From contig CAVPBI010000013.1 of NCBI GenBank assembly GCA_963701735.1, positions 141,323 through 205,322 on the forward strand: a stretch of DNA of 64,000 nucleotides, in the 5' to 3' direction. Origin of the DNA: an uncultured Ignavibacteria bacterium (lineage in GTDB: Bacteria > Bacteroidota > Ignavibacteria > UBA10030 > UBA6906). The notes under the pieces were generated by a model. It saw only the letters and a list, made by a program, of their open reading frames with translations, made no database searches and was not told where the DNA came from. Of the stretch, positions 1-64,000 are shown one piece after another (the stretch's first letter is position 1; the number at the start of each line of letters is the position of its first letter). Made by a program: the position numbers and the translations under genes.

Positions 1-1265
1 GTGGCGTACGGGCTCACGCCGCCTGGACCGCTCTGCCGCAACGCCTCGTGGGCAAGCCATGAGGACGGGTCATACAGAGCGGACCAGCTCCGGCTGTCCT
101 GATTTGACTCCGGAAGATAGTTCGCGTAGAACAGCCTGCCGGCGTTCGCGGCGTTCAGTACCCATTTCCCGATGGCCCGCGAGAACCGGGGATCGTACCG
201 CACGAGAGGGACGAGAGCCCCGATCTGCTCGAACGTGTTCATCGCAAACGCGTAATCGCTGGTGCCGTTCACCTCCCCGATCAGCCCCGAGCAGTCGTAG
301 GCCCCCCACCGTCCGACCACGGCGCCCCAGCTGCGGAGCGGCGACACGTCGAAGCACCAGTTCACCATCTTCTCCACGTTCAACTGCGTCCCCAGCTCTG
401 CGTTCATCCGTGCGGCCGCCAGTGTCCCGTACGAGAGCTGCAGCTCATATGCGGGGCTCCAGCCGTACGCAGCCAGCTCTTCGAGGCACAGCTCGGCCGC
501 ATATCTATAGGCAGGCTCGCCGGTCTCCTTCGCAGCGGAATAGAGAAGCCAGGCGATCGCACCACCCGCCTCCGGCTCATGGGGGGTTTCGTTGTTCGGT
601 GTCATCGACGCCAGACGCCAGCCCCGGTGGTTCAGATTCGGGTGCGACCAGGGCGTCAACCTGCCACCCATGGCAAACACGGCCGCGTTCCACCTGTCGG
701 CAACCATCCTGAACTGGCGCTGGAATTCCCCTTCCGTCGGATACCGCGAGTACAGCTGATAGAAGAAGACGTTCGGCATCGTGTCATACCACCAGTCATC
801 TCCGCTGGTCGCCTCCGCCCCGTTCAGATAGACATTTTCCTCCGGGCGATTATTGAAGTACTCCTGGCACATGCGAGCCCAATTGCGGCCGAACTGGACC
901 TTCTTGTCCACGCCGCACAGCGTCGCGCCCACGACCGCCGGCAGCACATTGATCGCTTCGCCCGTCGACCTTCCGTCCCCGACATACGAGCTGAGCCCGA
1001 AACTCATCTCCCCCGGATAGTTGACCGTGGAGGTGTTGAGAAACACGAGCGGGAGGTACTGCCCGGTCTTCGACAGGTCGAAGGCCAGCGAGTCATAGCC
1101 GAGCGCGACCTGCCTCCAGTCTCGCATGAGATAGGGAGTGGGTTTGCGCGGCATCTGTTCGATGCGCGGGATCGCAATCTGCTGCCCCCGCACATCGGCC
1201 ATCACGCTCACGACCAGCATGACGAAGATGCCGCGACGAAACGCGTGCCTATCAGGATGTTGCAT
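1..1265 (-). CDS. hypothetical secreted protein, possibly (alpha/alpha)6 glycoside-hydrolase-like; partial (3' end beyond window edge)
   Basis: Absent from ORF track (no in-window stop). Manual reverse-strand translation from ATG (complement of 1263-1265) gives an uninterrupted >420-codon frame MQHPDRHAFRRGIFVMLVVSVMADVRGQQIAIPRIEQMPRKPTPYLMRDW... with signal peptide and GC-rich third positions. Overlapping + ORFs 59-712/579-1292 are Arg-rich antisense artefacts. Confidence 0.55.
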   Translation of the reverse strand, partial: MQHPDRHAFRRGIFVMLVVSVMADVRGQQIAIPRIEQMPRKPTPYLMRDWRQVALGYDSLAFDLSKTGQYLPLVFLNTSTVNYPGEMSFGLSSYVGDGRSTGEAINVLPAVVGATLCGVDKKVQFGRNWARMCQEYFNNRPEENVYLNGAEATSGDDWWYDTMPNVFFYQLYSRYPTEGEFQRQFRMVADRWNAAVFAMGGRLTPWSHPNLNHRGWRLASMTPNNETPHEPEAGGAIAWLLYSAAKETGEPAYRYAAELCLEELAAYGWSPAYELQLSYGTLAAARMNAELGTQLNVEKMVNWCFDVSPLRSWGAVVGRWGAYDCSGLIGEVNGTSDYAFAMNTFEQIGALVPLVRYDPRFSRAIGKWVLNAANAGRLFYANYLPESNQDSRSWSALYDPSSWLAHEALRQSGPGGVSPYA

Positions 1266-1269
1266 CACC

Positions 1270-2706
1270 TTATCCCTCACCGCCTTCAGTGAACACCACG
1301 CCCGTCGTGTCTCTCTTCAGTGTCACCCTGTTTCCGCCGGGCCCGACGAACACCGCTTGCGGGCTGCCTTCGACAGAGGTCGTGGAAACTCGCCTGTATC
1401 CCAGATACTTCCTGGCCTCTGGATACTTCTCCACCTCCGTGAGCGTCAGGAGCGCCTCAATGGTGGACTCTGCGCCGGAGTTCCTGTTCAGACCCTGCTC
1501 CGCGGAGATCCCGTCGTACCCGCGCCCGGATCCGGGATCATACATGGGCTCCCCGGCGGGATTGTTCCCCATCAGCCACGCCGCGGCCAGACCCGCCATA
1601 CGGAGATACTCAGCCTTTCCGGTCGCCTCGTACAGGCGGATGAGACCCACAGCCATCGGCCGGACGCCGTACGCGATCTGTTCGTACTCCTGTCGACTCG
1701 CCGGATCGCGTACATCCATCTCCTTGGCGAAGCCCTCACACAGAAGCCGGAAGTACCAGCCGTCGGCCTCCCTCTTCGCGGAGGCGATCATGGTCGAATC
1801 GTTGAGGATCCAGCCGATTTCGGCGAGGGCCTGCGTCTGCCCGTTGCCCCAGCTGTGCCAGAGCGTCTGCCAGGACCGATGAAGCCCGAACGGGAACACA
1901 TCCCCTCTCCCGTCCTGCATGATCATGAGTCCGTCCGCCAGCTTTCTCATCGTCGCGGCGACATCATCGGAGGGCGCAACCCGGTAATACTCGATCAGAC
2001 CCAGAAGGAGCTCCGAACTGGCATCCGCGCCGGATTCGTAGAGGAGCCAACGAGGAGTCCGGAAGCCGGCCTCGACCTCTTCCTCGCCGTGCCGCTCAAC
2101 GAGCGCGCGGACGCGCGGGAGGGATCGCTCGACGGCACTGCGGAGTGTGGCCGCAAACGCAGGGTCGTGCTCCCTGAACACCCGGGCACCGCTCGCCAGC
2201 GCCCAGACGCCCCGGGCAGCCCACCACCCGAACGATTTGAAGCTGGTCCTGCCGTCCCGGTTGATCGAGCGGTCTTCGAACACGAAGTTGTAGAAGTCAC
2301 CGTCGTCCGCCTGCATCGCCAGCACGAAATCCAGAAATCCCTTCGCACGCTTCAATCCATCCGGCCGTCCGTGCAACTCGAAATCGCGAAGGCAGAGGAC
2401 GGCCGCCCGTGCGGCATCGTCCACGCAGGCGATGCCCTCGGGCCCCGACTCCTTCGCGTCCACCCATGCGTAATCGGGATACCGGGAGTAGATGTGAGCG
2501 ATCGTGACGGCTTTCCCCTCCACAGTCACGGCCTCGCTGAGGTGGTCGAGATGGCTGAAATTCACAAGCGTGCTCCGGTCACTTGTCACACAGGAGAGCT
2601 GCAAGAACAGCAATGCCGACACCACCAGCCCGATGACCGCCGGACTATCTGATGAGCGGATGCCTGCACCGTCCATGCGGCGCGCCTCTGATGGCCATGC
2701 TGTCAT
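1270..2706 (-). CDS. secreted/lipoprotein six-hairpin glycosidase-like protein (function unknown)
   Basis: 478-aa ORF with hydrophobic N-terminus (…AVIGLVVSALLFLQLSC), Trp/Asp/Gly-rich composition typical of (alpha/alpha)6 glycosidases; start may be internal Met (2676); tightly packed with neighbours. Confidence 0.5.
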   Translation of the reverse strand: MTAWPSEARRMDGAGIRSSDSPAVIGLVVSALLFLQLSCVTSDRSTLVNFSHLDHLSEAVTVEGKAVTIAHIYSRYPDYAWVDAKESGPEGIACVDDAARAAVLCLRDFELHGRPDGLKRAKGFLDFVLAMQADDGDFYNFVFEDRSINRDGRTSFKSFGWWAARGVWALASGARVFREHDPAFAATLRSAVERSLPRVRALVERHGEEEVEAGFRTPRWLLYESGADASSELLLGLIEYYRVAPSDDVAATMRKLADGLMIMQDGRGDVFPFGLHRSWQTLWHSWGNGQTQALAEIGWILNDSTMIASAKREADGWYFRLLCEGFAKEMDVRDPASRQEYEQIAYGVRPMAVGLIRLYEATGKAEYLRMAGLAAAWLMGNNPAGEPMYDPGSGRGYDGISAEQGLNRNSGAESTIEALLTLTEVEKYPEARKYLGYRRVSTTSVEGSPQAVFVGPGGNRVTLKRDTTGVVFTEGGEG

Positions 2707-2707
2707 C

Positions 2708-3739
2708 TCATGACGCTCCTGCCGTCATTCCTGGCGTGAGAATACTCTTGAGAGAGATCCCTTCCCGATGGACGCGGAACGCTTCATGCACGCCGTCCAG
2801 CGGGAAGTACCGCACGGGAAACCGGTCGACACGCACTGTTCCCGCCTGGAGCAGGGAGATGGCGCGGCTGAACGTGTGGGGATTGACGTACGACCCCGTG
2901 ATCGTGAGCTCTTTCGAATAGACGAGGTTTGGCTCAACGGAAATCGTCGTGCCGATCGGGCACACGCCGAAGAACACGATGCGCCCGCCCCGGCGCGCGA
3001 GCTTCAACGATTGCTCGGCGGTCACGGGGGAGCCCGCGCATTCCAGAACGACGTCCGCACCCTCGGGTGCGAGCGATCGGACCTGATCCATCACATCCTC
3101 ATGGGCGGGGTCGACCACAACGGTCGCACCCTCCATCTCGGCCAGGGCGCGCTTGTGTCCCTGCGGCTCGACGAGGACGGTACGGGCCGCTCCCGCATGA
3201 CGCGCGAGCTGCAGCATCATCAGTCCCACCGGGCCGCCGCCCAGCACCACCACCGTGTCTCCATGCCGGATCTCCGCGCGGTCGATGCCGTGGACGGCGC
3301 ACGAAAGGGGCTCGACAAAGGCGCAAACCTCGGCGGGGATCTCCTCACCCAGCACGAACGCCTGTTCCGCCGGCACGACGCAAAACTCCGCCATGCCGCC
3401 GTTCCGGTCCACCCCCAGCGCCACGAGCGAGGAACAGAGATGTACGAGACCCCGGCGACAGTAGAAGCATGTCCCGCACGAGATATTAGGGTCCACAGCC
3501 ACCCGTTCCCCCACATGGATCCCCTTGACCCTCTTCCCCATCTCCACGACGCGTCCCGCATATTCATGCCCGAGGACGACCGGCGGCGTCGAGCGCGCGA
3601 CTCCCTCGACGATGTGCAGGTCGGTTCCGCAGATGCCACACGCTTCGACCTGCACCAGAATGTCGGTGTCGCCCAACCCGGGAAGGTCCTGGGTTGTGAC
3701 TTCCATGTGATGGGCTTTGCTGAAGAGGACGGCTTTCAT
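2708..3739 (-). CDS. Zn-dependent alcohol dehydrogenase, MDR family (threonine/sorbitol dehydrogenase-like)
   Basis: 343 aa; GHEYAG Zn-ligand motif, CGxCxxC structural Zn site (CGTCFYC), Rossmann GGGPVG. Confidence 0.9.
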   Translation of the reverse strand: MKAVLFSKAHHMEVTTQDLPGLGDTDILVQVEACGICGTDLHIVEGVARSTPPVVLGHEYAGRVVEMGKRVKGIHVGERVAVDPNISCGTCFYCRRGLVHLCSSLVALGVDRNGGMAEFCVVPAEQAFVLGEEIPAEVCAFVEPLSCAVHGIDRAEIRHGDTVVVLGGGPVGLMMLQLARHAGAARTVLVEPQGHKRALAEMEGATVVVDPAHEDVMDQVRSLAPEGADVVLECAGSPVTAEQSLKLARRGGRIVFFGVCPIGTTISVEPNLVYSKELTITGSYVNPHTFSRAISLLQAGTVRVDRFPVRYFPLDGVHEAFRVHREGISLKSILTPGMTAGAS

Positions 3740-3826
3740 GGCGTTCCAAAATGGAGGATGAGCGTATCAACCGCTTTCGTCGCACGATACTCGATCGTCA
3801 GCCTTTGCACACCTTCACTCCCCGGC

Positions 3827-6296
3827 TCACCCCCGGTCACAGCGATCTTCGCCCCATTGAGCGAGGCCGCAGTCGGGGTCCCACGGACTCACCACGCTCA
3901 CCGCCGTGGCGTGCCCTTCAAACGAGGAGAGCGTGAGGGAAAGGCTCCGGCCAGCCGTATCCAGCTTCGCTTCATGAAGAACCGCGTTGACTCCATCGAG
4001 GTAGGGGTACCGGACCGGCCCGTGCTCTATCCGGATCGACTGTGCCCCGGAAGCTCCCCGCGGGATCACGCGGGAAGGAACGAGCGCGCCGTCGACCAGG
4101 ATGCGCGCGATCGTCGAGCCGTGCCCGGACACCACGAATTCTTTTCGTGGTCCCACAGACGTAGTCGGCTTCGACATCGTGGAGCGCAGCGGGAAGTCCG
4201 CCGCCGACCGAGACGTTCCATGCGTTCTCGTCAACGCCGATCATCCGATAGGCGGTCCCGATGCAAAATCCGGCCGACCACATCATCGTCGGCTTGTCCA
4301 CCCACCCGTGGTCGTGGGCCTGCGTGTCGGAAAACCGGTACTCGTAGAGTGCTGGCTGGCCGCGCGGGCTTTGCGTGATTCCGTCGACGGTCATCGTACG
4401 CCGGTAGAACGCGAAGGCGGAGTCGAGCTCTCCCACTGCCCTGAGAGCCCATGCATACCAGGCATTCCCCAGGTACCAGACTCCCCCGTTGGCATAGAGG
4501 TATGGGCCGCCCGCTTCGTTCCCCTTCACGTTATAGAACTTCTTGACCGAATCGGTGTGGAAATCCGCCGGCGCCACCGTGCGCACCCCGATCGCAGGAT
4601 CGAGCAGCTCTCGCCGCGCCGTCCCGACAAGGCGTCGGGCCAGGTCTGGTGGGAGCGTCCCGTAGGCCGCGGCCAGCAAGGGACCCATATAGACATGCCG
4701 GTCGCGCAACCCGCCGGTCGTATTATAGAGATACCCTGCCGCGTCGTCCCAGAGTTCGTTGCGCAGACCGGTCTCCAGTTTCGCGGCCACCTGCTCATAG
4801 GCGCGAAGCGCCGGGGCCTTCATGCCGAGCACGGAGCCGAGATACTGATACTCCTCCAGCGCGCGAATCGTGAGGATCGTAAGGTACGCGCGGGTACCCT
4901 CGGCGTGCCCGAAGTCCCACCAGTCAGGCTCGTTCCCCATCATGAGGTTCCCGCGGCGGCGTTTGAGCGTCAGGGCGATGCCTTGTGAAACAACAGGCAT
5001 GAGCTTCGTGACGGTCGCGGTATCAGACGTGTGGCGGAGATACGAGGCGGTGGCAAGGACAAACCAGAGATGGTTCCAGTTTCCGGGGGCGCAGTACTCG
5101 GTGATGAATGCGTCATCCTTCCAGTAGTATGCGTGAGACAGCACACTGTCCCTGGAGAGAGCCAGAAGGTGCAGCAGATCGCGCCTGACGCGCCGGGGAT
5201 CAAAGACGATCGCAGAGAGGTTGGTCAGAAGAATATCGTGGGTGAACATGAAGTTGTATTCTGCCGGGCACGGCATAGGCACGATGGCGCCATCGAGGAA
5301 GTGCTGGTTCGACTCAAGCAGAGCCTTCGAATAGGATACCGCCCTGTCCGTCCACGGATCTCCGCTCCGGAACAGTCCGCGATCTACCGCCGACCGCACG
5401 GCCGAGTCGTAGCGGGCCACCTCTTCGCGCCACGTCGCCCGCAACCGTTCCATCGTTCGATCGATCTCCTCGGGTCCGGTACTGCTGAACAGCTGCGTGA
5501 TCGTCGCCGAGTCGCCCGGCTGAAGCGCCACGCGATACATGAACGCCGCTGCAGCACGGACTCTCCCTCCCGCCGGCGACAGCGTACCGGCCAGCTCCCC
5601 TCCGCCGTCGATCCAGTTCGACCATCCGGTATCCGACAGCGCAAGCGCGGATGCATCTGAAGTCCAGGATGCCGGTTGCAGTCCCGCATTCTGCACCGCG
5701 ACCGAGGCACGGCCGAGTGCGCGCTCATCGAAGGAGGCGACAATGCCATCACCCGTGCTTCGGGTCCGGGCCGAATCGAACCGGGCGTACGTCTGACAGC
5801 TGCGCAGCACGATGGCCGTGTGCGTGTAGACCTCCGCAGTATGGGCGCTCGACCCGGCGTTGTACATCGTGAGCGACATGACGGCAGCGGGCTCGTTCAG
5901 GCAGAAGTCGTAGGCCAGCGTCAGCCTGAGGTCCCCTTCGGTGGCAAAGAAGCGCACGCTGTGCGGCGAGAGCCTGTATCCCCACGGTCGCTTCCCGAGC
6001 CAGGTTCTGGGCCCTTCATCCACCCTGATGCCAATGACGACAGGTCTGGACTCCCCGCGCTTCCAGTAGTCGGTGCTGAGGTCCAGACTGTTGGCCACCG
6101 GGGCGTAGAAGCTCACTCTGGACGGGAGAGGACGGCTGTCATGAAACTCGAGTCCCACGTAGTGACCGCCGACCTCAACCTGTCCATATCCTCTGTCGAA
6201 ATCGACGGCCACCGGATCTTCAGGCTGCGGTGCGGGCTGTTTGCACGCCAGCCCTGCGACCAGCATCAATGCAGCAGTCCACGCGGAGCGTTTCAC
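3827..6296 (-). CDS. lipoprotein, amylo-alpha-1,6-glucosidase/GH63-like six-hairpin glycoside hydrolase; apparent frameshift near 4140-4230
   Basis: 774-aa ORF (lipobox LAGLAC) whose last ~55 aa are Arg-rich low-GC3 junk; real GC3-rich C-terminus continues in ORF 3827-4234 frame (EFVVSGHGSTIARILVDGALVP…); GDE_C-like segment …GGPYLYANGGVWYLGNAWYAWAL…. Confidence 0.6.
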
Positions 6297-6297
6297 G

Positions 6298-7107
6298 TTA
6301 TCCTTTCAGCCCGGTGGACGCAAGGCTCTGAATGAAGGATCGCTGGAAGAACGCGTATGCGATGATCACGGGGAGAGCAAGCAGCGTCGCCGCAGCGAGC
6401 TGCGCACCAAGCTGCGACTCCGCCTCACCGCCGATGGTGAAGATGGTGACGAGCTGCGGCATGGTCATCAACGTCCGCTCGCGCACGACAAGCAGCGGCC
6501 AGAGCACCTCGTTCCAGGATGTCATGAACGTCAGAATGCCCACGGTTGCGATGACCGGACGGGACAATGGCCAGACGACCCGGAAGAGGATCGTGATCTC
6601 GGTTGCTCCGTCGAGCCGGGCGGCGTCAAGCAGGGCCTCCGGAATCGAGAGGAAGAACTGCCGGAACAGGAGAATACTGAAAGCGCTCATGATGGTCGGC
6701 GCGATGAGCCCCATGTACGAGTCCGTCCACCCCAGCGTCACCATCAGGATGTACTGCGGTATCAGCACGATCTGGAACGGGATCATCATCGTGAAGAGGA
6801 TGAGGGCCTGAATCACCGTCGAGCCGGGGAAGCGGAGGCGCGCGAGCGCATACCCGACCATGGACCCGAACAGAACCACGGACCCGGTCGCCACCCCCGA
6901 GACCAGCACACTGTTCAGAAAAGCTCTTCCGATCGGGATCTTGGTGAGGACCAGGTTGTAACTCTTCAGGGAGAACTCATGTGACCAGAGTCCGAGGTCC
7001 GCGAGCTGTGTTTCCGGCTTGAGCGAGGCGGCGACCATCCAGAGAAACGGGTACGCAAACACCACCGCTCCGAGAACAAGAACACCGTATCGAACGGCCG
7101 TTTTCAT
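6298..7107 (-). CDS. carbohydrate ABC transporter permease (MalG/UgpE-like)
   Basis: 269 aa, 6 TM, EAA loop motif (…EAARLDGATEITILFRVVWPL…); 4-nt overlap with upstream permease. Confidence 0.9.
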   Translation of the reverse strand: MKTAVRYGVLVLGAVVFAYPFLWMVAASLKPETQLADLGLWSHEFSLKSYNLVLTKIPIGRAFLNSVLVSGVATGSVVLFGSMVGYALARLRFPGSTVIQALILFTMMIPFQIVLIPQYILMVTLGWTDSYMGLIAPTIMSAFSILLFRQFFLSIPEALLDAARLDGATEITILFRVVWPLSRPVIATVGILTFMTSWNEVLWPLLVVRERTLMTMPQLVTIFTIGGEAESQLGAQLAAATLLALPVIIAYAFFQRSFIQSLASTGLKG

Positions 7108-8009
7108 GAATACGTCTCCTGTTCGATCACGCGGCGCTGCAACAGAACGACCCCGAGGATGATCACCGCGTAGACGACGCCGAGCGTGGCGGCGTACCCC
7201 ATATGGCTGAAGTAGAAACCCTGGTTGTAGATATAGAGCATCCCCGACAGCGTGCTCTGCATGGGACCGCCCCCGGTCAGGACGTACGGCTCGATGAACA
7301 GCGAAAACCCGCCGATCGTCGAGAGGACGATCACAACCATGACGGTAGGATTCAGCATCGGCAGCGTGATCCTGAAGAATTTCGTGGCCGGCGGCGCTCC
7401 GTCGACATCCGCCGCGTCATAGACTTCCTGGGGAATGCTCTGCAGGCCTGCGAGGAACAGCACGATATAGATCCCCACATTCTTCCACGTCGCCATGATC
7501 GCGATGGAAGGCATCGCCAGCCGGGCATCCGTGAGCCACGGAAGCGGATCCGCGCCGAACCACCGGAGCATCACGTTCAGCAGCCCGTTGTCGAACCCGT
7601 ACAGCTGCCGCCAGAGGATGGTCACGACCACTCCGGAGACGACCACCGGCAGAAAATACAGCGCGCGGAAGAACCCCCGCCCGCGGATCTTCCCATTCAA
7701 CAGCATGGCGAAACCCAGGGCGACGACGATCTGCAGCGGAATGTGAATCACGAGGAAGAACAGTGTGTTGACGATCGACTTGAGGAAGAGCGGATCCTGC
7801 ACCAGCCTCCCGAAGTTCTTCAGGCCGATCCATTCCATCGGGGTGACGATATTCCACCGGTGAAACACAAGGATGAGCGAGAAGACCAGCGGATAGGCCA
7901 CGAAGGCCAGGAAGAACAGGACGTACGGCAGGACAAGGCCGTAGGCCGAACGGTTTTGCGGCGAGAGCAGCCCGCGTCCGGTGCGCAGAAGTTTGCTCAT
8001 CGGTTCCAC
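7104..8009 (-). CDS. carbohydrate ABC transporter permease (MalF/UgpA-like)
   Basis: 301 aa multi-TM, …YDAADVDGAPPATKFFRITLPML… EAA motif. Confidence 0.9.
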   Translation of the reverse strand: MEPMSKLLRTGRGLLSPQNRSAYGLVLPYVLFFLAFVAYPLVFSLILVFHRWNIVTPMEWIGLKNFGRLVQDPLFLKSIVNTLFFLVIHIPLQIVVALGFAMLLNGKIRGRGFFRALYFLPVVVSGVVVTILWRQLYGFDNGLLNVMLRWFGADPLPWLTDARLAMPSIAIMATWKNVGIYIVLFLAGLQSIPQEVYDAADVDGAPPATKFFRITLPMLNPTVMVVIVLSTIGGFSLFIEPYVLTGGGPMQSTLSGMLYIYNQGFYFSHMGYAATLGVVYAVIILGVVLLQRRVIEQETYS

Positions 8010-9302
8010 TCCACGATAACCGACGAGGCCCGGAGGAATTCCCGGACCGCCTCATCGGGCCCGATCTTCCCGTACACGCAGCACCGTTCGTACGTCTGCG
8101 AGAGCGTATCGAAGATCTCCTTGAGGTCGGGGGCCGAATCGACACCGCGAGTCAGAAGGGATTGCCGCGCAAATTCCATCATGACGGGATTTCGCTGGAA
8201 GTACCCGGCGAAGAGGGGATTGGCCAGGAGGTCGTTGCGAACCGGGATTTGATCGCACATTTCCAGGAGCTGCAGATCGTGCTCGGCGCGCACCAGAAAG
8301 CGGACGAACTCCCAGGCCGCCTCGGGGTGCCGCGTGGTGCTGAAGATCGAAATATTCTTGAAATCACCGTACGTGTGCACGGGCCCGCGATGCGAGTCCG
8401 GCACCGGAACCGGGGCCACGCCATACTCCATCGACGGGGCGTAGTTCCGGAGCTGGGCCACCTGCCAGGGGCCGGAGAAATGCGTGATCTTCTGCTCCAG
8501 GAGGAACGGGATCCGCGCCTGCGAAGTAGGTGCGCGGGAAGTACCCCTCCGCGTAGCACGACTGGAAGAACGCAAACACGGCGGCCGCCGCGTCCTCGTC
8601 GGCGGAGACCTCACCGTACCGGTAGAGCGTCCTCCCCCCGGAGGCGGCAACGTAGAAGGGATAGAAATCGTAGAGACGCTGCCACCATATCGGCCGGATA
8701 TCGCGCTCTCCCATCCAGACATCAATCTGTCCATCTCCGTTCAGGTCACGCGTCGCCTTCTTTGCCGCATCGAGGTATTCGCTGTATGTGGCTGGAACCC
8801 GCTCGATACCCGCGTCGCGCAGGAGACGGAGATTGACGAACATCATGACAGGGTTGGACTTCCAGGGCAGCTGGTAGAAATGGCCGTCGGGGCTCCGGAA
8901 CGTCTCCAGCAGCGCGGAATCCACGCGGTTGCGCGCAAGCGTGTCAAAGCCGGGGAGTTGATCAAGCGCGATCAGTCCGCCCGCGCGGGTGTAGTCGTAC
9001 AGCGCTCCCGGCTGGATATTGGAGCAGACATCGGGGGTTGTGCCCCCGGCGATCGCCGCGAGCAGGACCTCCTCCGTGGATTGGCTCACGGGAATCGGCT
9101 GCATGCGAACATGGATCTCCGGATGCCGCGCGTTCCAGAGCCGCACGAGCGAATCGGCGAGCCGGACCTCCTGAGGATTGGGCGCGGGCCAGTACGTGAG
9201 CTCAACAGCTTCCGTCCGAGTCGACGCCCGTTCGTCACGCGCGCCGCATCCGGAAAACAGAAGAACAGCCAGGAGCAGTCCGACGCCGCTTCGCGTAGTC
9301 AT
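7997..9302 (-). CDS. sugar ABC transporter substrate-binding lipoprotein; frameshift ~8515-8535
   Basis: N-terminal ORF 8364-9302 (lipobox LLFSGCG, SBP-like) degenerates into junk after …YFAG; C-terminal half continues in ORF 7997-8734 frame from …IPFLLEQKITHFSGPWQV…; junction at ggatcc context. Confidence 0.75.
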
Positions 9303-9303
9303 G

Positions 9304-10962
9304 TCACTCCCATGCCTGCCATGCCGGGTCGATTGAAGGGAACGCCGGGTGCGGGAACGTCCCCCCTTTCTTGACGGCGTACAGGTCGATCGTGCGGGGA
9401 TCCTGCGCGGCGTCCACGGGCACCGAGGCCAGCGCCGCGCTATCCACGGACACCTGATAGGTCCGCCGCAGTGCGGTCAGACGCCGGTAGAGTTTCTCCT
9501 GCATCGCATCCGCATACCAGTCGCGAAGCACGTCGTCCTTCGCCTCTTCAAACGTCCGGGAGGCGCCTCCGGTCCCCCGGAAGCGGGCCGGATGCGCCGC
9601 GTGGTGAGCCCGGAGCGTTGAGTCTGACCAGGCGATGCTCTTCGCCGCCACGTCTTTCTCCGCCTGGTAGAGCAGCTTGTGCTGCCACCACCCGGTCTGC
9701 TCCACCACGCTCGGCCGCTTCTGCAACCCACGCGCGCTCGCGCGCTGGACGAGAACGTGGTCGCGCACCATTCTCCAGACGATGTCCTCAAGCGAGAGAA
9801 AGAACGACTGGGGCGAGGTCCATTGAAGGGACACAAGAGCCTCGCGGGGCTCGTACCACGCAAGGAAAGCGCCCAGAGCGATGTTCTCCTGCCGCGTCAC
9901 CACGAGCGTGCTGTCCGCATACAGGCGGATGTTCTTGTAGTCGACAGAGTCCCCCTCCGCCCTGAATCTCCCGGCAAGCCCAAACGCCTCGAACCGTTCC
10001 GGCGAGAGCCGTCTGGAGCCGATCCAGGCCCGCAGAATGTCGAATGTCCGCCGCTGAATGACGGGGTCGGCATCCAGCATCATCAAGCGGACATACTCTC
10101 CGGAAAGAGAATCCGCCTTCATCTGAGTGAGCGCCCGCCGCGCGGAGAGCCGGAGCTCAGCGTCATCGGATTCTGTAACGACAGGGCGCCGATGGACTGA
10201 GTCCACCTGCACGATATACCAGCCGTCAGGCGCCGCTACGGGTGACGAGGGAACACGGACGGGGAGATCCCCGACAACCGACGCAAGGGCGGCATTCTGG
10301 CGCGCGAGTCGAAAGCGCGAGGTGGTGGACATCCTGTCCTCTTTGGGAACGCGGCCGCCGGCGAGATGCGCGGAGAACAGTGAATCAAAGCTCCCGCCGG
10401 CTCTGAGCCCGGCGTCAGCGCGCCCGGCTTCCCCGGCCGCCGGAAAAAACAACCAGCGCAGCGAAACCGTCTCCTGTTCCTCGGCGACGGCACGGTCGAT
10501 CTCGCTGTCGGTGACGTTGACACCGCTCAGGACATCGTCGCGGTACAGCTCTTCTGTCGCGAAGTCCCCTTCAAGCTGCACCAGCGCCGATGTGACCCTC
10601 GGGTCCGCCTCGAGGCCCCGTTCCTTCGCCCCCAGCGCAAGCAGCTTCTCGTTGACCATGAAGTCGAGGTAGCGGCGACGGGAGTCCGATCCCCTCTTCG
10701 GGAACGCCGGCCCGAAGATATAGCTGAAGAAGAATTCCCGCGCGGTGATCTTCAGGGGGCCGACGCGCACGATCACGGCATCGGGGTTCCGGAGCGAATC
10801 GAGGAGGGGCACGACGTCGCTGCGAGGGGGTTCAATCTCCTGCGCATGGCCGGGAGCCGCCGCGACCGCAACCATCATCCCGGCGAGGAGCACGATTGGC
10901 CACGCGGACCGTGGGACGCGCACCTGATGTCCTTCCGCGTCTGCCGGAGACGCGGGTCTCAA
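9304..10962 (-). CDS. hypothetical periplasmic protein (possible SurA-N-like chaperone domain)
   Basis: 552 aa with signal peptide (…IVLLAGMMVAVAAAPGHAQE); no confident catalytic motif; 4-nt overlap with PorV-like gene. Confidence 0.45.
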   Translation of the reverse strand: MRPASPADAEGHQVRVPRSAWPIVLLAGMMVAVAAAPGHAQEIEPPRSDVVPLLDSLRNPDAVIVRVGPLKITAREFFFSYIFGPAFPKRGSDSRRRYLDFMVNEKLLALGAKERGLEADPRVTSALVQLEGDFATEELYRDDVLSGVNVTDSEIDRAVAEEQETVSLRWLFFPAAGEAGRADAGLRAGGSFDSLFSAHLAGGRVPKEDRMSTTSRFRLARQNAALASVVGDLPVRVPSSPVAAPDGWYIVQVDSVHRRPVVTESDDAELRLSARRALTQMKADSLSGEYVRLMMLDADPVIQRRTFDILRAWIGSRRLSPERFEAFGLAGRFRAEGDSVDYKNIRLYADSTLVVTRQENIALGAFLAWYEPREALVSLQWTSPQSFFLSLEDIVWRMVRDHVLVQRASARGLQKRPSVVEQTGWWQHKLLYQAEKDVAAKSIAWSDSTLRAHHAAHPARFRGTGGASRTFEEAKDDVLRDWYADAMQEKLYRRLTALRRTYQVSVDSAALASVPVDAAQDPRTIDLYAVKKGGTFPHPAFPSIDPAWQAWE

Positions 10963-11999
10963 AACCTTATGCTCAGGGATAGGGTGTGGACCGCATTCAA
11001 TCGCCCCATATCACGGTACGCGTAATCGACCTGAAAGACCGTCGTGGTCGAGAAGAGCGCGGACGATGCCACGCCGAGTCCCGCCGAAAGCCCGCCTTCG
11101 CTTTCCGCCAGGAAGAGCGAATGGTACCCTGCGCGGACGAACAGGAACTCCTGAAACGCGAACTCCGTGCCCAGGTTCACGCTTTCGTAGTTGTCAGACT
11201 GATGGATCGCATCGGCCGCGATGGTCCACCGGTACTCGTCATCCCGAACAGGAGCAAACGACAGGCCCAGCTGGAAGAGCAGCGGGAGGTCCCACGATTG
11301 CACCTCGAGCGTGTACGGAATCTGGTCGTTCGAGCCGAGCTTTGTCGGGTCGACGCGGATGAACTGCCGCATGTCGCGCCCCTCGAGCTGCATGTCCGTC
11401 CCGAAGTTGGAGAGCGCAGCCCCGATCACCAGGCCTCCCAGGAGGTCGGTCCTGAACATGGTCCCCAGGTCGAAGGCAAATGCGGTCGCGGTCTCGTGCC
11501 ATATCGTCTGTTGAACGTACTTCGCAGTGACACCGACGGTAAACCTGTCGCTCAGGCGACGGGAATACGAAAGCCCTGCGGCGATGTCGGAAGCGCTGAA
11601 ATACTCGCCGGTGCCTTCAGGGAGCTCGATGGTCCTCACCTTCATGTCCCCCATCCCGAGCGCGGTGAAGGTAACGCCGATCGTTCCAAAATCTCCCATC
11701 GGCACAACCAGCGCGGCAAAGTCAAAGCGGGTATCGGCAATCCACTCCATGTGGGATACCAGAAGCTGCGTGTTCTCCTGGAACGCGGCTCCCGCAGCGT
11801 TCCAGTAGAGCGCGCTGGCATCGTTCGCGAGACTGACGAAGGCGCCGCCCATTCCTATCGCGGCCGCGCCGACGGGAATCTCCAGAAAGGGAGCCGCGAC
11901 AGTCCCTGCCTTGGAGACGCTCTGGGCCCGTGCAGCACACGGCGCCAGGAGCGCCAGGACCATGACGGGCACAAATCGGTGTGCATGCATGGCTGTCAC
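10959..11999 (-). CDS. PorV/PorQ-family outer-membrane beta-barrel (T9SS-associated)
   Basis: 346 aa; signal peptide; hallmark N-terminal motif …PVGAAAIGMGGAFVSLANDASALYWNAAGAA… as in PorV (GARAxAMGGAFxAxADDxSAxYWNPAGLA); ends …SLSIRF. Confidence 0.7.
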   Translation of the reverse strand: MTAMHAHRFVPVMVLALLAPCAARAQSVSKAGTVAAPFLEIPVGAAAIGMGGAFVSLANDASALYWNAAGAAFQENTQLLVSHMEWIADTRFDFAALVVPMGDFGTIGVTFTALGMGDMKVRTIELPEGTGEYFSASDIAAGLSYSRRLSDRFTVGVTAKYVQQTIWHETATAFAFDLGTMFRTDLLGGLVIGAALSNFGTDMQLEGRDMRQFIRVDPTKLGSNDQIPYTLEVQSWDLPLLFQLGLSFAPVRDDEYRWTIAADAIHQSDNYESVNLGTEFAFQEFLFVRAGYHSLFLAESEGGLSAGLGVASSALFSTTTVFQVDYAYRDMGRLNAVHTLSLSIRF

Positions 12000-12000
12000 C

Positions 12001-15000
12001 TCACTTCAGGACTGCGAATTTGCCGATGGTCGTCCCCACTCCCTCGGCGTCGACATGGAAGACGTACACCCCGTACGCGATATCCAGTCCGTCTCTGGAG
12101 ACAAGATTCCATGCCTCTTCTCCATCATCGGTGGTGGACTCGTGCTTCAGGGTCTGTACGAGCCGGCCGGCAATCGTATAGATGCGGATCTCGCATTTCC
12201 GGGGGAGGTGGATGAAGTACACCCGCCGCACTCCGCGTCCCGTTGATGTCGTCGCCGGCTCCCATGAGGCGGCCCCCGGGTACGGGTTCGGGACCACCGC
12301 GACCTTGTTGAGATCCTGCTGCGCCATCCCGGCATCATAGCCGGGCGCCTCGCTCTGGACCGCAACCGACTCGTTGGTGCGGAACGGCTTCCGCGTGACG
12401 ATCCGGTACACGTCGCCGACGGCGGGAGGCCGCTGATCTTCCTCGGCCAGCAGCGTGTCCTTGAAGAACGCCAGCGACCACGTGAAGCGGGCTTTGGAGA
12501 ATGACGTCGCAGGCTTGCCGGCCGAGTCGCCGACGGCGATGAAGATCGCTTCGTCGTAGTCCAGAGTCGCATTCGCGTTCTCGTCAAAGAACACGAGCGC
12601 CATGCTGTCCTTCCCCTCGGTCAGATTCTTGATGATCACATTCGAAGGGTTGGGCTGCGAAAATGATGACTTCGGAAGGGCCAGTGTCCCCATTCCCGGC
12701 TCGGTGAACGTGATCTCAAAGTCCGCAGGGTAGTCAACGCGGCGGATCGCGAGCGCTCCCTGCCCGTAGGTCGAATTGAATCCCGCCTCGGTCTTGTACG
12801 TCGTGCTTCCCTTCACCCACTCCGTCTTCTCGCGGTCAATGACGACATCGGGGTCGTTCTGAATTGTGATGCTGAAGCCGTCAAGGACGGGCGTGACAAC
12901 CCGCGGCGACGGCATCCGCACGGGGTAAATCAGCGTGTCTCCCGTCGTCATATCGATGAGCATGTACAGGGGATCCGGCGCGTCGTGGTATGCGGTGGAA
13001 TCGATGAAGGAGACCGCATACGTATGGTTGTCCATCAGCGAGTCCGGATCCAGAATCAACGCCGTCACCGTCCCCGTGCCGGGCCCGGTCGCAGCCACCT
13101 GCTTGAGCTGAGCGTCGACATACCCGAGCGCAGGAACGCGCGGTGTCACCGCAGCGGTGTTGACGTCGGTCTTGACCTTACCATTGATGTCCACCTTGAT
13201 GATGCTGGTGCATTCGGACGGCGGAATGCCGATGAATTCCCCCTCGACGGTCGTCGTGGTGAAACCCTGGTCGTATGACACGACCGCATAGTAGTACGTC
13301 TGCCCGTTCTGCACGGTCGAGTCGATGAAGGAATGCTCCAGTCCGCTGTCGTCGCCGAGATTGAACATCGCGCCGTTCACGTTGATGGGATGCAGCCCCA
13401 TCACCCCGTCCACGACATCGAACTGCGCGATCGGCTTGCGGTAGGTCGATTTCCCATACGCGTCCGTGATGACCTTGTTTTCGAGGAAGTTCGGCTCGGT
13501 GCTGCGGTAGACCCGGTACCCCTCGAAGTTGTACTTCTGGTAGAACTGGTCGAAGGTGCGCTCCGCCCTGTCGTCCCAGTACAGCGTAATCTTCCGGTCT
13601 CCCTCGATCGCCTTGACCGTCGGCTTTTCGGGAGGCTTCGCGAACCGGTAGTTGGCGTTGTAGATCTGCTGTACCGTTCTCTTCCGCCGGAACAGGTCGT
13701 CCGTATCCATCCCGAACAGGAGCGACATGGAGAAGCGCTCCGTCTCTCCGGTCTCTTCGATGCGGCCCGTTGACGCCGAATACGAGGTCTTCCCGAGGAG
13801 CGTGAAGAGATAGCTGGAGAAATGGTTTGCAAGGTTGACCCCGACCAACTCTCCGCCGCGCGGCGGCGGGAGGGCCGACAGCGCCTGCCAGTTGCGCTCG
13901 TCATTGTTCAGGTCGTACGTGTGGACCGCGGAGATGAGGAATCCCGTCAAACCCAGCTGGTCCGATTCGTCCTTGTCCAGTGCGCCGAAATTCGGCTCAC
14001 CCTGGTCGGGGCGGCCGTTCCCCTCCGAGCCGTCCGGGTCCGGGCCCGCGTAGCCTTCGTCAAACGGTCCATCCCGTCGATCCCGACATCATCGTCCAGA
14101 GGTTCGCCGGTTTCCCATACGCCGTTGGCGTTCAGGTCCACGAACGGACGCCAGTTGCAGTTCTCGTCCGCATCCCAGTGCGGGCGCCAGGGCCGTCCAT
14201 AATAGAGGTGGAATTGTGCGGTGTCCCTTACCACGTCCCGCAGGAACGGGTCGCTGCCCGGATCGGTGACAAACCGTGTTGGGAGATTATCGCGCCGCTC
14301 ATCGGTTAGGCCGTCGATGTCGTTGTCGCGGAGGTCGTCCGGCACGCCGGGGCTCTCGAGAAACGCATAGCCGGAAAGTCCGACGGGACTCCAGTTGCCC
14401 GGACTCCCCGTCGGGACCGTCGACCACGCGTACGAGATGTTCAGGAGCTTGTCGTAATCTCCCGCATTGTTCGAGGAATTGTCATGCCCGCCGATTCCCC
14501 AGTCGACATACTCCGCAAAGAGCGCCTTCTGGTAGTCGGTCGTGGTCATGTTCGTGATCTCGTAGTGCCAGAAGATCACGTCCTCGGCGAGCACCTGCGA
14601 CCATTGGAATCCGCGGGCCCGTACCTGCATACCAAGACCGCCGCGCGAGGTGTCGTCCCGATCGGGGCGGTAGTTGTACCGGAGAAGATATTCGCGGTCT
14701 TCATCGTCGTCATACACGAAGAACGTCTCCAGGTCCGCGTTCTGCACCCCTTTCCCGAAGTAGCCGTTCCACCTGCCATCCCAGTCCGCCGGCCGGTCGG
14801 GCCAGTGGTCCGGCCAGGTCAGATCATCGTTGCTCACGGCCGGACTCGGCTGGAATCTCGCGGCATAGCCGGGTATGGGCCACCAGCCGTACGTCACACC
14901 CGTCGACCGGTCGTACCGCGTGTACTCGTAGTAGTTCGTCTCAAGGGGATGGAACACGAGGTTGTTCGATGGGTTCGCCGGATCGGGCGCATACGCCTCG

Positions 15001-15282
15001 GCCTGCACGATCATCGCCACACCGTCGACGTACGTGTGGTTGGTTCCTTTGGGCCAGACCCCGCTCCTTGATGGCTCATTGAGCCAGTCGCCCACTTCGC
15101 CGAAATTGTAGTAGACGGTCCCCACAAGGTTCCCGTCCATGAACCCCTTTCTTGGTCTCCTGGTGGTTCCCTTTGTTCTTGTCCACAATGAGCTGGCCCC
15201 GGACACTCCCCAGGGTGACAGAACAAAGCGCAAGCACCAGAGCGATTCGCGTAGCGTGATGTGGCGCGCAGCGCATCGTCAC
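12001..15282 (-). CDS. large (>1000 aa) secreted protein with T9SS C-terminal sorting domain; two frameshifts (~14000-14070, ~15130-15170)
   Basis: Signal peptide ORF 15076-15282 (MTMRCAPHHATRIALVLALCSVTLG) -> 13947-15233 -> 12001-13950, each junction marked by Arg-rich junk tails; C-terminus …VAVVPNPYPGA…RRVYFIHLPRKCEIRIYTIAGRLV…GVYVFHV…KFAVLK typical of Por_Secre_tail. Confidence 0.7.
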
Positions 15283-15300
15283 CGTCTCCTGAATGGACTC

Positions 15301-17998
15301 TTAGAAACCTACCGACATGCCAACGACCACCTGACGCGGTGCGGAATAGAAATCCGGACGCGCGTAGTACTCTGCCAGCGTGTTCACGCCCCGGGGCTCC
15401 TCCTGGGCGCGCGTAAGCTCAAGCGTGTATCCCGCTCTCCCCGTATCACCGTACACCTCGAGCTCGCTTGCCGTGTCGAACACGTTGTAGACCTTCAAGA
15501 ACACCGACATGTTCACCGCGCCAAGCTGAAGTACTTCGTCAGATACAGATCCATATTGAAGTATGACGGCCGGTTGTCGCTGTTCTCCAGTCCGGTCCGC
15601 TGGTTCTGGAGCGAGGGCGTGTAGGGAAGGCCGGACCCGTACCGGGCAATCGCGCTTGCGATGAAATCGTCGGGCGTGCCGACCATGATCGTCGCGTTGA
15701 GCGCGTGCCGGCGATCCCAGTCCAGCGGCACGAGGACCTTGTTCCCCTCGATCGGCGGCGAGGCCTGGGCGTTGTTGAAGTCGTTCTCCGGGTCGGAGGC
15801 ATCGCCCTTGGCGTCCTGGTACGTGTAGTCCACGGTTCCACCGAATCCGTCCGACATCCGCTTCTCGACCGAGAGGGTAATCCCCCGAACCGCGCCGTAG
15901 TCCCGGTTAACGTACATCCCGTACTTCTTGAAATCGTTCTTGATGTGCACCTCGATGCCGAGCAGATTCCTGATGTCTTTGTAGTAGCCTGTCAGCGTGA
16001 ACCCGATCGTGGGCGTCAGCTCCTGCTGGAGGCCGATCTCCATCATCGTCGTCCGCTGCGGTTCAAGGTTCGCGTTGCCGATCGTGTTCCCGATGAACTC
16101 GGGGTAGTTTCCCGTGAGGGGAATGCGGAAGTTCGGGTTCTTGTAGAGGTACTCGAACGGCGGGATCTGGAAGAAATGGCCGTAGGAGAGGTGCACCGCT
16201 CCGCGATCGGTGATCGGATAGGAGATGCCGATGCGGGGACTCACCTGGGCCTTCACATCCGCCGCAGCGAAGAGGGACCCGCTGTACGGGGGCGACATGT
16301 TGTCCAGAGCGGAAATACTGTCGGGATCCAGCAGATACATGCCGTCCGGCTGGAAGTAGTCCAACCGCGCGCCGATGTTCACGACGAGATAGTCGAGCTC
16401 GATCTTGTCCTGGACGTATGCGGACAGCTGATACGGGTTGTTGGAGTACACATTGTGATCGAAGTTTCCCGGCGGGAGGGACATAGGGCACGAAGCCGCT
16501 CGCCGCGTCGACGTGAACCTGGTAATCCTCATAGTCGAGCGTGTGGTACTTCCCCTCGACGCCACCCTTGATCTGGTGAATCGTCGTCACCTGCGATGTC
16601 AGGTCTGCGCGTCCGGTCCACGTGGTTGTCTTGTGGTAGAAATGCCAGTTCTCCGTTCCGCCCGTGAGAAACGCGTTGGCGCCGGCATCCTGCATCCGCT
16701 CGGGTTTCACATACCGGGGGTCCAGCGGGTTCTTATACACGTATTGCTGATAATCGCTCACAAATGCCGAGGCCGTGGCGTCAATAAACGACGACGCCTC
16801 GAACACGTGCGTGTAGCTGCCGCTCAGAAGATAGCTGTCGAGATGTCGCTCGTAGTCGCCGTCGGGGTTGAGCCGGAACGCATGATTGTACGTGCGGTAG
16901 TCGTTCGTCTGGTACAGGCCGTTCAGCGTGATCCCCTTGCCGGGCCCCACGCCGATCTGCAGCTTGCCCTGCAGCGTCCATCGACGGGCGTCATTCATGG
17001 GCACGCTCGCGCCGTCCCCGGTCGAGCCGACATACCAGTCCGCAGAGTCGTTGGCCGAAAAATTCGAAGAGTCGGGAGGGTTGAACGTCCTCTCGCCGTA
17101 GATGTAGCCCTCATCGCTCAGATACCGGCCGGAGGCGAAGAACTTGAGGATGCCGTCGGTGCCCGGGATGGGTCCGCTCAGGCTCGCCTGGACATTTGTG
17201 ACGTTCGAGTAGAGGTCGGGAAGGAAACCCGAGGAACTTCTCGGGTGGTCGATATGCGAACAGCTCCGTCCGGTCCGTCATGTATCCGCCGACGTACCCG
17301 GAGACTTCGCCCGTGAACGATTCGCCCGCGATCTTGGTGATCTGATTGACAACGCCGGACATCGCCTCCCCGTACTCGGCGTTGAACGTCCCGCTGAGCA
17401 CCTGGATCTCGGCGATGCTGTTCACCTCGGCCTGCATGGTGTATCCGCCCGAGAACACGTCGTTCACCGACACGCCGTCGATCAGATACTTCACCTCATC
17501 CGATCGCCCGCCGCGAAAATGTCCATTGATCACACCCGCCTGGAGGTTGACGACGGCAGAGACATCCTCGAGAGGAAGCGCCTGCAGTTCGTCGCCGCTC
17601 ACCGACGCGGTCGTGGATGTCAGGTCCTTCTGAACCATCGGGCGCGTCGCCGTCACGACGACGTCCTCGATCTCCACGGTCTCCGGCTTGAGGGAGAACG
17701 GGACACGCGTCGTCTGATCGGCGGTCACCCGCACGGCAGTCACCGTGACCGGACTGTACCCGACGGCTGACGCCTTGACGCCGTACGTCCCCGGAGGGAT
17801 ATTGAGGATGAAATAATCCCCTTCAATATCGGAACTCGCTCCCAGCGTCGTTCCGACCAGCATAACGTTCACGCCCACAAGCGGCTCGCCGGTCTGCGCG
17901 TCGAGGACCTTCCCGGCCACCTTCCCGGTCGTCCCCGCATGCGCACAGGTCATGGCAACGACAACGAGCCCCAGAATGATGGCACCCGCAGTCCGCAT
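15301..17998 (-). CDS. TonB-dependent receptor with N-terminal carboxypeptidase-regulatory-like domain; fragmented by ~3 frameshifts
   Basis: Pieces 17111-18061 (signal, CarbPepD_reg, plug: …VTATRPMVQKDL…GDELQALPLEDVSAVVNLQAGV…), 16063-17004, 15513-16565, 15301-15516 (C-terminal …GMSVGF TonB-receptor terminus) are colinear on one strand with junk tails at junctions. Confidence 0.75.
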
Positions 17999-18068
17999 GG
18001 TGACTCTCCTGTGCTTCAAACAACAGGCGAGGGGCTGCCGTCTGAAGGCAGCCCCTCGCACCAGGAAA

Positions 18069-21000
18069 TTACTTCACGAACACCATCTTGTTCACCATCG
18101 CATGATCACCCGCCGTCAGGCGGTAGAGATACATGCCTGAACCAACGGCATGGCCCTGATCATCGTGACCGTCCCAGGTGACCGTGTACCGGCCCGCGGA
18201 CGCATAGCCACGAGCCAGCTCACGCACCTGCCGTCCGAGCATGTCGTAGACTACGAGCGTGACCTCCCCGTTCCGGGGGACGCCATAGCTGATGGTCGTC
18301 GACGGATTGAAGGGGTTCGGATAGTTCTGCCCCAGCTCGTAGACAGTGGGCACTTCAGCATTCGGATCACGGACCGCAGTGGTCGAGCCGATGACTTCAA
18401 TCGTCACATCGTCCCAGTAGATCGTCCCGGTGAACCGGGAATACACGTGCAGACGGACTTCCAGCACGCTTCGCGCCGGCAGGCACGGTGACGTCCAGCG
18501 TGTACGGCGTCCAGTCAAAGGACGTCGCCGCCGGGAACTGCCACGTGAAGTCGTTCGCCTGAATCACGTCGTACCCGTCGTTGTTCCCGCCCTTGGCGAA
18601 CCACAGCGGCGTCAACCCCACCGACCACGTCCCAGGATACAGCGCCGCAGAATCGGGCACCAGGTTCGACCCCTTCAGCCAGACCGTCAGCCTGAGGATC
18701 GTACCCTCTACGATCGTTGGATCGAGCTCAACGCGCCGCATGCCCACGAACCCATCCTGGGTTTCACGGTCGAACGGCAGGTCGAACTTCAGCGACTTCA
18801 GCCCGCTGTGCGCCGCTTCCGTCGTCACCACCGTGTTCTCGTACCCCTTCGTCAGCTCGCCGTCATTCCCTCCGATCGGCGGCATCCAGTAGTACCAGCC
18901 CGTCGGGTACTCCAGGTTCGAGCCCCAGTGCTGGCCGGCCCACACGCCCGCACGACCGTAGGAACATCACGTCGTCCACCCACACCGTCCCCGTCGCATT
19001 CTTCCCCGCCACGAACTTGATGATCGTCGTGTACGAGTCCTTCGGCAGGATCACGTCGCCCGGACTGTTCGTGTCAGCCACGAACGCCCCCGTCGACGCC
19101 ACCGACTGTGGAATCGGCAGCTGGAACGTCCCGATCGGCGCCCCGAGATCATCGTAGAACTCCCACGCCATATACCACTTCGCATCTTCCGTCGCCGGGT
19201 TCACGTTCACGCCCTCGGTCCGCACCCAGGCCCCAAGGAAGATGTCCACGTTCTTCGAGTGCGTCGGCGACCAGATGTCGCACATGTTGTCCGATACCCA
19301 CGCCGAGCTGTCGCCCGTCGTCGCCTTCTCGATCTTCATCGAGCGCAACCCCGAACGGTGCTGATCTGTCGCCCAGCTCAGCGTCGCTCCGCCTGTGTTC
19401 CCCATGTTCCAGAACGCCGGCAACGTCCCCTCGAAGCCGCCGATCTCCGTGATCTGCCGGAACATCCAGCTTCTCCACCGTCAGATCGTCCCAGTAGATC
19501 GTCCCGGTGAACCGCGAATACATGTGCAGACGGACCTCCAGCACCTTCGCCAGCGCCGGCACCGTCACGTCCAGCGTGTACGGCGTCCAGTCAAAGGACG
19601 TCGCCGCCGGGAACTGCCACGTGAAGTCGTTCGCCTGGATCACGTCGTACCCGTCGTTGTTCCCGCCCTTGGCGAACCACAGCGGCGTCAACCCCACCGA
19701 CCACGTCCCCGGATACAATCGCCGCTGAATCCGGCACCAGGTTCGACCCCTTCAACCAGACCGTCAACCGGAGATGATCGCCTTCCGTTACGCCGGCCAG
19801 CTTCGTGATGTCCACCGGCTTGTTGAGCTCCATCGTTCCGCCCGGATCGAGGACCACCCTCCGGGCACCCACGAAGCCGTCCTGGGTTTCACGGTCGAAC
19901 GGCAGGTCGAACTTCAGCGACTTCAGCCCGCTGTGCGCCGCTTCCGTCGTCACCACCGTGTTCTGGTACCCCTTCGTCAGCTCGCCGTCATTCCCTCCGA
20001 TCGGCGGCATCCAGTAGTACCAGCCCGTCGGGTACTCCAGGTTCGAGCCCCAGTGCTGGCCGGCCCACACTCCGCACGACCGTAGAACATCACGTCGTCC
20101 ACCCACACCGTCCCCGTCGCGTTCTTCCCCGCCACGAACTTGATGATCGTCGTGTACGAGTCCTTCGGCAGGATCACGTCGCCCGGACTGTTCGTGTCAG
20201 CCACGAACGCCCCCGTCGACGCCACCGACTGAGGAATCGGCAGCTGGAACGTCCCGATCGGCGCCCCCAGATCATCGTAGAACTCCCACGCCATATACCA
20301 CTTCGCGTCTTCCGTCGCAGGGTTCACGTTCACGCCCTCGGTCCGCACCCAGGCCCCAAGGAAGATGTCCACGTTCTTCGAGTGCGTCGGCGACCAGATG
20401 TCGCACATGTTGTCCGATACCCACGCCGAGCTGTCGCCCGTCGTCGCCTTCTCGATCTTCATCGAGCGCAACCCCGAACGGTGCTGATCTGTCGCCCAGC
20501 TCAGCGTCGCTCCGCCTGTGTTCCCCATGTTCCAGAACGCCGGCAACGTCCCCTCGAATCCGCCGATCTCCGTGATCTGCCGGAACATCCAGCTTCTCCA
20601 CCGTCAGATCGTCCCAGTAGATCGTCCCGGTGAACCGCGAATACATGTGCAGACGGACCTCCAGCACCTTCGCCAGCGCCGGCACCGTCACATCCAGCGT
20701 GTACGGCGTCCAGTCAAAGGACGTCGCCGCCGGGAACTGCCACGTGAAGTCGTTCGCCTGGATCACGTCGTACCCGTCGTTGTTCCCGCCCTTGGCGAAC
20801 CACAGCGGCGTCAACCCCACCGACCACGTCCCCGGATACAATCGCCGCTGAATCCGGCACCAGGTTCGACCCCTTCAACCAGACCGTCAACCGGAGATGG
20901 TCGCCTTCTTTGATGTCGCCGCCCAGACTGCTGAGGGACACCCTGCGTCCGCCCACGAAGCCATCCTGGGTTTCACGGTCGAACGGCAGGTCGAACTTCA

Positions 21001-21742
21001 GCGACTTCAGCCCGCTGTGCGCCGCTTCCGTCGTCACCACCGTGTTCTGGTACCCCTTCGTCAGCTCGCCGTCATTCCCTCCGATCGGCGGCATCCAGTA
21101 GTACCAGCCCGTCGGGTACTCCAGGTTCGAGCCCCAGTGCTGGCCGGCCCACACGCCCGCACGACCGTAGAACATCACGTCGTCCACCCACACCGTCCCC
21201 GTCGCGTTCTTCCCCGCCACGAACTTGATGATCGTCGTGTACGAGTCCTTCGGCAGGATCACGTCGCCCGGATTGTTCGTGTCCGCCACGAACGCCCCCG
21301 TCGACGCCACCGACTGAGGAATCGGCAGCTGGAACGTCCCGATCGGCGCCCCGAGATCATCATAGAACTCCCACGCCATATACCACTTCGCATCTTCCGT
21401 CGCCGGGTTCACGTTCACGCCCTCTGTCCGTACCCATGCCCCCAGGAAGATGTCCACGTTCTTCGAGTGCGTCGGCGACCAGATGTCGCACATGTTGTCC
21501 GATACCCACGCCGAGCTGTCGCCCGTCGTCGTCTTCTCGATCTTCATCGAGCGCAACCCCGAACGGTGCTGGTCTGTCGCCCAGCTCAGCGTCGCTCCGC
21601 CGGTGTTCCCCATGTTCCAGAACGCCGGCAACGTCCCCTCGAATCCGCCGATCTGGTTGATGTTCGGTGTCTGCGCAAATGCCGTGGCGACACCGCCGAC
21701 GGCAAGGATGCAGAGAAGCAGTACTGTGTTACGCCATCGCAT
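18069..21742 (-). CDS. T9SS-sorted multi-CBM protein: signal peptide + three tandem units each with two CBM4/9-like modules + T9SS CTD; fragmented into >=8 ORFs
   Basis: Start MRWRNTVLLLCILAVGGVATAFAQ; module A (…IGGFEGTLPAFWN…HRSGLRSMKIEK…GTVWVDDVMF) and module B (…WAGQHWGSN…AHSGLKSLKFDL…GTIYWDDLTV) match CBM_4_9 pattern (GGFE, G..SLK, aromatic-x-DD-hydrophobic end); final ORF 18069-18518 ends …YPNPFNPSTTISY…GMYLYRLTAGDHAMVNKMVFVK (T9SS CTD). Confidence 0.65.
18398..21660 (-). repeat. three near-identical ~1123-bp direct tandem repeats (period 20588->19465) coding for the CBM pairs
   Basis: Long stretches identical between 18.5-19.5, 19.6-20.6 and 20.7-21.7 kb (e.g. gtcccggtgaaccgcgaatacatgtgcagacggacctccagcac… present 2x verbatim); MFRQITEIGGFEG unit starts at 20588 and 19465. 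Confidence 0.85.
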
Positions 21743-21785
21743 ACGGACCTCCGTGTTGAGTGATGAAAAAAGAAAACAGGAACGT

Positions 21786-22844
21786 CTAGCTGCTTGAGAG
21801 AACTGCCTCCCCGGCACGAACCGGAGAGATATGACTGCCAGTGGACTCACGCACGATCAGTTCGACTGGAACATGCGTTGTCGTGACATGCGTGGTTCCG
21901 TTGACGATGATACTGGCAAGCTGTTCGACCGCATGGCGCCCGAGCTCCTCCTTGCGCACACGCACCGTCGTGAGGTGGGGCTGCACAAGGACGCTGGCGT
22001 CAACATCGTCGAATCCGACAACAGCAATGTCGCCAGGAATTCGGAGCCCGGCCTTCCGGATCTCCTGCATGCAGCCAAAGGCCATCGGGTCGTTGGCGGC
22101 AAAGACAGCCGTGGGCAGCGGCCGCCGTGCAAGGAGCCGGGCCATTGCGCGGGCGCCGCAGGGCGAACTGGATTCAGGTTCGGACATCTCGATGAACGAC
22201 TCGGGTGGCGTGATGCCGCACTCCGCAAGCGCTTCACGGTAGCCCTGGAATCGCTCGGCGATACTCGGATGGTCGACATCGCCGCCGACGAAGGCGATCT
22301 CGCGATGTCCAAGGGAGACCAGGTGCGTCACCGCCGCCCGGGCCCCGCCCAGATTGTCGATCAGCACGGCGGGATACCGCCGGCGCTTGACCTCAAAATC
22401 GACGAGCAGGACCGGAAGGCCGAAGCGCTCGATACGATCCAGAAGGTTGAGATCGACCTTCCCGGCGATGATCACTCCATCGACATTCCGTTCGTGGAGG
22501 AATCGCGGCAAATCGTCTTTCGTGAACCGTACAGGGACGGTGGTGAGAAGCAGGTAGTACTTGAGGTCGCGGGCGGCAACCTCGGCACCGATGAACACCC
22601 TGCTGTAGAACTGCTCCGCCAGATAGAAGCGATCATCGCGCAGGATGAACCCAATGTTGCCGCTGGTCTTCGAAGCAAGGCCGCGCGCCGAGCGCGTAGG
22701 GTGGTAGCCAAGGTCCTCGACGACCTTCAGGACATGCTGCCGCATCTCCTCGCTCACATACCCCCGGTTGTTGACAACAAGGGAAACCGTAGAGAGCGAA
22801 CAACGGGCAGTTCGCGCGACGTCTTTGATTGAAGGCCGCTTCAC
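21786..22844 (-). CDS. LacI-family transcriptional regulator
   Basis: HTH …VKRPSIKDVARTARCSLSTVSLVVNN… then periplasmic-binding-fold sugar sensor; likely GTG start 22842-22844 with AGGTGA RBS; 43 nt upstream of and co-directional with the CBM-array gene. Confidence 0.85.
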   Translation of the reverse strand: MKRPSIKDVARTARCSLSTVSLVVNNRGYVSEEMRQHVLKVVEDLGYHPTRSARGLASKTSGNIGFILRDDRFYLAEQFYSRVFIGAEVAARDLKYYLLLTTVPVRFTKDDLPRFLHERNVDGVIIAGKVDLNLLDRIERFGLPVLLVDFEVKRRRYPAVLIDNLGGARAAVTHLVSLGHREIAFVGGDVDHPSIAERFQGYREALAECGITPPESFIEMSEPESSSPCGARAMARLLARRPLPTAVFAANDPMAFGCMQEIRKAGLRIPGDIAVVGFDDVDASVLVQPHLTTVRVRKEELGRHAVEQLASIIVNGTTHVTTTHVPVELIVRESTGSHISPVRAGEAVLSSS

Positions 22845-22926
22845 AGGATCACCTGAGTACGGCGGTGGGGTAAATCCGGTGAAAGATCGAGTCAACGGAT
22901 GAGGTGAGTCTCGAAACGCTTCTCTA

Positions 22927-22954
22927 AGATACGCCGATTTTCGAGAATGTCAAC
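22927..22954 (-). promoter_or_regulatory. sigma70-type promoter (TTGACA-N16-TATCTT) in AT-rich spacer upstream of the LacI gene
   Basis: Minus-strand reading: TTGACAttctcgaaaatcggcgTATCTT inside a ~120-bp ~40% GC island (22920-23040) in an otherwise ~68% GC contig. Confidence 0.5.
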
Positions 22955-23101
22955 AAGAAAAAACACAAAATGGGATCTAATAGGGGGGATTTGTATGTCG
23001 AAGCGTTTTTACAATTTTCATGCCAACTGAGATGCTCGGAGCCGGCCGCGGGCGTGAGGTTTGGGAGCCTCGCCCGCTCCGGGAGTGGCAGGGCGAGAGC
23101 C

Positions 23102-23851
23102 TCACTGCCTCCCTTCAACATCGAGAATTGCGGTCTTTCGCTTCAGCGTCCGCAGCACAAGCCAGATCGCGAAGCTGACCCCGAGCAGGATCAACCAGCC
23201 GGTCTCAAACATCAATCTCCCCTCGACTGCGAGATCGCCCCGGACTTCGAGCATGAAGAACGTCACGATCATGGCAAAGAAACCGTTGTACTCACGCCGA
23301 AGGACGTTGCGGAACGAGAAAGGAAGGCCTGGCGGCCTCCATAACTTCACGTTCGGGATGAATGGAGGGGTTTTCTCCGCCCACGCGTCATATTGCTCAC
23401 CGAACTTCCCCCGCAGGAACTGCTCTTCGGCATACATGATCCGCTCGTAGTACAGCCAGAACGCCAGGACGTAGATCACCGTCAGCCACCACAGGTGCGG
23501 AAAGAGAGAAAGCCCCAACCACATGATGAAGTTGCCGAGATACAGCGGATGCCTCACGATCGAGTAGATCCCCGTGGTATTGAGCACCTCCGCCATCTGC
23601 CCCGCCGTGTTCCTGCCCGACGTCCCTCGCGGAGCGTACCCGATAGTGAATGCCCGAACAACAAGGCCAACCGAACTTACCAGGACACAGAAAACCTCCC
23701 ACATGATATCCAGGGTCATGCTGTTCCCCAGATAGTTGAACTCTTCCATCACAACGAGCACCAGGACGAGAAGTACCAGCGGCAAATAGCTTCTCCATCG
23801 GAAAAGCCAGTTTCCTTCGCTTTCGAATTCTTCCCGTAGAGCCACGAGCAT
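23102..23851 (-). CDS. ICMT/PEMT-family membrane methyltransferase
   Basis: 249 aa multi-TM; signature …GIYSIVRHPLYLGNF… and C-terminal …ERIMYAEEQFLRGKFGEQYDAW…. Confidence 0.7.
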   Translation of the reverse strand: MLVALREEFESEGNWLFRWRSYLPLVLLVLVLVVMEEFNYLGNSMTLDIMWEVFCVLVSSVGLVVRAFTIGYAPRGTSGRNTAGQMAEVLNTTGIYSIVRHPLYLGNFIMWLGLSLFPHLWWLTVIYVLAFWLYYERIMYAEEQFLRGKFGEQYDAWAEKTPPFIPNVKLWRPPGLPFSFRNVLRREYNGFFAMIVTFFMLEVRGDLAVEGRLMFETGWLILLGVSFAIWLVLRTLKRKTAILDVEGRQ

Positions 23852-23896
23852 TGTCCTTCCTCCTTACTCGGTGACTGAAGCGATTCGATCCGGTCG

Positions 23897-25545
23897 TCAT
23901 ATGTAAAACTTCTCGGCCGCCCAGATCGCCTGGAAGCTCGTCTTCATACCTTTGCACAGGAAGATCTGCCGGCCGACCTCAAACGGCATCGCGTACTTCG
24001 AGTCGGTGGTCCCGACCAGCGTCACCTCGTCGAACGCGCCCCGGAGATCATCCAGGTTCTCTGCAAGGGTCCGATGCGCTCCCACGACGATGGACACCGC
24101 ACCCGTGCGCGTCCCGGGCCCCCACAGCCAGTAGCTGTTGTGGGCGCAAAGAGCGTTTGGCAGGGCATACTTCTTCCCGAAGAAATCGACTGCCCCTGCC
24201 TCGCCATAATTCCTCACATAGATCACGCACTTCGACTGTTCGTCCAGCGTCAACGTCCTGTATGCTCCGTCAATCAAGGCAACGAACTCCTCCCACCCGA
24301 ACTGATCGGCATAGGACTGCGGGAGCGCCCCGACGCGGTTGGTCTCCTCGGCTTTGGGCTTCATGCCGAGCCGGTCCTGATACGCTATGAACGCGTCCAC
24401 CGGCAGACACGGGAAGGGCAAACGGAAGAGCGATCAGTCCGATCGCCACGAGTACACCTGCATATGCAGGCCGCACCCACTTTACGATCTGCGGCTTCAG
24501 CAGCCGCTCGAGGCAGACGGCCCCTCCGGCAAACAGCACCGGATAGACCGGCGACAAATAGTATACTTTGGCTTTGGTGACGACCATCAGGATTACGAGG
24601 CTGCAGTAGATCCATCCAAACGGCCGGTATTGCCTGGCTTCGGGACGAGCCAGGAAGAAGTACACGCCAAGCAGCCACAATGGCGCGGCTGCGGGGTTCA
24701 GGAACTGAACCTGCCCACCCATGAACTCCAGAGCGCCCATGTCGACATTCTTGTACGTGCTTGCGTTTCGCATGAACTCGAGGCTCGGGAAACCGTGTGC
24801 GGCCTGCCACAGCACGTGCGGAAGGAAGAGAACCGTGGCCACGATCACGCCGAGCCAGAACCATGCACTCAGGAGGTTCTTCCGGTGCGGGGTCAGCACG
24901 AGGCCGACGACGAGCGCAATGCACAGGAATCCGATGGAGTATTTGTTGAGCAGGCCAAGCCCGATGATTCCGCCGAAGAGGAGCCAGAGCCGGGGCGACT
25001 CCCCGGAAAAAATGAGTAGGAGGATGTAGAGGGCGAGCGCCCAGAACAGCACATCGAAGGGGTTCATCGAGAAATAGCGGCCATGCCCCAGAAGCACGGG
25101 AGCCACAACCACGGCCAGCGACGCTAATACCTGGGTGGCGCGGGATCCTCCGAGCCGCCTCGCCATCAGCGCAGCAAGAATCACCACGGCTGCCTCCGGC
25201 AAGCGACGGCAACAGACGAATCGCCTGCAGCGAGTCTCCGAGAAGCGCCCGACTCGCCCAGAGCAGCGCGATCGAGAGCGGGGGATGGTCCACATACCCC
25301 CAGTCGAGGTGGTCGCTGCACGCTATATAATAGAGCTCGTCACGGAAGTACCCGTAGCGATCGTGGAACGCCACCTGGAGGACGAACTGAACCAGCGCAA
25401 GAAGAGCCGGGATGGCAAGGTCGGGCCATGTTTCGCCGGCGGTCGAGACCCTGTGAACGGAGGGGAAGAGTTGGAATGAGTAACATGGGCGGATCCCGAC
25501 CCTGAAAGATGTGCCAAAGATCGGATTTCCCCACCCCGGATGCAA
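23897..25545 (-). CDS. GT39/GT83 (ArnT/PMT-like) membrane glycosyltransferase; two frameshifts (~24390-24420, ~25290-25320); start uncertain
   Basis: N-terminal piece with …YGYFRDELYYIACSDHLDWGYVDHPPL… (DE motif of ArnT/PMT family) in ORF 24385-25545, multi-TM middle in 24270-25295, C-terminal soluble domain in 23897-24421; junctions flanked by junk translation. Confidence 0.65.
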
Positions 25546-25638
25546 CCGTCAAACACCGCCACACACGCAGCCCCGCGGAGCACACGGAGGCTCCATGGAG
25601 CTGCGCCTCTGCTTCGGGAGCCTGCCGCCGTCGGGGCC

Positions 25639-26070
25639 CTACCGCCCCCTGATATACCGCTCCAGGTGGCCGATCGAGTCCTGCTGGTCTTCAAGCAGGG
25701 CTTTCACCACATCCCCGATCGAGACGACTCCTTCCAGTTTCCCGCCCTCCACGACGGGCAGGTGGCGGACCTGACGGGCCGTCATCAACTCCATGCAGCG
25801 CGGAACCTCGGTCGCACGGTCAATCACGACCGGATCGGACGTCATGATCTCGCGCACCGGTGTGTCCTTCGAAACCTTCCCTTTCAGGACGACCTTCCTC
25901 GCGTAGTCCCGCTCGGAAAAAATTCCGACAAGCCTGCCGCCTTCCACGACCATCAGGGCGCCGACATTGTGCTCGGCGAGAAGTGACAGCGCTTCAAACA
26001 CGCTGGCCTGAGGGGCGACAGAATACACGTGGGCCCCTTTTTGAGCTAGGATGTCTCCGGCACTGGCCAT
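25639..26070 (-). CDS. CBS-domain pair protein
   Basis: 143 aa, two CBS repeats (…VGALMVVEGGRLVGIFSERD…/…RHLPVVEGGKLEGVVSIGDVV…). Confidence 0.9.
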   Translation of the reverse strand: MASAGDILAQKGAHVYSVAPQASVFEALSLLAEHNVGALMVVEGGRLVGIFSERDYARKVVLKGKVSKDTPVREIMTSDPVVIDRATEVPRCMELMTARQVRHLPVVEGGKLEGVVSIGDVVKALLEDQQDSIGHLERYIRGR

Positions 26071-26189
26071 GGAGCAACTCCCGTGAAAAAGGATGGTGTC
26101 GATTCAGAATGGATGACGCAACTTCACCGGCGATGCCCCATTGCGCGGCAGTCCTGGGATGGGGAAATGAACAGCGGCGGATACGCGCG

Positions 26190-26288
26190 TCGTGTCCGCC
26201 CCGACAATATGAGCCACAGGGGAGATAAACAGAAGGCTGACACGATTGTCGTGTCCGCCCCGACAATATGGGCCACCGGGGAGATAAT
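26190..26288. repeat. imperfect ~40-bp direct repeat pair in intergenic region
   Basis: tcgtgtccgccccgacaatatgagccacaggggagataaa … 17-nt spacer … tgtcgtgtccgccccgacaatatgggccaccggggagataat; lies between CBS gene start (26070) and the T9SS gene end (26364). Confidence 0.7.
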
Positions 26289-26363
26289 GTCAAGCGGCCC
26301 TGAGAGCACCACCGCGCATGGCCGGAGCCCTCAGGGCCGCCCTTCTCACCGGACGGGAAGCTC

Positions 26364-27287
26364 TCAGCGCGTCAAGACCGCCCGTATGATCGCGACATCG
26401 TTCCCGGCACGCAGCCGGATAAGGTACACGCCGCTCGCCAGCCCGGCCGCATTGAAGTACGCCGTGTGCGCGCCCGCCGCAAGTGTTGCATCAACGACGG
26501 TTGCGAGTTCCTCCCCGAGGATATTATGCACCGTCAGCCGGACGGAACCGGGCCCGGGCACGCTGAACCTGATCGTGTCGTCCCTGGGTTAAACGGATTG
26601 GGATACGCCCCAAGGAGCTGGAACCGGGAAGGAGGAAGACTGCCGACCGAAACATCTGTGACCGAACTGACCAGGATCGTTCCGTACGTCAGGCCGTCCT
26701 CGCCGACAAAGACCCCTCCCGATGATTCCGTGCCATAACCGGACGCGGAAACAGTCACTGCATAACTCCCCGACGGCACGAGCGAGCCGTAGCGACCCTG
26801 AGACCCCCGTGACGACATTCCATTCCTGGGCACCCGACACAAGCCTGACCTCGGCCCCGGCCAGCGGAGTCAACACACCGGAGACTCTGTCCCTCCCGAG
26901 CACCTGGCCGCTCACCTCGGTCGAGTCGCCCCCGCCGCCTCCGCCGCCTCCCGACGAAGCCGTGTCAGGCTCCAGGACGATGTCGAACGTGTAGCTGCCG
27001 ACGCCGATAGCGTCGTACCGGAAATAGTACGGCTTGTACCCGGGCTTCCCCGCCATGACGACATAGATCTCGTTCCCCGTCACGATATCAGCGATAGCGT
27101 ACTCTCCGCTCGCCCCTGACGTGTCAGGGTAGGCAATCGAATCCGGCAGGAGTACATGGAGCGTGACAAGCGCATCGGCGATCGGCTGCGACGTCGACCG
27201 GTCTACAACCGTTCCGCTGAGCGAACCCGCCAGCATCAGGCATGGCACCATCACCAGCACCGCAAGTACCGCCAGTACGTTCTTCAT
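26364..27287 (-). CDS. secreted protein with two carboxypeptidase-regulatory-like domains and T9SS C-terminal sorting domain; two frameshifts
   Basis: MKNVLAVLAVLVMVPCLMLAGS signal; …GTVVDRSTSQPIADALVTL… and …VSGQVLGRDRVSGVLTPLAGAEVRLVSG… (ORF 26589-27350) -> …YAVTVSASGYGTESSGGVFV…YPNPFNPGTT (26534-26842) -> …LTVHNILGEELATVVDATL…GVYLIRLRAGNDVAIIRAVLTR (26364-26561). Confidence 0.65.
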
Positions 27288-27382
27288 ATCTCCCTCTCCC
27301 TCAGGGTCGCCGGGAATGCGGCCGGACAGACTCTGGCGTTGGTTGAACATCCGTGACTATGGTGTACGCTCGTCCTTCTTCC

Positions 27383-29209
27383 TTATGGCGTCAGCGTCAG
27401 GCCGATCCACCACTGCAGGTCCTGGAATTCGGTGCCTTCGTACGTCTCGTGATACGTGGGAACCACAAGCAGCCGGACGCCGAATGCTTTCGCGACATTG
27501 ACCGTCAGCCCGGCCAGGAACGTGGTCTGAACATCCGTTGTCGTCTCCGTTGGCGCCGTGTACCGCTCGCCGAAGTTCTCCTGACGCGTCTCGCCTTCGT
27601 TGGTGGTGATCACGCGATACCGGAACCTCGCCAGCGTGACGTCATCGGCTTCCCACTGGGTCATGACCCTGTTGAGCCCGAGCAGGATGCCCACCACCTC
27701 CGACGCCCTAATATTCACGAACACGGGAATTGAGAAGTTGGTTCGCTTCGCCGTGAACGTCCAGTCCAGATCTTTCGACTCCTGCTGCCCGTACCGCGAA
27801 TCCCACGTGCCGGTGGTCGACCAGTACCGCGAGTGGCTGTCCATCAGGACGGATTCGGTCGTCTTCGTCTCGGCACGCTGCCACTCGACGATCGCGCCAA
27901 TCGACAGGCGCACCGCCGGGCTGATCGTCCACTGCAGCGACCCCGTGACGCGGTCCAGATCGTTCAGCTGTGACCCGCCGCCATACCGGTTGTCGTTGAG
28001 GTACGATTCCGAATAGCTGGTGACCGGAACGGTGTTCTCGGTCCACACGTACCTGCTGTAGCTCGTATCCCGGATCGCGCTGCCCAGCCCGATGTCGACG
28101 GTGGCGCGCTCACGCCGGTAGAGAAGCGTCACCACGGTCGCCGGGGTCGGACGGACGGTGAGGTCGATGCCGCCGTACGTCGTGTGCCCATCGTGGTTCC
28201 AGTCGTTTCCGTTGTCGGCTGACCGGAAATAGTAGCTGCTTCCGCCCGTATACGCATTGTCATAGTACGACGAGTCATCGCGCACGAGGTTCTGTGTCAC
28301 GTTGCCCCAGAGATATCCGAACGTGGCGCCCACCGTAAGCTGGTCAGTCAGGCGGTATTGCGCGCCCCCGGCGATGTCCCAATGCCCGTAGTCCTGTTCG
28401 CGCGCCTCGAGGTTCGACCAGAGCGACGTGCCGGTGCCGTAGTAGGAATTCTGCCAGAGATTCGACGACCCGTACGAGCCTTCCCGCGCGAACGTCACCC
28501 GGCTCACCTTGCCGCCGAGATCGAGTCCGAACGGCAAGGCGTACCGGACGAACCCCGTCAGGAAATGCCCCGTCTGGCTGATGTTGTCCGAGCCGCTGTA
28601 CTTGTCGACGGTCGGCAGGGTGCTCTCCGCAGCCGACCGCGCGCCATTGTAGTCGTACCCGAGCGTCGACTTGTAGATGTCCTGCGGTATCCCGTAGTAC
28701 TTGTCGTCCTGAAGCACGAGCTGATAGGTGAGCCCGGTAATCAGACCGTGGATCGACTCGGGTGCGGGGCGAACCATGAGCGCCCCGGAGAAAACCGGCT
28801 CGAGTTCTTTCCTCGCGGGCGAGAAGTAGAAGGGGTAATACGCCATGTCGGCCCTCGCCGGCGCATCAGCGTAGTTCGCCCGCTCGGCCGCATAGATCCA
28901 GGGCGGGTAGTACCCCTCGTCCTGTACTTCCTGCGAGGAGCGGAAGTCGGTATACAGGTAGGTGGATTTCAGCGAATCGAGATCGAGGCGCGCAGGGTTC
29001 ACGATGAAGTCGAGCAACGGGTCGGTGAGGAGGCCCGGGGTCGTCTTCGAGAACGATCCGATGCCGTACGGGTTCACGTACGACGGGGTGAAGAAGAAAT
29101 TGGTCTGCTCGAACGATTTCTCCAGCACGCGCTCACCCCAGTACTGGGCTGCAGCCTCTGTCATCGAGAGTGCGAGGAGAAGCGAAACGATCACGACTCT
29201 GGTTGCCAT
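27383..29209 (-). CDS. outer-membrane beta-barrel protein, function unknown
   Basis: 609 aa from MATRVVIVSLLLALSMTEAAAQ; alternating hydrophobic/aromatic strands, Tyr/Gly/Ser-rich. Confidence 0.5.
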   Translation of the reverse strand: MATRVVIVSLLLALSMTEAAAQYWGERVLEKSFEQTNFFFTPSYVNPYGIGSFSKTTPGLLTDPLLDFIVNPARLDLDSLKSTYLYTDFRSSQEVQDEGYYPPWIYAAERANYADAPARADMAYYPFYFSPARKELEPVFSGALMVRPAPESIHGLITGLTYQLVLQDDKYYGIPQDIYKSTLGYDYNGARSAAESTLPTVDKYSGSDNISQTGHFLTGFVRYALPFGLDLGGKVSRVTFAREGSYGSSNLWQNSYYGTGTSLWSNLEAREQDYGHWDIAGGAQYRLTDQLTVGATFGYLWGNVTQNLVRDDSSYYDNAYTGGSSYYFRSADNGNDWNHDGHTTYGGIDLTVRPTPATVVTLLYRRERATVDIGLGSAIRDTSYSRYVWTENTVPVTSYSESYLNDNRYGGGSQLNDLDRVTGSLQWTISPAVRLSIGAIVEWQRAETKTTESVLMDSHSRYWSTTGTWDSRYGQQESKDLDWTFTAKRTNFSIPVFVNIRASEVVGILLGLNRVMTQWEADDVTLARFRYRVITTNEGETRQENFGERYTAPTETTTDVQTTFLAGLTVNVAKAFGVRLLVVPTYHETYEGTEFQDLQWWIGLTLTP

Positions 29210-29297
29210 GGTGAAGCTCTCCACATTTTTGCAGGGTGTCATGAAAGGCCGTGCCTCAGAGACGACGGCGATCTACGGAGACGGCTGCGGACAGCGC

Positions 29298-29783
29298 TCA
29301 GCGCTTCCTCGAGGCGCTGAAGGTCCCCTGGTTCAGCACCCCCGGAAATCCGATGAACTCCCAGATCCCCGTGATGCTGTCCTCGACAATCGTTCCCAGC
29401 AGGACGACATTGTTGTCAACCATGTCCGGGTTCAGGCCCACGCCGAACACTGTCCCCTTTGCTCTCCCCACCAGCTTCCCCTGGCCAACCTGGGGGCCGA
29501 TCATCGGCGAAGGGTCGCCCACCGCATCCAGATTCCACGATCCCGTCACGTCGCCGGAATCATCAACCGCCACAACAACCTCCCCCCTGACAATCTCCCT
29601 CCCCGAGGAATCATACCCCGTGTAGAGATACGTCGCGTTGGTTCCTCTCGCGCCGGTCTCGCGGTCCGCGAGCCCGTCAAGCACTCCCGTCGACTCCGGG
29701 CCGCACCCCCAGGCTGCGACCACGAGGACCCCGGCGATCACAAGCAGGACAAGTCTTTTTACCACCATCTCCTTAGCCTCCAT
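29298..29783 (-). CDS. small lipoprotein, hypothetical
   Basis: 161 aa, …LVLLVIAGVLVVAAWGCG lipobox. Confidence 0.5.
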   Translation of the reverse strand: MEAKEMVVKRLVLLVIAGVLVVAAWGCGPESTGVLDGLADRETGARGTNATYLYTGYDSSGREIVRGEVVVAVDDSGDVTGSWNLDAVGDPSPMIGPQVGQGKLVGRAKGTVFGVGLNPDMVDNNVVLLGTIVEDSITGIWEFIGFPGVLNQGTFSASRKR

Positions 29784-29862
29784 GGTACTGCGTCATCGTC
29801 CGCCACCCGCCTACGTTTCACCGCCCCGTCAGGGCGGCCGTCACACTCGCTTTCCCCCCGGT

Positions 29863-32340
29863 TCAGAATCTCACGCTCAAGGCAATCGTCGGGAACAGCG
29901 GGAAGAAGTCCAGGTCCTCGAGCCGGGCTCTCCACGTGACGCCTGTCGGCCCCGTCCGCAGGTCGAGCGCAAAGGGGTCGACGAGTCCGTACGCGTTCAG
30001 CAGCTTGAGCGACGCCTGACACACGAACCTGTCGATCCTGAATGTCCGGAGGATCTCCACCTCGAGCCGCTGGAAGCCCGGGAGCCGGCCGCCGTTGACG
30101 TCCACGGCTGCGATGCCCTCAAATGATGGATCGGAGATACCCGGCCGCATCCCTTCAACCGTGTACCCTGCGTCGAGATTATCATCGGACGTCAGGACCG
30201 CCAGGGCGCCGATGCCCCATCCCTCGGCCGGCGCCCACATGAGAGCGGCCTGCACCTCATGCCTGCGGTCAAATTGCGACGCGAACCTCTCTCCCCCACG
30301 GATCTCGTCGTACTGCTCCTCCGCCCAGGCCAGCGTGTAGCTCATCGACCACCGGACATCTCCGATCTGTTTGCGCAGCCCCAGCTCCAATCCGTAGTTG
30401 TAGCCAGACCCCAGCCTGAGAACATCGGTCAACGTTGCGGGTTGTCCGTCCGACGAACTCTGATAGAAGCCGTGCTGGTTTCGTGTGACCCGGTAGAATG
30501 TCTCAGCCGAAAAGCCGTAGGAGCCCTCGCCCCAACCCGTCTGTATGCCGAGCGAGGCCTGCATCGCCGTGGAAGGCTTCACGGCATCGGTGGAGGGATA
30601 CCAGAAAATCGGGGGGTAGATCAGGAAGAACCCGCTGCTCCTGTACGGGTGCAGGTACTGGGAGATGGACGAGAAAGACGCATAGAGCGTGCTCCGGTCG
30701 CTGAGGCCGACGGCCAGCGAGAATCTGGGATCGATACCGGAGAACGAGCCGGTGGGCCCGGAGTAGCTGGTCGCGCGCACTCCCAGACCCGCGACCACAT
30801 CGGGCAGGATCGCCCACTGGTCCTGCAGATAGACTGCAAGCTCCCAGGTGTCGGCATCCGGGATCGGCATCGGCGCAATGAGCGTCGAGAACTTCTGGAT
30901 CGTGCCGCCGGCCTGTCGATAGGCAATTTCCAGCCCGCCGCGGATCGTGTGGCGATCGTCATAGAAGTGCTCCGCCTGGGCACGGACGCTGACGTCATCG
31001 ATGGAAAAGTCGGACGCCATGCGCCCCGCCTCCGGCCCGGCGGCAGCACCACTCAGGATATGTTCCAGGTCGAGACTGTAGCCAGTATACGCGGCGGACG
31101 CCGTCATGAAGAGTGACGGAGAAACGAGCCCGGCCCATCGTGCGGCAAACGCGTCGTTCCGCCAGGCGAAGTTGTTGCTCAGCTGGAGATCGGGCTCTAC
31201 GGTCATGCTGGTGTACGCGTCCCGCCCGGCGTAGCCGCTGACGGAAACCTGCTGGCTGCTTGAAATCCTGGCGCTGAGTTTTCCGATGAGCTCCGTAGTG
31301 CCCAGCGGGCTCGGCGTGCCGTATGACTCGAGGAACGGCACGGCGGGATCGGGATAGCCCCTGCGCCACGACATCAGGAACGTCGTCGGTCCGAGGGGTC
31401 CCTCCAGAGCGACATGCGATCCGAGCGACCCGGTTCCCGCGCCGCCCGAGAGGGCGTGCCGGGACCCGCTCCGCATCGAAAGATCCAGGAACCCCCCGAT
31501 CCTTCCGCCGTACGAGGGCGGGAGGCCGTTTCGATTGACATCCACCTCATTCAGGGCGTCTCCGTTGAATGTCGTGAGGACGCCTCCGAAATGGGTCGGG
31601 TTGTAGATCCTGACGCCGTCGAGCAGGTACTGGTTCTGGTCAGTCGGAGCCGCGCGCAGGAATGTCCCGCGCGCATACCCCTCCGCGGGCAGGAGCGCAG
31701 TCCTCTGTGCCTCCACCATGACTTCCTGCATGCGTATCTCGACAGGAACGAGGGTGATGTCCCGCCTCAGCGTCTCGCCGCCATCGACCGTCATGGTATC
31801 CCTGAAGGGCTGGTACCCTACCGCGCGAACTTCCATCGCATACGTTCCGGGAGGGATGCGGCGCAACGCATAATAGCCGTACTCGTTCAGCAGACACCAG
31901 CGCTTCACCGATTCGCGTTCCGCAGCCTGTCCGGACGCCAGGCTGACGCTCGCCGCGCCGATCGCCTCTCCCGTCCGCAGATCCGTGACGCTCCCGGAGA
32001 CCGAAGCGACGGCAGGCGGCGGCGCAACGGGCCGATTCATCAGCACGATCTGCTGTCCGGTCCTGACCCACGTCAGGGTACCGCCTCCCAGTACCTTGTC
32101 GAGCGCACCCTCGAGATCGCACCGGTCGCATTGGGCCGTGACGACTACGTCTGCGACGTCTGCGTCGAGATAAATCACCGACACCGCATACCATCGCATC
32201 AGCGAGTCGAGGGCGGAGCGGAGACTCGCCTCGTGGAGGTCGAATGAGCGCCGTGTCGCCCCATCCTGCGCACCCGCCACCGCACAGGCGGCGAGGGCTA
32301 CGAGGAGCGAGCTAGCGAAGCGTGTAGCCGCTCTGGTCAT
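29863..32340 (-). CDS. TonB-dependent receptor with N-terminal STN (FecA-type signalling) domain and carboxypeptidase-regulatory-like domain
   Basis: 825 aa intact; STN-like …SFDLHEASLRSALDSLMRWYAVSVIYLDADV…; CarbPepD …SVSGSVTDLRTGEAIGAASVSLA…PGTYAMEVRAVGYQPF; C-terminal …TIALSVRF. Confidence 0.85.
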   Translation of the reverse strand: MTRAATRFASSLLVALAACAVAGAQDGATRRSFDLHEASLRSALDSLMRWYAVSVIYLDADVADVVVTAQCDRCDLEGALDKVLGGGTLTWVRTGQQIVLMNRPVAPPPAVASVSGSVTDLRTGEAIGAASVSLASGQAAERESVKRWCLLNEYGYYALRRIPPGTYAMEVRAVGYQPFRDTMTVDGGETLRRDITLVPVEIRMQEVMVEAQRTALLPAEGYARGTFLRAAPTDQNQYLLDGVRIYNPTHFGGVLTTFNGDALNEVDVNRNGLPPSYGGRIGGFLDLSMRSGSRHALSGGAGTGSLGSHVALEGPLGPTTFLMSWRRGYPDPAVPFLESYGTPSPLGTTELIGKLSARISSSQQVSVSGYAGRDAYTSMTVEPDLQLSNNFAWRNDAFAARWAGLVSPSLFMTASAAYTGYSLDLEHILSGAAAGPEAGRMASDFSIDDVSVRAQAEHFYDDRHTIRGGLEIAYRQAGGTIQKFSTLIAPMPIPDADTWELAVYLQDQWAILPDVVAGLGVRATSYSGPTGSFSGIDPRFSLAVGLSDRSTLYASFSSISQYLHPYRSSGFFLIYPPIFWYPSTDAVKPSTAMQASLGIQTGWGEGSYGFSAETFYRVTRNQHGFYQSSSDGQPATLTDVLRLGSGYNYGLELGLRKQIGDVRWSMSYTLAWAEEQYDEIRGGERFASQFDRRHEVQAALMWAPAEGWGIGALAVLTSDDNLDAGYTVEGMRPGISDPSFEGIAAVDVNGGRLPGFQRLEVEILRTFRIDRFVCQASLKLLNAYGLVDPFALDLRTGPTGVTWRARLEDLDFFPLFPTIALSVRF

Positions 32341-33219
32341 GCGAAGATGTGGCTCCGGTCAAACGGGCGAGCGTGGCGACTGCAAGGTCTGCGTTCCTTG
32401 CGTCCAGGGCACCTGTGATCGTGATGTCGTCCGCATGCGGGACGTGCAGCGTGAGCGCAATATCGAAATGGTCCTCAAGCTCCCGGCAGGCCACCGACAG
32501 GGACGTCCGTTCGAACAGGAGCTGCCCGTGGATCCAACCGGGGTACGATGCGTGGCGCAGCTTCGTCGGCGGTTCGGGGACGCCCCGGGCATCGCAGCTC
32601 GTCAGCTCGCCCGCCGTAAGCCTCACGTTGCGCTGTTCACCGCGGACCCGCCGGCCACCCGAACGCTCCCTTCAACGACGGCAACCTCCATCCGTCCATC
32701 CCGGACACGCACGTTGAATTCGGTCCCGAGCACGGTCACCGTCCCGACGCTCGTGGCGACGACAAACGGAGCGCCGGTCTTCCGGACGCGGAAGAACGCT
32801 TCCCCGGTCAGGGAGACGCGGCGCTCGTCGCTCCCGTTCATTCCCTCGACGGTCAGCGCAGACGTGTGGTTGATCATGACCTCGGTTCCGTCGGCCAGAT
32901 CCAGGGTCGTTTGCTGGCCGCGCGCCGTCTCGTATGTGGTGCTTTCGGCAACGGGCGTGCGGAGCACCAGGCCGACGACGATGACGCCAGCAATGACCGC
33001 CAGCCCCACGGCCGGGCGGAGCACCCATGCGAACCGGGAGCGTGGGCGAGCGGCGACAGCCCCGCCGCGCCCGGCAAGTGCGGCATTCAGGATCCGCCAC
33101 TGTCTGTCCGTCTCGGGCTCCACCGATCTGAATCTCTGCGCGCTGGAATCCAGCGCCCCGTCGAATTCCCCCGATTCCACATCGCGGTTGCTACGTCCGA
33201 AGAGTCTCAATGCTCGCAT
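32312..33219 (-). CDS. FecR-family anti-sigma factor / transmembrane sensor; frameshift ~32620
   Basis: MRALRLFGRS… N-terminal anti-sigma region, TM (AVGLAVIAGVIVVGLVL), FecR domain …LADGTEVMINHTSALTV…VSLTGEAFFRV…VLGTEFNVRV… continuing in ORF 32312-32626. Confidence 0.75.
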
Positions 33220-33299
33220 GCCGATTCGTCCTCCTGCATATGTAACGTTTCTCCACCCCCCGACCCCCCAAGGCCAGGGGACGGCACGCCGGAGTCTCA

Positions 33300-33939
33300 T
33301 CAAAGGTCAAACGGGGCAAATCTGATCCCCCCGTAAGCGCCCAGGTTCCTCATATCGGAGAACGACTGATACCTGATGCCAAATTCAAAGACTTTGACTG
33401 CAAAACCGCACGAAATCCCGAACCCCGGCTGAATCTGTTCACTACAGCCACGTCACCGCTGATAAAGTGCGCCGCGAATTCAATCCCCGCATACAGGGCG
33501 AAATCATGCCTGCGATCCGCCGGAAAAATCGCCTGGGCGCCCGCGGAGACCGGGAATGCCACGAAATCGCCCGGGATCAGTGACCGGGCGATGCCATCGT
33601 CTGCCGGCTGAGCGGTCATCACCGGCACCTCGTCTGAACGGTAAAACCATGTCACACCGCCGCCGAGTGTCAGGGCGAGCCAATTCAGGGAAGGCGGATA
33701 GAGCCGGACGGAAACATTCAGGGCTGTCCCTTCGTAACGGAAGTCGAGGTACCGGGGGGCGCAAACGTTTGAAGGTCATGCGGGATGGGGTCCGCATGCT
33801 GATCCAGCGGCGAACCGGGAAATAACTTGCCCAGCGACAGAGTGGGTTGCGCCGTCCAGGAGGGATGCGACTCTTGCGATACGACTCGTGACCCGGAACA
33901 GACGATCATCAGAGCCAGCAGGACGCGGAGCGATTTCAT
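33300..33939 (-). CDS. small outer-membrane beta-barrel protein (heavily fragmented; tentative)
   Basis: Signal peptide ORF 33718-33939 (MKSLRVLLALMIVCSG…); manual translation of 3' end gives …GFGISCGFAVKVFEFGIRYQSFSDMRNLGAYGGIRFAPFDL*; at least two frame changes. Confidence 0.35.
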
Positions 33940-34099
33940 GGTGTCCCCGGAATGTGGGTGGATGCTATCCGCGGGCGGTTTTCAATGGAGCTCGTGCACC
34001 TCCCACCGTATCAACGGTTCAGGGTCCCCATGCCCCTACGACGGGTGGGACAATCGCGATCCGCCCATCGGCGCTGACATGGAGTAACGACCACACGGC

Positions 34100-34210
34100 A
34101 GTGATCACGGGACGATAAGCGCTGGGTGATGATCACAGGGTGATGATCACAGGACCATACGCGCTTGGTGATGGACGCCGGCGACGGGCACAGGGCGATG
34201 ATCACAGGCC
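34100..34210 (+). promoter_or_regulatory. array of 4-5 copies of a ~14-nt motif GGTGATGATCACAGG (palindromic TGATCA core) 75-185 bp upstream of the ECF sigma gene
   Basis: cagtgatcacgggac / gggtgatgatcacagg / gtgatgatcacagga / ttggtgatggacg / gggcgatgatcacaggcc read directly. Confidence 0.55.
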
Positions 34211-34284
34211 GACCGGGAGCTGAAGTTGCGCCGATAGGAGCCATCTCATATCTTGTAGGTCCCCTGCCCGACAGTCAACATTCG

Positions 34285-34839
34285 ATGGAACACAGTCACA
34301 CGGATCCGGAACTGCTGAAACGCGTCAAGGCATCGGACGCCGACGCCTTTCGTGCGCTCTTCGAGCGGTATCAGCCGATCGTGTTCAGGCAGGTGATGTA
34401 TCAGCTTGGCGAGTCGGACGCTGCCCACGACGTGGTGCAGGAGACATTCGTCCGGATCTGGGACCGCAGGCGATCGCTCCGGCCGGAGCTAAGCTTCCTC
34501 GCCTATGTGTTGCGGATCAGCGCTAACCTCGTGCGCGATGCGGCGCGCCACCGCGCGGTTCGCGAGAGAACGGCGGCGTTCATACCTCGGCCGGAGCTAT
34601 CCGAAGGCGACGACCCGGAGGAAGCGCTCACGCGTGCGATGCTCGAGGAGCGCATCGCACGAATCGTCAGCTCCAGCCTCCCGGATCGCTGCAGGGAGAT
34701 CTTTCTGCTGAGCAGGTTTGAAGGAAGAAGCCACAGGGAGATCGCCACGCTCCTGGGCGTGACCGAGAAGACCGTAGAGAACCAGATCACCCGCGCGCTG
34801 CGCGTCCTCCGGCGAAAGCTGCGGGTCCAATCCCGCTAG
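34285..34839 (+). CDS. ECF (sigma-70 family, FecI-like) RNA polymerase sigma factor
   Basis: Region 2 …FRALFERYQPIVFRQVMYQLGESDAAHDVVQETFVRIW… and region 4 HTH …SHREIATLLGVTEKTVENQITRALRVLRRKL. Confidence 0.9.
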   Translation: MEHSHTDPELLKRVKASDADAFRALFERYQPIVFRQVMYQLGESDAAHDVVQETFVRIWDRRRSLRPELSFLAYVLRISANLVRDAARHRAVRERTAAFIPRPELSEGDDPEEALTRAMLEERIARIVSSSLPDRCREIFLLSRFEGRSHREIATLLGVTEKTVENQITRALRVLRRKLRVQSR

Positions 34840-35529
34840 AACCGGTACCCTACCCCCACCAGAATGGACGGCTGGAATTTCGGCTGGTTGACCGCCGCAT
34901 CCGCGTCGTCGTAGTCGTATCCTTCCCTCGGGTTTACATCCTCCCCGTCCGGGCCGTACGACGTGTCGTGTCCCGAGAGCGTCGCCGGGAAGAAGTAATC
35001 GGCTCCCAGCGAGATCACGAGATCGATGTTCCGCCCCATCGCGAACGCGCCTTTGATCCCCCCACCCAGACCGATCTGCTCCGTCGTGACGTCGAAATCC
35101 TCGTTCCCGCCGACGAAGTTGAAGTTGCCGGTGAAGAACGAGCCTCGCACGCCGGCAAAGAGAAACGTCTTGCTCGCCTTCAGGAGCTTCAGATCGTACA
35201 GAAAATCGAGGCGGATGTCCCAGGCGTATCCGGCCTCTTCAGGAGTGCCGTTGGTGTTGTCATTGATGAAGGCATGGCGAGCGTCCATCGGTATCCCGGG
35301 GTCCATCCATGCGTACCCGAAGCCCGCCTCGACTCCCAGCGGGAATCCCGTGGCGAAGCTTCTCGACGCCCCCGGTGAGCCTCATCGTGAAGCCGCTTGT
35401 GTAGCCCGCCATGAACCCGGCGGAGAAGTCGGCGCCGATTCCGGTCTGCACTGTCGCGGAAAGCATGAGAAGGAGTACGAGCACTCGCACCGTGCCGCGG
35501 GCTCGCCGGACGCTGGAAGAAGTCTTCAT
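34836..35529 (-). CDS. small outer-membrane beta-barrel protein; one frameshift (~35260-35306)
   Basis: MKTSSSVRRARGTVRVLVLLLMLSA signal (ORF 35260-35577) then barrel ORF 34836-35306 ending …SILVGVGYRF. Confidence 0.55.
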
Positions 35530-35835
35530 GAGGAACCGATCGTTGTCAGACATGTGTGACCGGCTCAGTTGCCGCAAATGCCGTGCACAAGGAGAAGCAG
35601 CGTTCCGCCCGAAAAAACGACACCCCGCGGGCGGTGCAGGGGGTCAAGGATACGGCGGATTCTACAAAGTTCAGCATGACCTCGAAGCTGTCGCCGTCCG
35701 TCACGGCTCGGATGACGGCCGTAGTCTGAGCTGACGGTGTGGCAAGCCAGACACATGTGAGGGAGAGGGTCGCAACGAGCCGCAGCACCCCGGGGGGAGC
35801 AGTGCGATGCACGCGCGCCGGAAGCGATTCCCGCG

Positions 35836-37068
35836 CTAGCCATGGAGCTCCTGGTGGAGCGCCTCTGCATACGCTTCGATGTCGTCTGGCGTGGTGTAGG
35901 CGGATATGCCCGCCCGCACCACGCCGCCTCGCGCGAGCAGACCGAGCAGCTCCATCGGGCGGATCGCATAGAAATGCCCGGCCCACGTGAAGATGCCACG
36001 CTTCGCAAGGCGCGCAGACAACTCCGGTGCCTGCATGCGCGCGGACGTGATGGCCAGCGTCGGCGCCCTCAGCGGAACGTCAAACGGTTGACCGTGCACC
36101 GTCACTCCGGGAATCCGCCGGAGCAACTCGAAAAGGATCGAACCCAACCACCGCTCGTGACGGCCGAGATGTCCCATGGCGGCCACGATCCGCTCGCGCA
36201 ATCCCGCCCCGTCTCCGAACGACGCAAGATACTCGATCGCGGCTGTCACGCCCGCCAGGGCCGCATGGTTCAGGGTCCCTGTTTCGATCCGGAACGGAGC
36301 GCTCTGGTCCTGTGTCCGGAGTCGATCGACATCCAGCGATTCGAGCAGCCCTTCACGCGCATACAGGATCCCGACGTGCGGACCGTAGAACTTGTACGCG
36401 GAGCAGAGCAGAAAATCGACATCGAGCGACACGACATCGACGAGGAAATGCGGCGCAAAATGGACGGCGTCGATCAGCAGCCATGCGCCGACCTTCCGGG
36501 TCAGATCGCGCGCGAGAGCGATATCGTTCACCGTCCCGAACGCATTCGACGCACCTCCAATCGCCACCAGCCGCGTACGGGGAGTCATCTTCCTCCGGAA
36601 GTCGTCCGCATCGAGCGTGCAGCCGGGCGTGATGCCGATCTCATCGATGACCACGCCGCGCTCCGCGAGCGTGAGCCACGGACCGCGGTTCGCCTCGTGA
36701 TCGAGGGCCGAGACGAGAACCCGGTCCCCTTCGCGGAAGGTCCGTGCCAGCCCGCGGCTCAGCGAGAACGCGAGCGTCGTCATGTTCGCCCCGAACGAAA
36801 TGGTCCCGGGGTCCGGAGCGCCAAGGAATGCACACGCCGCCTGCCTGGTCCCGTCGATGACGGCATCGGTCTCGACCGATGTGAGGAAGGTACCGTGCGT
36901 ATTGGCGTTCGAGGTTTCGTAGTACCTGTTCATGGCGGCGATGACCTGCCGCGGGACCTGCGTGCCGGCGGGTCCGTCAAGGAAGACGAGGGGCCTGCCG
37001 TCGACCGTGCGGGCCAGGGATGGAAAATCCGACCTGCATGAGTTCAGCTTGATGGAAGATGGGGGCAT
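35836..37068 (-). CDS. class V aminotransferase / cysteine-desulfurase-like PLP enzyme
   Basis: …LDGPAGTQVP…; PLP-lysine region …FLLCSAYKFYGPHVGILYAR…; ~410 aa. Confidence 0.8.
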   Translation of the reverse strand: MPPSSIKLNSCRSDFPSLARTVDGRPLVFLDGPAGTQVPRQVIAAMNRYYETSNANTHGTFLTSVETDAVIDGTRQAACAFLGAPDPGTISFGANMTTLAFSLSRGLARTFREGDRVLVSALDHEANRGPWLTLAERGVVIDEIGITPGCTLDADDFRRKMTPRTRLVAIGGASNAFGTVNDIALARDLTRKVGAWLLIDAVHFAPHFLVDVVSLDVDFLLCSAYKFYGPHVGILYAREGLLESLDVDRLRTQDQSAPFRIETGTLNHAALAGVTAAIEYLASFGDGAGLRERIVAAMGHLGRHERWLGSILFELLRRIPGVTVHGQPFDVPLRAPTLAITSARMQAPELSARLAKRGIFTWAGHFYAIRPMELLGLLARGGVVRAGISAYTTPDDIEAYAEALHQELHG

Positions 37069-37310
37069 AGGGCAATCCGGATGGAGGATGGATAGATGCG
37101 GAAATCTAGAAACCAGGGGCCTGCAATGCAACACGGGAGCCCGGGTGTAGGAGTTACCTCTGTGTGGTTGGATATTCTACAAAACCTCATGTTCGGCGAC
37201 TGAAAAAAGCTCGAATTCCAGCCCAGAAACCCGTGGCATGCGATATGAACCTCGAATGCGCGGCAACACAGTCGAATCCATCATCCATCATCCAAATCGT
37301 GGAGGTATCT

Positions 37311-37809
37311 GTGCGCTATACAGCTCTCCTTGCTCGCGGCTCTGGTATGTCTGGTCCTGGCGTCCAATACGGGCCTTTCCCAGAACACCGCAAACCAGAC
37401 CCTGAACTTCTCGGTCGCTGCCATTGCGAGGATCACCGTGTCGGGTAGTCCTGCACCGCTGTCGATCACCGCTGGAACGCCAGGGACGGACGCCCTGACC
37501 CCTGTCAGCAATGCGCTGACAACCTACAGCATCACCCACAACTCCAACACGCCGCTGCAAATCACCGCGGCATTGGATGCAAACATGCCGAGCGGAACAA
37601 AGCTTGAGATCTCTCTCGCCAGCAGCAAGGGATCGGGCGGGAGCACAGTGGACATCACCTCAGCCGCGGCGACGGCAGTGCCCGTCGTCACCTCAATTGC
37701 CAGGGGCGCGGATGCAGGCCGTTCGATCACCTATACGTTTTCCGCTGACGCGTCTGCCGGTGCCATGTCATCGTTCGCCAGAACCGTGACGCTGACGCTG
37801 ACCAACTAG
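37311..37809 (+). CDS. secreted Thr/Ser/Ala-rich beta-protein A (candidate pilin/SCPU-like fibre subunit); probable GTG start with +1 frameshift ~37335 (alternative TTG 37330)
   Basis: GGAGGT 5 nt upstream of GTG 37311 gives MRYTALLA then frame change to AALVCLVLASNTGLSQ (textbook signal peptide); mature ~145 aa, 45% T/S/A, ends …RTVTLTLTN. Confidence 0.45.
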
Positions 37810-37823
37810 GAGTGACATGAGCC

Positions 37824-37841
37824 CCGGGGAGAGATCCCCGG
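37824..37841 (+). terminator. GC hairpin (ccgggg-agagat-ccccgg) followed by AT-rich tract, 15 nt after gene A stop; candidate attenuator/partial terminator
   Basis: Perfect 6-bp stem read from sequence, then acattcaatcattcata (AT-rich for this genome); 200-bp gap before gene B. Confidence 0.45.
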
Positions 37842-38015
37842 ACATTCAATCATTCATACGGCCCGGAGGGCGGTGGGACTTTCCGGGAACCGAACATGGT
37901 CGCCGCGTGGGGGTGCGCTAGGCCCGCGCGGCGACATGTTGCTTTGATGGGATACCCTATGACATCGGACTTTCGAGGGAGAATGGGCGGAACCCCGGAG
38001 CCACCGGTCGCTGCC

Positions 38016-38519
38016 ATGCGCCAAAGGAGAGCCGCTCTCCTTGCCTTTGCAGCCGCGCTCGTCGCGGTCATCATCTCCACTCCGACAGCATCAGCGCAGA
38101 TATTCGACATTGGCACGCACACCATCAACGTCCAGGTCTCCCCGATCACAGTCCTGGCTGTCCAGGGGGGAGCAGTGATGTTGAACGTCACGGACGCAAA
38201 TGTGACCGCGGGGGTGGACGCCATGACGGTGCAGGATCAGTCCACGCGGCTCGCCTGGGGCACGAATAGCAGCGCCAGGAAGATCACCGCGCAGACAAGC
38301 CTCGCGGCGCCCCTGTTTCAGCTTCGGCTGGCCGCCGTGGGTCACACGCGCGGGAATCCAGCCCCGGAGATGCTCCTCGGGACGTCGCCGCAAAACCTGA
38401 TGCTCGATATCGGCCGATCGCTTGGCAGCTGCACGCTCCGGTACACAGGGACGGCGCTCGCCTCACGGGGGGTTGGGACAGACATCCATACGATCACGTT
38501 CACGGTCACGACCCAATGA
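38016..38519 (+). CDS. secreted beta-protein B (paralog of A/C; candidate minor pilin-like subunit)
   Basis: MRQRRAALLAFAAALVAVIISTPTASAQ signal; mature N-terminus IFDIGTHTINVQVSPITV alternating hydrophobics; C-terminus …DIHTITFTVTTQ. Confidence 0.45.
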   Translation: MRQRRAALLAFAAALVAVIISTPTASAQIFDIGTHTINVQVSPITVLAVQGGAVMLNVTDANVTAGVDAMTVQDQSTRLAWGTNSSARKITAQTSLAAPLFQLRLAAVGHTRGNPAPEMLLGTSPQNLMLDIGRSLGSCTLRYTGTALASRGVGTDIHTITFTVTTQ

Positions 38520-38980
38520 ATGCTCCACTGCGGTTCGGATTTCTCGCGGTTCTGATGTGCATCGCCGCGATGGCAGGAGCACAGGATCTGAGTGTCCGGG
38601 GAGGGAACCAGGTCCTTCAGATTACGTCAGCACAGACCGGCCAGGAACCGACACCGGTCGTGAACACGGCGACGAACCTCAGGTATCGCCGGCAGCCACA
38701 GACGTCCAAGATCACGGTATCAACAAGCTGTCCCGGTCAGAGCTTCACGTTGCGCGTCAGGGCAGTCAGTGTTCAGGACGGAACTCCCGCCCCGACAGTC
38801 ACACTCACCAACGGGATGCCGGCGGCCGATCTGGTCAGGGACATACCGGCCGAGGGCGGCAGACCGCGCCGCCGCACGGCGACGCTTGAGTACACCGCCA
38901 GCGCAAGCTTTAAGCAGGGAAACAGCAACGAAGTCGGCGCGGACGCCCACGTCATCACATTCACACTCGTAGCACAATAG
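38516..38980 (+). CDS. secreted beta-protein C (paralog of A/B; candidate pilin-like subunit)
   Basis: ATGA start/stop overlap with B; signal MNAPLRFGFLAVLMCIAAMAGAQD; C-terminus …AHVITFTLVAQ nearly identical to B's. Confidence 0.45.
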   Translation: MNAPLRFGFLAVLMCIAAMAGAQDLSVRGGNQVLQITSAQTGQEPTPVVNTATNLRYRRQPQTSKITVSTSCPGQSFTLRVRAVSVQDGTPAPTVTLTNGMPAADLVRDIPAEGGRPRRRTATLEYTASASFKQGNSNEVGADAHVITFTLVAQ

Positions 38981-38991
38981 CACCGCTCGCC

Positions 38992-39813
38992 ATGAAACCA
39001 CTCCCCCATATAGCATGTGTCATCCTGCTCGTCACCCTGTGCGCGACCGTGGCCGCCGCGCAAATCGCGCTCGTGGGCGACCTGAGCTACGACCGCCAGG
39101 CTTCCCCCGGCGATTCATACGAAGGGTCCTTCACCCTCCGGAACGACGGGGCCCAGCCTGCAGAAGCAAAGATCTATCAGACCGATTACAGCTTTTCGTG
39201 CAACGGCGAGACAGAGTACGGCGAGCCCGGGCGCTTGGCGCGATCGAACGCCCGGTGGATCGAGTTTCGCCCGGACCGCCCTGTGATTCCCCCCCATGGA
39301 TCGGTGGTGGTCCAGTACTCGGTGAAAGTTCCCCGGAACGCCGGAAACGATTCGCTCACAGGGTGCTACTGGAGCATGCTGATGGTGGAAGAGGTTGTCT
39401 CGGGATCGCCTGAGTCCGCTCTCCCCTCCGCCAACCAGCAGAGCATGGGACTGCAGCAGAAGATCCGATACGCGGTTCAGATCGCGACACATATCACGGG
39501 CACCGGAACCTCTTCCGTCCAGTTTTCGGAGCCAGCCCTCACACAGGTCGACTCTGTCGGGAAGGCTCTCCGCGTATCGATCACCAACACAGGCGAGACC
39601 TGGATGCGTCCGGACGTGTACCTCGAGCTCTTCGACGCATCCGGGAAATCGCAAGGCCGCATCGAGGGGAGTAAATTCCGGATGTACCCGGGAACGTGCG
39701 TGCGGCAGGAGATCAGGCTCCCGTCCCTGCCTCCCGGCGACTACACGGCGCTTGTCGTCGTTGATGCCGGCGGAGAGCAGGCATTCGGCGCCCAATACAC
39801 CGTGAAGCTCTGA
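38992..39813 (+). CDS. periplasmic two-domain beta-sandwich protein D (candidate pilus-assembly chaperone; PapD-like or CARDB/NEW3-like Ig fold)
   Basis: Signal MKPLPHIACVILLVTLCATVAAAQ; domain 1 …RQASPGDSYEGSFTLRNDGAQPAEAKIYQ…WIEFRPDRPVIPPHGSVVVQY… (resembles FimC TRVIYPAGQKQEQLAVTNN…LIQSW / FIVTPPLF…LRI pattern but also E's N-terminal repeats); second ~110-aa domain. Confidence 0.4.
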   Translation: MKPLPHIACVILLVTLCATVAAAQIALVGDLSYDRQASPGDSYEGSFTLRNDGAQPAEAKIYQTDYSFSCNGETEYGEPGRLARSNARWIEFRPDRPVIPPHGSVVVQYSVKVPRNAGNDSLTGCYWSMLMVEEVVSGSPESALPSANQQSMGLQQKIRYAVQIATHITGTGTSSVQFSEPALTQVDSVGKALRVSITNTGETWMRPDVYLELFDASGKSQGRIEGSKFRMYPGTCVRQEIRLPSLPPGDYTALVVVDAGGEQAFGAQYTVKL

Positions 39814-39823
39814 CAGGTTCTCA

Positions 39824-42553
39824 ATGCGGAACGCGCCCACACGGATCCGCGTGCTCCTCCGCCTCGCGCTGACGTTCGCGGCGGTCCTGGCACCCGTGTG
39901 TGCCGCTGCCCAGGAACCGGCCGCCCGCATTTACGTGCAGGCTCTCTTCGCACCGTTCGACACGCTCAGGCCGGGCAACATCCAGACCCTCCCCTTCCGC
40001 ATCGAGAACCGCGGCGACTCCACGGTGTCTGTGACCGATCGCCTCGACGCTCCCCGCGGATGGAACGTGGTTGCGGGAACGGCCGGGCTTGCGCTGAAGC
40101 CGGGCGAGTCCGCCACCCGCCTCGTCTCCGTGTCGCTCTCGGCAACCGCCGAAGAAGGGATTCACGAGATCCGGTACACCGTCACCCCAACCGGCATGGA
40201 CGGCAGCGTGACCCTGCCGCTCCCCGTCCGCGTCGCGGCACGGAAAGGATTCAGCGTCCAGTTCCTGGACGGCCCAGCCATGCTGCCCGCGGGCGAGACA
40301 TCCATCGTCCGCTTCATTGTGCAGAATAGCGGCAACATCCCTGTCTCGCTGTACCTCAACGCGTCGACAACCGGGGGCGGCCAGGCTGCGCCTGAGTCCA
40401 CCATCGTGTATGTGCGGCCCGGCGAGGCGCGGGACGTCTCGGTGAGGGTGCAGTCGCCGGAGCATACCCGGTCGCGACAGCAAGCCGTGATATCGCTCTC
40501 GGCAACCGTCGTCAACGATTCCGCGATCACCCGCCAGGCCTCCACGGTCATCGAGATGATTCCGCGGACGTCCACAGAAGGTCCGGACCCCTACGTGCGG
40601 CTCCCCATGCGCGCTACGCTCAGGTTCGCCGGGGAAGAAGGACGCACGGGATTTCAGGGCGAGCTCGCCGGCATGGGGTATCTCGGGGCCGCCCAGCAAG
40701 ACCGCTTCGATCTCTTTGTGAGGACTCCGAATCTTCAGGAGATATCCATCCTGGGGCAGATCGACGAATACCGTGCCGCACTCGAGGGTCAGCGGTACAC
40801 GCTCGTCGTCGGCGACGCCACATATGCGCTCACGCCGCTCACCGAATACGGCAGGTTCGCCTTTGGCGGCGGGGGCAAGGTCGAACTTGGGGACATCGAA
40901 CTGGGCGGGTTCTACAACCGCAATCGTCTGGCCGCCTCCAATCAACAGGAGGTCGCGGGTTTCGCAGCGCTCTCCGTCACTCCTCAGGCGAAAATGTCCC
41001 TGCAGTATCTCGGGAAGTCCGAACAGTTCGAGAGCTCGATCGCCTCCTTCCGTACGCTTATCGAACCGACCGAGTATTCGCAGATCGATGGGGAATTCGC
41101 GCGCAGTTTCACCGGCGGTGAGTACGAGGACGCGTATGCACTGAGGTTGAGCGGCCGGACACAGGTTGTGATGTATGACCTGACCTACATTCTCGCCGGT
41201 CCGAACTTCACCGGCTACTACAGGGATACGGACCACAGAACCGCCTCCATCGTGGTGTACCCGTGGAAACTGCTGAGGCTGGAGGCATACCTCCGCGACG
41301 AGGACCGCAACCTCGACAGGAACCCCGCGCTGTACGCCGCCCCCCGACAGAAGCACCTGCAGGCGGGCGCCGGGTATGGCAACTACCTGACCGTTCTGTA
41401 CAAGACGTCAAGCTACGTCGACCAGCTCGAGGCGAAGAAGTTCGACAGACACGACAACACCGTGCTGATCCGGAGCGGGCACAGCGCCGGGAATATGACG
41501 CTCCTTGCAGAGGCAGAGGCGGGCACGATTGCCGAGCGGGCGTACAACACATCCGGCCCGTACCGCAGGCTCATGCTGTTCACCGGGTTCTCCCCGTGGA
41601 GCGGTCATCAGTTCGGCGTCAACCTCGAATACTTCAAGGACCTCCAGCTCCAGACCGGGGCACCGATCGACCGCATCGCCGCAACGCTGAACGGCCGGGA
41701 TGCAATCGGCGGACACACGTGGGTCGACGTCAACCTTCACCTGAGCCGCACGATCTCGGAACCCCGCCAGACATATCAGGTCCTTGAAGGCGGCATCCTC
41801 CATGAACTTCCCTTCGGCCATACAGTCGGCGCTCGCGGTCGGTTCACCCGGTACACGCCTTCTCTGGCGGGATCCGATGCCGCCTTTCTTCTCGAGTACA
41901 GCGTCCCGTTGGGCGTACCCATCGGCCGCGATGCCGGCGTGGGCACCCTCTCGGGGCGGCTCATCAACGACGAGACCGGCCTCGGGGTGGATGGGGCGCT
42001 GGTCTCCGCCGGCGGCCAGGCGGTGGCAACCGATGAATCGGGCCAGTTCGAATTCCCGGGCCTGGCGCCCGGCCCCCAGCATCTGACGGTGGACCTCTCC
42101 TCTCTTCCCAGAGGGACCATGCTGGCCGGGAACGGCTCGAACCAGGTCGTCGTGACGGGCGGCGAGGACCGCGAGATCGAGCTGCGCACGATGCGGAGCG
42201 TCAGCTTCTCGGGGACCGTGATCCTCGCGGCTGCGGATTCGGCCGTGGAAGCAGACAGCACACGGCTGTCCTCATCAGACTCCGGCGTCCAGGCTGGAGT
42301 CGTGGTCGAAGCGGTCAACGGTGACTTGCTCGTGCGGCGGCTGACCGACCAGTGGGGCAGGTTCGAGTTCCGGGACATGCGGCCGGGCGTGTGGATTCTT
42401 CGCGTCGCTGGAGGCAACGTCCCTGACGGACGTCGCGCTGAGAAGGACGCGTATCACCTCTCGTTGAGGGCCGGGGAGCACCAGAATGTTGACGTCCGAC
42501 TCGTCCCGAAGAAGAAGGTCATCCAGATCCTCGAAGGGGGCGTGCTGAGGTAG
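39824..42553 (+). CDS. outer-membrane usher-like protein E: signal + 2 CARDB/NEW3-like beta-sandwiches + ~450-aa beta-barrel-like core + 2 C-terminal CarbPepD/usher-CTD-like domains
   Basis: 909 aa intact; repeats …FRIENRGDSTVSV…LALKPGESATRLVSVSL… / …IVQNSGNIPVSL…VYVRPGEARDVSVRV…; amphipathic strands (…YTLVVGDATYALTPLTEYGRFAFGGGG…); …GTLSGRLINDETGLGVDGALVSAGGQAVATDESGQFEF… and …GVVVEAVNGDLLVRRLTDQWGRFEF…; non-aromatic C-terminus. Confidence 0.45.
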   Translation: MRNAPTRIRVLLRLALTFAAVLAPVCAAAQEPAARIYVQALFAPFDTLRPGNIQTLPFRIENRGDSTVSVTDRLDAPRGWNVVAGTAGLALKPGESATRLVSVSLSATAEEGIHEIRYTVTPTGMDGSVTLPLPVRVAARKGFSVQFLDGPAMLPAGETSIVRFIVQNSGNIPVSLYLNASTTGGGQAAPESTIVYVRPGEARDVSVRVQSPEHTRSRQQAVISLSATVVNDSAITRQASTVIEMIPRTSTEGPDPYVRLPMRATLRFAGEEGRTGFQGELAGMGYLGAAQQDRFDLFVRTPNLQEISILGQIDEYRAALEGQRYTLVVGDATYALTPLTEYGRFAFGGGGKVELGDIELGGFYNRNRLAASNQQEVAGFAALSVTPQAKMSLQYLGKSEQFESSIASFRTLIEPTEYSQIDGEFARSFTGGEYEDAYALRLSGRTQVVMYDLTYILAGPNFTGYYRDTDHRTASIVVYPWKLLRLEAYLRDEDRNLDRNPALYAAPRQKHLQAGAGYGNYLTVLYKTSSYVDQLEAKKFDRHDNTVLIRSGHSAGNMTLLAEAEAGTIAERAYNTSGPYRRLMLFTGFSPWSGHQFGVNLEYFKDLQLQTGAPIDRIAATLNGRDAIGGHTWVDVNLHLSRTISEPRQTYQVLEGGILHELPFGHTVGARGRFTRYTPSLAGSDAAFLLEYSVPLGVPIGRDAGVGTLSGRLINDETGLGVDGALVSAGGQAVATDESGQFEFPGLAPGPQHLTVDLSSLPRGTMLAGNGSNQVVVTGGEDREIELRTMRSVSFSGTVILAAADSAVEADSTRLSSSDSGVQAGVVVEAVNGDLLVRRLTDQWGRFEFRDMRPGVWILRVAGGNVPDGRRAEKDAYHLSLRAGEHQNVDVRLVPKKKVIQILEGGVLR

Positions 42554-42564
42554 GCCGTGCGCCA

Positions 42565-42581
42565 CCCCCTCCGGACGGGGG
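42565..42581 (+). terminator. GC hairpin ccccc-tccggac-ggggg 12 nt after gene E stop
   Basis: Read directly; no U-tract (common in high-GC genomes). Confidence 0.45.
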
Positions 42582-42724
42582 CTACCCGGCCCCACTCCGC
42601 CGCCACATCCGCCTGCGCTGCCTTTGAACTATTTCATCCCCGCCCCGTATAACGGAGAGAGCCAGGAGCTTGGATTTCTGAGCCCTTCTCATTAATCTCC
42701 GGGCACACCTGCGAGTTCGAGCCG

Positions 42725-45530
42725 ATGACCCTCATGAGCATTCCGCCCGGACTGTTCCGGGCTTTCCTGTTGACGAACACCGGAGTCCTGCTGGTCCTCT
42801 CCGGGGTGTCGCTCTACCGGTACGGCAGCATCCCCACGGACGAGAATCTCTTCACGGGCACTCCGTCTCATGTCTATGCCCTCGATTCGGTCCGCGTCAA
42901 CCCCGTGACATTGAAGAGGGTCGCGCCCTTCCTCCTTCCCGGCGACGTCATCGTTGCAATCGACAACATCAACGTGAACACGGGGCTGAATTACAGAACC
43001 GTCGTTCAATCGGCCTCGCGCGACAGCCACACCGTGATGTTTCACCGTCTCGCGGCCAACCAGCGCTTCCTGGGACGCATGGCCGCACACGACCTGGATT
43101 CGCTGCGCGTCAGGGTCCTCCCGTCGTGCGCCTACGTGACCGCCGTCAGCCCGGGCGGCGCGTCCGACCGCGCCGGCATGCTGGTCGGGGACCTGATCCT
43201 CAGGATCAACGGGAGCACATTCTCCACAATCTCGGAGGCCGACAGGCTGATGCGCCTCGGTCAGTCGGGGAAGGCACTGCAGTATGACATCCTCCGGGAC
43301 AACACGCCCCGGACGCTGCAGGTCACGATGGCCGCGTGGGGGTTTCCGTTCGGCATCATCGTCCTCGTCGTTTCAGGGATCCTCTGGATCGCAACAGGGC
43401 TGCTCCTCGGGCTCTCCCGGCCGCAGTATCCGGGGGCTCGACTGCTCGGCATCTTCTTTGTTCTCCTTGGATTTGGCATCACGGTCCTCGCGCTCCAGCG
43501 CGAGCCGACGTTCGATCTGTTTGTGATCGTGAGGGATATCGCCCGCGTCTCAGCATTCCTGCTGGCGTTTCCAATCGCACTCCACGCCGAGCACTACTTC
43601 CCCCTGGATCAGCCGCAATACATCAGCCGGCCGTGGATTCGCTATGTGGCATACGGCATTGCGCTCGCGGGAATCCTGTTGAGCGCGGTCTGGAGTGGGG
43701 TCTGGTTCGCGTTCGCGCTGATCGCTCTGGCGGCCTTCCAGATCGTCGTCGCGATCGTGCACAACAAAGAGAAGCCGATCCGGGTCAAGGAGATCACGCG
43801 GCCGATCACGATCGCATGGTCGCTGGCGGTCGCTGGCGCCGTGGTGATCGCCATCGGTTCGACCAGCCTCGCCGTCCTCACCAACAATCAGTCTCAAACG
43901 TGGATTGGTCTCGCGGGCATCCCGTTGCTGCTCATACCGGCGTCCTACCTCTACGTGATCGGCAGACATCGGCTCTTCGGTCTGGACCTCCGGATCCGCA
44001 GGAACCTTCAGTATCTGTTCGCGGCGACATCCTGGCGCCTTGGGACCATCATCCTGTTCGGGGTGGTCCTGGTCGTCCTGTCCCGCTGGGATCCGGACGT
44101 TCCGAACATCCAGTTGACAGGGACATCGCTCGAAGTCCGCGACACTCCTCCGACCGGCGAAGAGAGGCGCGTGCTGCAGAACATCATGATCGTGGGGGCG
44201 GCGCTGCTGCTCACGGGCGTGCTCTGGAAAGCCGGATCGACGGGCCTTTCATTTCTGGACCGCCGGTTCCACCGCTCCGGATACGACTACCGGAGGGCGA
44301 CAAACGAGTTGTCGGAAGTGATGGCGCGGACACAGAGCATGACCGAGCTGGCGAAGGGGATGGTGGAGCGACTGGCGGTCCTGATGCGGGTCAAGCGGGC
44401 CGGCGTGATGTTCTTCAGGGATGAGGTGGCGTGCTGCGGGCACGAAGCCTACGGGTTTGAGGATGTCACATGGAAGGAGTTCTGCGTTCGGTCGGACCGG
44501 GCTGTCGCCGAGGGACTCAAGCGGTTTCGCGGACCGGTTGCAGTCAGCGCTCTCCCCCCTGCCGTCGCGCAGGGCTTCAGCCAGAGCGAGTTCGCCGTCG
44601 TGGTCCCTGTGTTCTCGAAGGACCGCCTGATCGGGGCACTCCTGGTCGGGGAGAAACAGTCCGAGACATCGTTTCACGAGGAAGATTTTGCGTTTCTCAC
44701 GACCGCCGCCAACCAGGCGTCGGTCGCGATCGAGAATTCCTTCCTCTACGAAGAGCTGGCGGAGCAGGAGCGCATGAAGCACGAGTTGAGAATCGCGCGG
44801 AAGATCCAGCTCGAATCCCTCCCGCAGAGCACCCCCCGTGTCGAAGGGCTGGATATTGCGGGATCCTCCGTGCCGGCAATGGAAGTTGGCGGCGACTACT
44901 ATGACTATCTCACCGGCGAGGCGGGCACGCTTACCGTCATCATGGGTGATGTCAGCGGGAAGGGAACGTCGGCTGCGCTCTACATGTCGAAAGTCCAGGG
45001 GATTATGCGCTCGCTCCATGCGTTCGGACTCGGGCCGCGCGATCTCCTGCTGCGTGCCAATTCCCTGCTCCACGGCGACATCGAGAAGCGGTCGTTCGTC
45101 ACCGCCGTGGGTGCCAGGTTTGACATCCCCGGATCGCCGCGTGCGCATTGCCCGGGCCGGGCACCTTCCGGTATACCACTATCGGGCCGGTGAGCGGGCG
45201 GTGGCCAGAATTCTGCCGCGGGGACTCGGGTTAGGCTTGAACTCAAGCCCCCTCTTCGAAGAAGAGCTGGAAGAAGTCTCGATACCGTTCGCGCCGGGCG
45301 ACCTGTTTGGGTTTGTCACCGATGGCGTGACAGAGGCCGAGCGCGCCGGAGGCGAGCAGATCGGCGAGGAGAGGGTGATGGCGGTGCTGCGGGAATGTGC
45401 GGGCGAGAACGCGACTGCGGTGCGCGACGCCGTCCTCCGGGCCGTGGAGGAATTCGCAGACGGGGAACGACAGACGGACGACCGGACGGTCGTCGTGGTC
45501 CGGATTACCGCGCTCCGGGCTGGCTCATAG
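42725..45530 (+). CDS. PDZ / multi-TM sensor / GAF / PP2C (SpoIIE-RsbU-type) serine phosphatase; frameshift ~45130-45180
   Basis: PDZ-like …VSPGGASDRAGMLVGDLILRINGS…; >=8 TM helices; GAF …FAVVVPVFSKDRLIGALLVGEK…; phosphatase …GGDYYDYL…VIMGDVSGKGTSAALYMS… continuing in ORF 44838-45530 frame (…RIARAGHLPVYHY…TDGVTEA…). Confidence 0.75.
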
Positions 45531-45903
45531 AACTTTTGTGCAGCGCCATCTCGATGACGTATTTCAGCTCGTGGTCGTCCACGGGCTTCAGGACAAATGA
45601 GAACCCCGGGGTGACCTGCGCGCGCAGCATGGTTTCGGGATCCCCGAGCCCTGTCACGTAGACGACCGGGATGCGGGTCGATTCGAATATCTTCTCCGCC
45701 GCCTCAACCCCGTCCATCTCACCACGCAGGCTGATATCCATCACGACGATATCCGGCCTGTGCGCGGACGCCTTCTCAACCGCCTCGCGCCCCGAGCCTG
45801 CCGTTGCCGCGACTTCGTACCCCATCCCCGCCAGCCGCCGGCGAAGGTCCTCCAGGACGATCATCTCGTCTTCGACAAGAAGGATGCGGCATCGCGGCTC
45901 CAT
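45505..45903 (-). CDS. stand-alone response-regulator receiver (CheY-like) protein
   Basis: MEPRCRILLVEDEMIV…DIVVMDISLRGEMDGVEAAEKI…VVYVTG…. Confidence 0.85.
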   Translation of the reverse strand: MEPRCRILLVEDEMIVLEDLRRRLAGMGYEVAATAGSGREAVEKASAHRPDIVVMDISLRGEMDGVEAAEKIFESTRIPVVYVTGLGDPETMLRAQVTPGFSFVLKPVDDHELKYVIEMALHKSSMSQPGAR

Positions 45904-46225
45904 GTGAGCTTCCTGACTCGTACGCACTCCGACGTGGATTGAAACTCAATATGGACAAAACCCGCGCAAGGAGCAAACCGCCGGCGTCCGGGCGCAGGGC
46001 CATGTGGACATATCGTTGCATCTGTGTGTCGGCTGCCGAAACCCGCGATCGCCTCGAGGATGGTTCGCCGGACCGACAACAACGTGCCCTCAATTCCTGA
46101 TCTTCAATTGGGTTTCTCAGTGATAACGGGCCTCCCTCCTCACGAAAGGACCCGGCGCTGAGAATGCGTCACAATGTACGCAGGAATCGGTACTTGTCGC
46201 AACGTCCGACGCACCGGGCGCCGTC

Positions 46226-46975
46226 CTACGGGAGGAGGAGCCGGATGCCGACCAGGAAGAGAAGTGCGCCAATGATGCGGCCAAACGCTTGCTCGGAGAT
46301 CCGGACGAACGCGCGATTGCCGGCAACGATGCCGACGATGAGCCCGGGGAGGGCAACCGCAAACGCGAGCAGGACCTGGCGGGTGATCACGCCGGTCCCG
46401 ACGTAGGTGGCGACCCGGGCGATCGCCGCAGCAAGGAAGATCGGAATCAGAATGGCTCTCAGCGGCTCTTTGCCCAGTTTCCTTCCGAAGTGCCACAGAA
46501 TCGGAGGCCCGCTGATCCCTAGAAAACCGCCCATGACCCCGCCGAGGCCCGCCGCAATCACGTCCGGACCCGTGGCACGCGCAGGAAGCGCACCCGACAA
46601 TCCCTCCCCGTTCCCACGTCCCCTGAATACTCCAAACCAGAGGCCGAGAAGCAGGATTGACACGCCAAGGAGGGTCTTGAAGATCGCGGGGTCAACCGCC
46701 GAGAGAAGGATGCCTCCCACAATAGAACCGGCGACGATCGCGATCGCCGGAGGGATCCAGAACCGCCGGCCCTTTGTCTCCGGATCCATTGCGAACAGGA
46801 CCACGCCGGCCACCGCATCCAGCAGCGCGCTCATGGCGACGACGAGATGCGGAGGGAGTATGAGCGAGCCGAGAGCGACGACGACGAGCGCCGGACCGAA
46901 CCCGCTCACGGCCTTGAGGAAGAATGCGGCACATGCGATGAGCGGGAGAAGAAGGTACGGAAGGAGGCCGTCCAT
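46226..46975 (-). CDS. TauE/SafE (DUF81) family sulfite/anion exporter
   Basis: 249 aa, 7-8 TM, Gly-rich repeats …GFGPALVVVALG…/…GFLGISGPPIL…. Confidence 0.8.
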   Translation of the reverse strand: MDGLLPYLLLPLIACAAFFLKAVSGFGPALVVVALGSLILPPHLVVAMSALLDAVAGVVLFAMDPETKGRRFWIPPAIAIVAGSIVGGILLSAVDPAIFKTLLGVSILLLGLWFGVFRGRGNGEGLSGALPARATGPDVIAAGLGGVMGGFLGISGPPILWHFGRKLGKEPLRAILIPIFLAAAIARVATYVGTGVITRQVLLAFAVALPGLIVGIVAGNRAFVRISEQAFGRIIGALLFLVGIRLLLP

Positions 46976-46984
46976 CGCGTCCGG

Positions 46985-47632
46985 TCAGAGGAGGTCGATG
47001 AGCTCTGTGGGATGCTGGAGCAGGTGCTCGGCACCGTGTGCCTCCAGCTCCTCCCGTGTCCTGAATCCCCAGAGGGCTCCGATCGGGCGCATGCCCGCCC
47101 GATGCGCGGTGTCCATGTCCGTTCCCGTATCGCCGAGATACAAGAACTCGTCCGGCCGCACGCCCGTCCGGACAGCGATCGCGAGCGCGCCCGACGGATC
47201 GGGCTTCTTCGGCGCGCCGTCCTTGTGTCCGAGGACTACATCGAATGCCCAGCCGCCGAGGAGACCGTGGACGCACGCCTCGGTGATCGCGTGCGGCTTG
47301 TTGGAGAAAACGGACATGCGTATGCCGCGTCCGGAGAGGCCGTTGAGAAGGTCCGGGACGCCCGGATACGGCTTCGTCGCGACGTTCCATGCCCGTCCGT
47401 AATCGTCGCGGAACTGACGAAGGCAACGCTCCAGCGTGTCGCCACGGGCGAGCCCGTCCGGCAACGCCCGCTGGAAGAGGACCGCGGCGCCGTCGCCCAC
47501 GAAGTATTTGTACGATTCCAGAGGATGGTCAGGGAAGCCGTTGGATGAGAGCACGCGGTTGGCGGCACGCCCGATGTCCTCGAGCGTGTCGAGGAGCGTT
47601 CCGTCGAGATCGAATATGACGGCCCGGACCAT
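46985..47632 (-). CDS. HAD-superfamily hydrolase (phosphoglycolate-phosphatase-like)
   Basis: Motif I VIFDLDGTLLDT, motif II SNK, motif IV YLGDTGTDMDTA. Confidence 0.85.
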   Translation of the reverse strand: MVRAVIFDLDGTLLDTLEDIGRAANRVLSSNGFPDHPLESYKYFVGDGAAVLFQRALPDGLARGDTLERCLRQFRDDYGRAWNVATKPYPGVPDLLNGLSGRGIRMSVFSNKPHAITEACVHGLLGGWAFDVVLGHKDGAPKKPDPSGALAIAVRTGVRPDEFLYLGDTGTDMDTAHRAGMRPIGALWGFRTREELEAHGAEHLLQHPTELIDLL

Positions 47633-48783
47633 CAGGCTTCCCGGACCATGAACCCGAGGGATGCGAAGGAGGCGGCATGCGCACGGCGCTTCCCTGAAAC
47701 GAGAACGGCTGTCGCGCCGAACTCGCGGCGCACGGGGTAGTCCGCGCGAAGGACGCGGAACCGGTGCGCGCGTTCGGCGTGCGGCATCAGCAGGGATCGC
47801 TGGAGGTCGTCGCTGTCCCGCCTGATATCATAGCACCTGCGGACCACGTCGTCCAGCAGGGCAGGGCCGCCGGCAGTGCATTCGCGCGTGTCGATCTCCG
47901 GCACGGCCGGAGGCGGCAACGAGGCGGGAGATTTCCAGGAAGCATCGGAGCCTACATGCGCGCGCAACGTCTCAAAGATGATCCGCGCCGCGTTCAACTT
48001 CCCGTCAAGAGAGTATCCGGCGATGTGTGGCGTCGCGATGCGCGCGAGCCCGAGCAGTTCCACGTCCACGGCGGGTTCATGCTCCCACACGTCGATCACG
48101 GCCGCGGCCAGGTGCCCGTCGCGAAGGGCGCGCCTCAGGGCCTGGGTCTCGACGACGGCGCCGCGGGCGGTATTGATGAGCACGCTTCCGCGCTTCATCG
48201 CAGCCAGCCGTTCCTCGTCAAAGCAATGGTATGTGGCGTCCGCACCAGCGTGCGTCAGCGGGACGTGGAGACTCACGATGTCGGCGTTCATCAAGGAATC
48301 AAGCGGCACAAGCCGCCGATCGCCGGTCAGACGCTGGAGCGGGGGATCGTTCAGGAGCACCCGCATGCCGAGGCCCGTCGCCACACGCGCCACCCTGCTT
48401 CCGACATTCCCGACGCCGACGATCCCGATGGTCATTCCGGTCTGCCCGGCCTTCCGTTCGGCCGTCAGCACGAGGAGCGCTGCGGCAACGTACTGCGCGA
48501 CAGATTCCGCATTGCTCCCAGGGGCGCTGGCGTAGGCGATCCCGCGATCGGCGAGATATACCGTGTCGAGGTGATCGACGCCGATCGTCGCCGTGCCGAC
48601 AAACCTGACCGTCGTGCCGTCCAGAAGCCTCGCATCGACGCGCGTTTCAGAACGTACGATGACAGCATCCGCATCGCGAAGCGCGTCGCGCGTGATGGCC
48701 TCGGTGGGCAGGACGTCAACCCGGCCGAGTTGCAGGAACGTCTCCTGGACGAAGCTGTTTTTCGAGTCGACGACGATGCGCAT
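47632..48783 (-). CDS. pdxB: erythronate-4-phosphate dehydrogenase
   Basis: 383 aa; collinear with E. coli PdxB (MRIVVDS…/MKILVDEN…; …VGTATIGVDHLD…; GIVGVGNVG NAD site; …HIAGYSLDGK…; C-terminal dimerisation domain …YDIRRDSDDL…). Confidence 0.8.
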   Translation of the reverse strand: MRIVVDSKNSFVQETFLQLGRVDVLPTEAITRDALRDADAVIVRSETRVDARLLDGTTVRFVGTATIGVDHLDTVYLADRGIAYASAPGSNAESVAQYVAAALLVLTAERKAGQTGMTIGIVGVGNVGSRVARVATGLGMRVLLNDPPLQRLTGDRRLVPLDSLMNADIVSLHVPLTHAGADATYHCFDEERLAAMKRGSVLINTARGAVVETQALRRALRDGHLAAAVIDVWEHEPAVDVELLGLARIATPHIAGYSLDGKLNAARIIFETLRAHVGSDASWKSPASLPPPAVPEIDTRECTAGGPALLDDVVRRCYDIRRDSDDLQRSLLMPHAERAHRFRVLRADYPVRREFGATAVLVSGKRRAHAASFASLGFMVREA

Positions 48784-48915
48784 GAACGATCCCTTGAATA
48801 TTAAGAAAGTTCTTCAGGTGTGCAAGGCCCGTGCCGCACACGGGTCAGAAGCACGAATCCCGGCGCAGGCGGCAACCGGGATTCGTGGCAGTGACGCAGG
48901 GACAGAATCGCGTAT

Positions 48916-50088
48916 CTATTTTCTCCGGGCCTTCCTTTCCTGGACAACCGACGCGAAGACCCAGCCGACCTTCCCGGACTTCGTCTTGACCTGCACCCAG
49001 CTCGGGCCGAAGTCCGGTCTCTGCTTCTTCATGATGCTCACCTGCTCGCCATTCCGGAGGGTCGCTTTGCCGACCATGCGGGCATTCAACGATGCGGACT
49101 GCCGCAGACCCGCGTCAGGAACGACGACGACGCCCTGCGGATACGCCGGCTCCCCGGCACGGACAGGATGAACCGCGGGAGGCGGAGGCACCGCGTCGGT
49201 CTTGTCCGGCGGGCCGATCTCGAACGGCTCGACGAGCGGATCGGGCATATCGGGGGGCTTCTTGCTGGACCGCAACGGGACCAGCGCGCCGATGATCAGG
49301 AACACCAGCGCCATCCCTCCGATGAAAAGTGTTGATGCGGAGATCCGCGACCGTCGCGCCGGAACAGGTGCCGCATCCGCCGCCTTCATCTCCGCCGGGA
49401 CGGGCCGGGCGTCCTTCGCCTGTTGTGCGAGGGAAGGCTCTTTCCTGGTTCTGTCAGGAGCGCCGGCCGGATCGGTCGACGTTCCTTCAAAGTAGTCCGC
49501 GTTCAGGTGGCTGTTGTGCGATGTCGAGTCGGCCCGCGTCAGGACGAATGCGACCACTGCCGCCCGGGGAAGCGGCTCATGAATTGCACGAGCCACGGCT
49601 TCCATCGTCGCTCCCGTCCAGAGCAGCGAATCGACGACAAGAATCCGTGCCTCGTCCCTGATGGATGAGCCGTCAAATTGGAGCACGCCGTCCATCTCGG
49701 CGGCGCGGGCGGCTTTCCCCACCAGTTCCTCGAGAGGCTTCGTGGCATGCTTCTTCTTGAGACGATGCAGGACGTACGGCTTGCCGCTTGCCGCTGCGAT
49801 CGCGTCACACAGCTTGTCCAGCGGAGCGCTGCCGTCGGCCGCGATTTCATCGTGGCGAAGGACCCGCACAATCAGGTCGAAGGATAGTCCCGAGGCAACG
49901 CGGGGGGCGGCAAGCTCGATCCACCTCGACAGGTGGGGCTCCGTCCCCTCGATGAATTTGCGCAGGGACGCCGATACGCGTTCCTGGTGACCGGAACGCA
50001 CCGGGTGGTAGTGCCCGATGTAGGCCGTTTCGCTGATGCCCGTGACACGTCCGGTATGTCGCAACAACGTATGATCGCTCTCGCTCAT
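48916..50088 (-). CDS. ComF-like phosphoribosyltransferase domain - TM - SH3-like domain protein
   Basis: PRTase motif …RILVVDSLLWTGATMEAV…; TM …LFIGGMALVFLIIGALVPL…; C-terminal …GEQVSIMKKQRPDFGPSWVQVKTKSGKVGWVFASVV. Confidence 0.55.
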   Translation of the reverse strand: MSESDHTLLRHTGRVTGISETAYIGHYHPVRSGHQERVSASLRKFIEGTEPHLSRWIELAAPRVASGLSFDLIVRVLRHDEIAADGSAPLDKLCDAIAAASGKPYVLHRLKKKHATKPLEELVGKAARAAEMDGVLQFDGSSIRDEARILVVDSLLWTGATMEAVARAIHEPLPRAAVVAFVLTRADSTSHNSHLNADYFEGTSTDPAGAPDRTRKEPSLAQQAKDARPVPAEMKAADAAPVPARRSRISASTLFIGGMALVFLIIGALVPLRSSKKPPDMPDPLVEPFEIGPPDKTDAVPPPPAVHPVRAGEPAYPQGVVVVPDAGLRQSASLNARMVGKATLRNGEQVSIMKKQRPDFGPSWVQVKTKSGKVGWVFASVVQERKARRK

Positions 50089-50400
50089 AGCTGGTCCGTC
50101 GGTCGTTTCTTGAGTTTTCGCCGGAGAGGTAACGGGCAAAGCGCATGCCACGCGAGGAACGAGGACAGGTGTCAGATTTTGCCCCAACCCGGCGCGCAGA
50201 CGAGAGGATGCACCGCCCACGGTCTGGCACGTGTGCTTTTGACCGCCGATGAGGCTGTAGATTGAGCAAAAGTGCCTGGAGGCCCAAACCGCTCAGCGGG
50301 AGAGAAACCGGGGAGAATGGATCCCTGACTTGCACCTATGGCTAAACATGGGTAACGCAGGGCGGTTTGTATGGAGGGTCGGGGGTCGTGAGACGCCCGT

Positions 50401-50895
50401 TCAGCGCTCGGTCAGATCTCCGCCGGGGTCTCCCCCAGCCTCAAGGAGACCATGCTCCCTCAGCACGTCCAGAGCGATCAGTGCCTCGGGGAGTGGGACC
50501 ATCACCAACAGGTCATCTCCGGGCGGCATCCCGTCCTCGAGAGTCTGGACGGGCATCTTCTGGCCGGCGGGCGACCAGAGCTGGGCGTGGAGGTCCGCAC
50601 CCTTGAGCGCTCCGATCGCATCGAGGATCTGACCCCTGCTCCGGGAGGCGAAGAGCTGGACATGCCTCTGCCGCACTTCGAATTGCCGGTGCTCGTTGCA
50701 GAGAAACACGCCGCCTGTCCAGTGTCCGCAGCCACCGCAATACGCGGAGCCGCAGATGACGCACGCCCCGCTCGCAAGGCGATCGGGATGCAGCGTGCAC
50801 GAAAACGATCCCTCGAGGAGCGCGCCGCACACGGGACAGAATTCGTCAAGATCAGAGATCTCCGACGAACATCGCTCACAGTTGGCGGTACTCAT
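50401..50895 (-). CDS. Cys-rich zinc-ribbon protein, hypothetical
   Basis: MSTANCERCSSEISDLDEFCPVCGALLEG…CVICGSAYCGGCGH. Confidence 0.5.
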   Translation of the reverse strand: MSTANCERCSSEISDLDEFCPVCGALLEGSFSCTLHPDRLASGACVICGSAYCGGCGHWTGGVFLCNEHRQFEVRQRHVQLFASRSRGQILDAIGALKGADLHAQLWSPAGQKMPVQTLEDGMPPGDDLLVMVPLPEALIALDVLREHGLLEAGGDPGGDLTER

Positions 50896-50915
50896 GAAGG
50901 CTCCTGTGGATGGTG

Positions 50916-53840
50916 TCACTGTATCGCGCGTACGACGGCGTCATGCACGGCCGGCCGCACGCCGGAGATCTTCGTATTCGCCCGGGTCGGATGGACGCGG
51001 TTCGTCAGAAGGATGACGCACAGCTCGCGGTCCGGATCCACCCAGATGGACGTGCCCGTGAAGCCTGTGTGACCGAACGACGACGGGCCGAAGAGCGACC
51101 CGGCCGACGAGCCGCTCGGCGACTTCACGTCCCAGCCGAGCAGTCTGGTCCCGGGCGCGGGATTGCGCGTGAAGAGTTCGATCGTTGCCTCACCCAGGTA
51201 GCGCCGGCCGCCGTACGTCCCCTGCTGCATGATCACTGTCATGAGCACCGCGAGGTCCTTCGACGTCGAGAAGAGCCCTGCGTGCCCCGACACTCCGCCG
51301 AGGAAGTCCGCATTCTCGTCGTGCACTTCGCCGCAGACCAGCCGCTTCCTCCAGGAGGTGTCCACCTCCGTGGGCGCGATGCGGTCGACCAGCGACGACG
51401 ACGGATTGTACATCGTGCTCCGGAGGCCGAGCGGCCCGAAGAACTCCTTCTGCAGGAATGCGTCAAGGGTCGTCCCGCTGACGGCTTCGACGACTTTTCC
51501 GAGCGTGATGAACCCGATGTCGCTGTAGATCGTCGAGTCGCCCGGGGGCGAGACGAGCGGCGTCGCGAACGCCGAATCGATCATCGCCGCAGGCGTCGCA
51601 CAGAACGTCCAGAACTGGCGGAACGGCGGGAACCCCGCCCTGTGCGTCAGCAGATGCCGGACCGTGATTGCGGCCTTCTCCCCTTCCGCGAACGCGGGGA
51701 GGTATCGCGACACAGGGTCGTCGAGCCCGATCCGCCCCTCATCGTGCAGTTTCATGACGGCCGTCGTCGTGCCGATGACTTTACTGAGCGATGCAAGGTC
51801 GAACATCGTCGTCAGGTCGATGTCGCGCGATGCCGGCTCATATGTATATGTCCCGAAGGCCTTGTTGTAGACGAGCGCGCTCCGGTGCACCACGGCGACC
51901 TGCGCCGCAGGGAATGCGGAATCCGCGATGGCCGTGCGCACGATTTCATCGACCGCACGGAATGCCTCCGCATCTCGCTCCGTCGTCGACCGGTCAGCGA
52001 GGCGGAGAACCGACTGCCGGAGCGGGATGCCGGCCCCCATGGCGAACCGGTCCGATACGCGCACGGGGAGCTTTCCTCCGATATCGATCTCGCCCATGAG
52101 CGCTTCGACGGCAGCTTCCATCAACGGTTCGGCATCGCCGTAGGCGCACAGGACCGCGGGGAACGCATCGAAGGACGGCAGGGCGTAGGGGTTTCCGAAC
52201 AACACCGCGACAACCGGACTCTTCACTTTCGAGAGATCCGCAAGGAAACCCTCGAGGTTCTCGGGGAGCGTGACGCGGTCCGACGTGGCGCGCATCCTGA
52301 GAGTGACCGGCATGATGACGAGCCGGCTGGCCTTCGCCTGTGCCATGGCCGCTTCGAGGTCCCCCCTGCTGCTCGATGAGGTGAGGCGACGCGTCTGCAC
52401 CGCGCCGATGCGCCTCTGAAGCTGCTGTACGAAATACGTGCCTGGAGCCTCGGTCGTGTATCGAGGCCCGGGACGATTAATATCAGTCCGGTTGTCCTCT
52501 GAATCGGTCAGGACGAAGACCGCCACGCGGCCATCGACACCCTCGACGAGCGGCAGGACCTGATCCTCGTTCCGCATGAGCGTGATTGCTCGCCGGGCAA
52601 TATCGCGCGCAAGTGCGCGATGCTCCCGCGTCGCGACGCGCAACGGGATGCTGTCCAGCGGCACCGTTCGCTGCCCGTCGAGCCCGACCCAGTATTTCGC
52701 CGCGAGGATGCGGCGTACGGACTCGTCCACGCGTTGCGCGGGGATCTCGCCGGACCGTGCAGCCCTCATGACGGCTGCGTAGGCGGTTTCCTCATCCGCA
52801 GGCATCAGGACGACATCCGCCCCGGCCTTGACGGCCATGACCGAACTGAGCGCGGTCGAATATCCGCGCATAACACCGCGCATCTCCATGGCATCCGTCA
52901 CAACCAGCCCTTTGAATCCGAGATCACGGCGGAGAAGCGTGTCAATCGCCTCGGGAAGAAGGGATGTCGGAATTCTCGAACCACCGCCGATCGCGGGAAC
53001 CGCCAGATGCGCCACCATGACCGACTTCACCCCGGCCTCGATGGCCCCGCGGAACGGAGCCAGCTCCATCGTGTCCAGGCGCGCCCGGTCGAACGGAAGG
53101 ACGGGAAGGTCGAGGTGGGAATCCGTTTTCGTGTCGCCATGACCGGGGAAATGCTTGACGGTTGAGATGACCCCGCCGTCGTTCGTTCCGCGCAGGTATG
53201 CGCTCACCATGACGCCGACCAGCCAGCCGTTGTCACTGAACGATCGCGTGTTGATGACCGGGTTGAGCGGGTTGGTGTTGATGTCCGCGACGGGGGCGAA
53301 GTTCTGGTGCACCCCGATCGCGCGCGCCTCCCGCGCCGTCGCCTGCCCGGCGCGGAAGGCGAGATCGGGATCCCGGGTGGCGGCGATCGCCATCGCGTCC
53401 GGAAACACCGTGGACCTCCTGACGCGCAGGGCCATGCCGCGCTCGAAATCTCCGCTGACCAGCAGCGGGATTCGCGCCTCGGCCTGGAGCGCGTTCAGCA
53501 TCACGGCTGCTTCATACACGTCGCTCTGCGACAGCATGATCCCACCGATGCGGCGGTCCCTGACCAGCGATCGCATCTGCACGAACTCTTCCCCGTCGGC
53601 GGCGGTGTAGTGCCCCGTGGCCGCCACCATGAACAGCTGGCCGACCTTTTCCTCGAGCGTCATGGTGGAGAGGACGCTGTCGACCCAGTCCTCCTGGTTG
53701 AGCCGCCCAGCAGCCGGGATCACCGATGGGGCGAGCACGGGGGACTCGAGGGCTTCCGAAGAAGAGCACGAGCGGAACAGCAGGAGCGTAACGGCTCCGA
53801 TCGCAAGCATCACAACCGTGTTAACGTGCCTGGCCTGCAT
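50916..53840 (-). CDS. nagZ: beta-N-acetylhexosaminidase (GH3) fused to serine beta-lactamase-fold hydrolase
   Basis: Signal/lipobox; GH3 …KHFPGHGDTKTDSHLDLPVL…; C-terminal …MFDLASLSKVIGTTTAVMKL… (SxxK) …HTGFTGTSIWVDP…. Confidence 0.85.
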   Translation of the reverse strand: MQARHVNTVVMLAIGAVTLLLFRSCSSSEALESPVLAPSVIPAAGRLNQEDWVDSVLSTMTLEEKVGQLFMVAATGHYTAADGEEFVQMRSLVRDRRIGGIMLSQSDVYEAAVMLNALQAEARIPLLVSGDFERGMALRVRRSTVFPDAMAIAATRDPDLAFRAGQATAREARAIGVHQNFAPVADINTNPLNPVINTRSFSDNGWLVGVMVSAYLRGTNDGGVISTVKHFPGHGDTKTDSHLDLPVLPFDRARLDTMELAPFRGAIEAGVKSVMVAHLAVPAIGGGSRIPTSLLPEAIDTLLRRDLGFKGLVVTDAMEMRGVMRGYSTALSSVMAVKAGADVVLMPADEETAYAAVMRAARSGEIPAQRVDESVRRILAAKYWVGLDGQRTVPLDSIPLRVATREHRALARDIARRAITLMRNEDQVLPLVEGVDGRVAVFVLTDSEDNRTDINRPGPRYTTEAPGTYFVQQLQRRIGAVQTRRLTSSSSRGDLEAAMAQAKASRLVIMPVTLRMRATSDRVTLPENLEGFLADLSKVKSPVVAVLFGNPYALPSFDAFPAVLCAYGDAEPLMEAAVEALMGEIDIGGKLPVRVSDRFAMGAGIPLRQSVLRLADRSTTERDAEAFRAVDEIVRTAIADSAFPAAQVAVVHRSALVYNKAFGTYTYEPASRDIDLTTMFDLASLSKVIGTTTAVMKLHDEGRIGLDDPVSRYLPAFAEGEKAAITVRHLLTHRAGFPPFRQFWTFCATPAAMIDSAFATPLVSPPGDSTIYSDIGFITLGKVVEAVSGTTLDAFLQKEFFGPLGLRSTMYNPSSSLVDRIAPTEVDTSWRKRLVCGEVHDENADFLGGVSGHAGLFSTSKDLAVLMTVIMQQGTYGGRRYLGEATIELFTRNPAPGTRLLGWDVKSPSGSSAGSLFGPSSFGHTGFTGTSIWVDPDRELCVILLTNRVHPTRANTKISGVRPAVHDAVVRAIQ

Positions 53841-54771
53841 GTGGGGTGGTCAGTCTGGAAAGAGCCATCATCAGCGCCCCTTCGACGGGCGTGTGCGCGG
53901 CTGAAATGATCGAAAGTCCCGGAACGACGGCCTTCAGGGCCCCGGAAAGTATGTCGGAGTATGAAGTCCGGTGAGACACCAGGCCACCGACGAAGGCTGC
54001 CCGCGGATCCGGCCCGAGCCGCCGGAGCACGACCCGAGCCTGGTCAGCCAGCGGGGCCGCCGCCGAACGGAGGAGCTCTGCGGCGGCAGATTCGCCGGCG
54101 TCAGCCAGCTCCAGAATCACCGGGGCAACCGTCGCGACCGGAAATTGCTCCCGGTACACCGCTGCGATGATCTGGTCCCGGGTGGACCATCCGAAACGGT
54201 CCCGGAGCGCCCGGCCGATTGCCGTTGGCTCAGAACGCCCGTCGATCTCCAGGACCGCGGACTTCAGGGCCCTGAGGCCTATATCGTACCCGCTGCCTTC
54301 GTCGCCCAGAACCCTTCCCCACCCACCCGCGCTGTGCAGGCACCCATTGTGGTCCTTCCCGAGGACATTCGATCCGGTCCCGGCTATGACAATCGCGCCG
54401 TGCCCTCCCCCAAAAGCGCCTTCGAGGGCGACCCGGCTGTCCGGTTCCAGGAAGATCGCCGGAGCCGGCCGGTCCGCCGCAAACCGACGCATGAGAGCGG
54501 CTTGAAGGTCGCTGTTGATGGTAGGCGTCCCCACGCCGGCGAGGCCGATAACAGCTACCGCGATCTCCTCCGGCCGCCGACCCGCCTGTGAACAACAGCG
54601 GGCGATAAGCTCGTGCAACGTCACCGCCGACTGCTCAACACCCACGGTCGTGGGGTTCGAGGGACCGGCATCGCATTGCGCACGATGCAGGCCCGCGCGG
54701 TCTGCAAGCACTCCAAGTGTTTTTGTGCCGCCGCCATCGGCGCCGAAGATCAGAGAGGACGGGCCGCCCAT
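53821..54771 (-). CDS. BadF/BadG/BcrA/BcrD-type ATPase, N-acetylglucosamine kinase-like
   Basis: …LIFGADGGGTKT… phosphate-1 motif, …IVIAGTGSN…, …GDEGSGYDIG…. Confidence 0.7.
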   Translation of the reverse strand: MGGPSSLIFGADGGGTKTLGVLADRAGLHRAQCDAGPSNPTTVGVEQSAVTLHELIARCCSQAGRRPEEIAVAVIGLAGVGTPTINSDLQAALMRRFAADRPAPAIFLEPDSRVALEGAFGGGHGAIVIAGTGSNVLGKDHNGCLHSAGGWGRVLGDEGSGYDIGLRALKSAVLEIDGRSEPTAIGRALRDRFGWSTRDQIIAAVYREQFPVATVAPVILELADAGESAAAELLRSAAAPLADQARVVLRRLGPDPRAAFVGGLVSHRTSYSDILSGALKAVVPGLSIISAAHTPVEGALMMALSRLTTPHAGQAR

Positions 54772-54860
54772 GCGCTCAGCTGGTTGGTGAGAGGTGTAGG
54801 TGCCCCAATGTACCCAACGACCGTCTGACAATCAAGAAACTCGACCCCGACAGGAACGAG

Positions 54861-55892
54861 CTATCCCAGCTGGCGCCGCAGGTCGGCAGTCGCGCGCACG
54901 AAGTCATCCGGCGCGATGCAGACATCGCCGAAGAGCTGCCGGATGTCGGACTCCTGGATGCGCAGGAAATCCTCGTGGCGCGGCGTGATGGTAACCCCTC
55001 CCATGTCCACCGCAGCAGGACTGATGATCATCCCCCCCTCCGCGCCGTAGAACGATGGCCGATGCGCCTTCCGCGGGAAGACCAGGACGGTCCACTGCCG
55101 CCTGCAGAAGGCGACAATGTTGATCATCGGTTCCTCTCCCTCATCCTCCTCGCGGGAAAGGACGCCGAGAAGGACATCGAACGCCCGTTCGATGAGCGAC
55201 GCATCCTCCCCGTCAATCTGAAACCACCGGCGAATCCCGTCGTCCACCGCGGCCACATCCACACCCATCCCTTCCAGAACCATCACGGCTCGTGCGGCCG
55301 ATCCACCCCTGGCCATCACCCCTCCAGCGGCAGACCCATCATCGATCGCCTGCGGGAGCGGCATGAACCCGCTGTTCCCCGCCTGGAAGTGGAGATGGTC
55401 GGGCGCGGAGGCGCCACACCGGGGGCCGTTGTACAGGAGATCAAAACCGCTGCCGAGTTGCCGGCTCAGGTCGAGCAGGACCGAGAACGCGCCGTCGATC
55501 CGCTGGGCTACGTGTGACCGGTGAGGGATCGTGAAGTGCGCGGGGAAGATCGGATAGGGGTTGCAGAGGATCAGGAATTCGCCGAACGCGAGCCCGTGCT
55601 GCTCCGGCGGAAGATGTTCGTGGCAGAGGAAGCACCGGCGCTGACTGATCGCGGCCGGGTCCACGTCGGCCGATGACGAAATGATCCGGCCGGGATTGAA
55701 CTGAATGTCGAAGGGGATCGCGCCGACCATGATACGACGCGTCCTGACCCCTGACAGGCTTTCGTAGCCCCTGCGGAGAAGCTCCCATCCGGACTGCTGC
55801 TGGCGGAGCAGCGTCGCAGCCTGTTCGGCAAGCGTGCCAACAGGGCCGTATTGAGCCAGGTCGGCAGGACCACTGAGGAGCCCGTCTCTCAC
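54861..55892 (-). CDS. HIT/GalT-superfamily nucleotidyltransferase/phosphorylase-like protein (DUF4922-like)
   Basis: …APDHLHFQAGN… histidine-triad-like HxHxQ; 343 aa. Confidence 0.5.
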   Translation of the reverse strand: MRDGLLSGPADLAQYGPVGTLAEQAATLLRQQQSGWELLRRGYESLSGVRTRRIMVGAIPFDIQFNPGRIISSSADVDPAAISQRRCFLCHEHLPPEQHGLAFGEFLILCNPYPIFPAHFTIPHRSHVAQRIDGAFSVLLDLSRQLGSGFDLLYNGPRCGASAPDHLHFQAGNSGFMPLPQAIDDGSAAGGVMARGGSAARAVMVLEGMGVDVAAVDDGIRRWFQIDGEDASLIERAFDVLLGVLSREEDEGEEPMINIVAFCRRQWTVLVFPRKAHRPSFYGAEGGMIISPAAVDMGGVTITPRHEDFLRIQESDIRQLFGDVCIAPDDFVRATADLRRQLG

Positions 55893-55895
55893 GGT

Positions 55896-57390
55896 CTAGC
55901 GCTTCCTTCGCGCCCGGGCCGCGGCGTTTAGTCTCTGCCGTGCCGAGATCTCGATGGTGCGGATCTTGTCCTTGTAGTGATTATAGGCGTTCTGGCGCGC
56001 GACATCCAGGTTGGCGTCCGAATTCCCCTCCCACCGCCGGCACATGTAGACCGGCTCGTAGATCCTGCCGATCTGGTGCTCGCGCGAGATGGCCAGACCG
56101 AGCGCGTAGTCTTCCCCGTAACTCACGTTCGGGATCGGAAGCGTGCGAAGGACCGCCGTGGCGAACGCGCGCGGGGCGCCGAGGCCGTTGATCCGGAGAG
56201 CGTTGTTCCTGCCGTTCTCCGGCGTCCACTCCCGGTGATCGATGAGGCCCGGCGGAATCTCCTGCAGGTCAAAGTTCGTCATCTGATACGACCCGATCAC
56301 CATCGCGTAGCGTCCCGCGTAGAACTGATCCACGATGCGCTGCACCGTGGTCTCGTCGCGGTACATGTCGTCGCTGTCGAGCTGCACCGCAGAACCGCCC
56401 GCACTGCGGATGATGGGCCGCCTCGTTCCAGCAGCCGCCGATGCCGAGGTCGTCGCGCCCGGGGATGAGATGGATGACGCGGGGATCCTTCTGCGCGATG
56501 TCCCGGAGCATGTCTGTGGTTCCGTCCGTGCTGTGGTTGTCCACGACGATGCAGTTGAACGCAAAGGACGTCCGCTGGCGCTGGACGGAGGTGACCGCGT
56601 CTCCAATCGTCCGCACCCGGTTACGCACCGGAATCACGACCGTGGCTTCCACGGGGAATGTCCCGGCGGCAAGATCGACCGGCTTGAACGCCGGTTTCAG
56701 ATAGGCGCCGATCTTCTTCAGGTACGCCGTCGCCGCGGCCTCCATCTCGATCTGGACTTCCCGGTTCCGCGGGTCGACGTAGTCGAACAGCTTCTCGCCC
56801 GACGCCCGGGCATCCAGCTCCGCGACCGTGTACAGGAACTCGCCCACGCGGAAGAGCTGCGCCCGGCGCGACAGCGCCAGCCGCAGCGCGTACAGTCCGG
56901 CGTGCGCGTATGAAGCCCCGGCAATATCCGTCCAGGCAGCGCGCACCATGGAAGCGGCGAAGAACATCACCGGCCCGAAATCGAAGTCGTCCCGGATGCT
57001 GCCGGACTGGTACTCGATCACCGGGTGCGGCGTGCGGACGTTCAGGCGCAGGTCATAGCGGTCGGAGTAGACCATCCCCGCGCCGGTCGCGTCGGCAATC
57101 GAGACAAGGCGTTCCAGGGCGAACTGCCCGAAGAGGACCGGCGTATCCTGCGTGATGAGCAGTATATGCCCGGTTCCCGCCTTCGCGACGATCGTCCGCA
57201 TGGTCCGGCTGCTGCGCATGCTGTCCACGCGGATGAGCGTCGTGCCCGGAAGAGCCTCCACCCCGCTGTCACCGGCGAGGAGGTAGATCTTCCTGACGAG
57301 TGAAGACGCCTGGAGCTGCCGCACGGTCTCCCGCGTGGCAGACCGTCCGCGGTACGAAAGGAATGCTGTGATGGAAGGTTTCATGGTCAA
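55896..57390 (-). CDS. family 2 glycosyltransferase with N-terminal extra domain; frameshift ~56400-56470
   Basis: …[19 protein letters not shown]…[14 protein letters not shown]… (ORF 56269-57390) then …[10 protein letters not shown]… (DxD) in ORF 55896-56606 frame. Confidence 0.7.
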
Positions 57391-58751
57391 TGCGGTTTGT
57401 GTTTCTTTCCGAAGTGCTCCGGAATCTTCACCAGCGCGGGGACGATGAAGCTCGGAATCGTGGAGAGCATGATCCAGATGAAGAACGCCTTGTATCCGAG
57501 CGCCTCCTGGATTGCTCCGCTCGCCATCCCCGGGAGCATCATCCCGAGCGCCATGAACCCGGTGCAGAGGGCGTAGTGAGCGGTCTTGTTCTCACCCTCC
57601 GCCGCCAGAATCATGTACATCATGTATGCGGTGAACCCGAATCCATAGCCGAACTGCTCCAGCGCAACAGCAGACGTGATCAGCAATAAGTGCTCGGGCT
57701 GGGTCTGCGACAGGTACACAAACATCAGGTCAGGCACGTGCATGATGAAGACCATCGGCCAGAGCCAGGCACGGAGGCCGTGGCGGGAGACCACATAACC
57801 GCCGAGCAAGCCACCAACCGTGAGGGCGATGACACCAGCGGTGCCGTAGACGATGCCGACTTCCTCCGTCGACAGCCCGAGCCCGCCGTTCGGGCGGGGA
57901 TCGAGCAGGAATGGCGTCACGAGCTTGACGAGCTGAGCCTCCCCGAACCGGTAGAACAGGAGGAACGCAAGTATGGCAAGGATGTTCGGCTTCCTGAAGA
58001 ACCGGCCGAAAACCGTCAGAAACTCGCCCAGCACGCCCCCGGAACTCTCGCTGCGCACCGGGTGGTCCGAGACCGGCCGGGGGAGGAAGAACCGGTGATA
58101 GATTGAGAAGCCGAGGAAGATGGCTGCAAGGAGCCCGAACGTGATGGACCATGCCGTCTTGAGGTCTCCGCTGGCCTCGAGCTTCCCCGCCACCACGACC
58201 AACAGGCCCTGGCCGGTGATCATGGCGATACGGTAGAACGTGCTCCTGACGCCGACGAACGCCGCCTGCTGGTGCTCGGGCAGACTCAGCATGTAAAACC
58301 CGTCCGCCGCGATGTCATGGGTCGCCGATGCGAATGCCATGAGCCAGAAAATCGCCAGCGTCATCTGGAAGAAGGCGGGGAGCGGGATGGTCACGGCAAC
58401 GCTTGCCAGCGCGGCCCCGATCACGAACTGCAGCACGACGATCCAGAACCGCTTCGTCCGGAACATGTCCACGAACGGACTCCAGAGCGGCTTGAGGACC
58501 CAGGGGAGATACAGCCAGCTGGTGTAGAGGGCGATGTCAGTGTTCGAGATGCCGAACCGCTTGTACATGATGACGGAGACCGTCATCGCCACGACATACG
58601 GGATTCCCTGTGCGAAGTAGAGCGATGGGACCCAGGCCCAGGGCGACCGCGCAGGTGCGTGGGGTGAATCCATGCCGCCCGGGGGCGTACGGTGAGCGGA
58701 CCCGTCAGGCGAGGTCGTTCCGGGAGCGGGCGTGTCGGCGGATGTGCTCAT
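57387..58751 (-). CDS. ampG: AmpG-family MFS muropeptide permease
   Basis: …SLYFAQGIPYVVAMTVSVIMYKRFGISNTDIALYTSWLYLPWVLKPLWSPFVD… AmpG signature, 12-14 TM. Confidence 0.85.
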   Translation of the reverse strand: MSTSADTPAPGTTSPDGSAHRTPPGGMDSPHAPARSPWAWVPSLYFAQGIPYVVAMTVSVIMYKRFGISNTDIALYTSWLYLPWVLKPLWSPFVDMFRTKRFWIVVLQFVIGAALASVAVTIPLPAFFQMTLAIFWLMAFASATHDIAADGFYMLSLPEHQQAAFVGVRSTFYRIAMITGQGLLVVVAGKLEASGDLKTAWSITFGLLAAIFLGFSIYHRFFLPRPVSDHPVRSESSGGVLGEFLTVFGRFFRKPNILAILAFLLFYRFGEAQLVKLVTPFLLDPRPNGGLGLSTEEVGIVYGTAGVIALTVGGLLGGYVVSRHGLRAWLWPMVFIMHVPDLMFVYLSQTQPEHLLLITSAVALEQFGYGFGFTAYMMYMILAAEGENKTAHYALCTGFMALGMMLPGMASGAIQEALGYKAFFIWIMLSTIPSFIVPALVKIPEHFGKKHKPH

Positions 58752-59266
58752 GACGTGAGGGTTCGGAATCCGATCAGATGGTCGGCGCTGCTCGCGCCCA
58801 TGACGAACGGGGCTTCTTCGACGAACGTAAACCCGATCCTCCTGTACCAATCCAGCGCGCGCGTGTTCTTCACCATGACCCCGAGCCAGAGGGAGTCGGC
58901 GCCACGCTCGCGGGCTTCGCCTTCAGCACGCCCGAGCAGATGCCCGCCGATGCCCCTCCCCTGAAACCGGGGGCGCACATACATCGACGAAACGTAGAGC
59001 CGGCGCTTCTCATCGTTGAACTCCGTGCGCATCAGGGCCGCGGGCTCGCCGTTGACCCGCGCGATGTAACCGGTCACACGCGGCGAGCGGAAGAGCTCGC
59101 TCAGCATCTCGATGGAATAGTGGTCGTCAAGGTACCCGTCCAGATCGACAGCGGCGATGAAGCCACCGTACGCGTCATGCCAGGTCTCGCGCAGAATCTC
59201 CCTGAAGACCTGGAGATCGCCCAGTGTCCAGTGCCCGATCGTGAGCGAGCGGTCGTCCGGGGTCAC
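58748..59266 (-). CDS. GNAT-family N-acetyltransferase
   Basis: …RPRFQGRGIGGHLLGRAE… acetyl-CoA motif. Confidence 0.85.
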   Translation of the reverse strand: MTPDDRSLTIGHWTLGDLQVFREILRETWHDAYGGFIAAVDLDGYLDDHYSIEMLSELFRSPRVTGYIARVNGEPAALMRTEFNDEKRRLYVSSMYVRPRFQGRGIGGHLLGRAEGEARERGADSLWLGVMVKNTRALDWYRRIGFTFVEEAPFVMGASSADHLIGFRTLTS

Positions 59267-61801
59267 TTTGCGAGGAGGAGTTTGCGAACCATGGTGACGC
59301 CGGCGCCGGCCCCCTGCCCGGACACGGTCGCTCGCACGATGTAGACTCCGCTGGCGACCGGCTGCCCTCCGGAATCGCGGCTATCCCACCGGATTGGAAG
59401 CCGCCCCGGACCCGCCTCCCCTTCCATGATGACGGCGACCTCACGACCCACAATGTCAAAGACCGCCACGCGAACCTGCGCTCGCGCCGGCATCTCCAGG
59501 AGCAGGGATGTGGACGGATTGAACGGGTTCGGGTACGGCTCCGACAACTCGAACGCGACCGGCACACCGGGGTCATCGACGCCGGTAACCGTCCTGTCCG
59601 CAAATTGCGCTTTCGCAAAACGGATGGCCCCTGACGGTGCGCTTGCCCCGGGATCGTATCCGATGTGATACCCGCGGAACCGGACTTCCCCTTCTAGCTC
59701 TCCATTGCCGGTCCAAGCACCCGGCGATACGGACTCCAGCGGCCACTCGACGAGCCGCCACCCTGCCCAGTTGACGACGTGCCAGGGGCTCACCTCCACC
59801 CCCCCAACCCCACCGGGGGGATCGACGCCGAACCCGTCCTCGACAGCGAACCGGAAGAGCGCAGAGCCGCCATCCCCGTGCACAAACGTCTGCAGTACGG
59901 TGCCGGACACCGGCCGGACGAGCGGGGTCAGCGTCGTGTCGAAACCCCAGGTCGATCAGGTGCTCGGGTGCGTCCGTGTCCCAGGCATACGTGAGACTGG
60001 CGGTGGTGCCGGACGTGGCATACGACGGAAATCTCTTGTCAGCCGAAGCGACAAACGAAGCGCCGGTCGCGCCGGTAGTGTTCGGGCTACTCGCCGGCGA
60101 GGCCCAGGCGCCCAGCGGCCCGGTGAGCGAGTCGATGATTCCGAACGTATAGCTGTCGGGTCCGACAGTGAAGGTCCGATAGATCGGTGCGCCCGGGGGT
60201 ATCGCGTTTCCCTTCGCGTCAGCCACGCCCGCGATCCTCACCTGGTACGATTTGCCCGGCTTCACGCCGTACGGGAGGAATACCGTGACGCCGCCCCGCC
60301 CTGCCCCTTCGGCATAGTCCACCGCACGCGCCTGGTATGAGCCTCCGATTTCCTGGACCACAAAGTTGGTGGACGAAACCGAGGAAAGCCTCAGCGGCTC
60401 GTCGAAGACGAAGTTCAGCACGGGGTTCGTGGTCAGGATCGTGGCGCCGGAGTCGGGGCTTTCGAGCGCGATCGAAGGTGGATAGACGTCGACATAGACC
60501 GTTCTGAACTGCAGCGAGAACGGATCTCCCGCAGTGCCGTCGCCGTTGCCATCGAGCTGTTGACCGTCTGCCGCGGTCGCGGTCGCCGCCACGGTGACGA
60601 CATAGTCGACTTCCGCCTGGAGCGGCGGCCACGGCGTGAATGTCAGGACAGTGTTCGTTCCGTCCCAGCTGAACGTCCCCGCGGCAGGAGGAGCAATCGA
60701 GAAGGCTGAGACGACGGAGGCCGTGTTCATCGGTTTCGTGAACGCCAGCGTCACAGGGATGTGCGGGGCCACGCTGTCGGAGCCCGCGGACGGAGTGGAA
60801 CTGACCACCGTGGGTGCCGCAAAGATCGTCAGCGCCCTGTCCCGGAATACCGTCGCGCCCGCGGCAAGCGTCACGAGGACGGAGTCGGGACGGAAACCCG
60901 GGGTTTCGAAGTGCACGGTGTAGGTCCCGGCGGCGAGGCGGTCAAACACGTAGAAGCCGTTGTTGTAAGCGTCCCCGGCGTACGTTCGACCCCCGGGCTC
61001 CAGTCGCACCGCAGAATAGTTGAGCGGCTTCGCCCCCGCCGAGTTTGTCTGAAGACCTGCGATGATCCCCAGCCCATCCGAAGGAACGCCGAAATACTGG
61101 AGAAATGCGTTCCGGATCGCATAGGCCTCCATCTTCCGGTAGTCGTTGTTCATGAGGCGCCGGGTCTCGGGATACACATCATGCATCGAGCCCTCGGAGA
61201 GCTGCCCCGGCATCGTCAGCCCGCGCAGGACGCCCAGCGTCCAGCCACCGTTCGCACCTCCGTAGAAGGTCCAGTCGAGATACGTCACATACGAGGAGGT
61301 GCGAAGCGCCGACTTGAGATAGGGGGAAAGGTACAGGCGCGAGATGTCCCACGCTTCCGGCCATTCGGGGGAGCCGGTTCCGGGACCGTACACCGGATCA
61401 CCACCCGTGACGATCTGCTCCCGCACGAGCATGAGGGTCAGATTTGTAACCCCGTTCGCCGCGTTGCTGTGAATCGAGTGGAACCAGTCGGCATTGTTCG
61501 CGTTTGCGAAGGCGACGCGGGACGAGAGGGCGGGATCCACGTTGTTGCTCCCCCGCGTGAGGAGCACGGTCGCACCCTTCTCCTGGAGAAGGGTCCGGAG
61601 AAGGAGCGCTTTCTGCCAGTTGCTCTCCGATTCCCAGAAGTCGATCCCGGGGTCCGGGACGATGTGCCGGTCGTCGGCTGGATCGTATCCGCCATGCCCG
61701 GGGTCGATGCAGATCGTCAGGCCGCTCAGGTCCGTCCGCTGCGCGAAGAGGAACGAGGGTGCCAGGAGAGTCGCCAGCACGACCAACGCCAACCGCCTCA
61801 T
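59263..61801 (-). CDS. N-acetylmuramoyl-L-alanine amidase (Amidase_3) + Ig-like domains + T9SS C-terminal sorting domain; frameshift ~59910-59980
   Basis: Signal; …LTICIDPGHGGYDP… amidase_3 motif; Ig-like repeats; 59263-59910 frame ends …FELSEPYPNPFNPSTSLLLEMP…GVYIVRATV…MVRKLLLAK. Confidence 0.75.
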
Positions 61802-62709
61802 CGAGCCTCCGTTGCGTACCGGACGAAATACAGTTCACCGGCCATGGACACGCACGCGATCAGCTCCTCGACGGGGGAACATGCGGGGTACATCGCGTTG
61901 AAGGCCCCGGTTCCCGACAGCTCCACCGGAGGGCCTCCCTCGCGCTTCACGGCAATGAGGCGCGAGCCGACAAACTGATGACCGTCGTCCCGGTCGTCCA
62001 TGCAGACAAGCCACAGGCCGTCACGGGTCCACGCCGGAGCCCTGTACGGCCCCAGAACGACGGCCTCCGATCCGTCCAGCCGGCACACGAAGGCACCCTG
62101 GACGAGCTCATAAGCCGCAAGGCGAGTCTTGTCCGGAGACAGCACGGGCCACACGTACCGGCCGGCGCCGAGCGGCTCCAGCAATCTCCGGGCGCCCCCC
62201 GACATCACCGCGATCTTCAACTGCTCGATGCCGAGCACCGCAGTCATGGGGGCGTTCGAGACCGGTGCGGAGAGATCCCGTTCATCGACCCGGGCGATCA
62301 CCTGATTCCCCGCGAAGGCCGGGGTCCCCACGCTGCGTCCCGAGCCGAGCGTTTCCGCGGCTCCTGTCGTGAGGTCCACGGCGACGATCTCCTGCCGGCG
62401 CGATCGGGACGGCTCGTCGTAGGAGGACCGTCGGTATGCAATCCGTCTTCCGTCATCGGAGAGCGCAAAGCCGAATCCCGACCCCTGGTCGGCCGTGATC
62501 ATCCGGAGCCCCCCGGTTGCGATCGTGTGCTCCCAGATCCCGCGGTAGTCAGGCGGGGTCAGGTACACACGCGCGCCGTCGGGCGAAAACCTGACGCCGC
62601 CCCATGCGTGGTCATCCACAAGCGAGGCGCGCTCTACAGCGGTGACGCGCACCTGTGCCTGCAACGGCAGCGCCCATGCGAGAACCAGCGCGACAACGAA
62701 CTTTGTCAT
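61798..62709 (-). CDS. secreted TolB-like beta-propeller protein
   Basis: MTKFVVALVLAWALPLQAQ signal; WD40-like/TolB-like repeats (…SPDGARVYLTP…, …SDDGRRIAYRR…, …SPDKTRLAAYEL…). Confidence 0.55.
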   Translation of the reverse strand: MTKFVVALVLAWALPLQAQVRVTAVERASLVDDHAWGGVRFSPDGARVYLTPPDYRGIWEHTIATGGLRMITADQGSGFGFALSDDGRRIAYRRSSYDEPSRSRRQEIVAVDLTTGAAETLGSGRSVGTPAFAGNQVIARVDERDLSAPVSNAPMTAVLGIEQLKIAVMSGGARRLLEPLGAGRYVWPVLSPDKTRLAAYELVQGAFVCRLDGSEAVVLGPYRAPAWTRDGLWLVCMDDRDDGHQFVGSRLIAVKREGGPPVELSGTGAFNAMYPACSPVEELIACVSMAGELYFVRYATEAR

Positions 62710-62761
62710 ACACCTCCTTGCTACGCCGCGGCGGCTGTGTGAAACGCCGACGCGCCGCACA

Positions 62762-64000
62762 TCAGCCCCGTGCCTCGGTCAGCTGCTTCAGCTCGCGCAC
62801 CTTCTCCTGAAACTCCGGCAGCTCCATCTCCTTCAGGAAGATCATGCCTCTCGCAGCCCGAAGCCGCGGATGCGCGTGATGCAGGAAGAACTCGCTTCCC
62901 AGGCACGTCTTGATCATGCCGTACTGCTCCACCTGGATCTTCTGCGCGAGCTCGGAGAACGGACCGTCGTGCTCGTAACTCGGGAACGACGCCGCGCTCT
63001 GGGACCCGAAGCAGTTCATGAACGCCGTGTGCAGGAGCGAGAGGGAGTTGAGCGACACCGGAACCATCAGGTTGGCCTCCGAGGTATGGAAGCGATACCA
63101 CACGTTCCGGTACCCCCACACGCGGATGTTCTGCTCGCCGGTCTCCTTCTGGTACATGCGAAGCGCTTCGGCCACCGCCTGCAGCGCCTTGTAATGCGTG
63201 TCGGGACCGCTCCCTTCCGGATCGAACGCCACGGAGACCACGTTCGGCTTGACCTGCTTCAGGAGCTGGAGCAGCGGAATGACGTCGCGGTCCACTTCGG
63301 GCTCTTCCGAGAAGATGTCGCCCTTGTAGAATCCCAGCCGGAGGGCGGAAATGGCCGAGGCCTCGATCCCGAAGTACGCCCAGAGCAACTCCACCTCCCA
63401 CTCGCGGATGGTGCCCTTGAACATCTGGAGATCCGGCGGATCCTTGGCTCCGGGGTACTGGGTGACGAAGTACTCGTGGAGTTCGCGGGTCCTCAGCTTC
63501 AGGACTTTCATGTCGGACGTGCGGTACACCTCGATGAGGTTCCGGAGCATCCGCCGGGCTTCCGCCTCCTCCTTCATTTCGTCACTCCTCCCGGCAACGC
63601 CGTCAAGGAAGAGATAGACGTCTTCCATCCGCCTGACGACGTCCTGCGGCCGGAAGTACCCGGCGCGCAGCATGGCGGTGAATTCGGGCGTATCGAGATG
63701 ACGCTCCAGCTTCTCCACCAGCCCGAGGCAGTACGGGTTCGAGACCGCCGTGAAGCCGGACGTGATATTGGCAAAATAGTGGTGGTTCGAGGGGTCGCGC
63801 ACCAGGTGGTAGATGTGGGCCAGATAGGCGAGCATGATGTCGTCATGGTGCGGCTCCGTGTGGAGGAACACCGTGTTCGACACGCTTTTCAGCCCGCGCT
63901 CGATCTTCGCCACCATCCGCTCGTGCACGCCGGTCGCCAGCGCAGCGCCGTCCCCTCCTGCCTTCGCAAGCAGCAATCTGGCGAATCGGTCCCTGTCCAG
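62762..64000 (-). CDS. LmbE/PIG-L-like deacetylase domain protein (tentative), 5' end beyond window
   Basis: …VFLHTEPHHDDIMLAYLAHI… resembles PIG-L HxDD zinc motif; >404 aa, reading frame continues off window end. Confidence 0.4.
   Translation of the reverse strand: MDRDRFARLLLAKAGGDGAALATGVHERMVAKIERGLKSVSNTVFLHTEPHHDDIMLAYLAHIYHLVRDPSNHHYFANITSGFTAVSNPYCLGLVEKLERHLDTPEFTAMLRAGYFRPQDVVRRMEDVYLFLDGVAGRSDEMKEEAEARRMLRNLIEVYRTSDMKVLKLRTRELHEYFVTQYPGAKDPPDLQMFKGTIREWEVELLWAYFGIEASAISALRLGFYKGDIFSEEPEVDRDVIPLLQLLKQVKPNVVSVAFDPEGSGPDTHYKALQAVAEALRMYQKETGEQNIRVWGYRNVWYRFHTSEANLMVPVSLNSLSLLHTAFMNCFGSQSAASFPSYEHDGPFSELAQKIQVEQYGMIKTCLGSEFFLHHAHPRLRAARGMIFLKEMELPEFQEKVRELKQLTEARG

Follow-up and report, generated by a model that had tools for sequence, protein, structure and literature searches.

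A tandemly repeated protein with CBM-like modules and a T9SS sorting domain in a SusD-less sugar-uptake locus of an uncultured Ignavibacteria bacterium

Organization of the repeat array and its gene neighborhood

The analyzed stretch of DNA (the window, 64,000 nucleotides from an uncultured Ignavibacteria bacterium) contains three direct repeats of about 1.1 kb at 18069-21742 on the minus strand, an orientation that had been left unstated in the original prediction. Both the repeat search and blastn recovered this tandem triplication, and the nucleotide identity of 91-99% in the repeat search, or 92-99% between the units, which is far above chance, is in line with the proposed near-identity of the units. 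In the blastn self-comparison 98.7% identity was found over 1043 nt at an offset of 1123 (20908-19868 vs. 19785-18743), while unit 1 is 96.5% identical to unit 2 over 736 nt and 94% identical to unit 3 over 1058 nt. The start-to-start spacings of the repeat families in the repeat search were 1123/1085, 1125/1084 and 1076-1077/1123. Thus, the originally given period of 1123 bp holds for units 2-3, whereas units 1-2 are spaced by about 1085 nt, because module B has an in-frame loop of variable length and indels add to the difference. A TRF run with a longest period of 500 reported no repeat, because the period exceeds this 500-nt limit.

Table 1. Features of the repeat gene and the surrounding operon (window coordinates)
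Feature	Position	Strand	Remarks
Conceptual CDS, three-unit T9SS protein	18069..21742	-	1222 aa after correcting 7 single-base frameshifts; no intact ORF as assembled
Signal peptide (MRWRNTVLLLCILAVGGVATAFA|Q)	21671..21742	-	SPI type, without lipobox; read by inspection of translation
Unit 1 (modules A1 + B1)	20570..21654	-	+1 at 20842; +1 at unit 1/unit 2 junction, 20580
Unit 2 (A2 + B2, long module-B loop)	19447..20569	-	-1 after 20071; +1 at 19719; +1 at junction, 19457
Unit 3 (A3 + B3, short loop)	18402..19446	-	+1 at 18962; +1 at 18468
T9SS type A C-terminal sorting domain (CTD)	18081..18323	-	TIGR04183, 40.7 bits vs. cutoff 23
LacI-family regulator, directly upstream	21789..22844	-	Intact; Pfam LacI + Peripla_BP_3; collinear in one frame with L001/L002 orthologues
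GC-rich hairpin, then T-rich stretch	18027..18059	-	16-nt arms, 94% complementary; between repeat-gene stop and TBDT ATG (17998)
TonB-dependent transporter (TBDT), directly downstream	15304..17998	-	CarboxypepD_reg + Plug + barrel; split by 3 frame changes
Conserved ~1090-aa protein	12004..15254	-	Signal peptide + PorZ/PorU-like C-terminal domain; at least 1 frame change
PorV/PorQ-family outer-membrane barrel	10962..11990	-	Intact; NF033709, 214 bits vs. cutoff 90
~540-aa protein	9307..10926	-	Intact; weak SurA/PPIase-like matches
Sugar ABC importer: SBP + two permeases	6301..9300	-	SBP C-terminal part 8000-8740, N-terminal part in another frame; synteny with L001/L003
(alpha/alpha)6 glycosidase/phosphorylase-like protein	3975..6305	-	Weak GDE_C + GH94 similarity; orthologous position in L004

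The two ends of the array, 18069 and 21742, are the exact stop codon and ATG of a conceptual CDS (Table 1), and the corrected protein is 74% identical over its full length to the intact 1227-aa homologue P0001. Each unit of about 370 aa is a pair of divergent modules, A and B, and the peptide motifs reported for both were found in the minus-strand translation. The same holds for the single signal peptide at the 5' end and the single T9SS CTD at the 3' end. In Pfam the CTD region matches FlgD_ig (38.5 bits) and Por_Secre_tail (21.9 bits), and NCBI lists the orthologue P0002 as a "T9SS type A sorting domain-containing protein". With a CTD above the TIGR04183 cutoff and an N-terminal Sec signal peptide seen by inspection, the protein has the features of a T9SS type A cargo. 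A conserved lipobox Cys is absent, and the protein carries the T9SS CTD instead. By the CAZy definition a CBM is part of a carbohydrate-active enzyme; no catalytic domain was found in the repeat protein or in any of about 120 close homologues, as had been predicted. Further T9SS genes within the window are the PorV/PorQ-family gene and two more genes with a T9SS CTD; the core genes SprA and PorKLMN would lie outside it.

The proposed context of LacI regulator, TonB receptor, sugar ABC importer and glycosidases could be verified in this order on the minus strand from 22844 to 3975, which corresponds to a SusD-less locus of the CUT type, with a weak assignment for the GDE_C/GH94-like protein. 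A YPO2471-like protein of unknown function is encoded among the glycosidase-like genes. The intact orthologues of the transporter reach 54-69 bits against a TIGR04056 cutoff of 368 and are therefore not of the SusC/RagA type, and a Pfam search of the window operon and of five related loci gave no SusD-family partner. The family of the ~1080-aa partner has more than 4498 homologues and no Pfam domain; its structural matches to PorZ/PorU have low TM-scores and come from a poor AF2 model (pLDDT 50), so that they serve as a lead only. The cassette of LacI, repeat protein, non-SusC TBDT, ~1080-aa T9SS-like protein, PorV/PorQ-like barrel, SurA-like protein and sugar ABC/glycosidase genes is conserved, and the arrangement is kept in the related loci L001 and L003-L005. 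A LacI-type operator palindrome was not found in the short intergenic regions. The hairpin behind the repeat gene is a possible attenuator or terminator.

Frameshifts in the repeat gene

As assembled, no ORF stays intact across the repeat gene; the frame changes seven times by single-base indels, which the original prediction of a gene for a T9SS cargo protein had missed. The repeat protein can therefore be read only conceptually, after correction of the frame. Frame breaks were also detected in the neighboring TonB receptor, the 1091-aa protein, the SBP and a PMT_2 gene. The indels are mostly insertions (10:3, and 6:0 in the related locus L002), each correction brings back conserved residues, and a dN/dS of about 0.2 was obtained. 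Therefore, we read the breaks as assembly indels and not as gene decay, and the seven frameshifts are probably consensus errors, introduced by an assembly that is error-prone and probably based on long reads.

If, on the other hand, the repeat gene or perhaps the whole operon were truly decaying, the frameshifts would be real mutations in a glycan-uptake locus. Such a pseudogene would fit the seven frameshifts within only 3.7 kb, the breaks in three further genes of the operon (TBDT, 1091-aa protein and SBP), the intact long genes elsewhere in the window (a 977-aa GH3 fusion, a 915-aa and an 846-aa gene) and the broken state of the same two genes in L002; two frameshifts are in addition common to two units, as expected if conversion copied a mutated tract. 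We nevertheless consider decay quite improbable, as internal stop codons and larger deletions are absent, every correction restores conserved residues at the dN/dS given above, and the dominance of insertions here and in L002 runs against the bias toward deletions that is established for pseudogenes of bacteria. Furthermore, breaks also occur in unrelated genes beyond the operon, namely PMT_2 and a T9SS gene near 26576, and the L002 breaks sit at other positions. Programmed frameshifting at recoding sites in the unit junctions was also considered, since two sites recur at the same place in unit 1 and unit 2, and one of them lies exactly at the unit junction. This idea is effectively refuted: all database homologues read through these sites in one frame, including the junction (EKLDVPQIT/EKLDIPTIT), the junction of L002 is in frame with its breaks elsewhere, the other three sites are unique and unrelated genes are broken too. 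An ORF stitched by eye in this contig conceals many assembly indels, and gene calls from it therefore need frame-aware handling.

Structural similarity of the modules to carbohydrate-binding modules

Both modules had been assigned to the CBM_4_9 pattern, but the HMMER check against CBM models failed for the window protein, as no Pfam match to CBM_4_9, CBM9_1 or any other CBM was obtained for the corrected 1222-aa sequence at E <= 0.1. An NCBIfam search of the modules gave no match either, and a family profile run against the PDB sequences at E <= 10 matched only CTDs. The link to CBMs therefore had to rest on structure and on an exhaustive profile search; exact window fragments and homologue units served as queries in the representative search. 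The top structural matches of the modules are all true CBMs and Foldseek matched BtSGBP-B (7kwb) with an E-value of 1e-9. In the models, the modules are beta-jelly-rolls superimposable on CBM4/CBM22. Divergent family members reach CBM_4_9 (PF02018) on module B (P0326 with 26.9 vs. 25.9 bits, P0296 with 22.7 bits), and a profile built from the units only matches the CBM_4_9-bearing proteins P0375, P0383, P0384 and P0387 at library-wide E-values of 1e-9 to 1e-7. These matches are collinear, with N-terminal overlapping N-terminal and C-terminal overlapping C-terminal parts. Outside the family, the closest sequences are those of CBM_4_9, some copies of which occur in a PL8 lyase. Thus, the assignment is retained at the level of fold and collinear remote homology.

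The closest known fold is that of the CBM4/CBM9/CBM22 modules (PF02018), for example CBM4-2 of Rhodothermus marinus Xyn10A (4bj0) and the tandem CBM22-1/CBM22-2 of Paenibacillus Xyn10C (4xup). In contrast to these, the window modules stay below all Pfam and NCBIfam thresholds, are not attached to any catalytic domain and form, throughout the family, A+B pairs that are repeated 1-4 times and homogenized within each protein. The porphyran-binding CBM of a T9SS CTD protein (8xmz), a representative of the T9SS-exported CBM-bearing proteins of Bacteroidota, belongs to a different CBM family. Many Trp residues are near-invariant in the family units; these are W13, W25, W50, W59, W91 and W156 in module A and W174, W187, W259 and W315 in module B.

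A CBM-like fold could also serve a purpose other than glycan binding, namely as surface adhesin, spacer or structural partner of TBDT or T9SS components. The missing CBM HMM match would agree with this, and the jelly-roll fold is common to protein-binding domains such as the gingipain K1 adhesin, MAM and the ephrin LBD. We regard a non-glycan function as unlikely, however, because true CBMs make up all top structural matches, CBM_4_9 with its PL8-lyase copies is the nearest outgroup, one family member has a CBM20 and the operon is one of sugar uptake, with LacI, sugar SBP, permeases and a glycosidase-like gene.

Concerted evolution of the repeat units

Intact homologues with two and three units are widespread in Ignavibacteriota, Kryptonia and KSB1, and this repeat-protein family is conserved in Ignavibacteria-like bacteria and so far unstudied; a literature search for T9SS, TBDT or PUL in Ignavibacteria or Melioribacter found nothing relevant. 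In a scan of genome contigs, which returned only three distant loci, the generic NYPNPFNP pattern of the CTD was dominant. As the units are homogenized within each protein of the family, concerted evolution is indicated and not one recent amplification, and the near-identity of the window units probably results from an ongoing process of gene conversion or unequal recombination across the whole family. Of the explanations offered originally, gene conversion thus fits, and a single recent amplification does not. The third one, repeat collapse during assembly (or, likewise, expansion), has to be taken into account, because 94-99% identity over more than 1 kb is beyond short-read resolution and the assembly is demonstrably error-prone. 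We give a wrong copy number only a small chance, as three is the exact number of units in each of the closest intact relatives, P0001 (74%), P0002 (71%) and P0003-P0008. Furthermore, the module-B loop distinguishes the three window units, and the short-then-long pattern of unit 1 and unit 2 recurs in other three-unit proteins. Real family members with 1, 2 and about 4 units also exist, so that different unit counts are biologically possible. The family is a clean natural case of concerted evolution in intragenic repeats of 1.1 kb, in which a position-specific loop escapes homogenization.

A possible role in surface glycan capture

Taken together, we think it fairly probable that this is a live gene with artefactual frameshifts, whose units evolve in concert and whose product is a multivalent glycan catcher at the surface, encoded in a conserved LacI operon. 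The repeat gene would be the first structural gene of this LacI-controlled operon in Ignavibacteriota-like FCB lineages, whose glycosidase-like enzymes would be cytoplasmic, and its product would be exported by Sec and T9SS to the cell surface, where the three A+B units may provide up to six non-catalytic glycan-binding sites. A poly- or oligosaccharide could in this way be concentrated at the outer membrane and then be taken up by the TBDT encoded next to it. Most likely, the protein would thus catch glycans multivalently at the surface and supply them to a TBDT that works without SusD, a role similar to that of SusE/F or SGBP-B.

Outer-membrane glycan capture is known mainly from the SusC/SusD paradigm of Bacteroidia. 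The surface glycan-binding proteins of Bacteroidota PULs (SusE/SusF and SGBP-B, such as BtSGBP-B) are likewise non-catalytic, multi-domain beta-sandwich surface proteins beside a TBDT in a substrate-regulated sugar-uptake locus. They are anchored by lipid, whereas the window protein has a T9SS type A CTD, its TBDT is not of the SusC/RagA type and lacks SusD, regulation is by LacI and an ABC importer takes over at the inner membrane. The CUT loci of Xanthomonas and Caulobacter, which Blanvillain et al. in 2007 are said to have described as carbohydrate utilization loci containing TBDTs, also lack SusD and combine a TBDT with glycosidases, a transporter of the inner membrane and a regulator of the LacI type. 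They are not known to contain a T9SS-displayed multi-CBM protein, a PorV/PorQ-like barrel or a ~1080-aa T9SS-like partner. Ignavibacteria-like lineages are abundant polymer degraders of sediments, soils and bioreactors; they lack the SusC/SusD pair at this locus, and the conserved cassette would describe an alternative design. For annotation, the T9SS-displayed multi-CBM proteins would furthermore amount to a new family of CBM-like sequences.

Rather doubtful, at present, is a more far-reaching model in which Ignavibacteriota, Kryptonia, KSB1 and Calditrichia share a so far undescribed glycan-capture machine as a T9SS-coupled replacement for the SusC/SusD pair. Here, a non-SusC TBDT would cooperate with two T9SS-type surface proteins, the multi-CBM protein and the ~1080-aa protein with its PorZ/PorU-like C-terminus, which the PorV/PorQ-family barrel of the locus might tether beside the transporter, assisted by the SurA-like chaperone.

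A comparable case is the SusD-less cluster chu_1276-1280 of Cytophaga hutchinsonii, in which CHU_1279, a bimodular CBM-like protein resembling SGBP-B, is located at the outer surface and acts together with uptake components of the outer membrane; the polysaccharide, in this case cellulose, cannot be used without it (PMC12016534). CHU_1279 has a single A+B-like pair in contrast to the tandem homogenized units described here, its host belongs to another phylum than Ignavibacteriota, and the likeness is one of description, with no sequence relationship detected. With regard to the substrate of the window protein, the CBM20 of the single family member mentioned above might be a thin hint at alpha-glucans.

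Repeat structure and frame breaks

The gene under study probably encodes a T9SS-anchored, internally homogenised multi-CBM surface binder of a SusD-less TonB-dependent transporter (TBDT) locus, which belongs to an undescribed conserved family. The original prediction of three near-identical direct repeats was confirmed by a blastn comparison of the gene with itself, which revealed 98.7% identity over 1043 nt at an offset of 1123 (20908-19868 versus 19785-18743), 96.5% over 736 nt between units 1 and 2, and 94% over 1058 nt between units 1 and 3. A repeat search of the window found five direct-repeat families in the gene, each with three copies of 91-99% identity whose starts lie 1123/1085, 1125/1084 and 1076-1077/1123 nt apart. 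TRF reported no repeat, because the longest period searched was 500. The predicted borders on the minus strand match the ATG (21742) and the final base of the stop codon (18069) exactly. The chief difference between the units is a module-B loop between DGFVG and LRLTVWLK with lengths of about 15, 31 and 18 aa in units 3, 2 and 1; the shorter form in unit 1 and the longer one in unit 2 are found both in the window and in several three-unit homologues. This loop bounds the 98.7%-identical conversion tract and therefore partly escapes homogenisation.

The predicted triplication therefore stands, but not as one intact reading frame. The ORF listing contains no ORF across the gene and instead a chain of overlapping 150-380-aa frames, the six-frame translation gives the frame order 0-1-2-1-2-0-1-2, and seven single-base indels were located by aligning the three units with one another at the nucleotide level (Table). 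After their removal a 1222-aa protein with zero internal stops is obtained, and every correction brings back residues kept in intact homologues (PDSAALYPGTWSVGLTPLWFAK, DDVMFYGRAG, EKLDVPQITEIGGFEG). Between units dN/dS is 0.22-0.27, and in comparison with orthologues 0.18-0.27.

Features of the repeat gene and its locus
Feature	Position	Strand	Remarks
LacI		-	first in gene order, intact
Unit 1	aa 30-390		corrected 1222-aa protein
Unit 2	aa 391-764		corrected 1222-aa protein
Unit 3	aa 765-1122		corrected 1222-aa protein
Module-B loop, unit 1	20909-20960
Module-B loop, unit 2	19786-19880
Module-B loop, unit 3	18709-18760
+1 indels	20842, equivalent site 19719		GCGGCG[A]TTG
+1 indels	20580, 19457		both unit junctions, GTTCCG[G]CAG
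-1 indel	after 20071
+1 indel	18962
+1 indel	18468
GC-rich hairpin	18027-18059		between repeat-gene stop and TBDT start; 16-nt arms, 94% complementary, then CTGTTGTTTG
TBDT	15304-17998	-	after hairpin; CarboxypepD_reg, Plug and barrel
~1090-aa protein	12004-15254	-	after TBDT; unannotated
PorV/PorQ-family barrel	10962-11990	-	NF033709, 214 bits (cutoff 90)
~540-aa protein	9307-10926	-	weakly SurA/PPIase-like
SBP, two ABC permeases		-	after ~540-aa gene
(alpha/alpha)6 protein		-	after ABC genes; weakly GDE_C/GH94-like
Zn-dependent alcohol dehydrogenase		-	after (alpha/alpha)6 gene
YPO2471-like protein	1273-2724	-	252 bits, E 8e-74 to structural-genomics YPO2471 (7tem)

A tblastn search with proteins from intact relatives showed three frame changes in the TonB receptor, at least one in the ~1091-aa protein downstream of it and two in a PMT_2 glycosyltransferase (23900-25422); the LacI, PorV-like and 538-aa genes have no break. 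The SBP gene is split by at least one break, with only its C-terminal part (8000-8740) in frame, and a T9SS gene near 26576 is also split. In L002 (ERZ25039603 contig_9311), a separately assembled and fragmented relative, the repeat gene and the TBDT gene (L002:12100-16500) are broken as well, at other positions, and the unit 1/unit 2 junction stays in frame. The ratio of insertions to deletions is 10:3 for the window and 6:0 for L002. Pseudogene decay in bacteria is deletion-biased; therefore the insertion-rich spectrum and the lack of nonsense mutations jointly point to consensus indel errors from an error-prone assembly. A real pseudogene is improbable in view of this spectrum, the low dN/dS and the recovery of conserved residues; we nevertheless leave it some room, since the single-base breaks are concentrated between 12000 and 26700, several long genes elsewhere in the window are intact and the insertion excess is only marginally significant (p = 0.09). 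Low coverage, or heterogeneity among strains, at a variable surface-protein locus may be responsible for the breaks. Programmed recoding has a negligible likelihood and is ruled out by the in-frame junction and the differently placed breaks of L002 as well as by the intact homologues. The locus is an ordinary family member with probable damage from assembly errors.

Concerted evolution of the units

We found 163 relatives of the corrected protein in the databases. Their names are throughout either "T9SS type A sorting domain-containing protein" or "hypothetical", and their sources are Ignavibacteriae, Melioribacteraceae, Kryptonia, KSB1 and Bacteroidota MAGs. Three units are present in 35 and two units in 86 of the matches listed, and the top relatives P0001 (74% identity, 1227 aa) and P0002 (71%, 1223 aa) are intact three-unit proteins. 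That three is the wrong copy number, which would be compatible with our main reading, is thus rather unlikely. Units within one protein share 69-100% identity (median of the per-protein maximum 88%), compared with only about 50-60% between proteins; the nearest neighbour lies in the same protein for 150 of 241 units, and 57 of 106 proteins have units that group exclusively with one another in a clade. Among close relatives the positional orthology of units is still discernible, and the middle unit is what distinguishes three-unit from two-unit forms. These sequence comparisons show the hallmark of ongoing concerted evolution with turnover of copy number. The near-identity of the window units therefore does not imply a single very recent triplication, and the predicted recent amplification gives way to family-wide homogenisation.

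Identity of the modules

In the corrected protein a signal peptide, found by inspection, is followed by the three units and a C-terminal sorting domain (CTD), which passes TIGR04183 (T9SS type A sorting domain) with 40.7 bits against a cutoff of 23, in agreement with the predicted T9SS cargo. The units themselves gave zero matches in Pfam, even at E 0.1, and in NCBIfam, and the family profile matched only CTDs (PorU CTD, FlgD Ig) among all PDB sequences at E <= 10. The predicted CBM4/9 modules therefore fail a direct HMM check, but the CBM-type fold holds. Modules A and B are distant homologues, which hhalign aligns over 130 columns with E 1.6e-4. When a profile of the units alone was run exhaustively against 1.84 billion representatives, just 236 proteins came out at E <= 0.001, a small and closed family with one (several members, e.g. 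P0244, 510 aa), two, three and about four units (P0250, 1524 aa). The most distant significant matches are true Pfam CBM_4_9 proteins, a 3228-aa PL8 lyase and several T9SS proteins, and are collinear with their CBM_4_9 domains. Furthermore, module B of two divergent members reaches CBM_4_9 (P0326, 26.9 bits against a cutoff of 25.9; P0296, 22.7 bits). We conclude that modules A and B are divergent jelly-rolls of the CBM4/9/22 superfamily with an unannotated sequence family of their own and putative glycan binding; a non-glycan role seems unlikely. The family member P0312 (640 aa) has a CBM20 starch-binding domain in addition to the module pair, and this domain, together with the GDE_C-like operon gene, is a thin hint of an alpha-glucan substrate.

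A SusD-less transporter locus

LacI, TBDT, sugar ABC genes and a weakly glycosidase-like gene lie in the predicted context. The core cassette consists of LacI, repeat protein, ~895-aa TBDT, ~1080-aa protein, PorV/Q-like barrel and ~530-aa protein; next come SBP/ABC genes or a glycosidase. This order is kept in an Ignavibacteriae MAG with all genes intact (L001), in Melioribacteraceae (L003), Kryptonia (L004) and KSB1 (L005). Since the orthologous TBDTs reach 54-69 bits against the SusC/RagA threshold of 368 and no SusD-family gene is present at the locus, it is not a canonical PUL. It resembles the SusD-less, LacI-regulated TBDT sugar loci of the CUT type. The closest published functional analogue found is chu_1276-1280 of Cytophaga hutchinsonii, likewise a SusD-less cluster, with an SGBP-B-like bimodular CBM-like protein (PMC12016534).

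On balance we favor a surface glycan catcher that feeds the TBDT. Domain composition, export signals, fold and conserved gene neighbourhood are established. The protein would be exported by Sec, translocated by the T9SS and displayed on the cell surface, where three A+B pairs could offer up to six jelly-roll sites that keep glycan close to the TBDT. Oligosaccharides would then cross the TBDT, enter by SBP/ABC uptake, be processed in the cytoplasm and lift LacI repression. The hairpin may act as an attenuator that raises the ratio of binding protein to transporter. The YPO2471-like protein at the distal operon end has a weak GH9-type (alpha/alpha)6 signal and is possibly an uncharacterised glycosidase.

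Partner proteins and further genes

The ~1080-aa partner (family representatives in the window, at L002:16506-19781 and as P0121-P0240) has no Pfam, NCBIfam or PDB-sequence match. Its unannotated family is strongly conserved and much more widespread than that of the repeat protein, with more than 4498 matches and 65-85% identity still at rank 120. Besides a signal peptide, the partner has a C-terminal domain (VVPNPY...) that is weakly similar to PorZ. The AF2 model is poor (pLDDT 50; below 50 in the N-terminal 700 residues), and the best structural matches of its confident C-terminal third are PorZ and PorU, with low TM-scores. PorZ and PorU are the two T9SS components in which the CTD is retained, and they dock on the barrels PorQ and PorV. 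The adjoining PorV/PorQ-family barrel suggests that surface proteins may be tethered beside the TBDT by a locus-encoded barrel. If so, a T9SS-coupled alternative to SusC/SusD is possible, which we regard as a lead and not as a finding. The pair of PorV/PorQ barrel and ~500-550-aa weakly SurA/PPIase-like protein occurs twice in L001 (L001:1-2526 and L001:19760-22437), both times adjoining T9SS-type surface proteins, which suggests a recurring, locus-specific accessory module of the T9SS.

A second TBDT locus on the minus strand (26367-32671) comprises a TBDT that includes a CarboxypepD_reg domain (29866-32358), two ORFs of 164 and 629 aa that match nothing in Pfam, one ORF with CarboxypepD_reg, and a T9SS type A CTD spread over two frames (26367-26698). 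A further T9SS type A CTD (59266-59643, minus strand; TIGR04183, 25.1 bits) closes another gene, in which frames overlap too (58748-59955). Outside the repeat operon, an intact 977-aa fusion (50919-53849, minus strand) joins the N- and C-terminal domains of GH3 to a domain of beta-lactamase/transpeptidase type.

What the first reader, a model, noticed from the sequence alone, without database searches (positions are those of the whole stretch)
37160..42590. Five-gene, single-strand operon resembling a chaperone-usher (archaic/SCPU-type) surface-fibre assembly system in a T9SS-bearing, high-GC lineage
This is the only + strand block in ~45 kb. It has a GGAGGT RBS, three small secreted T/S/A-rich beta-proteins (A 37311-37809, B 38016-38519, C 38516-38980), a ~250-aa two-domain periplasmic beta-sandwich protein (D), and a 909-aa OM protein (E) with N-terminal beta-sandwiches, a ~450-aa barrel-like core and two C-terminal CarbPepD-like domains. 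E ends on a non-aromatic residue, as ushers do. B and C share an ATGA start/stop overlap, D and E follow with 10-12 nt spacers, and a GC hairpin lies 12 nt after E. The gene order subunit-subunit-subunit-chaperone-usher and the domain topology match Csu/sigma-fimbrial and Myxococcus spore-coat-protein-U operons. However, D's first domain also resembles E's N-terminal CARDB/NEW3-like repeats. It could therefore be an analogous, undescribed assembly system rather than a PapD/PapC homolog. Nothing comparable is an established feature of T9SS-type FCB-group genomes.
Basis: partly seen in the sequence, partly recalled or inferred. Interest (0 to 1): 0.85.

Follow-up and report, generated by a model that had tools for sequence, protein, structure and literature searches.

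The report
Usher-like fibre assembly operon, Ignavibacteria
This is a real five-gene operon, conserved across many environmental bacteria, that looks by predicted structure and gene order like a very distant, so far undescribed cousin of the chaperone-usher machines that build adhesive pili, and its "chaperone" is related to a surface protein of Gram-positive bacteria.

Summary
The five genes exist as described, apart from a 1-nt frameshift in gene A. No Pfam or NCBIfam model of ushers, PapD chaperones or fimbrial/SCPU subunits matches them.

- **A, B and C:** paralogues of a family with no Pfam model.
- **D:** a divergent relative of the Gram-positive WxL-interacting protein (DUF916/DUF3324). 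It is not a recognisable PapD.
- **Synteny:** the order [A]n[B]n-C-D-E(-A) recurs in about 85 loci. These come from Ignavibacteria, other Bacteroidota, several further diderm phyla, cultured Chryseobacterium and Deinococcus deserti.

The best reading is an undescribed chaperone-usher-like surface-fibre pathway. Donor-strand exchange, D's fold and any fibre remain untested.

The parts
37278..37296 (+). Short 7-nt repeat (ATCCATC, about 2.7 copies) just upstream of the ribosome-binding site of A
   Evidence: The DNA alignment with the 94% relative L002 shows exactly one more 7-nt unit there. Its role is unknown. It could be an expression-tuning or slippage site.
37301..37306 (+). GGAGGT ribosome-binding site of gene A
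   Evidence: Read directly from the sequence. It lies 4 nt before the GTG at 37311, the codon from which relative P0148 begins (MRYTALL...).
37311..37809 (+). Gene A, the predicted major fibre subunit. The start is GTG 37311, with a +1 frameshift near 37333 in this window. The in-frame ORF runs from TTG 37330.
37810..37855 (+). Stem-loop directly after the stop codon of A, within a 206-nt A-B intergenic gap
   Evidence: ViennaRNA on the 70 nt after the stop (37810-37879) gives dG -31.6 kcal/mol, against -22.1 +/- 3.2 for 200 mononucleotide shuffles. Stop-to-stop spacing implies roughly 100-350 nt after A-type genes in other loci (my estimate), whereas B-C-D-E are tightly coupled.
38016..38519 (+). 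Gene B, a paralogous small secreted subunit (167 aa; signal peptide ...ASA|Q)
   Evidence: ORF. The A, B and C family HMMs cross-hit the same ORFs. No Pfam family.
38516..38980 (+). Gene C, a paralogous small secreted subunit (154 aa), always immediately upstream of D where it is present
   Evidence: ORF. ATGA overlap with B. Synteny and C-to-D stop-to-stop spacing of 828 nt.
38992..39813 (+). Gene D, a soluble periplasmic two-domain Ig-like protein and candidate chaperone. It is a divergent member of the WxLIP (DUF916/DUF3324) lineage and lacks the C-terminal membrane helix of Gram-positive WxLIP.
   Evidence: BLASTP E 1e-30 to the Chryseobacterium 266-aa neighbour, which passes Pfam gathering scores for PF06030 and PF11797. 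10 of 31 family members hit PF06030 weakly. 644 clusters at E <= 1e-30. Always adjacent to E wherever both genes are on the contig.
39824..42553 (+). Gene E, an outer-membrane usher-like protein (909 aa)
39929..40561 (+). E residues 36-246: two N-terminal Ig-like domains (NEW3/CARDB-like, then a PapD/ASH-like Ig)
   Evidence: Pfam NPCBM_assoc 50-121; FixG_C and Cep192_D3 155-240. Strand pattern.
40592..41929 (+). E residues 257-702: transmembrane beta-barrel with about 26 DSSP strands and no separate plug domain. The most conserved stretch is residues 261-368.
   Evidence: DSSP string of the model. Conservation. No sequence match to any solved protein in this region.
41942..42508 (+). E residues 707-895: two C-terminal transthyretin-like (CarboxypepD_reg) domains, inferred to be periplasmic
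   Evidence: Pfam PF13620, two stretches. NOMO match in PDB. E relatives carry an additional SPOR domain (PF05036). That SPOR binds peptidoglycan is from my own knowledge.
42565..42581 (+). G+C stem (CCCCC-N7-GGGGG) 11 nt after E's stop, with no T-run
   Evidence: Sequence. The 67 nt after the stop fold at -23.6 kcal/mol, but into a different structure. Not called by the terminator scan. Function uncertain; the next + strand gene starts at 42725.

Best explanation
The operon encodes a self-contained, chaperone-usher-like pathway that builds a surface fibre or polymer.

- **Export (shown from sequence):** A, B and C (about 140 aa when mature), D and E all carry signal-peptidase-I signal peptides with Gln at +1.
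- **Chaperone step (inferred):** in the periplasm, the two-Ig-domain protein D caps and stabilises the pilin-like subunits by lending them a beta-strand.
- **Usher step (inferred):** D delivers the subunits to E. E is an outer-membrane protein with the usher layout: periplasmic N-terminal beta-sandwiches, a large barrel, and two periplasmic C-terminal beta-sandwiches.
- **Polymerisation (inferred):** at E the subunits polymerise by donor-strand exchange and are threaded outward.
- **Roles of the subunits (inferred):** A is probably the major subunit. It is the first gene, is followed by a stem-loop and a long gap, and is often duplicated. B and C are translationally coupled to D and E, and would be minor, adaptor or initiator subunits.

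The system is not a sequence-recognisable member of any described chaperone-usher clade. Its chaperone belongs to the WxLIP lineage otherwise known from Gram-positive WxL/Csc surface clusters.
For: **E resembles ushers**
- The model is confident (pLDDT 84).
- Foldseek's nine best hits are all full-length FimD or PapC, at E 1.7e-14 to 4.7e-11 with 750-820 aligned columns. LptD, Occ porins and TonB-dependent receptors start at 3e-6.
- E relatives carry an additional SPOR domain. SPOR binds peptidoglycan (my knowledge), so if it sits C-terminal to the CarboxypepD_reg domains the C-terminal domains face the periplasm, as in ushers.

**The subunits resemble pilins**
- The A model has pLDDT 90.9.
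- Across 273 subunits, the conserved C-terminal strand of alternating Thr and hydrophobic residues ends 1-2 residues before the C-terminus. An alternating V-x-L-x-V segment follows the mature N-terminus.

**D is a WxLIP relative**
- Evidence: - For that family, AlphaFold2 complexes predict that a WxLIP strand completes the beta-sandwich of its WxL partner (PMC10599100).

**Synteny**
- [A]n[B]n-C-D-E(-A) occurs on one strand in about 85 loci, with 1-8 paralogous subunits and D-E always adjacent.
- B-C-D-E are tightly coupled.
- The cassette also occurs in Chryseobacterium and Deinococcus deserti.
- The order matches csuA/B-A-B-C-D-E (my knowledge of the Csu operon).
Against: - No sequence-level membership. 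Usher, PapD_N/C, Fimbrial, SCPU and DUF4402 are all absent at E <= 1 for the window proteins and at E <= 0.05 for the 98 subunits.
- Profile-profile comparison with E. coli K-12 chaperones, ushers and pilins gives only 13-32% probability.
- The barrel segment of about 446 aa, with about 26 strands, leaves no room for the roughly 85-aa plug that defines ushers (the plug size is from my knowledge).
- No two-domain tip adhesin was found in 85 loci.
Its chaperone-like cleft is inferred from a paper on distant relatives.
- Whether the subunits lack a strand could not be read from the model, because no coordinates were available. In the A monomer model the N-terminal 19-32 segment is confident but is not a DSSP strand.
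- There is no experimental evidence for a fibre.
Confidence: 0.6

Rival explanations
1. A non-filamentous cell-surface complex, the diderm counterpart of the Gram-positive WxL/Csc cluster. E exports or anchors the small proteins. D holds them as a stable, stoichiometric surface complex, for example for binding polysaccharides or other cells. No polymerisation takes place.
For: - D is the only component with sequence homology to a described system, and that system (WxLIP with WxL proteins) is viewed as a surface complex, not a pilus.
- No tip adhesin and no plug.
- Several different small paralogues occur in fixed order, as with small and large WxL proteins.
Against: - The small proteins have no WxL domain (PF13731) in any of 98 members.
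- D lacks the membrane helix that tethers WxLIP, as the sequence shows.
- A's nearest folds are polymerising pilins.
- E's nearest folds are polymer-secreting ushers.
- A-type genes are amplified up to 5 copies in a locus, which fits a bulk structural subunit.
Confidence: 0.22
2. An outer-membrane uptake or porin system. E is a large channel, and A-D are periplasmic or surface binding proteins that feed it, loosely like SusC/D or other barrel-plus-accessory systems.
For: - CarboxypepD_reg domains are also found on SusC-type transporters (one search shows such neighbours in Chryseobacterium).
- The Chryseobacterium cassette sits between SusC/D pairs.
Against: - E has no Plug (PF07715) match; a TonB box was not looked for separately.
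- Its CarboxypepD_reg domains are C-terminal, not N-terminal.
- Foldseek favours ushers over TonB-dependent receptors by about 8 orders of magnitude.
- The subunits are pilin-like, not SusD-like or lipoproteins: their signal-peptidase-I sites have no lipobox Cys.
- Genomic neighbours outside the cassette are not conserved.
Confidence: 0.06
3. A chaperone-free matrix fibre like TasA, archaeal bundling pili or cannulae. The subunits self-assemble outside the cell. E is only the exit pore, and D is a structural or anchoring component rather than a chaperone.
For: - No recognisable PapD.
Against: - D is the most conserved protein of the cassette: mean column identity is 60-62%, against 17-44% for the subunits.
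- D is strictly coupled to E, as expected for a machinery component that handles all subunits.
- WxLIP relatives are predicted to insert a strand into their partners.
Confidence: 0.1

Closest known systems
Chaperone-usher pili: archaic sigma class (Acinetobacter Csu, Pseudomonas CupE) and alternate alpha/class 5 (CFA/I, CS1)
   Same: - Gene order: subunits, then periplasmic two-domain protein, then outer-membrane protein, then sometimes an extra subunit.
- E has the usher layout of periplasmic N-terminal domains, a large barrel and two C-terminal beta-sandwiches, and FimD and PapC are its best structural matches.
- The subunits are mature Ig-like proteins of about 140 aa whose best matches are CfaB, CS17, CooA, CsuA/B and CupE.
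- All parts are Sec-dependent.
   Different: - No Pfam or NCBIfam match to Usher, PapD_N/C, Fimbrial or SCPU.
- About 26 strands and no plug domain discernible.
- E's N-terminal part is two CARDB/NEW3-type Ig domains, not the usher N-terminal domain. Its C-terminal domains are transthyretin-like.
- No two-domain tip adhesin.
- The chaperone candidate belongs to another family (WxLIP).
- Hosts are Ignavibacteria, other Bacteroidota, Deinococcus and others rather than Proteobacteria.
Gram-positive WxL / Csc cell-surface clusters (WxLIP = DUF916 + DUF3324; CscA with CscB/C WxL proteins)
   Same: - D is homologous to WxLIP. Its Chryseobacterium orthologue passes both Pfam gathering scores, and 10 of 31 family members hit PF06030.
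- It is clustered with several small secreted beta-rich proteins.
- WxLIP is predicted to complete its partner's beta-sandwich with a donated strand (PMC10599100).
   Different: - No WxL domain in any small protein.
- D has no C-terminal membrane helix.
- An outer-membrane barrel protein is part of the cassette.
- No LPXTG partner was seen, though none was specifically searched for.
- The hosts are diderms.
Chaperone-free donor-strand filaments (Bacillus TasA, Pyrobaculum AbpA, Sulfolobus thread, Pyrodictium cannulae)
   Different: - Those systems have no dedicated periplasmic partner and no outer-membrane pore.
- There is no sequence similarity.
Type V pili of Bacteroidia (FimA/Mfa1 with Mfa2/FimB anchor)
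   Same: - Found in the same broad phylum.
- Polymerisation by strand exchange.
- RefSeq names the Deinococcus D-like protein 'FimB/Mfa2 family fimbrial subunit'.
   Different: - Type V pilins are lipoprotein precursors matured by a protease, with no usher-like pore (my knowledge).
- Here the subunits have signal-peptidase-I sites.
- The Mfa2 hit is marginal: 21.7 bits against a cut-off of 21.2, over 58 residues.

Membership tests
Chaperone-usher pathway (classical definition) | Outer-membrane usher recognisable as Pfam Usher PF00577 (plus the PapC N- and C-terminal domains) | tested here: not met
   There is no such hit for E at E <= 1. A profile of 26 E homologues finds no usher in the PDB by sequence. 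hhalign against 5 E. coli ushers gives 12.7% probability over 90 barrel columns, but the positive control EcpC versus the FimD type gives only 3%.
Chaperone-usher pathway (classical definition) | Usher architecture: periplasmic N-terminal domain, 24-strand barrel, internal plug domain, two C-terminal beta-sandwich domains | tested here: inconclusive
Chaperone-usher pathway (classical definition) | Periplasmic chaperone with PapD_N (PF00345) and PapD_C (PF02753) domains | tested here: not met
   No hit for D or for 31 family members. hhalign gives 18% against FimC-type chaperones and 32% over 183 columns against EcpB/EcpE.
Chaperone-usher pathway (classical definition) | Chaperone is a two-lobed Ig boomerang that donates its G1 strand to the subunit | not testable with these tools
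The only support is indirect. D's WxLIP relatives are described as two perpendicular Ig domains that insert a strand into WxL (PMC10599100). D also has a strongly conserved, alternating IRYGIQIATHI segment at the end of domain 1.
Chaperone-usher pathway (classical definition) | Subunits belong to the Fimbrial PF00419, SCPU PF05229 or related families | tested here: not met
   None of 98 diverse subunits hits any of these, or any Pfam family consistently. No PDB match by profile.
Chaperone-usher pathway (classical definition) | Subunits have a pilin-type incomplete Ig fold with an N-terminal donor extension | tested here: inconclusive
Chaperone-usher pathway (classical definition) | Operon with subunit(s), chaperone and usher on one strand | tested here: met
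Gram-positive WxL / Csc cluster | WxLIP protein with PF06030 (PGBD) and PF11797 (HBD) | tested here: inconclusive
   Window D itself hits neither at E <= 1. Its Chryseobacterium homologue (BLASTP 1e-30) passes both gathering scores. 10 of 31 family members hit PF06030 below the cut-off, and 1 of 31 hits PF11797. This makes D a homologue, but a divergent branch.
Gram-positive WxL / Csc cluster | At least two WxL-domain proteins (PF13731) in the cluster | tested here: not met
   no WxL hit in A, B, C or in 98 relatives.
Gram-positive WxL / Csc cluster | WxLIP ends in a transmembrane helix | tested here: not met
   D and its relatives end right after domain 2 (...GAQYTVKL), with no hydrophobic tail.
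TonB-dependent / SusC-type transporter | N-terminal plug (PF07715) and TonB box inside a 22-strand barrel | tested here: not met
   No Plug hit. Foldseek ranks TonB-dependent receptors at E >= 2e-5, against 1e-14 for ushers. A TonB box was not searched for as a motif.
Type V (Mfa/Fim) pili | Lipoprotein pilin precursors; Mfa2/FimB anchor (PF08842) | tested here: not met
   The subunits have signal-peptidase-I A-x-A|Q sites (189 of 273) and the sequences shown carry no lipobox Cys. Only the Deinococcus D-like protein touches PF08842, marginally (21.7 against 21.2 bits).

The most novel reading that the evidence does not exclude
The cassette would be a previously unrecognised, deep-branching class of chaperone-usher machinery, widespread in environmental diderms: Ignavibacteria and other Bacteroidota, with MAG hits also labelled Rhodothermales, Gemmatimonadaceae/Longimicrobium, Zixiibacteriota, Pirellulales/Phycisphaerae and Desulfobacterales/Syntrophales, plus Deinococcus. 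Its chaperone is the ancestor or sister of the Gram-positive WxLIP. If so, the enigmatic WxL/Csc surface clusters of lactobacilli, enterococci and Listeria would be the monoderm remnant of a donor-strand assembly pathway. Usher-type secretion would then be far older and broader than the proteobacterial clades suggest.
Probability: 0.3. Interest if true: 0.85.

Novelty: new variant of a known kind. Interest (0 to 1): 0.7.

Why it matters
- **Reach of usher-type assembly.** Chaperone-usher pili are regarded mainly as a feature of Proteobacteria and a few other phyla. Bacteroidota are known instead for type V pili and the T9SS (my knowledge).
- **Scale of the family.** The marker protein D alone has 644 clusters (50% identity) at E <= 1e-30, so a structurally usher-like pathway in FCB-group and other environmental diderms would extend the known reach of this mechanism.
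- **New protein families.** The small subunits and the E barrel are currently unannotated. E is labelled 'COG1470' or 'carboxypeptidase regulatory-like' in databases.
- **Link to Gram-positive biology.** The work suggests a mechanistic hypothesis for the poorly understood Gram-positive WxL/WxLIP clusters: strand-donating chaperoning.
- **Testability.** The cassette exists in cultured Chryseobacterium species and in Deinococcus deserti, so the hypothesis can be tested directly.

Tried and rejected
- **Family scans of A-E.** Pfam and NCBIfam found no usher, PapD, fimbrial, SCPU, DUF4402 or WxL match. Scanning 98 diverse subunits one by one found no recurrent family.
- **Sequence and profile searches of the PDB.** For A, the subunit superfamily, D and E, only E's terminal Ig and transthyretin-like domains matched.
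- **hhalign against E. coli K-12 proteins.** Profiles were built from 6 FimC-type plus 2 Ecp chaperones, 5 FimD-type plus 1 Ecp usher, and 14 pilins. All probabilities were 32% or lower. The known-homologue controls were just as weak, so this test cannot decide either way.
- **AFDB Foldseek search with the A model.** The library was not available, so a structural link between A-C and WxL domains could not be tested.
- **tblastn of a D homologue against plasmids, to fetch a Firmicute WxL cluster.** It returned the Deinococcus deserti cassette and a Cohnella DUF916 gene beside Tad-pilus genes, but no WxL cluster.
- **Search for a two-domain adhesin subunit.** None was found. The three long hits are ORF-extension artefacts.
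- **Sigma-54 promoter upstream of A.** Absent in the window and present in only 6 of 61 loci.
- **Literature searches for a described DUF916 or COG1470 plus outer-membrane barrel system.** Nothing was found in the open-access library.
- **Rejected readings.** The long antisense ORFs (for example 39821-41356 on the minus strand) were not tested; I treat them as high-GC artefacts because the + strand genes have conserved homologues. E as a TonB-dependent transporter was rejected because there is no plug.

Full report
**Observation**

The window has five consecutive + strand ORFs:

| Gene | Coordinates | Size |
|---|---|---|
| A | 37330-37809 (in frame) | 159 aa |
| B | 38016-38519 | 167 aa |
| C | 38516-38980 | 154 aa |
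| D | 38992-39813 | 273 aa |
| E | 39824-42553 | 909 aa |

- GGAGGT lies at 37301-37306.
- B and C overlap by ATGA. The C-D spacer is 11 nt and the D-E spacer is 10 nt.
- A C5/G5 stem starts 11 nt after E's stop. It has no T-run and the terminator scan did not pick it up.

Two corrections are needed.
A second frameshift lies in the next + strand gene, in the 44.9-45.2 kb overlap of its two ORFs. The window therefore probably carries assembly indels.
- The + strand block continues past E through a PDZ-GAF-SpoIIE gene to about 45.5 kb.

**Source and spread**

- The nearest genome is an uncultured Ignavibacteria MAG, with D 92% and E 94% identical.
- A scan of one genome per species with a D profile returned 123 relatives, of which 80 loci were kept.
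- ORF calling plus family HMMs on 85 loci gave the recurring order [A]n[B]n-C-D-E(-A), all on one strand. Each locus has 1-8 small paralogues, and D and E are adjacent in every locus where the contig reaches both.
- Hosts are mostly Ignavibacteria and other Bacteroidota. MAGs labelled Rhodothermales, Gemmatimonadaceae/Longimicrobium, Zixiibacteriota, Pirellulales/Phycisphaerae, Desulfobacterales/Syntrophales and Bacteriovoracaceae also appear. Some of these bins may be contaminated.
- The cassette is also in cultured Chryseobacterium glaciei and on plasmid 2 of Deinococcus deserti VCD115. The A-family HMM recognises their small proteins at 3e-7 to 9e-13.
- In the 1.84-billion-protein representative library, the D profile finds 644 clusters at E <= 1e-30 and 3298 at E <= 1e-3.

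**The small proteins**

- A, B and C are paralogues: the family HMMs cross-hit.
- They have signal-peptidase-I signal peptides with Gln at +1, as do D and E.
- Mature length is about 128-143 aa.
- They share an alternating V-x-L-x-V N-terminal segment. They also share a conserved C-terminal strand of alternating Thr and hydrophobic residues that stops 1-2 residues before a polar C-terminus.
- No Pfam, NCBIfam or PDB sequence match exists for them or for 98 diverse relatives.
- The AlphaFold2 model of A is confident (pLDDT 90.9).
- I could not verify a missing strand, because model coordinates are not exposed and no multimer prediction is available.
- No locus has a two-domain adhesin-type subunit.

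**D**

- D has no family hit of its own.
- It aligns at E 1e-30 with the Chryseobacterium neighbour of the E homologue. That protein passes the Pfam gathering scores of WxLIP_PGBD (DUF916) and WxLIP_HBD (DUF3324).
- Ten of 31 D-family members also touch PF06030.
- WxLIP is the conserved partner of WxL proteins in Gram-positive surface clusters. It is described as two perpendicular Ig-like domains, and AlphaFold2 complexes predict that one of its strands completes the WxL beta-sandwich (PMC10599100).
- D differs in having no C-terminal membrane helix, so it should be a soluble periplasmic protein.
- D is the most conserved protein of the cassette, at 60-62% mean column identity.
- It contains a strongly conserved, alternating IRYGIQIATHI segment at the end of its first domain. 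I propose this as the candidate donated strand. This is inference only.

**E**

The AlphaFold2 model (26-sequence alignment, mean pLDDT 84, pTM 0.55) has this layout:

| Residues | Feature |
|---|---|
| N-terminus | signal peptide |
| 36-246 | two Ig-like domains (NEW3/CARDB-like and PapD/ASH-like by Pfam) |
| 257-702 | about 26 consecutive beta-strands |
| 707-895 | two CarboxypepD_reg domains |

- Foldseek is more discriminating. The nine best hits are full-length FimD or PapC, at E 1.7e-14 to 4.7e-11 with 750-820 aligned columns. LptD, Occ porins and TonB-dependent receptors begin at 3e-6.
- E relatives carry an additional SPOR domain. SPOR domains bind peptidoglycan (my knowledge), so if it follows the C-terminal domains, those domains, and with an even strand number the N-terminal ones too, face the periplasm, as in ushers.
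- The barrel has no room for a plug domain, and there is no Plug (PF07715) match.
- The barrel has no sequence similarity to any solved protein.

**Sequence-level tests against genuine chaperone-usher proteins**

I built profiles from E. coli K-12 fim, sfm, yad, elf, yeh and ecp genes and compared them with hhalign.

| Comparison | Probability | Aligned columns |
|---|---|---|
| D vs EcpB/EcpE | 32% | 183 |
| D vs FimC type | 18% | 54 |
| E vs FimD type | 13% | 90 (in the barrel) |
| Subunits vs pilins | 25% | 26 (C-terminal strand) |
| Control: EcpC vs FimD type | 3% | 213 |
| Control: EcpB/E vs FimC type | 54% | 120 |

Because the known-homologue controls are equally weak, the test is uninformative rather than negative. 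D versus E's N-terminal Ig pair gives 28% (E 6e-4).

**Operon logic**

- Stop-to-stop spacing shows B-C-D-E are tightly coupled. From these spacings I estimate roughly 100-350 nt of non-coding sequence after A-type genes.
- In the window a stem-loop directly follows A's stop; the 70 nt after the stop fold at -31.6 kcal/mol, against -22.1 +/- 3.2 for shuffles.
- This fits A as a separately dosed major subunit.
- Flanking genes are not conserved between loci.

**Interpretation**

The most economical reading is a chaperone-usher-like fibre assembly pathway:
- Sec export of the pilin-like subunits;
- capping by D;
- delivery to the usher-like E;
- polymerisation by donor-strand exchange and secretion.

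What is shown:
- the genes exist and their synteny is conserved;
- the A/B/C paralogy;
- D-WxLIP homology;
- E-usher and A-pilin resemblance in the predicted structures.

What is inferred:
- D's chaperone action;
- strand exchange;
- the existence of a fibre;
- the major and minor subunit roles.

I put this at about 0.6. The rivals are a non-polymeric WxL-like surface complex (0.22), a chaperone-free matrix fibre that uses E only as a pore (0.1), and an uptake system (0.06).

**Novelty**

None of the searched literature links DUF916/WxLIP or 'COG1470' proteins to an outer-membrane usher-like barrel. That library holds open-access papers only. Databases call these proteins hypothetical, 'COG1470 family' or 'carboxypeptidase regulatory-like'. 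I classify the cassette as a new variant of a known kind (chaperone-usher-type assembly). It is not a member of any described clade. It has a possible evolutionary bridge to Gram-positive WxL clusters.

Noticed in passing
window 37331-37334: Gene A carries one extra base relative to relatives that are 94-99% identical. This puts the GTG 37311 start and signal-peptide n-region out of frame with the rest of A. It is probably an assembly indel rather than biology.
   Followed up: yes
window 42725-45530 (frame change in the 44.9-45.2 kb ORF overlap): The PDZ-GAF-SpoIIE phosphatase gene downstream of E is split into two overlapping frames (ORFs 42725-45193 and 44838-45530), whereas the close relative has one 934-aa product. 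This is a second likely indel. The gene lies on the same strand as the operon, but it was not seen next to the cassette in the other loci examined.
   Followed up: partly
window 37278-37296; L002 about 7446-7475: A 7-nt unit (ATCCATC) upstream of A's ribosome-binding site is present about 2.7 times in the window and 3.7 times in the 94% relative. This is a copy-number difference in the 5' leader of the putative major subunit gene.
   Followed up: partly
L086 (Deinococcus deserti VCD115 plasmid 2, NC_012529.1 87735-92122): A compact version of the cassette: a 164-aa subunit, a 256-aa D-like protein, an 839-aa E-like protein and a 118-aa subunit-like protein. RefSeq names the D-like protein 'FimB/Mfa2 family fimbrial subunit', on a marginal Pfam Mfa2 hit.
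   Followed up: partly
L087 (Cohnella herbarum plasmid, NZ_CP051681.1 130685-143089): A Firmicute DUF916 protein sits directly downstream of TadA and several small proteins with hydrophobic N-termini that look pilin-like, not in a WxL cluster. DUF916 proteins may accompany more than one kind of filament system.
   Followed up: no
L003/L004 3666-5900; L005, L012, L030, L053, L054, L071 upstream of the first subunit gene: A sigma-54 activator and histidine kinase pair lies divergently upstream of the cassette in one Ignavibacteria lineage. TGGCAC-N5-TTGCA-like promoters precede the first subunit gene in 6 of 61 loci, against about 0.5 expected. There is none in the window.
   Followed up: partly
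E relatives P0009, P0010 and L003/L004 8816-11818: Some E homologues carry an additional SPOR (peptidoglycan-binding) domain. Others reach 1100-1380 aa with extra Ig-like domains.
   Followed up: partly
window A-E signal peptides; 189 of 273 subunits in related loci: All five proteins have Gln at the predicted +1 position after the signal peptidase site (A-x-A|Q). This fits the 'Q-rule' (pyroglutamate N-termini) described for Bacteroidetes, which I cite from memory.
   Followed up: partly

What the first reader, a model, noticed from the sequence alone, without database searches (positions are those of the whole stretch)
37311..38980. Three paralogous subunit-like proteins with a conserved C-terminal beta-strand and alternating-hydrophobic N-termini
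B and C end in near-identical strands (DIHTITFTVTTQ / AHVITFTLVAQ) and A ends RTVTLTLTN. These alternate hydrophobic residues like the C-terminal F strand of chaperone-usher pilins (compare FimA …TFKVQYQ). The mature N-termini (A: TLNFSVAAIARITV; B: IFDIGTHTINVQV; C: VLQITSAQ) also alternate hydrophobics, as donor-strand extensions do. A is followed by a hairpin and a 200-bp gap while B-E are translationally coupled. That layout fits a major subunit (A) plus minor/adaptor subunits (B, C).
Basis: partly seen in the sequence, partly recalled or inferred. Interest (0 to 1): 0.6.

Follow-up and report, generated by a model that had tools for sequence, protein, structure and literature searches.

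The report
Undescribed chaperone-usher-like surface fibre operon
The three small proteins are real paralogues that sit in a five-gene operon resembling the chaperone-usher machines that build bacterial pili, but made from protein families never linked to pili, and found in many poorly studied bacterial phyla.

Summary
A (37311/37330-37809), B (38016-38519) and C (38516-38980) are secreted paralogues. BLASTP gives B-C E=4e-14. Family profiles give A-B E=1e-26 and A-C E=2.5e-14. None has a Pfam or NCBIfam family.

They head a conserved operon, subunits-D-E, found in 80 genome loci from roughly ten phyla.

- **E (909 aa):** AlphaFold2 pLDDT is 85.7. It has two N-terminal Ig-like domains, a barrel of about 24-26 strands and two C-terminal beta-sandwiches. 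Its 11 best PDB matches are all the ushers FimD or PapC (E down to 3e-14).
- **A:** pLDDT is 93. Its best matches are mostly donor-strand fibre subunits (CfaB, Caf1, FimA, PapA, CanA), but only weakly (E>=3e-3).
- **D:** a periplasmic remote homologue of Gram-positive WxL-interacting proteins (DUF916+DUF3324), without their membrane anchor.
- **N-terminal extension:** A- and B-type subunits carry a conserved 15-17-residue amphipathic extension that is not a strand in the monomer model. One subunit per locus (C-type) lacks it and sits directly upstream of D, as a tip subunit would.

There is no sequence or profile similarity to classical chaperones, ushers or pilins. Strand exchange itself was not tested. 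My verdict is a new chaperone-usher-like class.

The parts
37234..37249 (+). Possible sigma-54-type -24/-12 element (TGGCATgcgatATGAA), 77 nt upstream of the ancestral start of A. The -24 half is good and the -12 half is degenerate.
   Evidence: In 10 related loci a TGGCAY-N5-YTGCW element lies about 90 nt upstream of A-type genes; these are 10 of the 18 matches in those loci. About 22 loci carry a divergent NtrC-type regulator plus histidine kinase. No such regulator is in the window. Weak, inferred.
37311..37809 (+). Gene A, extension-bearing subunit and presumed major subunit. Ancestral GTG start at 37311. A 1-nt insertion at about 37335 shifts the frame inside the signal peptide. The intact frame runs from TTG 37330 (159 aa). 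The N-terminal extension is about 37381-37425 and the core is 37426-37806.
   Evidence: start and frameshift. (homology to B and C). (AF2 pLDDT 93.2; mature residues 1-14 are not a strand). (fold matches). (extension).
37810..37892 (+). Two hairpins directly after A: an outer stem at 37810-37855 with a 7-bp G+C inner stem at 37824-37841, and a second hairpin at 37859-37892. No U-tract. Possible attenuator or mRNA-stabilising element.
   Evidence: MFE -40.2 kcal/mol, z -2.18. The terminator scan found none here because no T-run follows. Conserved only in the near-identical L001. No Rfam family.
38016..38519 (+). Gene B, extension-bearing minor subunit. Likely start at ATG 38016 (MRQRRAALL...). 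Probable cleavage before Q28. The extension is about 38097-38147.
38516..38980 (+). Gene C, the subunit without an N-terminal extension (mature Q-DLSVRGG...). Presumed tip or initiator subunit. Overlaps B by 4 nt.
   Evidence: One extension-less subunit in 51 loci, immediately upstream of D in 43 of 72. A separate extension-less family sits in the same position in 15 loci from distant phyla.
38992..39813 (+). Gene D, a 273-aa periplasmic protein with a signal peptide and no membrane anchor. Inferred to have two Ig-like domains. Remote homologue of WxL-interacting proteins (DUF916+DUF3324). Presumed chaperone.
   Evidence: family, synteny. (Pfam WxLIP hits in family members and in the Chryseobacterium homologue). 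(family HMM vs Chryseobacterium 2.8e-49, Deinococcus 3.3e-53). (vs Paenibacillus WxLIP, 36.9 bits). (3236 clusters at 50% identity).
39824..42553 (+). Gene E, a 909-aa outer-membrane protein. It has 2 N-terminal Ig-like domains (NEW3-type), a beta-barrel of about 24-26 strands and 2 C-terminal CarboxypepD_reg beta-sandwiches. Usher-like.
   Evidence: Pfam domains. (AF2 pLDDT 85.7). (top 11 PDB matches are FimD/PapC, E 3.3e-14 to 2e-10, 728-921 alignment columns; other barrels about 1e-5 to 1e-6).

Best explanation
A-E encode a previously undescribed chaperone-usher-like system that secretes and assembles a surface fibre or pilus in a diderm Ignavibacteria-group bacterium.

Proposed mechanism:
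1. A, B and C are exported by Sec, probably with signal peptidase I cleavage before a Gln.
2. D is periplasmic. I infer that it has two Ig-like domains and caps each subunit by lending a beta-strand. The conserved strand QTIRYGIQIATHI at the end of its first domain is my candidate.
3. E is an outer-membrane barrel with periplasmic N- and C-terminal beta-sandwich domains. It receives D-subunit complexes and threads subunits outward.
4. C has no N-terminal extension, so it enters first and forms the tip.
5. B and then many copies of A follow. Each inserts its conserved extension (consensus T-A-T-Q/H-T-V-T-L-x-V) next to the C-terminal strand of the previous subunit, by donor-strand exchange.
6. 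A is made in excess because it is the first gene and is followed by a hairpin and a spacer.

Shown here: the paralogy, the synteny, the usher-like fold of E, the pilin-like fold ranking of A, the presence or absence pattern of the extension, and the D-WxLIP relationship.

Inferred: strand donation by D, polymerisation, subunit order and stoichiometry.
For: - **Synteny.** Subunits-D-E occur together in essentially all 80 loci from Ignavibacteriota, Bacteroidota (including cultured Chryseobacterium), Deinococcus, Desulfobacterota, Planctomycetota, Verrucomicrobiota, Gemmatimonadota and others. C-type to D and D to E are tightly coupled, with median gaps of 6.5 and 10 nt.
- **E.** The AF2 model has pLDDT 85.7. 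The top 11 PDB matches are exclusively FimD or PapC ushers, E 3.3e-14 to 2e-10, aligned over 728-921 columns. Other outer-membrane barrels reach only about 1e-5 to 1e-6. The domain order, N-terminal sandwiches then barrel then two C-terminal sandwiches, is that of ushers.
- **A.** The AF2 model has pLDDT 93.2 and pTM 0.84. About 33 of the top 50 PDB matches are chaperone-usher pilins (CfaB, CS17, Caf1, FimA, PapA, FimF/G, CsuA/B) or other donor-strand fibres (CanA cannulae, Ena2A).
- **N-terminal extension.** Lengths are bimodal: about 0 in 54 proteins and 14-18 in 130 proteins. Three alternating positions are 100% hydrophobic and a Q/H is 97% conserved. It is not a strand in the monomer model. 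One extension-less subunit occurs per locus in 51 loci, next to D.
- **C-terminus.** The last strand lies at the extreme C-terminus in 270 of 274 members.
- **D.** The Chryseobacterium homologue passes Pfam thresholds for WxLIP_PGBD and WxLIP_HBD. For Gram-positive WxLIP, published AF2 complexes predict a hairpin strand inserting parallel into a gap of the partner's beta-sandwich (PMC10599100). That is the geometry of chaperone donor-strand complementation.
Against: - No sequence or profile similarity of D, E or A/B/C to PapD-like chaperones, ushers or fimbrial subunits (Pfam; hhalign vs E. coli K-12 families; PDB profile searches).
- The fold matches of A are weak: no E<=1e-3 and TM 0.35-0.47. 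Small beta-sandwiches match many things.
- I had no model coordinates, so an open acceptor groove in the subunits and a plug in E's barrel are unverified. The barrel shows no obvious 70-80-residue plug insert in the DSSP string.
- No multimer prediction was possible, and no experimental data exist for any family member.
- The window's gene A has a frameshift in its signal peptide. This is probably an assembly error, because a second gene in the window is also frameshifted.
Confidence: 0.6

Rival explanations
1. A non-polymerising cell-surface complex, the diderm counterpart of Gram-positive WxL/Csc clusters. D binds one or a few subunits by beta-strand insertion, and E exports and anchors them at the outer membrane. 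The result is a short heteromeric adhesin or polysaccharide-binding complex rather than a long fibre.
For: D is a remote WxLIP homologue. WxL clusters are thought to form surface complexes of one WxLIP plus two WxL proteins (PMC10599100). Several distinct subunit paralogues occur per locus. The Chryseobacterium locus lies among SusC/SusD-type genes.
Against: - D lacks the WxLIP membrane anchor (sequence; family lengths 256-290 aa).
- A, B and C have no WxL domain (hhalign vs 4 Paenibacillus WxL domains).
- The full-length usher-like fold of E, the conserved extension missing from only one subunit and the A-type gene duplications (up to 5 per locus) are what a polymer needs, not a 1:1 complex.
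Confidence: 0.2
2. A self-assembling, chaperone-independent donor-strand fibre of the Ena, TasA or CanA-cannula type. D and E would serve another role, for example as an anchor, a porin or an unrelated surface protein.
For: The best TM-scores of the A model are to Pyrodictium CanA cannulae and a related tube (TM 0.45-0.47). Ena2A is also in the list.
Against: D and E are tightly coupled to the subunit genes in about 80 loci across phyla. In a diderm, subunits must cross the outer membrane, and E is usher-like.
Confidence: 0.08
3. Not an assembly system. E is an outer-membrane channel for some other substrate, such as a polysaccharide or a solute, and A, B and C are periplasmic or surface accessory binding proteins.
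For: E also matches Wzi, AlgE, OccK porins and LptD at about 1e-5. Its flanking domains (NEW3, CarboxypepD_reg) occur in many carbohydrate-related proteins.
Against: Ushers outrank all other barrels by 8-9 orders of magnitude and align over the full length. The pattern of subunit extensions has no role in this reading. No glycosyltransferase or export genes are conserved in the loci.
Confidence: 0.07
4. A type V (FimA/Mfa1-type) pilus, as the PGAP name 'FimB/Mfa2 family fimbrial subunit' on the Deinococcus D homologue suggests.
For: The host lineage belongs to the Bacteroidota-Ignavibacteriota group, where type V pili occur. There is a marginal Pfam Mfa2 hit (21.7 bits against a cutoff of 21.2, over 58 residues) on the Deinococcus D homologue.
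Against: - Subunits have signal peptidase I-type signals, not lipoprotein signals.
- Subunits have one domain of about 140 aa, not the two domains of type V pilins.
- An usher-like outer-membrane protein is present.
- No Mfa or FimA family hit in the window proteins.
Confidence: 0.02

Closest known systems
Classical chaperone-usher pili (type 1 Fim, P pili Pap, CFA/I, Caf1; Pfam Usher PF00577, PapD_N/C PF00345/PF02753, Fimbrial PF00419)
   Same: - Operon logic: the major subunit gene comes first and is followed by a hairpin, then minor subunits, with a periplasmic protein inferred to have two beta-sandwich domains adjacent to a large outer-membrane protein.
- E's predicted fold and domain order match FimD and PapC best in the PDB.
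- Subunits of about 140 aa with an amphipathic N-terminal extension and a terminal C-strand.
- One subunit without an extension.
   Different: - No detectable sequence or profile homology for any component.
- E's flanking domains are NEW3/Ig-like and CarboxypepD_reg types, and a plug domain is not evident.
- D belongs to the WxLIP (DUF916/DUF3324) lineage, not PapD.
- The extension-less subunit is a single domain, not a two-domain lectin adhesin.
- Hosts are Ignavibacteriota, Bacteroidota, Deinococcota, Planctomycetota and others, rather than mainly Proteobacteria.
Gram-positive WxL / Csc cell-surface clusters (WxL proteins + WxLIP = DUF916-DUF3324-TMH)
   Same: - D is a remote homologue of WxLIP across both domains.
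- Small secreted beta-sandwich partner proteins are encoded next to it.
- Published AF2 models predict that WxLIP completes its partner's sandwich with a parallel strand (PMC10599100).
   Different: - D has no transmembrane helix.
- The partners have no WxL domain or WxL motifs.
- The host is diderm, and an usher-like outer-membrane protein is present that WxL clusters lack.
Archaic (sigma) chaperone-usher systems: Csu pili, spore-coat-U (SCPU) proteins
   Same: Several small paralogous subunits per operon, wide distribution outside enterobacteria, and CsuA/B among the fold matches of A.
   Different: Archaic systems still carry PF00345 chaperones, PF00577 ushers and PF05229 subunits. None of these is detected here.
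Chaperone-independent donor-strand fibres (Bacillus Ena, TasA, Pyrodictium CanA cannulae)
   Same: Single-domain beta-sandwich subunits with an N-terminal connector strand. CanA gives the best TM-scores to the A model.
   Different: Those fibres need no chaperone or usher. Here a conserved D-E pair is tightly coupled to the subunit genes.
Type V pili (FimA/Mfa1 superfamily) of Bacteroidota
   Same: Related host phyla, and polymerisation by strand exchange.
   Different: Type V pilins are two-domain lipoproteins that are activated by a protease and assembled without an usher. None of this applies here.

Membership tests
Classical chaperone-usher pathway | Usher: outer-membrane beta-barrel of about 24 strands, flanked by a periplasmic N-terminal domain and two C-terminal beta-sandwich domains | tested here: met
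   AF2 model of E (pLDDT 85.7) has 2 N-terminal sandwiches, about 24-26 long strands and 2 C-terminal sandwiches. The top 11 Foldseek PDB hits are all FimD or PapC, E 3.3e-14 to 2e-10.
Classical chaperone-usher pathway | Usher belongs to the sequence family PF00577 (with PapC_N and PapC_C) | tested here: not met
   No Pfam or NCBIfam hit at E<=1. hhalign of a 64-sequence E family against FimD/SfmD/ElfC/HtrE gives probability 0.4%. The PDB profile search finds no usher.
Classical chaperone-usher pathway | Plug domain inserted in the usher barrel | tested here: inconclusive
   The DSSP string shows only three short strands in a 57-residue segment (mature residues 257-313), with low pLDDT at 271-280.
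Classical chaperone-usher pathway | Periplasmic PapD-like chaperone (PF00345/PF02753): two Ig-like domains, with the G1 donor strand at the end of domain 1 | tested here: not met
   Sequence membership fails. No Pfam hit in D or in 30 family members. hhalign against FimC/SfmC/ElfD/YcbF/YadV aligns only the signal peptide. The two-Ig-domain architecture is inferred from WxLIP_PGBD and WxLIP_HBD hits in the Chryseobacterium homologue.
Classical chaperone-usher pathway | Subunits are Ig-like folds lacking the last strand (open groove) | not testable with these tools
   The A model is confident and its best PDB matches are mostly chaperone-usher pilins or donor-strand fibres, but with E>=2.9e-3 and TM<=0.47. 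No coordinates or multimer prediction were available to see a groove.
Classical chaperone-usher pathway | Subunits carry an N-terminal extension with alternating hydrophobic residues, and the tip subunit lacks it | tested here: met
   The 15-17-residue extension has the consensus T-A-T-[QH]-T-[VL]-T-[LV]-x-V, 100% hydrophobic at alternating positions. It is not a strand in the monomer model. Lengths are bimodal. One extension-less subunit occurs per locus in 51 loci.
Classical chaperone-usher pathway | Subunits belong to the Fimbrial (PF00419), SCPU (PF05229) or related pilin families | tested here: not met
   Pfam scan of 112 family members found no consistent family. hhalign against 13 E. 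coli pilins aligned signal peptides only.
WxL / WxLIP (Csc) clusters of Firmicutes | WxLIP protein with DUF916 (PF06030) and DUF3324 (PF11797) domains | tested here: inconclusive
   The window's D gives no Pfam hit. 11 of 30 family members hit PF06030 below threshold, best 3e-4. The full-length Chryseobacterium homologue (D-family HMM 2.8e-49) passes both gathering thresholds. The D-family HMM scores 36.9 bits against a Paenibacillus WxLIP. This points to remote homology rather than membership.
WxL / WxLIP (Csc) clusters of Firmicutes | C-terminal transmembrane helix on WxLIP | tested here: not met
   D ends ...GAQYTVKL with no hydrophobic tail. Family members are 256-290 aa, against 320-380 aa for WxLIP (PMC10599100).
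WxL / WxLIP (Csc) clusters of Firmicutes | At least two WxL-domain proteins (PF13731, dual Trp-x-Leu motif) in the cluster | tested here: not met
   No PF13731 hit among 112 subunit-family members. hhalign of the A, B and C families against 4 Paenibacillus WxL domains gives probability <4%. A contains no Trp.
Type V pili (FimA/Mfa1) | Lipoprotein signal peptide, two-domain pilin and no usher | tested here: not met
   Signals are of the signal peptidase I type with a conserved Gln. The model of A is a single domain of about 140 aa. An usher-like protein E is present.

The most novel reading that the evidence does not exclude
This is a seventh chaperone-usher class with no detectable sequence relationship to the other six. 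Its 'chaperone' descends from the same lineage as the Gram-positive WxL-interacting proteins. If so, WxL/Csc surface clusters of Firmicutes and this diderm system would be two versions of one ancient donor-strand-complementation machinery. The monoderm version keeps a membrane-anchored WxLIP. The diderm version has a soluble WxLIP-like chaperone plus an usher-like outer-membrane pore. It is widespread, at 3236 D-family clusters (50% identity), in phyla where no chaperone-usher pili are known.
Probability: 0.4. Interest if true: 0.85.

Novelty: new variant of a known kind. Interest (0 to 1): 0.74.

Why it matters
Chaperone-usher pili are the textbook model of donor-strand assembly. All known classes share homologous chaperones and ushers, and they are mainly proteobacterial.

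A structurally analogous system built from unrelated or extremely diverged families would matter in four ways:
- It would extend usher-type secretion well beyond its known range, to Ignavibacteriota, Bacteroidota, Deinococcota, Planctomycetota, Verrucomicrobiota, Desulfobacterota and Gemmatimonadota.
- It would give a function to three or four large families annotated only as hypothetical proteins.
- It would offer a mechanistic hypothesis, chaperone-like strand donation, for the poorly understood Gram-positive WxL/WxLIP virulence-associated clusters.
- It would supply tractable hosts for experiments: Chryseobacterium spp. and Deinococcus deserti plasmid 2.

Tried and rejected
- **Pfam and NCBIfam on A-E.** Only generic Ig-like and CarboxypepD_reg domains in E, and nothing for A-D.
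- **PDB sequence-profile searches** with the D, A and E family alignments. No relevant hits: JAK1 noise for D; NOMO2 and a sialidase Ig domain for E.
- **hhalign against E. coli K-12 families.** I fetched the fim, sfm, elf and yad operons and compared chaperone, usher and pilin alignments. Only signal peptides aligned.
- **Pfam on 112 subunit-family members.** No WxL, Fimbrial, SCPU or DUF4402 hit.
- **hhalign and HMM against Paenibacillus WxL domains**. No similarity. I note only a motif-level resemblance at the first strand (I-x-V-x-G-G) and the last strand (G-x-Y-x-x-x-F-T-[YF]-T). This is unproven.
- **Apparent 342-345-aa 'fused' subunits in L025 and L049.** These turned out to be ORF-calling overshoot through another frame, not natural fusions.
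- **Rfam on the A-B spacer.** Nothing.
- **Terminator scan.** No canonical terminator after A, because there is no T-run.
- **Sigma-54 activator in the window.** No GAFTGA motif.
- **Literature.** Searches for chaperone-usher with Ignavibacteria, WxL with usher, and usher-like with donor strand found nothing describing this system.
- **Type V pilus reading.** Rejected (see rival explanations).
Full report
**What is there.** On the + strand the window carries five consecutive genes:
- A: 37330-37809, with the ancestral start at 37311
- B: 38016-38519
- C: 38516-38980
- D: 38992-39813
- E: 39824-42553

All five have signal peptides of the signal peptidase I type ending ...A/S-Q. Cleavage before the Gln would fit the pattern reported for the Bacteroidota-Ignavibacteriota group (my own knowledge, not tested here). 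The closest genome hit is an uncultured Ignavibacteria MAG (L001, 92% identity for D). A hairpin pair follows A. A 206-nt gap then precedes B. B overlaps C by 4 nt, and C-D and D-E are 11 and 10 nt apart.

**Check of the observation.** B and C are clear paralogues (BLASTP E=4e-14). A is not detectably similar by BLASTP. I built family alignments from ORFs in 80 related loci. Profile-profile comparison then gives A-B E=1.1e-26, A-C E=2.5e-14 and B-C E=4e-37 over the full length. In many loci single ORFs are hit by both the A and B queries. The three proteins are therefore one superfamily. It has no Pfam or NCBIfam model (112 members scanned) and no relative in the PDB by sequence profile.

The last conserved strand ends within 3 residues of the C-terminus in 270 of 274 family members.

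Two details were wrong:
- The GTG at 37311 is the start used by near-identical homologues (P0121, P0122). The window has one extra C at about 37335 inside the signal peptide, so only the TTG at 37330 is in frame. A second frameshift splits the SpoIIE-type phosphatase gene downstream. An assembly indel is therefore the likely cause.
- C has no N-terminal extension at all.

**Conserved context.** phmmer of A-E against ORFs of the 80 loci shows subunit(s)-D-E almost everywhere. There are 1-8 subunit paralogues upstream of D. In many Ignavibacteriota and Bacteroidota loci one more extension-bearing subunit follows E, about 270 nt downstream. All-vs-all clustering finds no other universally conserved neighbour. 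However, about 22 loci have a divergent histidine kinase plus NtrC-type sigma-54 activator, and sigma-54-like promoters sit upstream of A-type genes in 10 loci. The window has only a degenerate version at 37234 and no activator.

The loci come from Ignavibacteriota, Bacteroidota, Desulfobacterota, Syntrophales, Pirellulales, Phycisphaerae, Verrucomicrobiota, Gemmatimonadota, Rhodothermales, Zixibacteria and Bacteriovoracaceae. Homologous clusters also occur in cultured organisms: Chryseobacterium glaciei (192-aa subunit, 266-aa D, 918-aa E, 178-aa and 177-aa subunits) and Deinococcus deserti plasmid 2. An exhaustive profile search finds 3236 D-family clusters (50% identity) at E<=1e-3 and 1415 at E<=1e-10. 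All named members are annotated as hypothetical.

**The usher-like protein E.** Pfam sees only NEW3/Ig-like domains at the N-terminus and CarboxypepD_reg at the C-terminus. AlphaFold2 on a 27-sequence alignment gives pLDDT 85.7. The model has two N-terminal beta-sandwiches, then about 24-26 long antiparallel strands (mature residues about 227-672), then two C-terminal beta-sandwiches. Foldseek against the PDB returns FimD and PapC ushers as the top 11 hits (E 3.3e-14 to 2e-10, 728-921 alignment columns). Generic outer-membrane barrels (Wzi, AlgE, OccK, LptD) score only about 1e-5 to 1e-6. TM-scores are low (about 0.3), as expected for multi-domain models. At sequence and profile level E is not an usher. 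Whether it has a plug could not be decided.

**The subunits.** AlphaFold2 of mature A on 44 sequences gives pLDDT 93.2 and pTM 0.84, with a seven-strand beta-sandwich. The first 14 mature residues form no strand, although they are modelled with moderate to high confidence. Foldseek finds no match at E<=1e-3. Even so, about 33 of the top 50 hits are chaperone-usher pilins (CfaB, CS17, Caf1, FimA, PapA, FimF/G, CsuA/B, the PapG pilin domain) or other donor-strand fibres (CanA cannulae, Ena2A), with TM up to 0.47. This is suggestive, not conclusive.

**The N-terminal extension.** I anchored every family member on a core HMM that starts at A's first core strand and measured the distance from the predicted cleavage site.
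- The distribution is bimodal: about 0 residues in 54 proteins and 14-18 residues in 130 proteins.
- The extension has the consensus (A)-T-A-T-[Q/H]-T-[V/L]-T-[L/V]-x-V. Three alternating positions are 100% hydrophobic and the Q/H is 97% conserved.
- One extension-less subunit is present in 51 loci. It is the gene immediately upstream of D in 43 of 72 loci, and most of the remainder were undetermined by my crude signal-peptide rule.
- In distant phyla a separate extension-less family (mature N-terminus IDITVTGSW..., C-terminus ...YTVxD) occupies the same position in 15 loci.

In chaperone-usher pili the only subunit without a donor extension is the one incorporated first, at the tip. The pattern here is the same, with C in that role.

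**The presumed chaperone D.** D has no Pfam hit. Of 30 family members, 11 hit WxLIP_PGBD (DUF916) below threshold. The Chryseobacterium homologue is full-length related to D (family HMM 2.8e-49) and passes Pfam gathering thresholds for both WxLIP_PGBD and WxLIP_HBD. The D-family HMM also scores 36.9 bits over both domains against a bona fide Paenibacillus WxLIP that is encoded next to a WxL protein and carries a membrane helix.

Hassan et al. 2023 (PMC10599100) describe WxLIP as two perpendicular Ig-like domains. They report confident AF2 complexes in which a WxLIP hairpin strand inserts parallel into a gap of the WxL beta-sandwich. That paper does not mention chaperones or Gram-negative bacteria. 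D lacks the membrane helix, so it should be soluble in the periplasm. Its most conserved stretch, YWSMLMVE-loop-QTIRYGIQIATHI, lies at the end of the first domain. This is where PapD-like chaperones carry their donor strand. That last point is inference only.

**Comparison and membership.** Functionally and architecturally the system looks like a chaperone-usher pathway. By family membership it is not one: usher, chaperone and pilin sequence families were all tested and not met. It is also not a WxL cluster. It has no WxL domain, no membrane helix on D, a diderm host and an outer-membrane component. Type V pili are excluded by the signal type, the single-domain subunits and the presence of E. 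Chaperone-free fibres (Ena, CanA, TasA) share the subunit style but not the conserved D-E pair.

**Novelty.** Six literature searches found no description of this system, nor of a link between WxLIP-like proteins and usher-like outer-membrane proteins. I therefore rate it a new variant of a known kind: a chaperone-usher-like assembly built from different families.

**Limits.**
- Donor-strand exchange, the acceptor groove, D's fold and E's plug therefore remain inferred.
- Overall confidence in the chaperone-usher-like fibre explanation is about 0.6. The main rival, at about 0.2, is a non-polymeric WxL-like surface complex.

Noticed in passing
window 37329-37340: Gene A has one extra C (about 37335) relative to the 99%-identical P0121 and to P0122. 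This shifts the frame after 'VRYTALLA' inside the signal peptide. Only a TTG at 37330 keeps a short signal peptide without a basic N-region. Probably an assembly indel, but pseudogenisation or phase variation is not excluded.
   Followed up: partly
window 42725-45530: The PDZ-GAF-SpoIIE (PP2C) membrane phosphatase gene downstream of E is split by a frameshift near 45,150-45,190. The rest of the SpoIIE domain continues in the ORF 44838-45530. This suggests the assembly carries indel errors.
   Followed up: partly
loci L010, L011, L013-L015, L022, L023, L026, L027, L033, L034, L042-L044, L054, L058 and others, 2.5-6.5 kb upstream of D, minus strand: About 22 related loci carry a divergent pair directly upstream of the subunit genes: a small histidine kinase (about 260 aa) and an NtrC-type sigma-54 activator (about 460 aa). 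Sigma-54-like -24/-12 elements (TGGCAC-N5-CTGCA) sit about 90 nt upstream of A-type genes in 10 loci. The window has only TGGCATgcgatATGAA at 37234 and no activator.
   Followed up: partly
loci L006, L010, L011, L013, L015, L016, L022, L024 and others, about 270 nt downstream of E: Many Ignavibacteriota and Bacteroidota loci encode one further extension-bearing subunit after E. It could be a terminator, an anchor or an alternative major subunit. The window and L001 lack it.
   Followed up: no
window 37381, 38097, 38582, 39061, 39911 (first mature codons of A-E): All five signal peptides end ...[A/S]-Q, and family consensus keeps the Gln. This fits the pattern reported for the Bacteroidota group, in which cleavage occurs before a Gln (my own knowledge, not tested here), and fits an Ignavibacteria origin.
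   Followed up: no
L082 (Deinococcus deserti plasmid 2, NC_012529.1 88292-89062): PGAP names the D homologue 'FimB/Mfa2 family fimbrial subunit'. Here it gives only a marginal Pfam Mfa2 hit (21.7 bits against a cutoff of 21.2, over 58 residues), so the name is probably misleading.
   Followed up: yes
L088 7085-7654 and L089 5418-6026 (Paenibacillus WxL proteins): Small WxL proteins start their mature chain with ...I-A-V-T-G-G-S-L and end ...G-T-Y-K-S-V-F-T-Y-T-A-T-S-G-I. These patterns resemble the first strand (Q-I-S-V-x-G-G) and last strand (...T-Y-T-T-T-V-Y-Y-T-V-x-D) of the extension-less subunits. Profile comparison shows no significant similarity, so this is only a lead for a structural comparison.
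   Followed up: partly
L081 (Chryseobacterium glaciei CP015199.1, 2476696-2495452): The homologous cluster in this cultured organism is flanked on both sides by SusC/SusD-like pairs and a phospholipase C gene. This hints at a link to nutrient acquisition or surface binding.
   Followed up: no
L083 (Cohnella herbarum plasmid NZ_CP051681.1): A Gram-positive DUF916 protein lies downstream of a TadA-type ATPase gene and several small hypothetical genes, not next to annotated WxL proteins. This is a different genomic context for the WxLIP fold.
   Followed up: no
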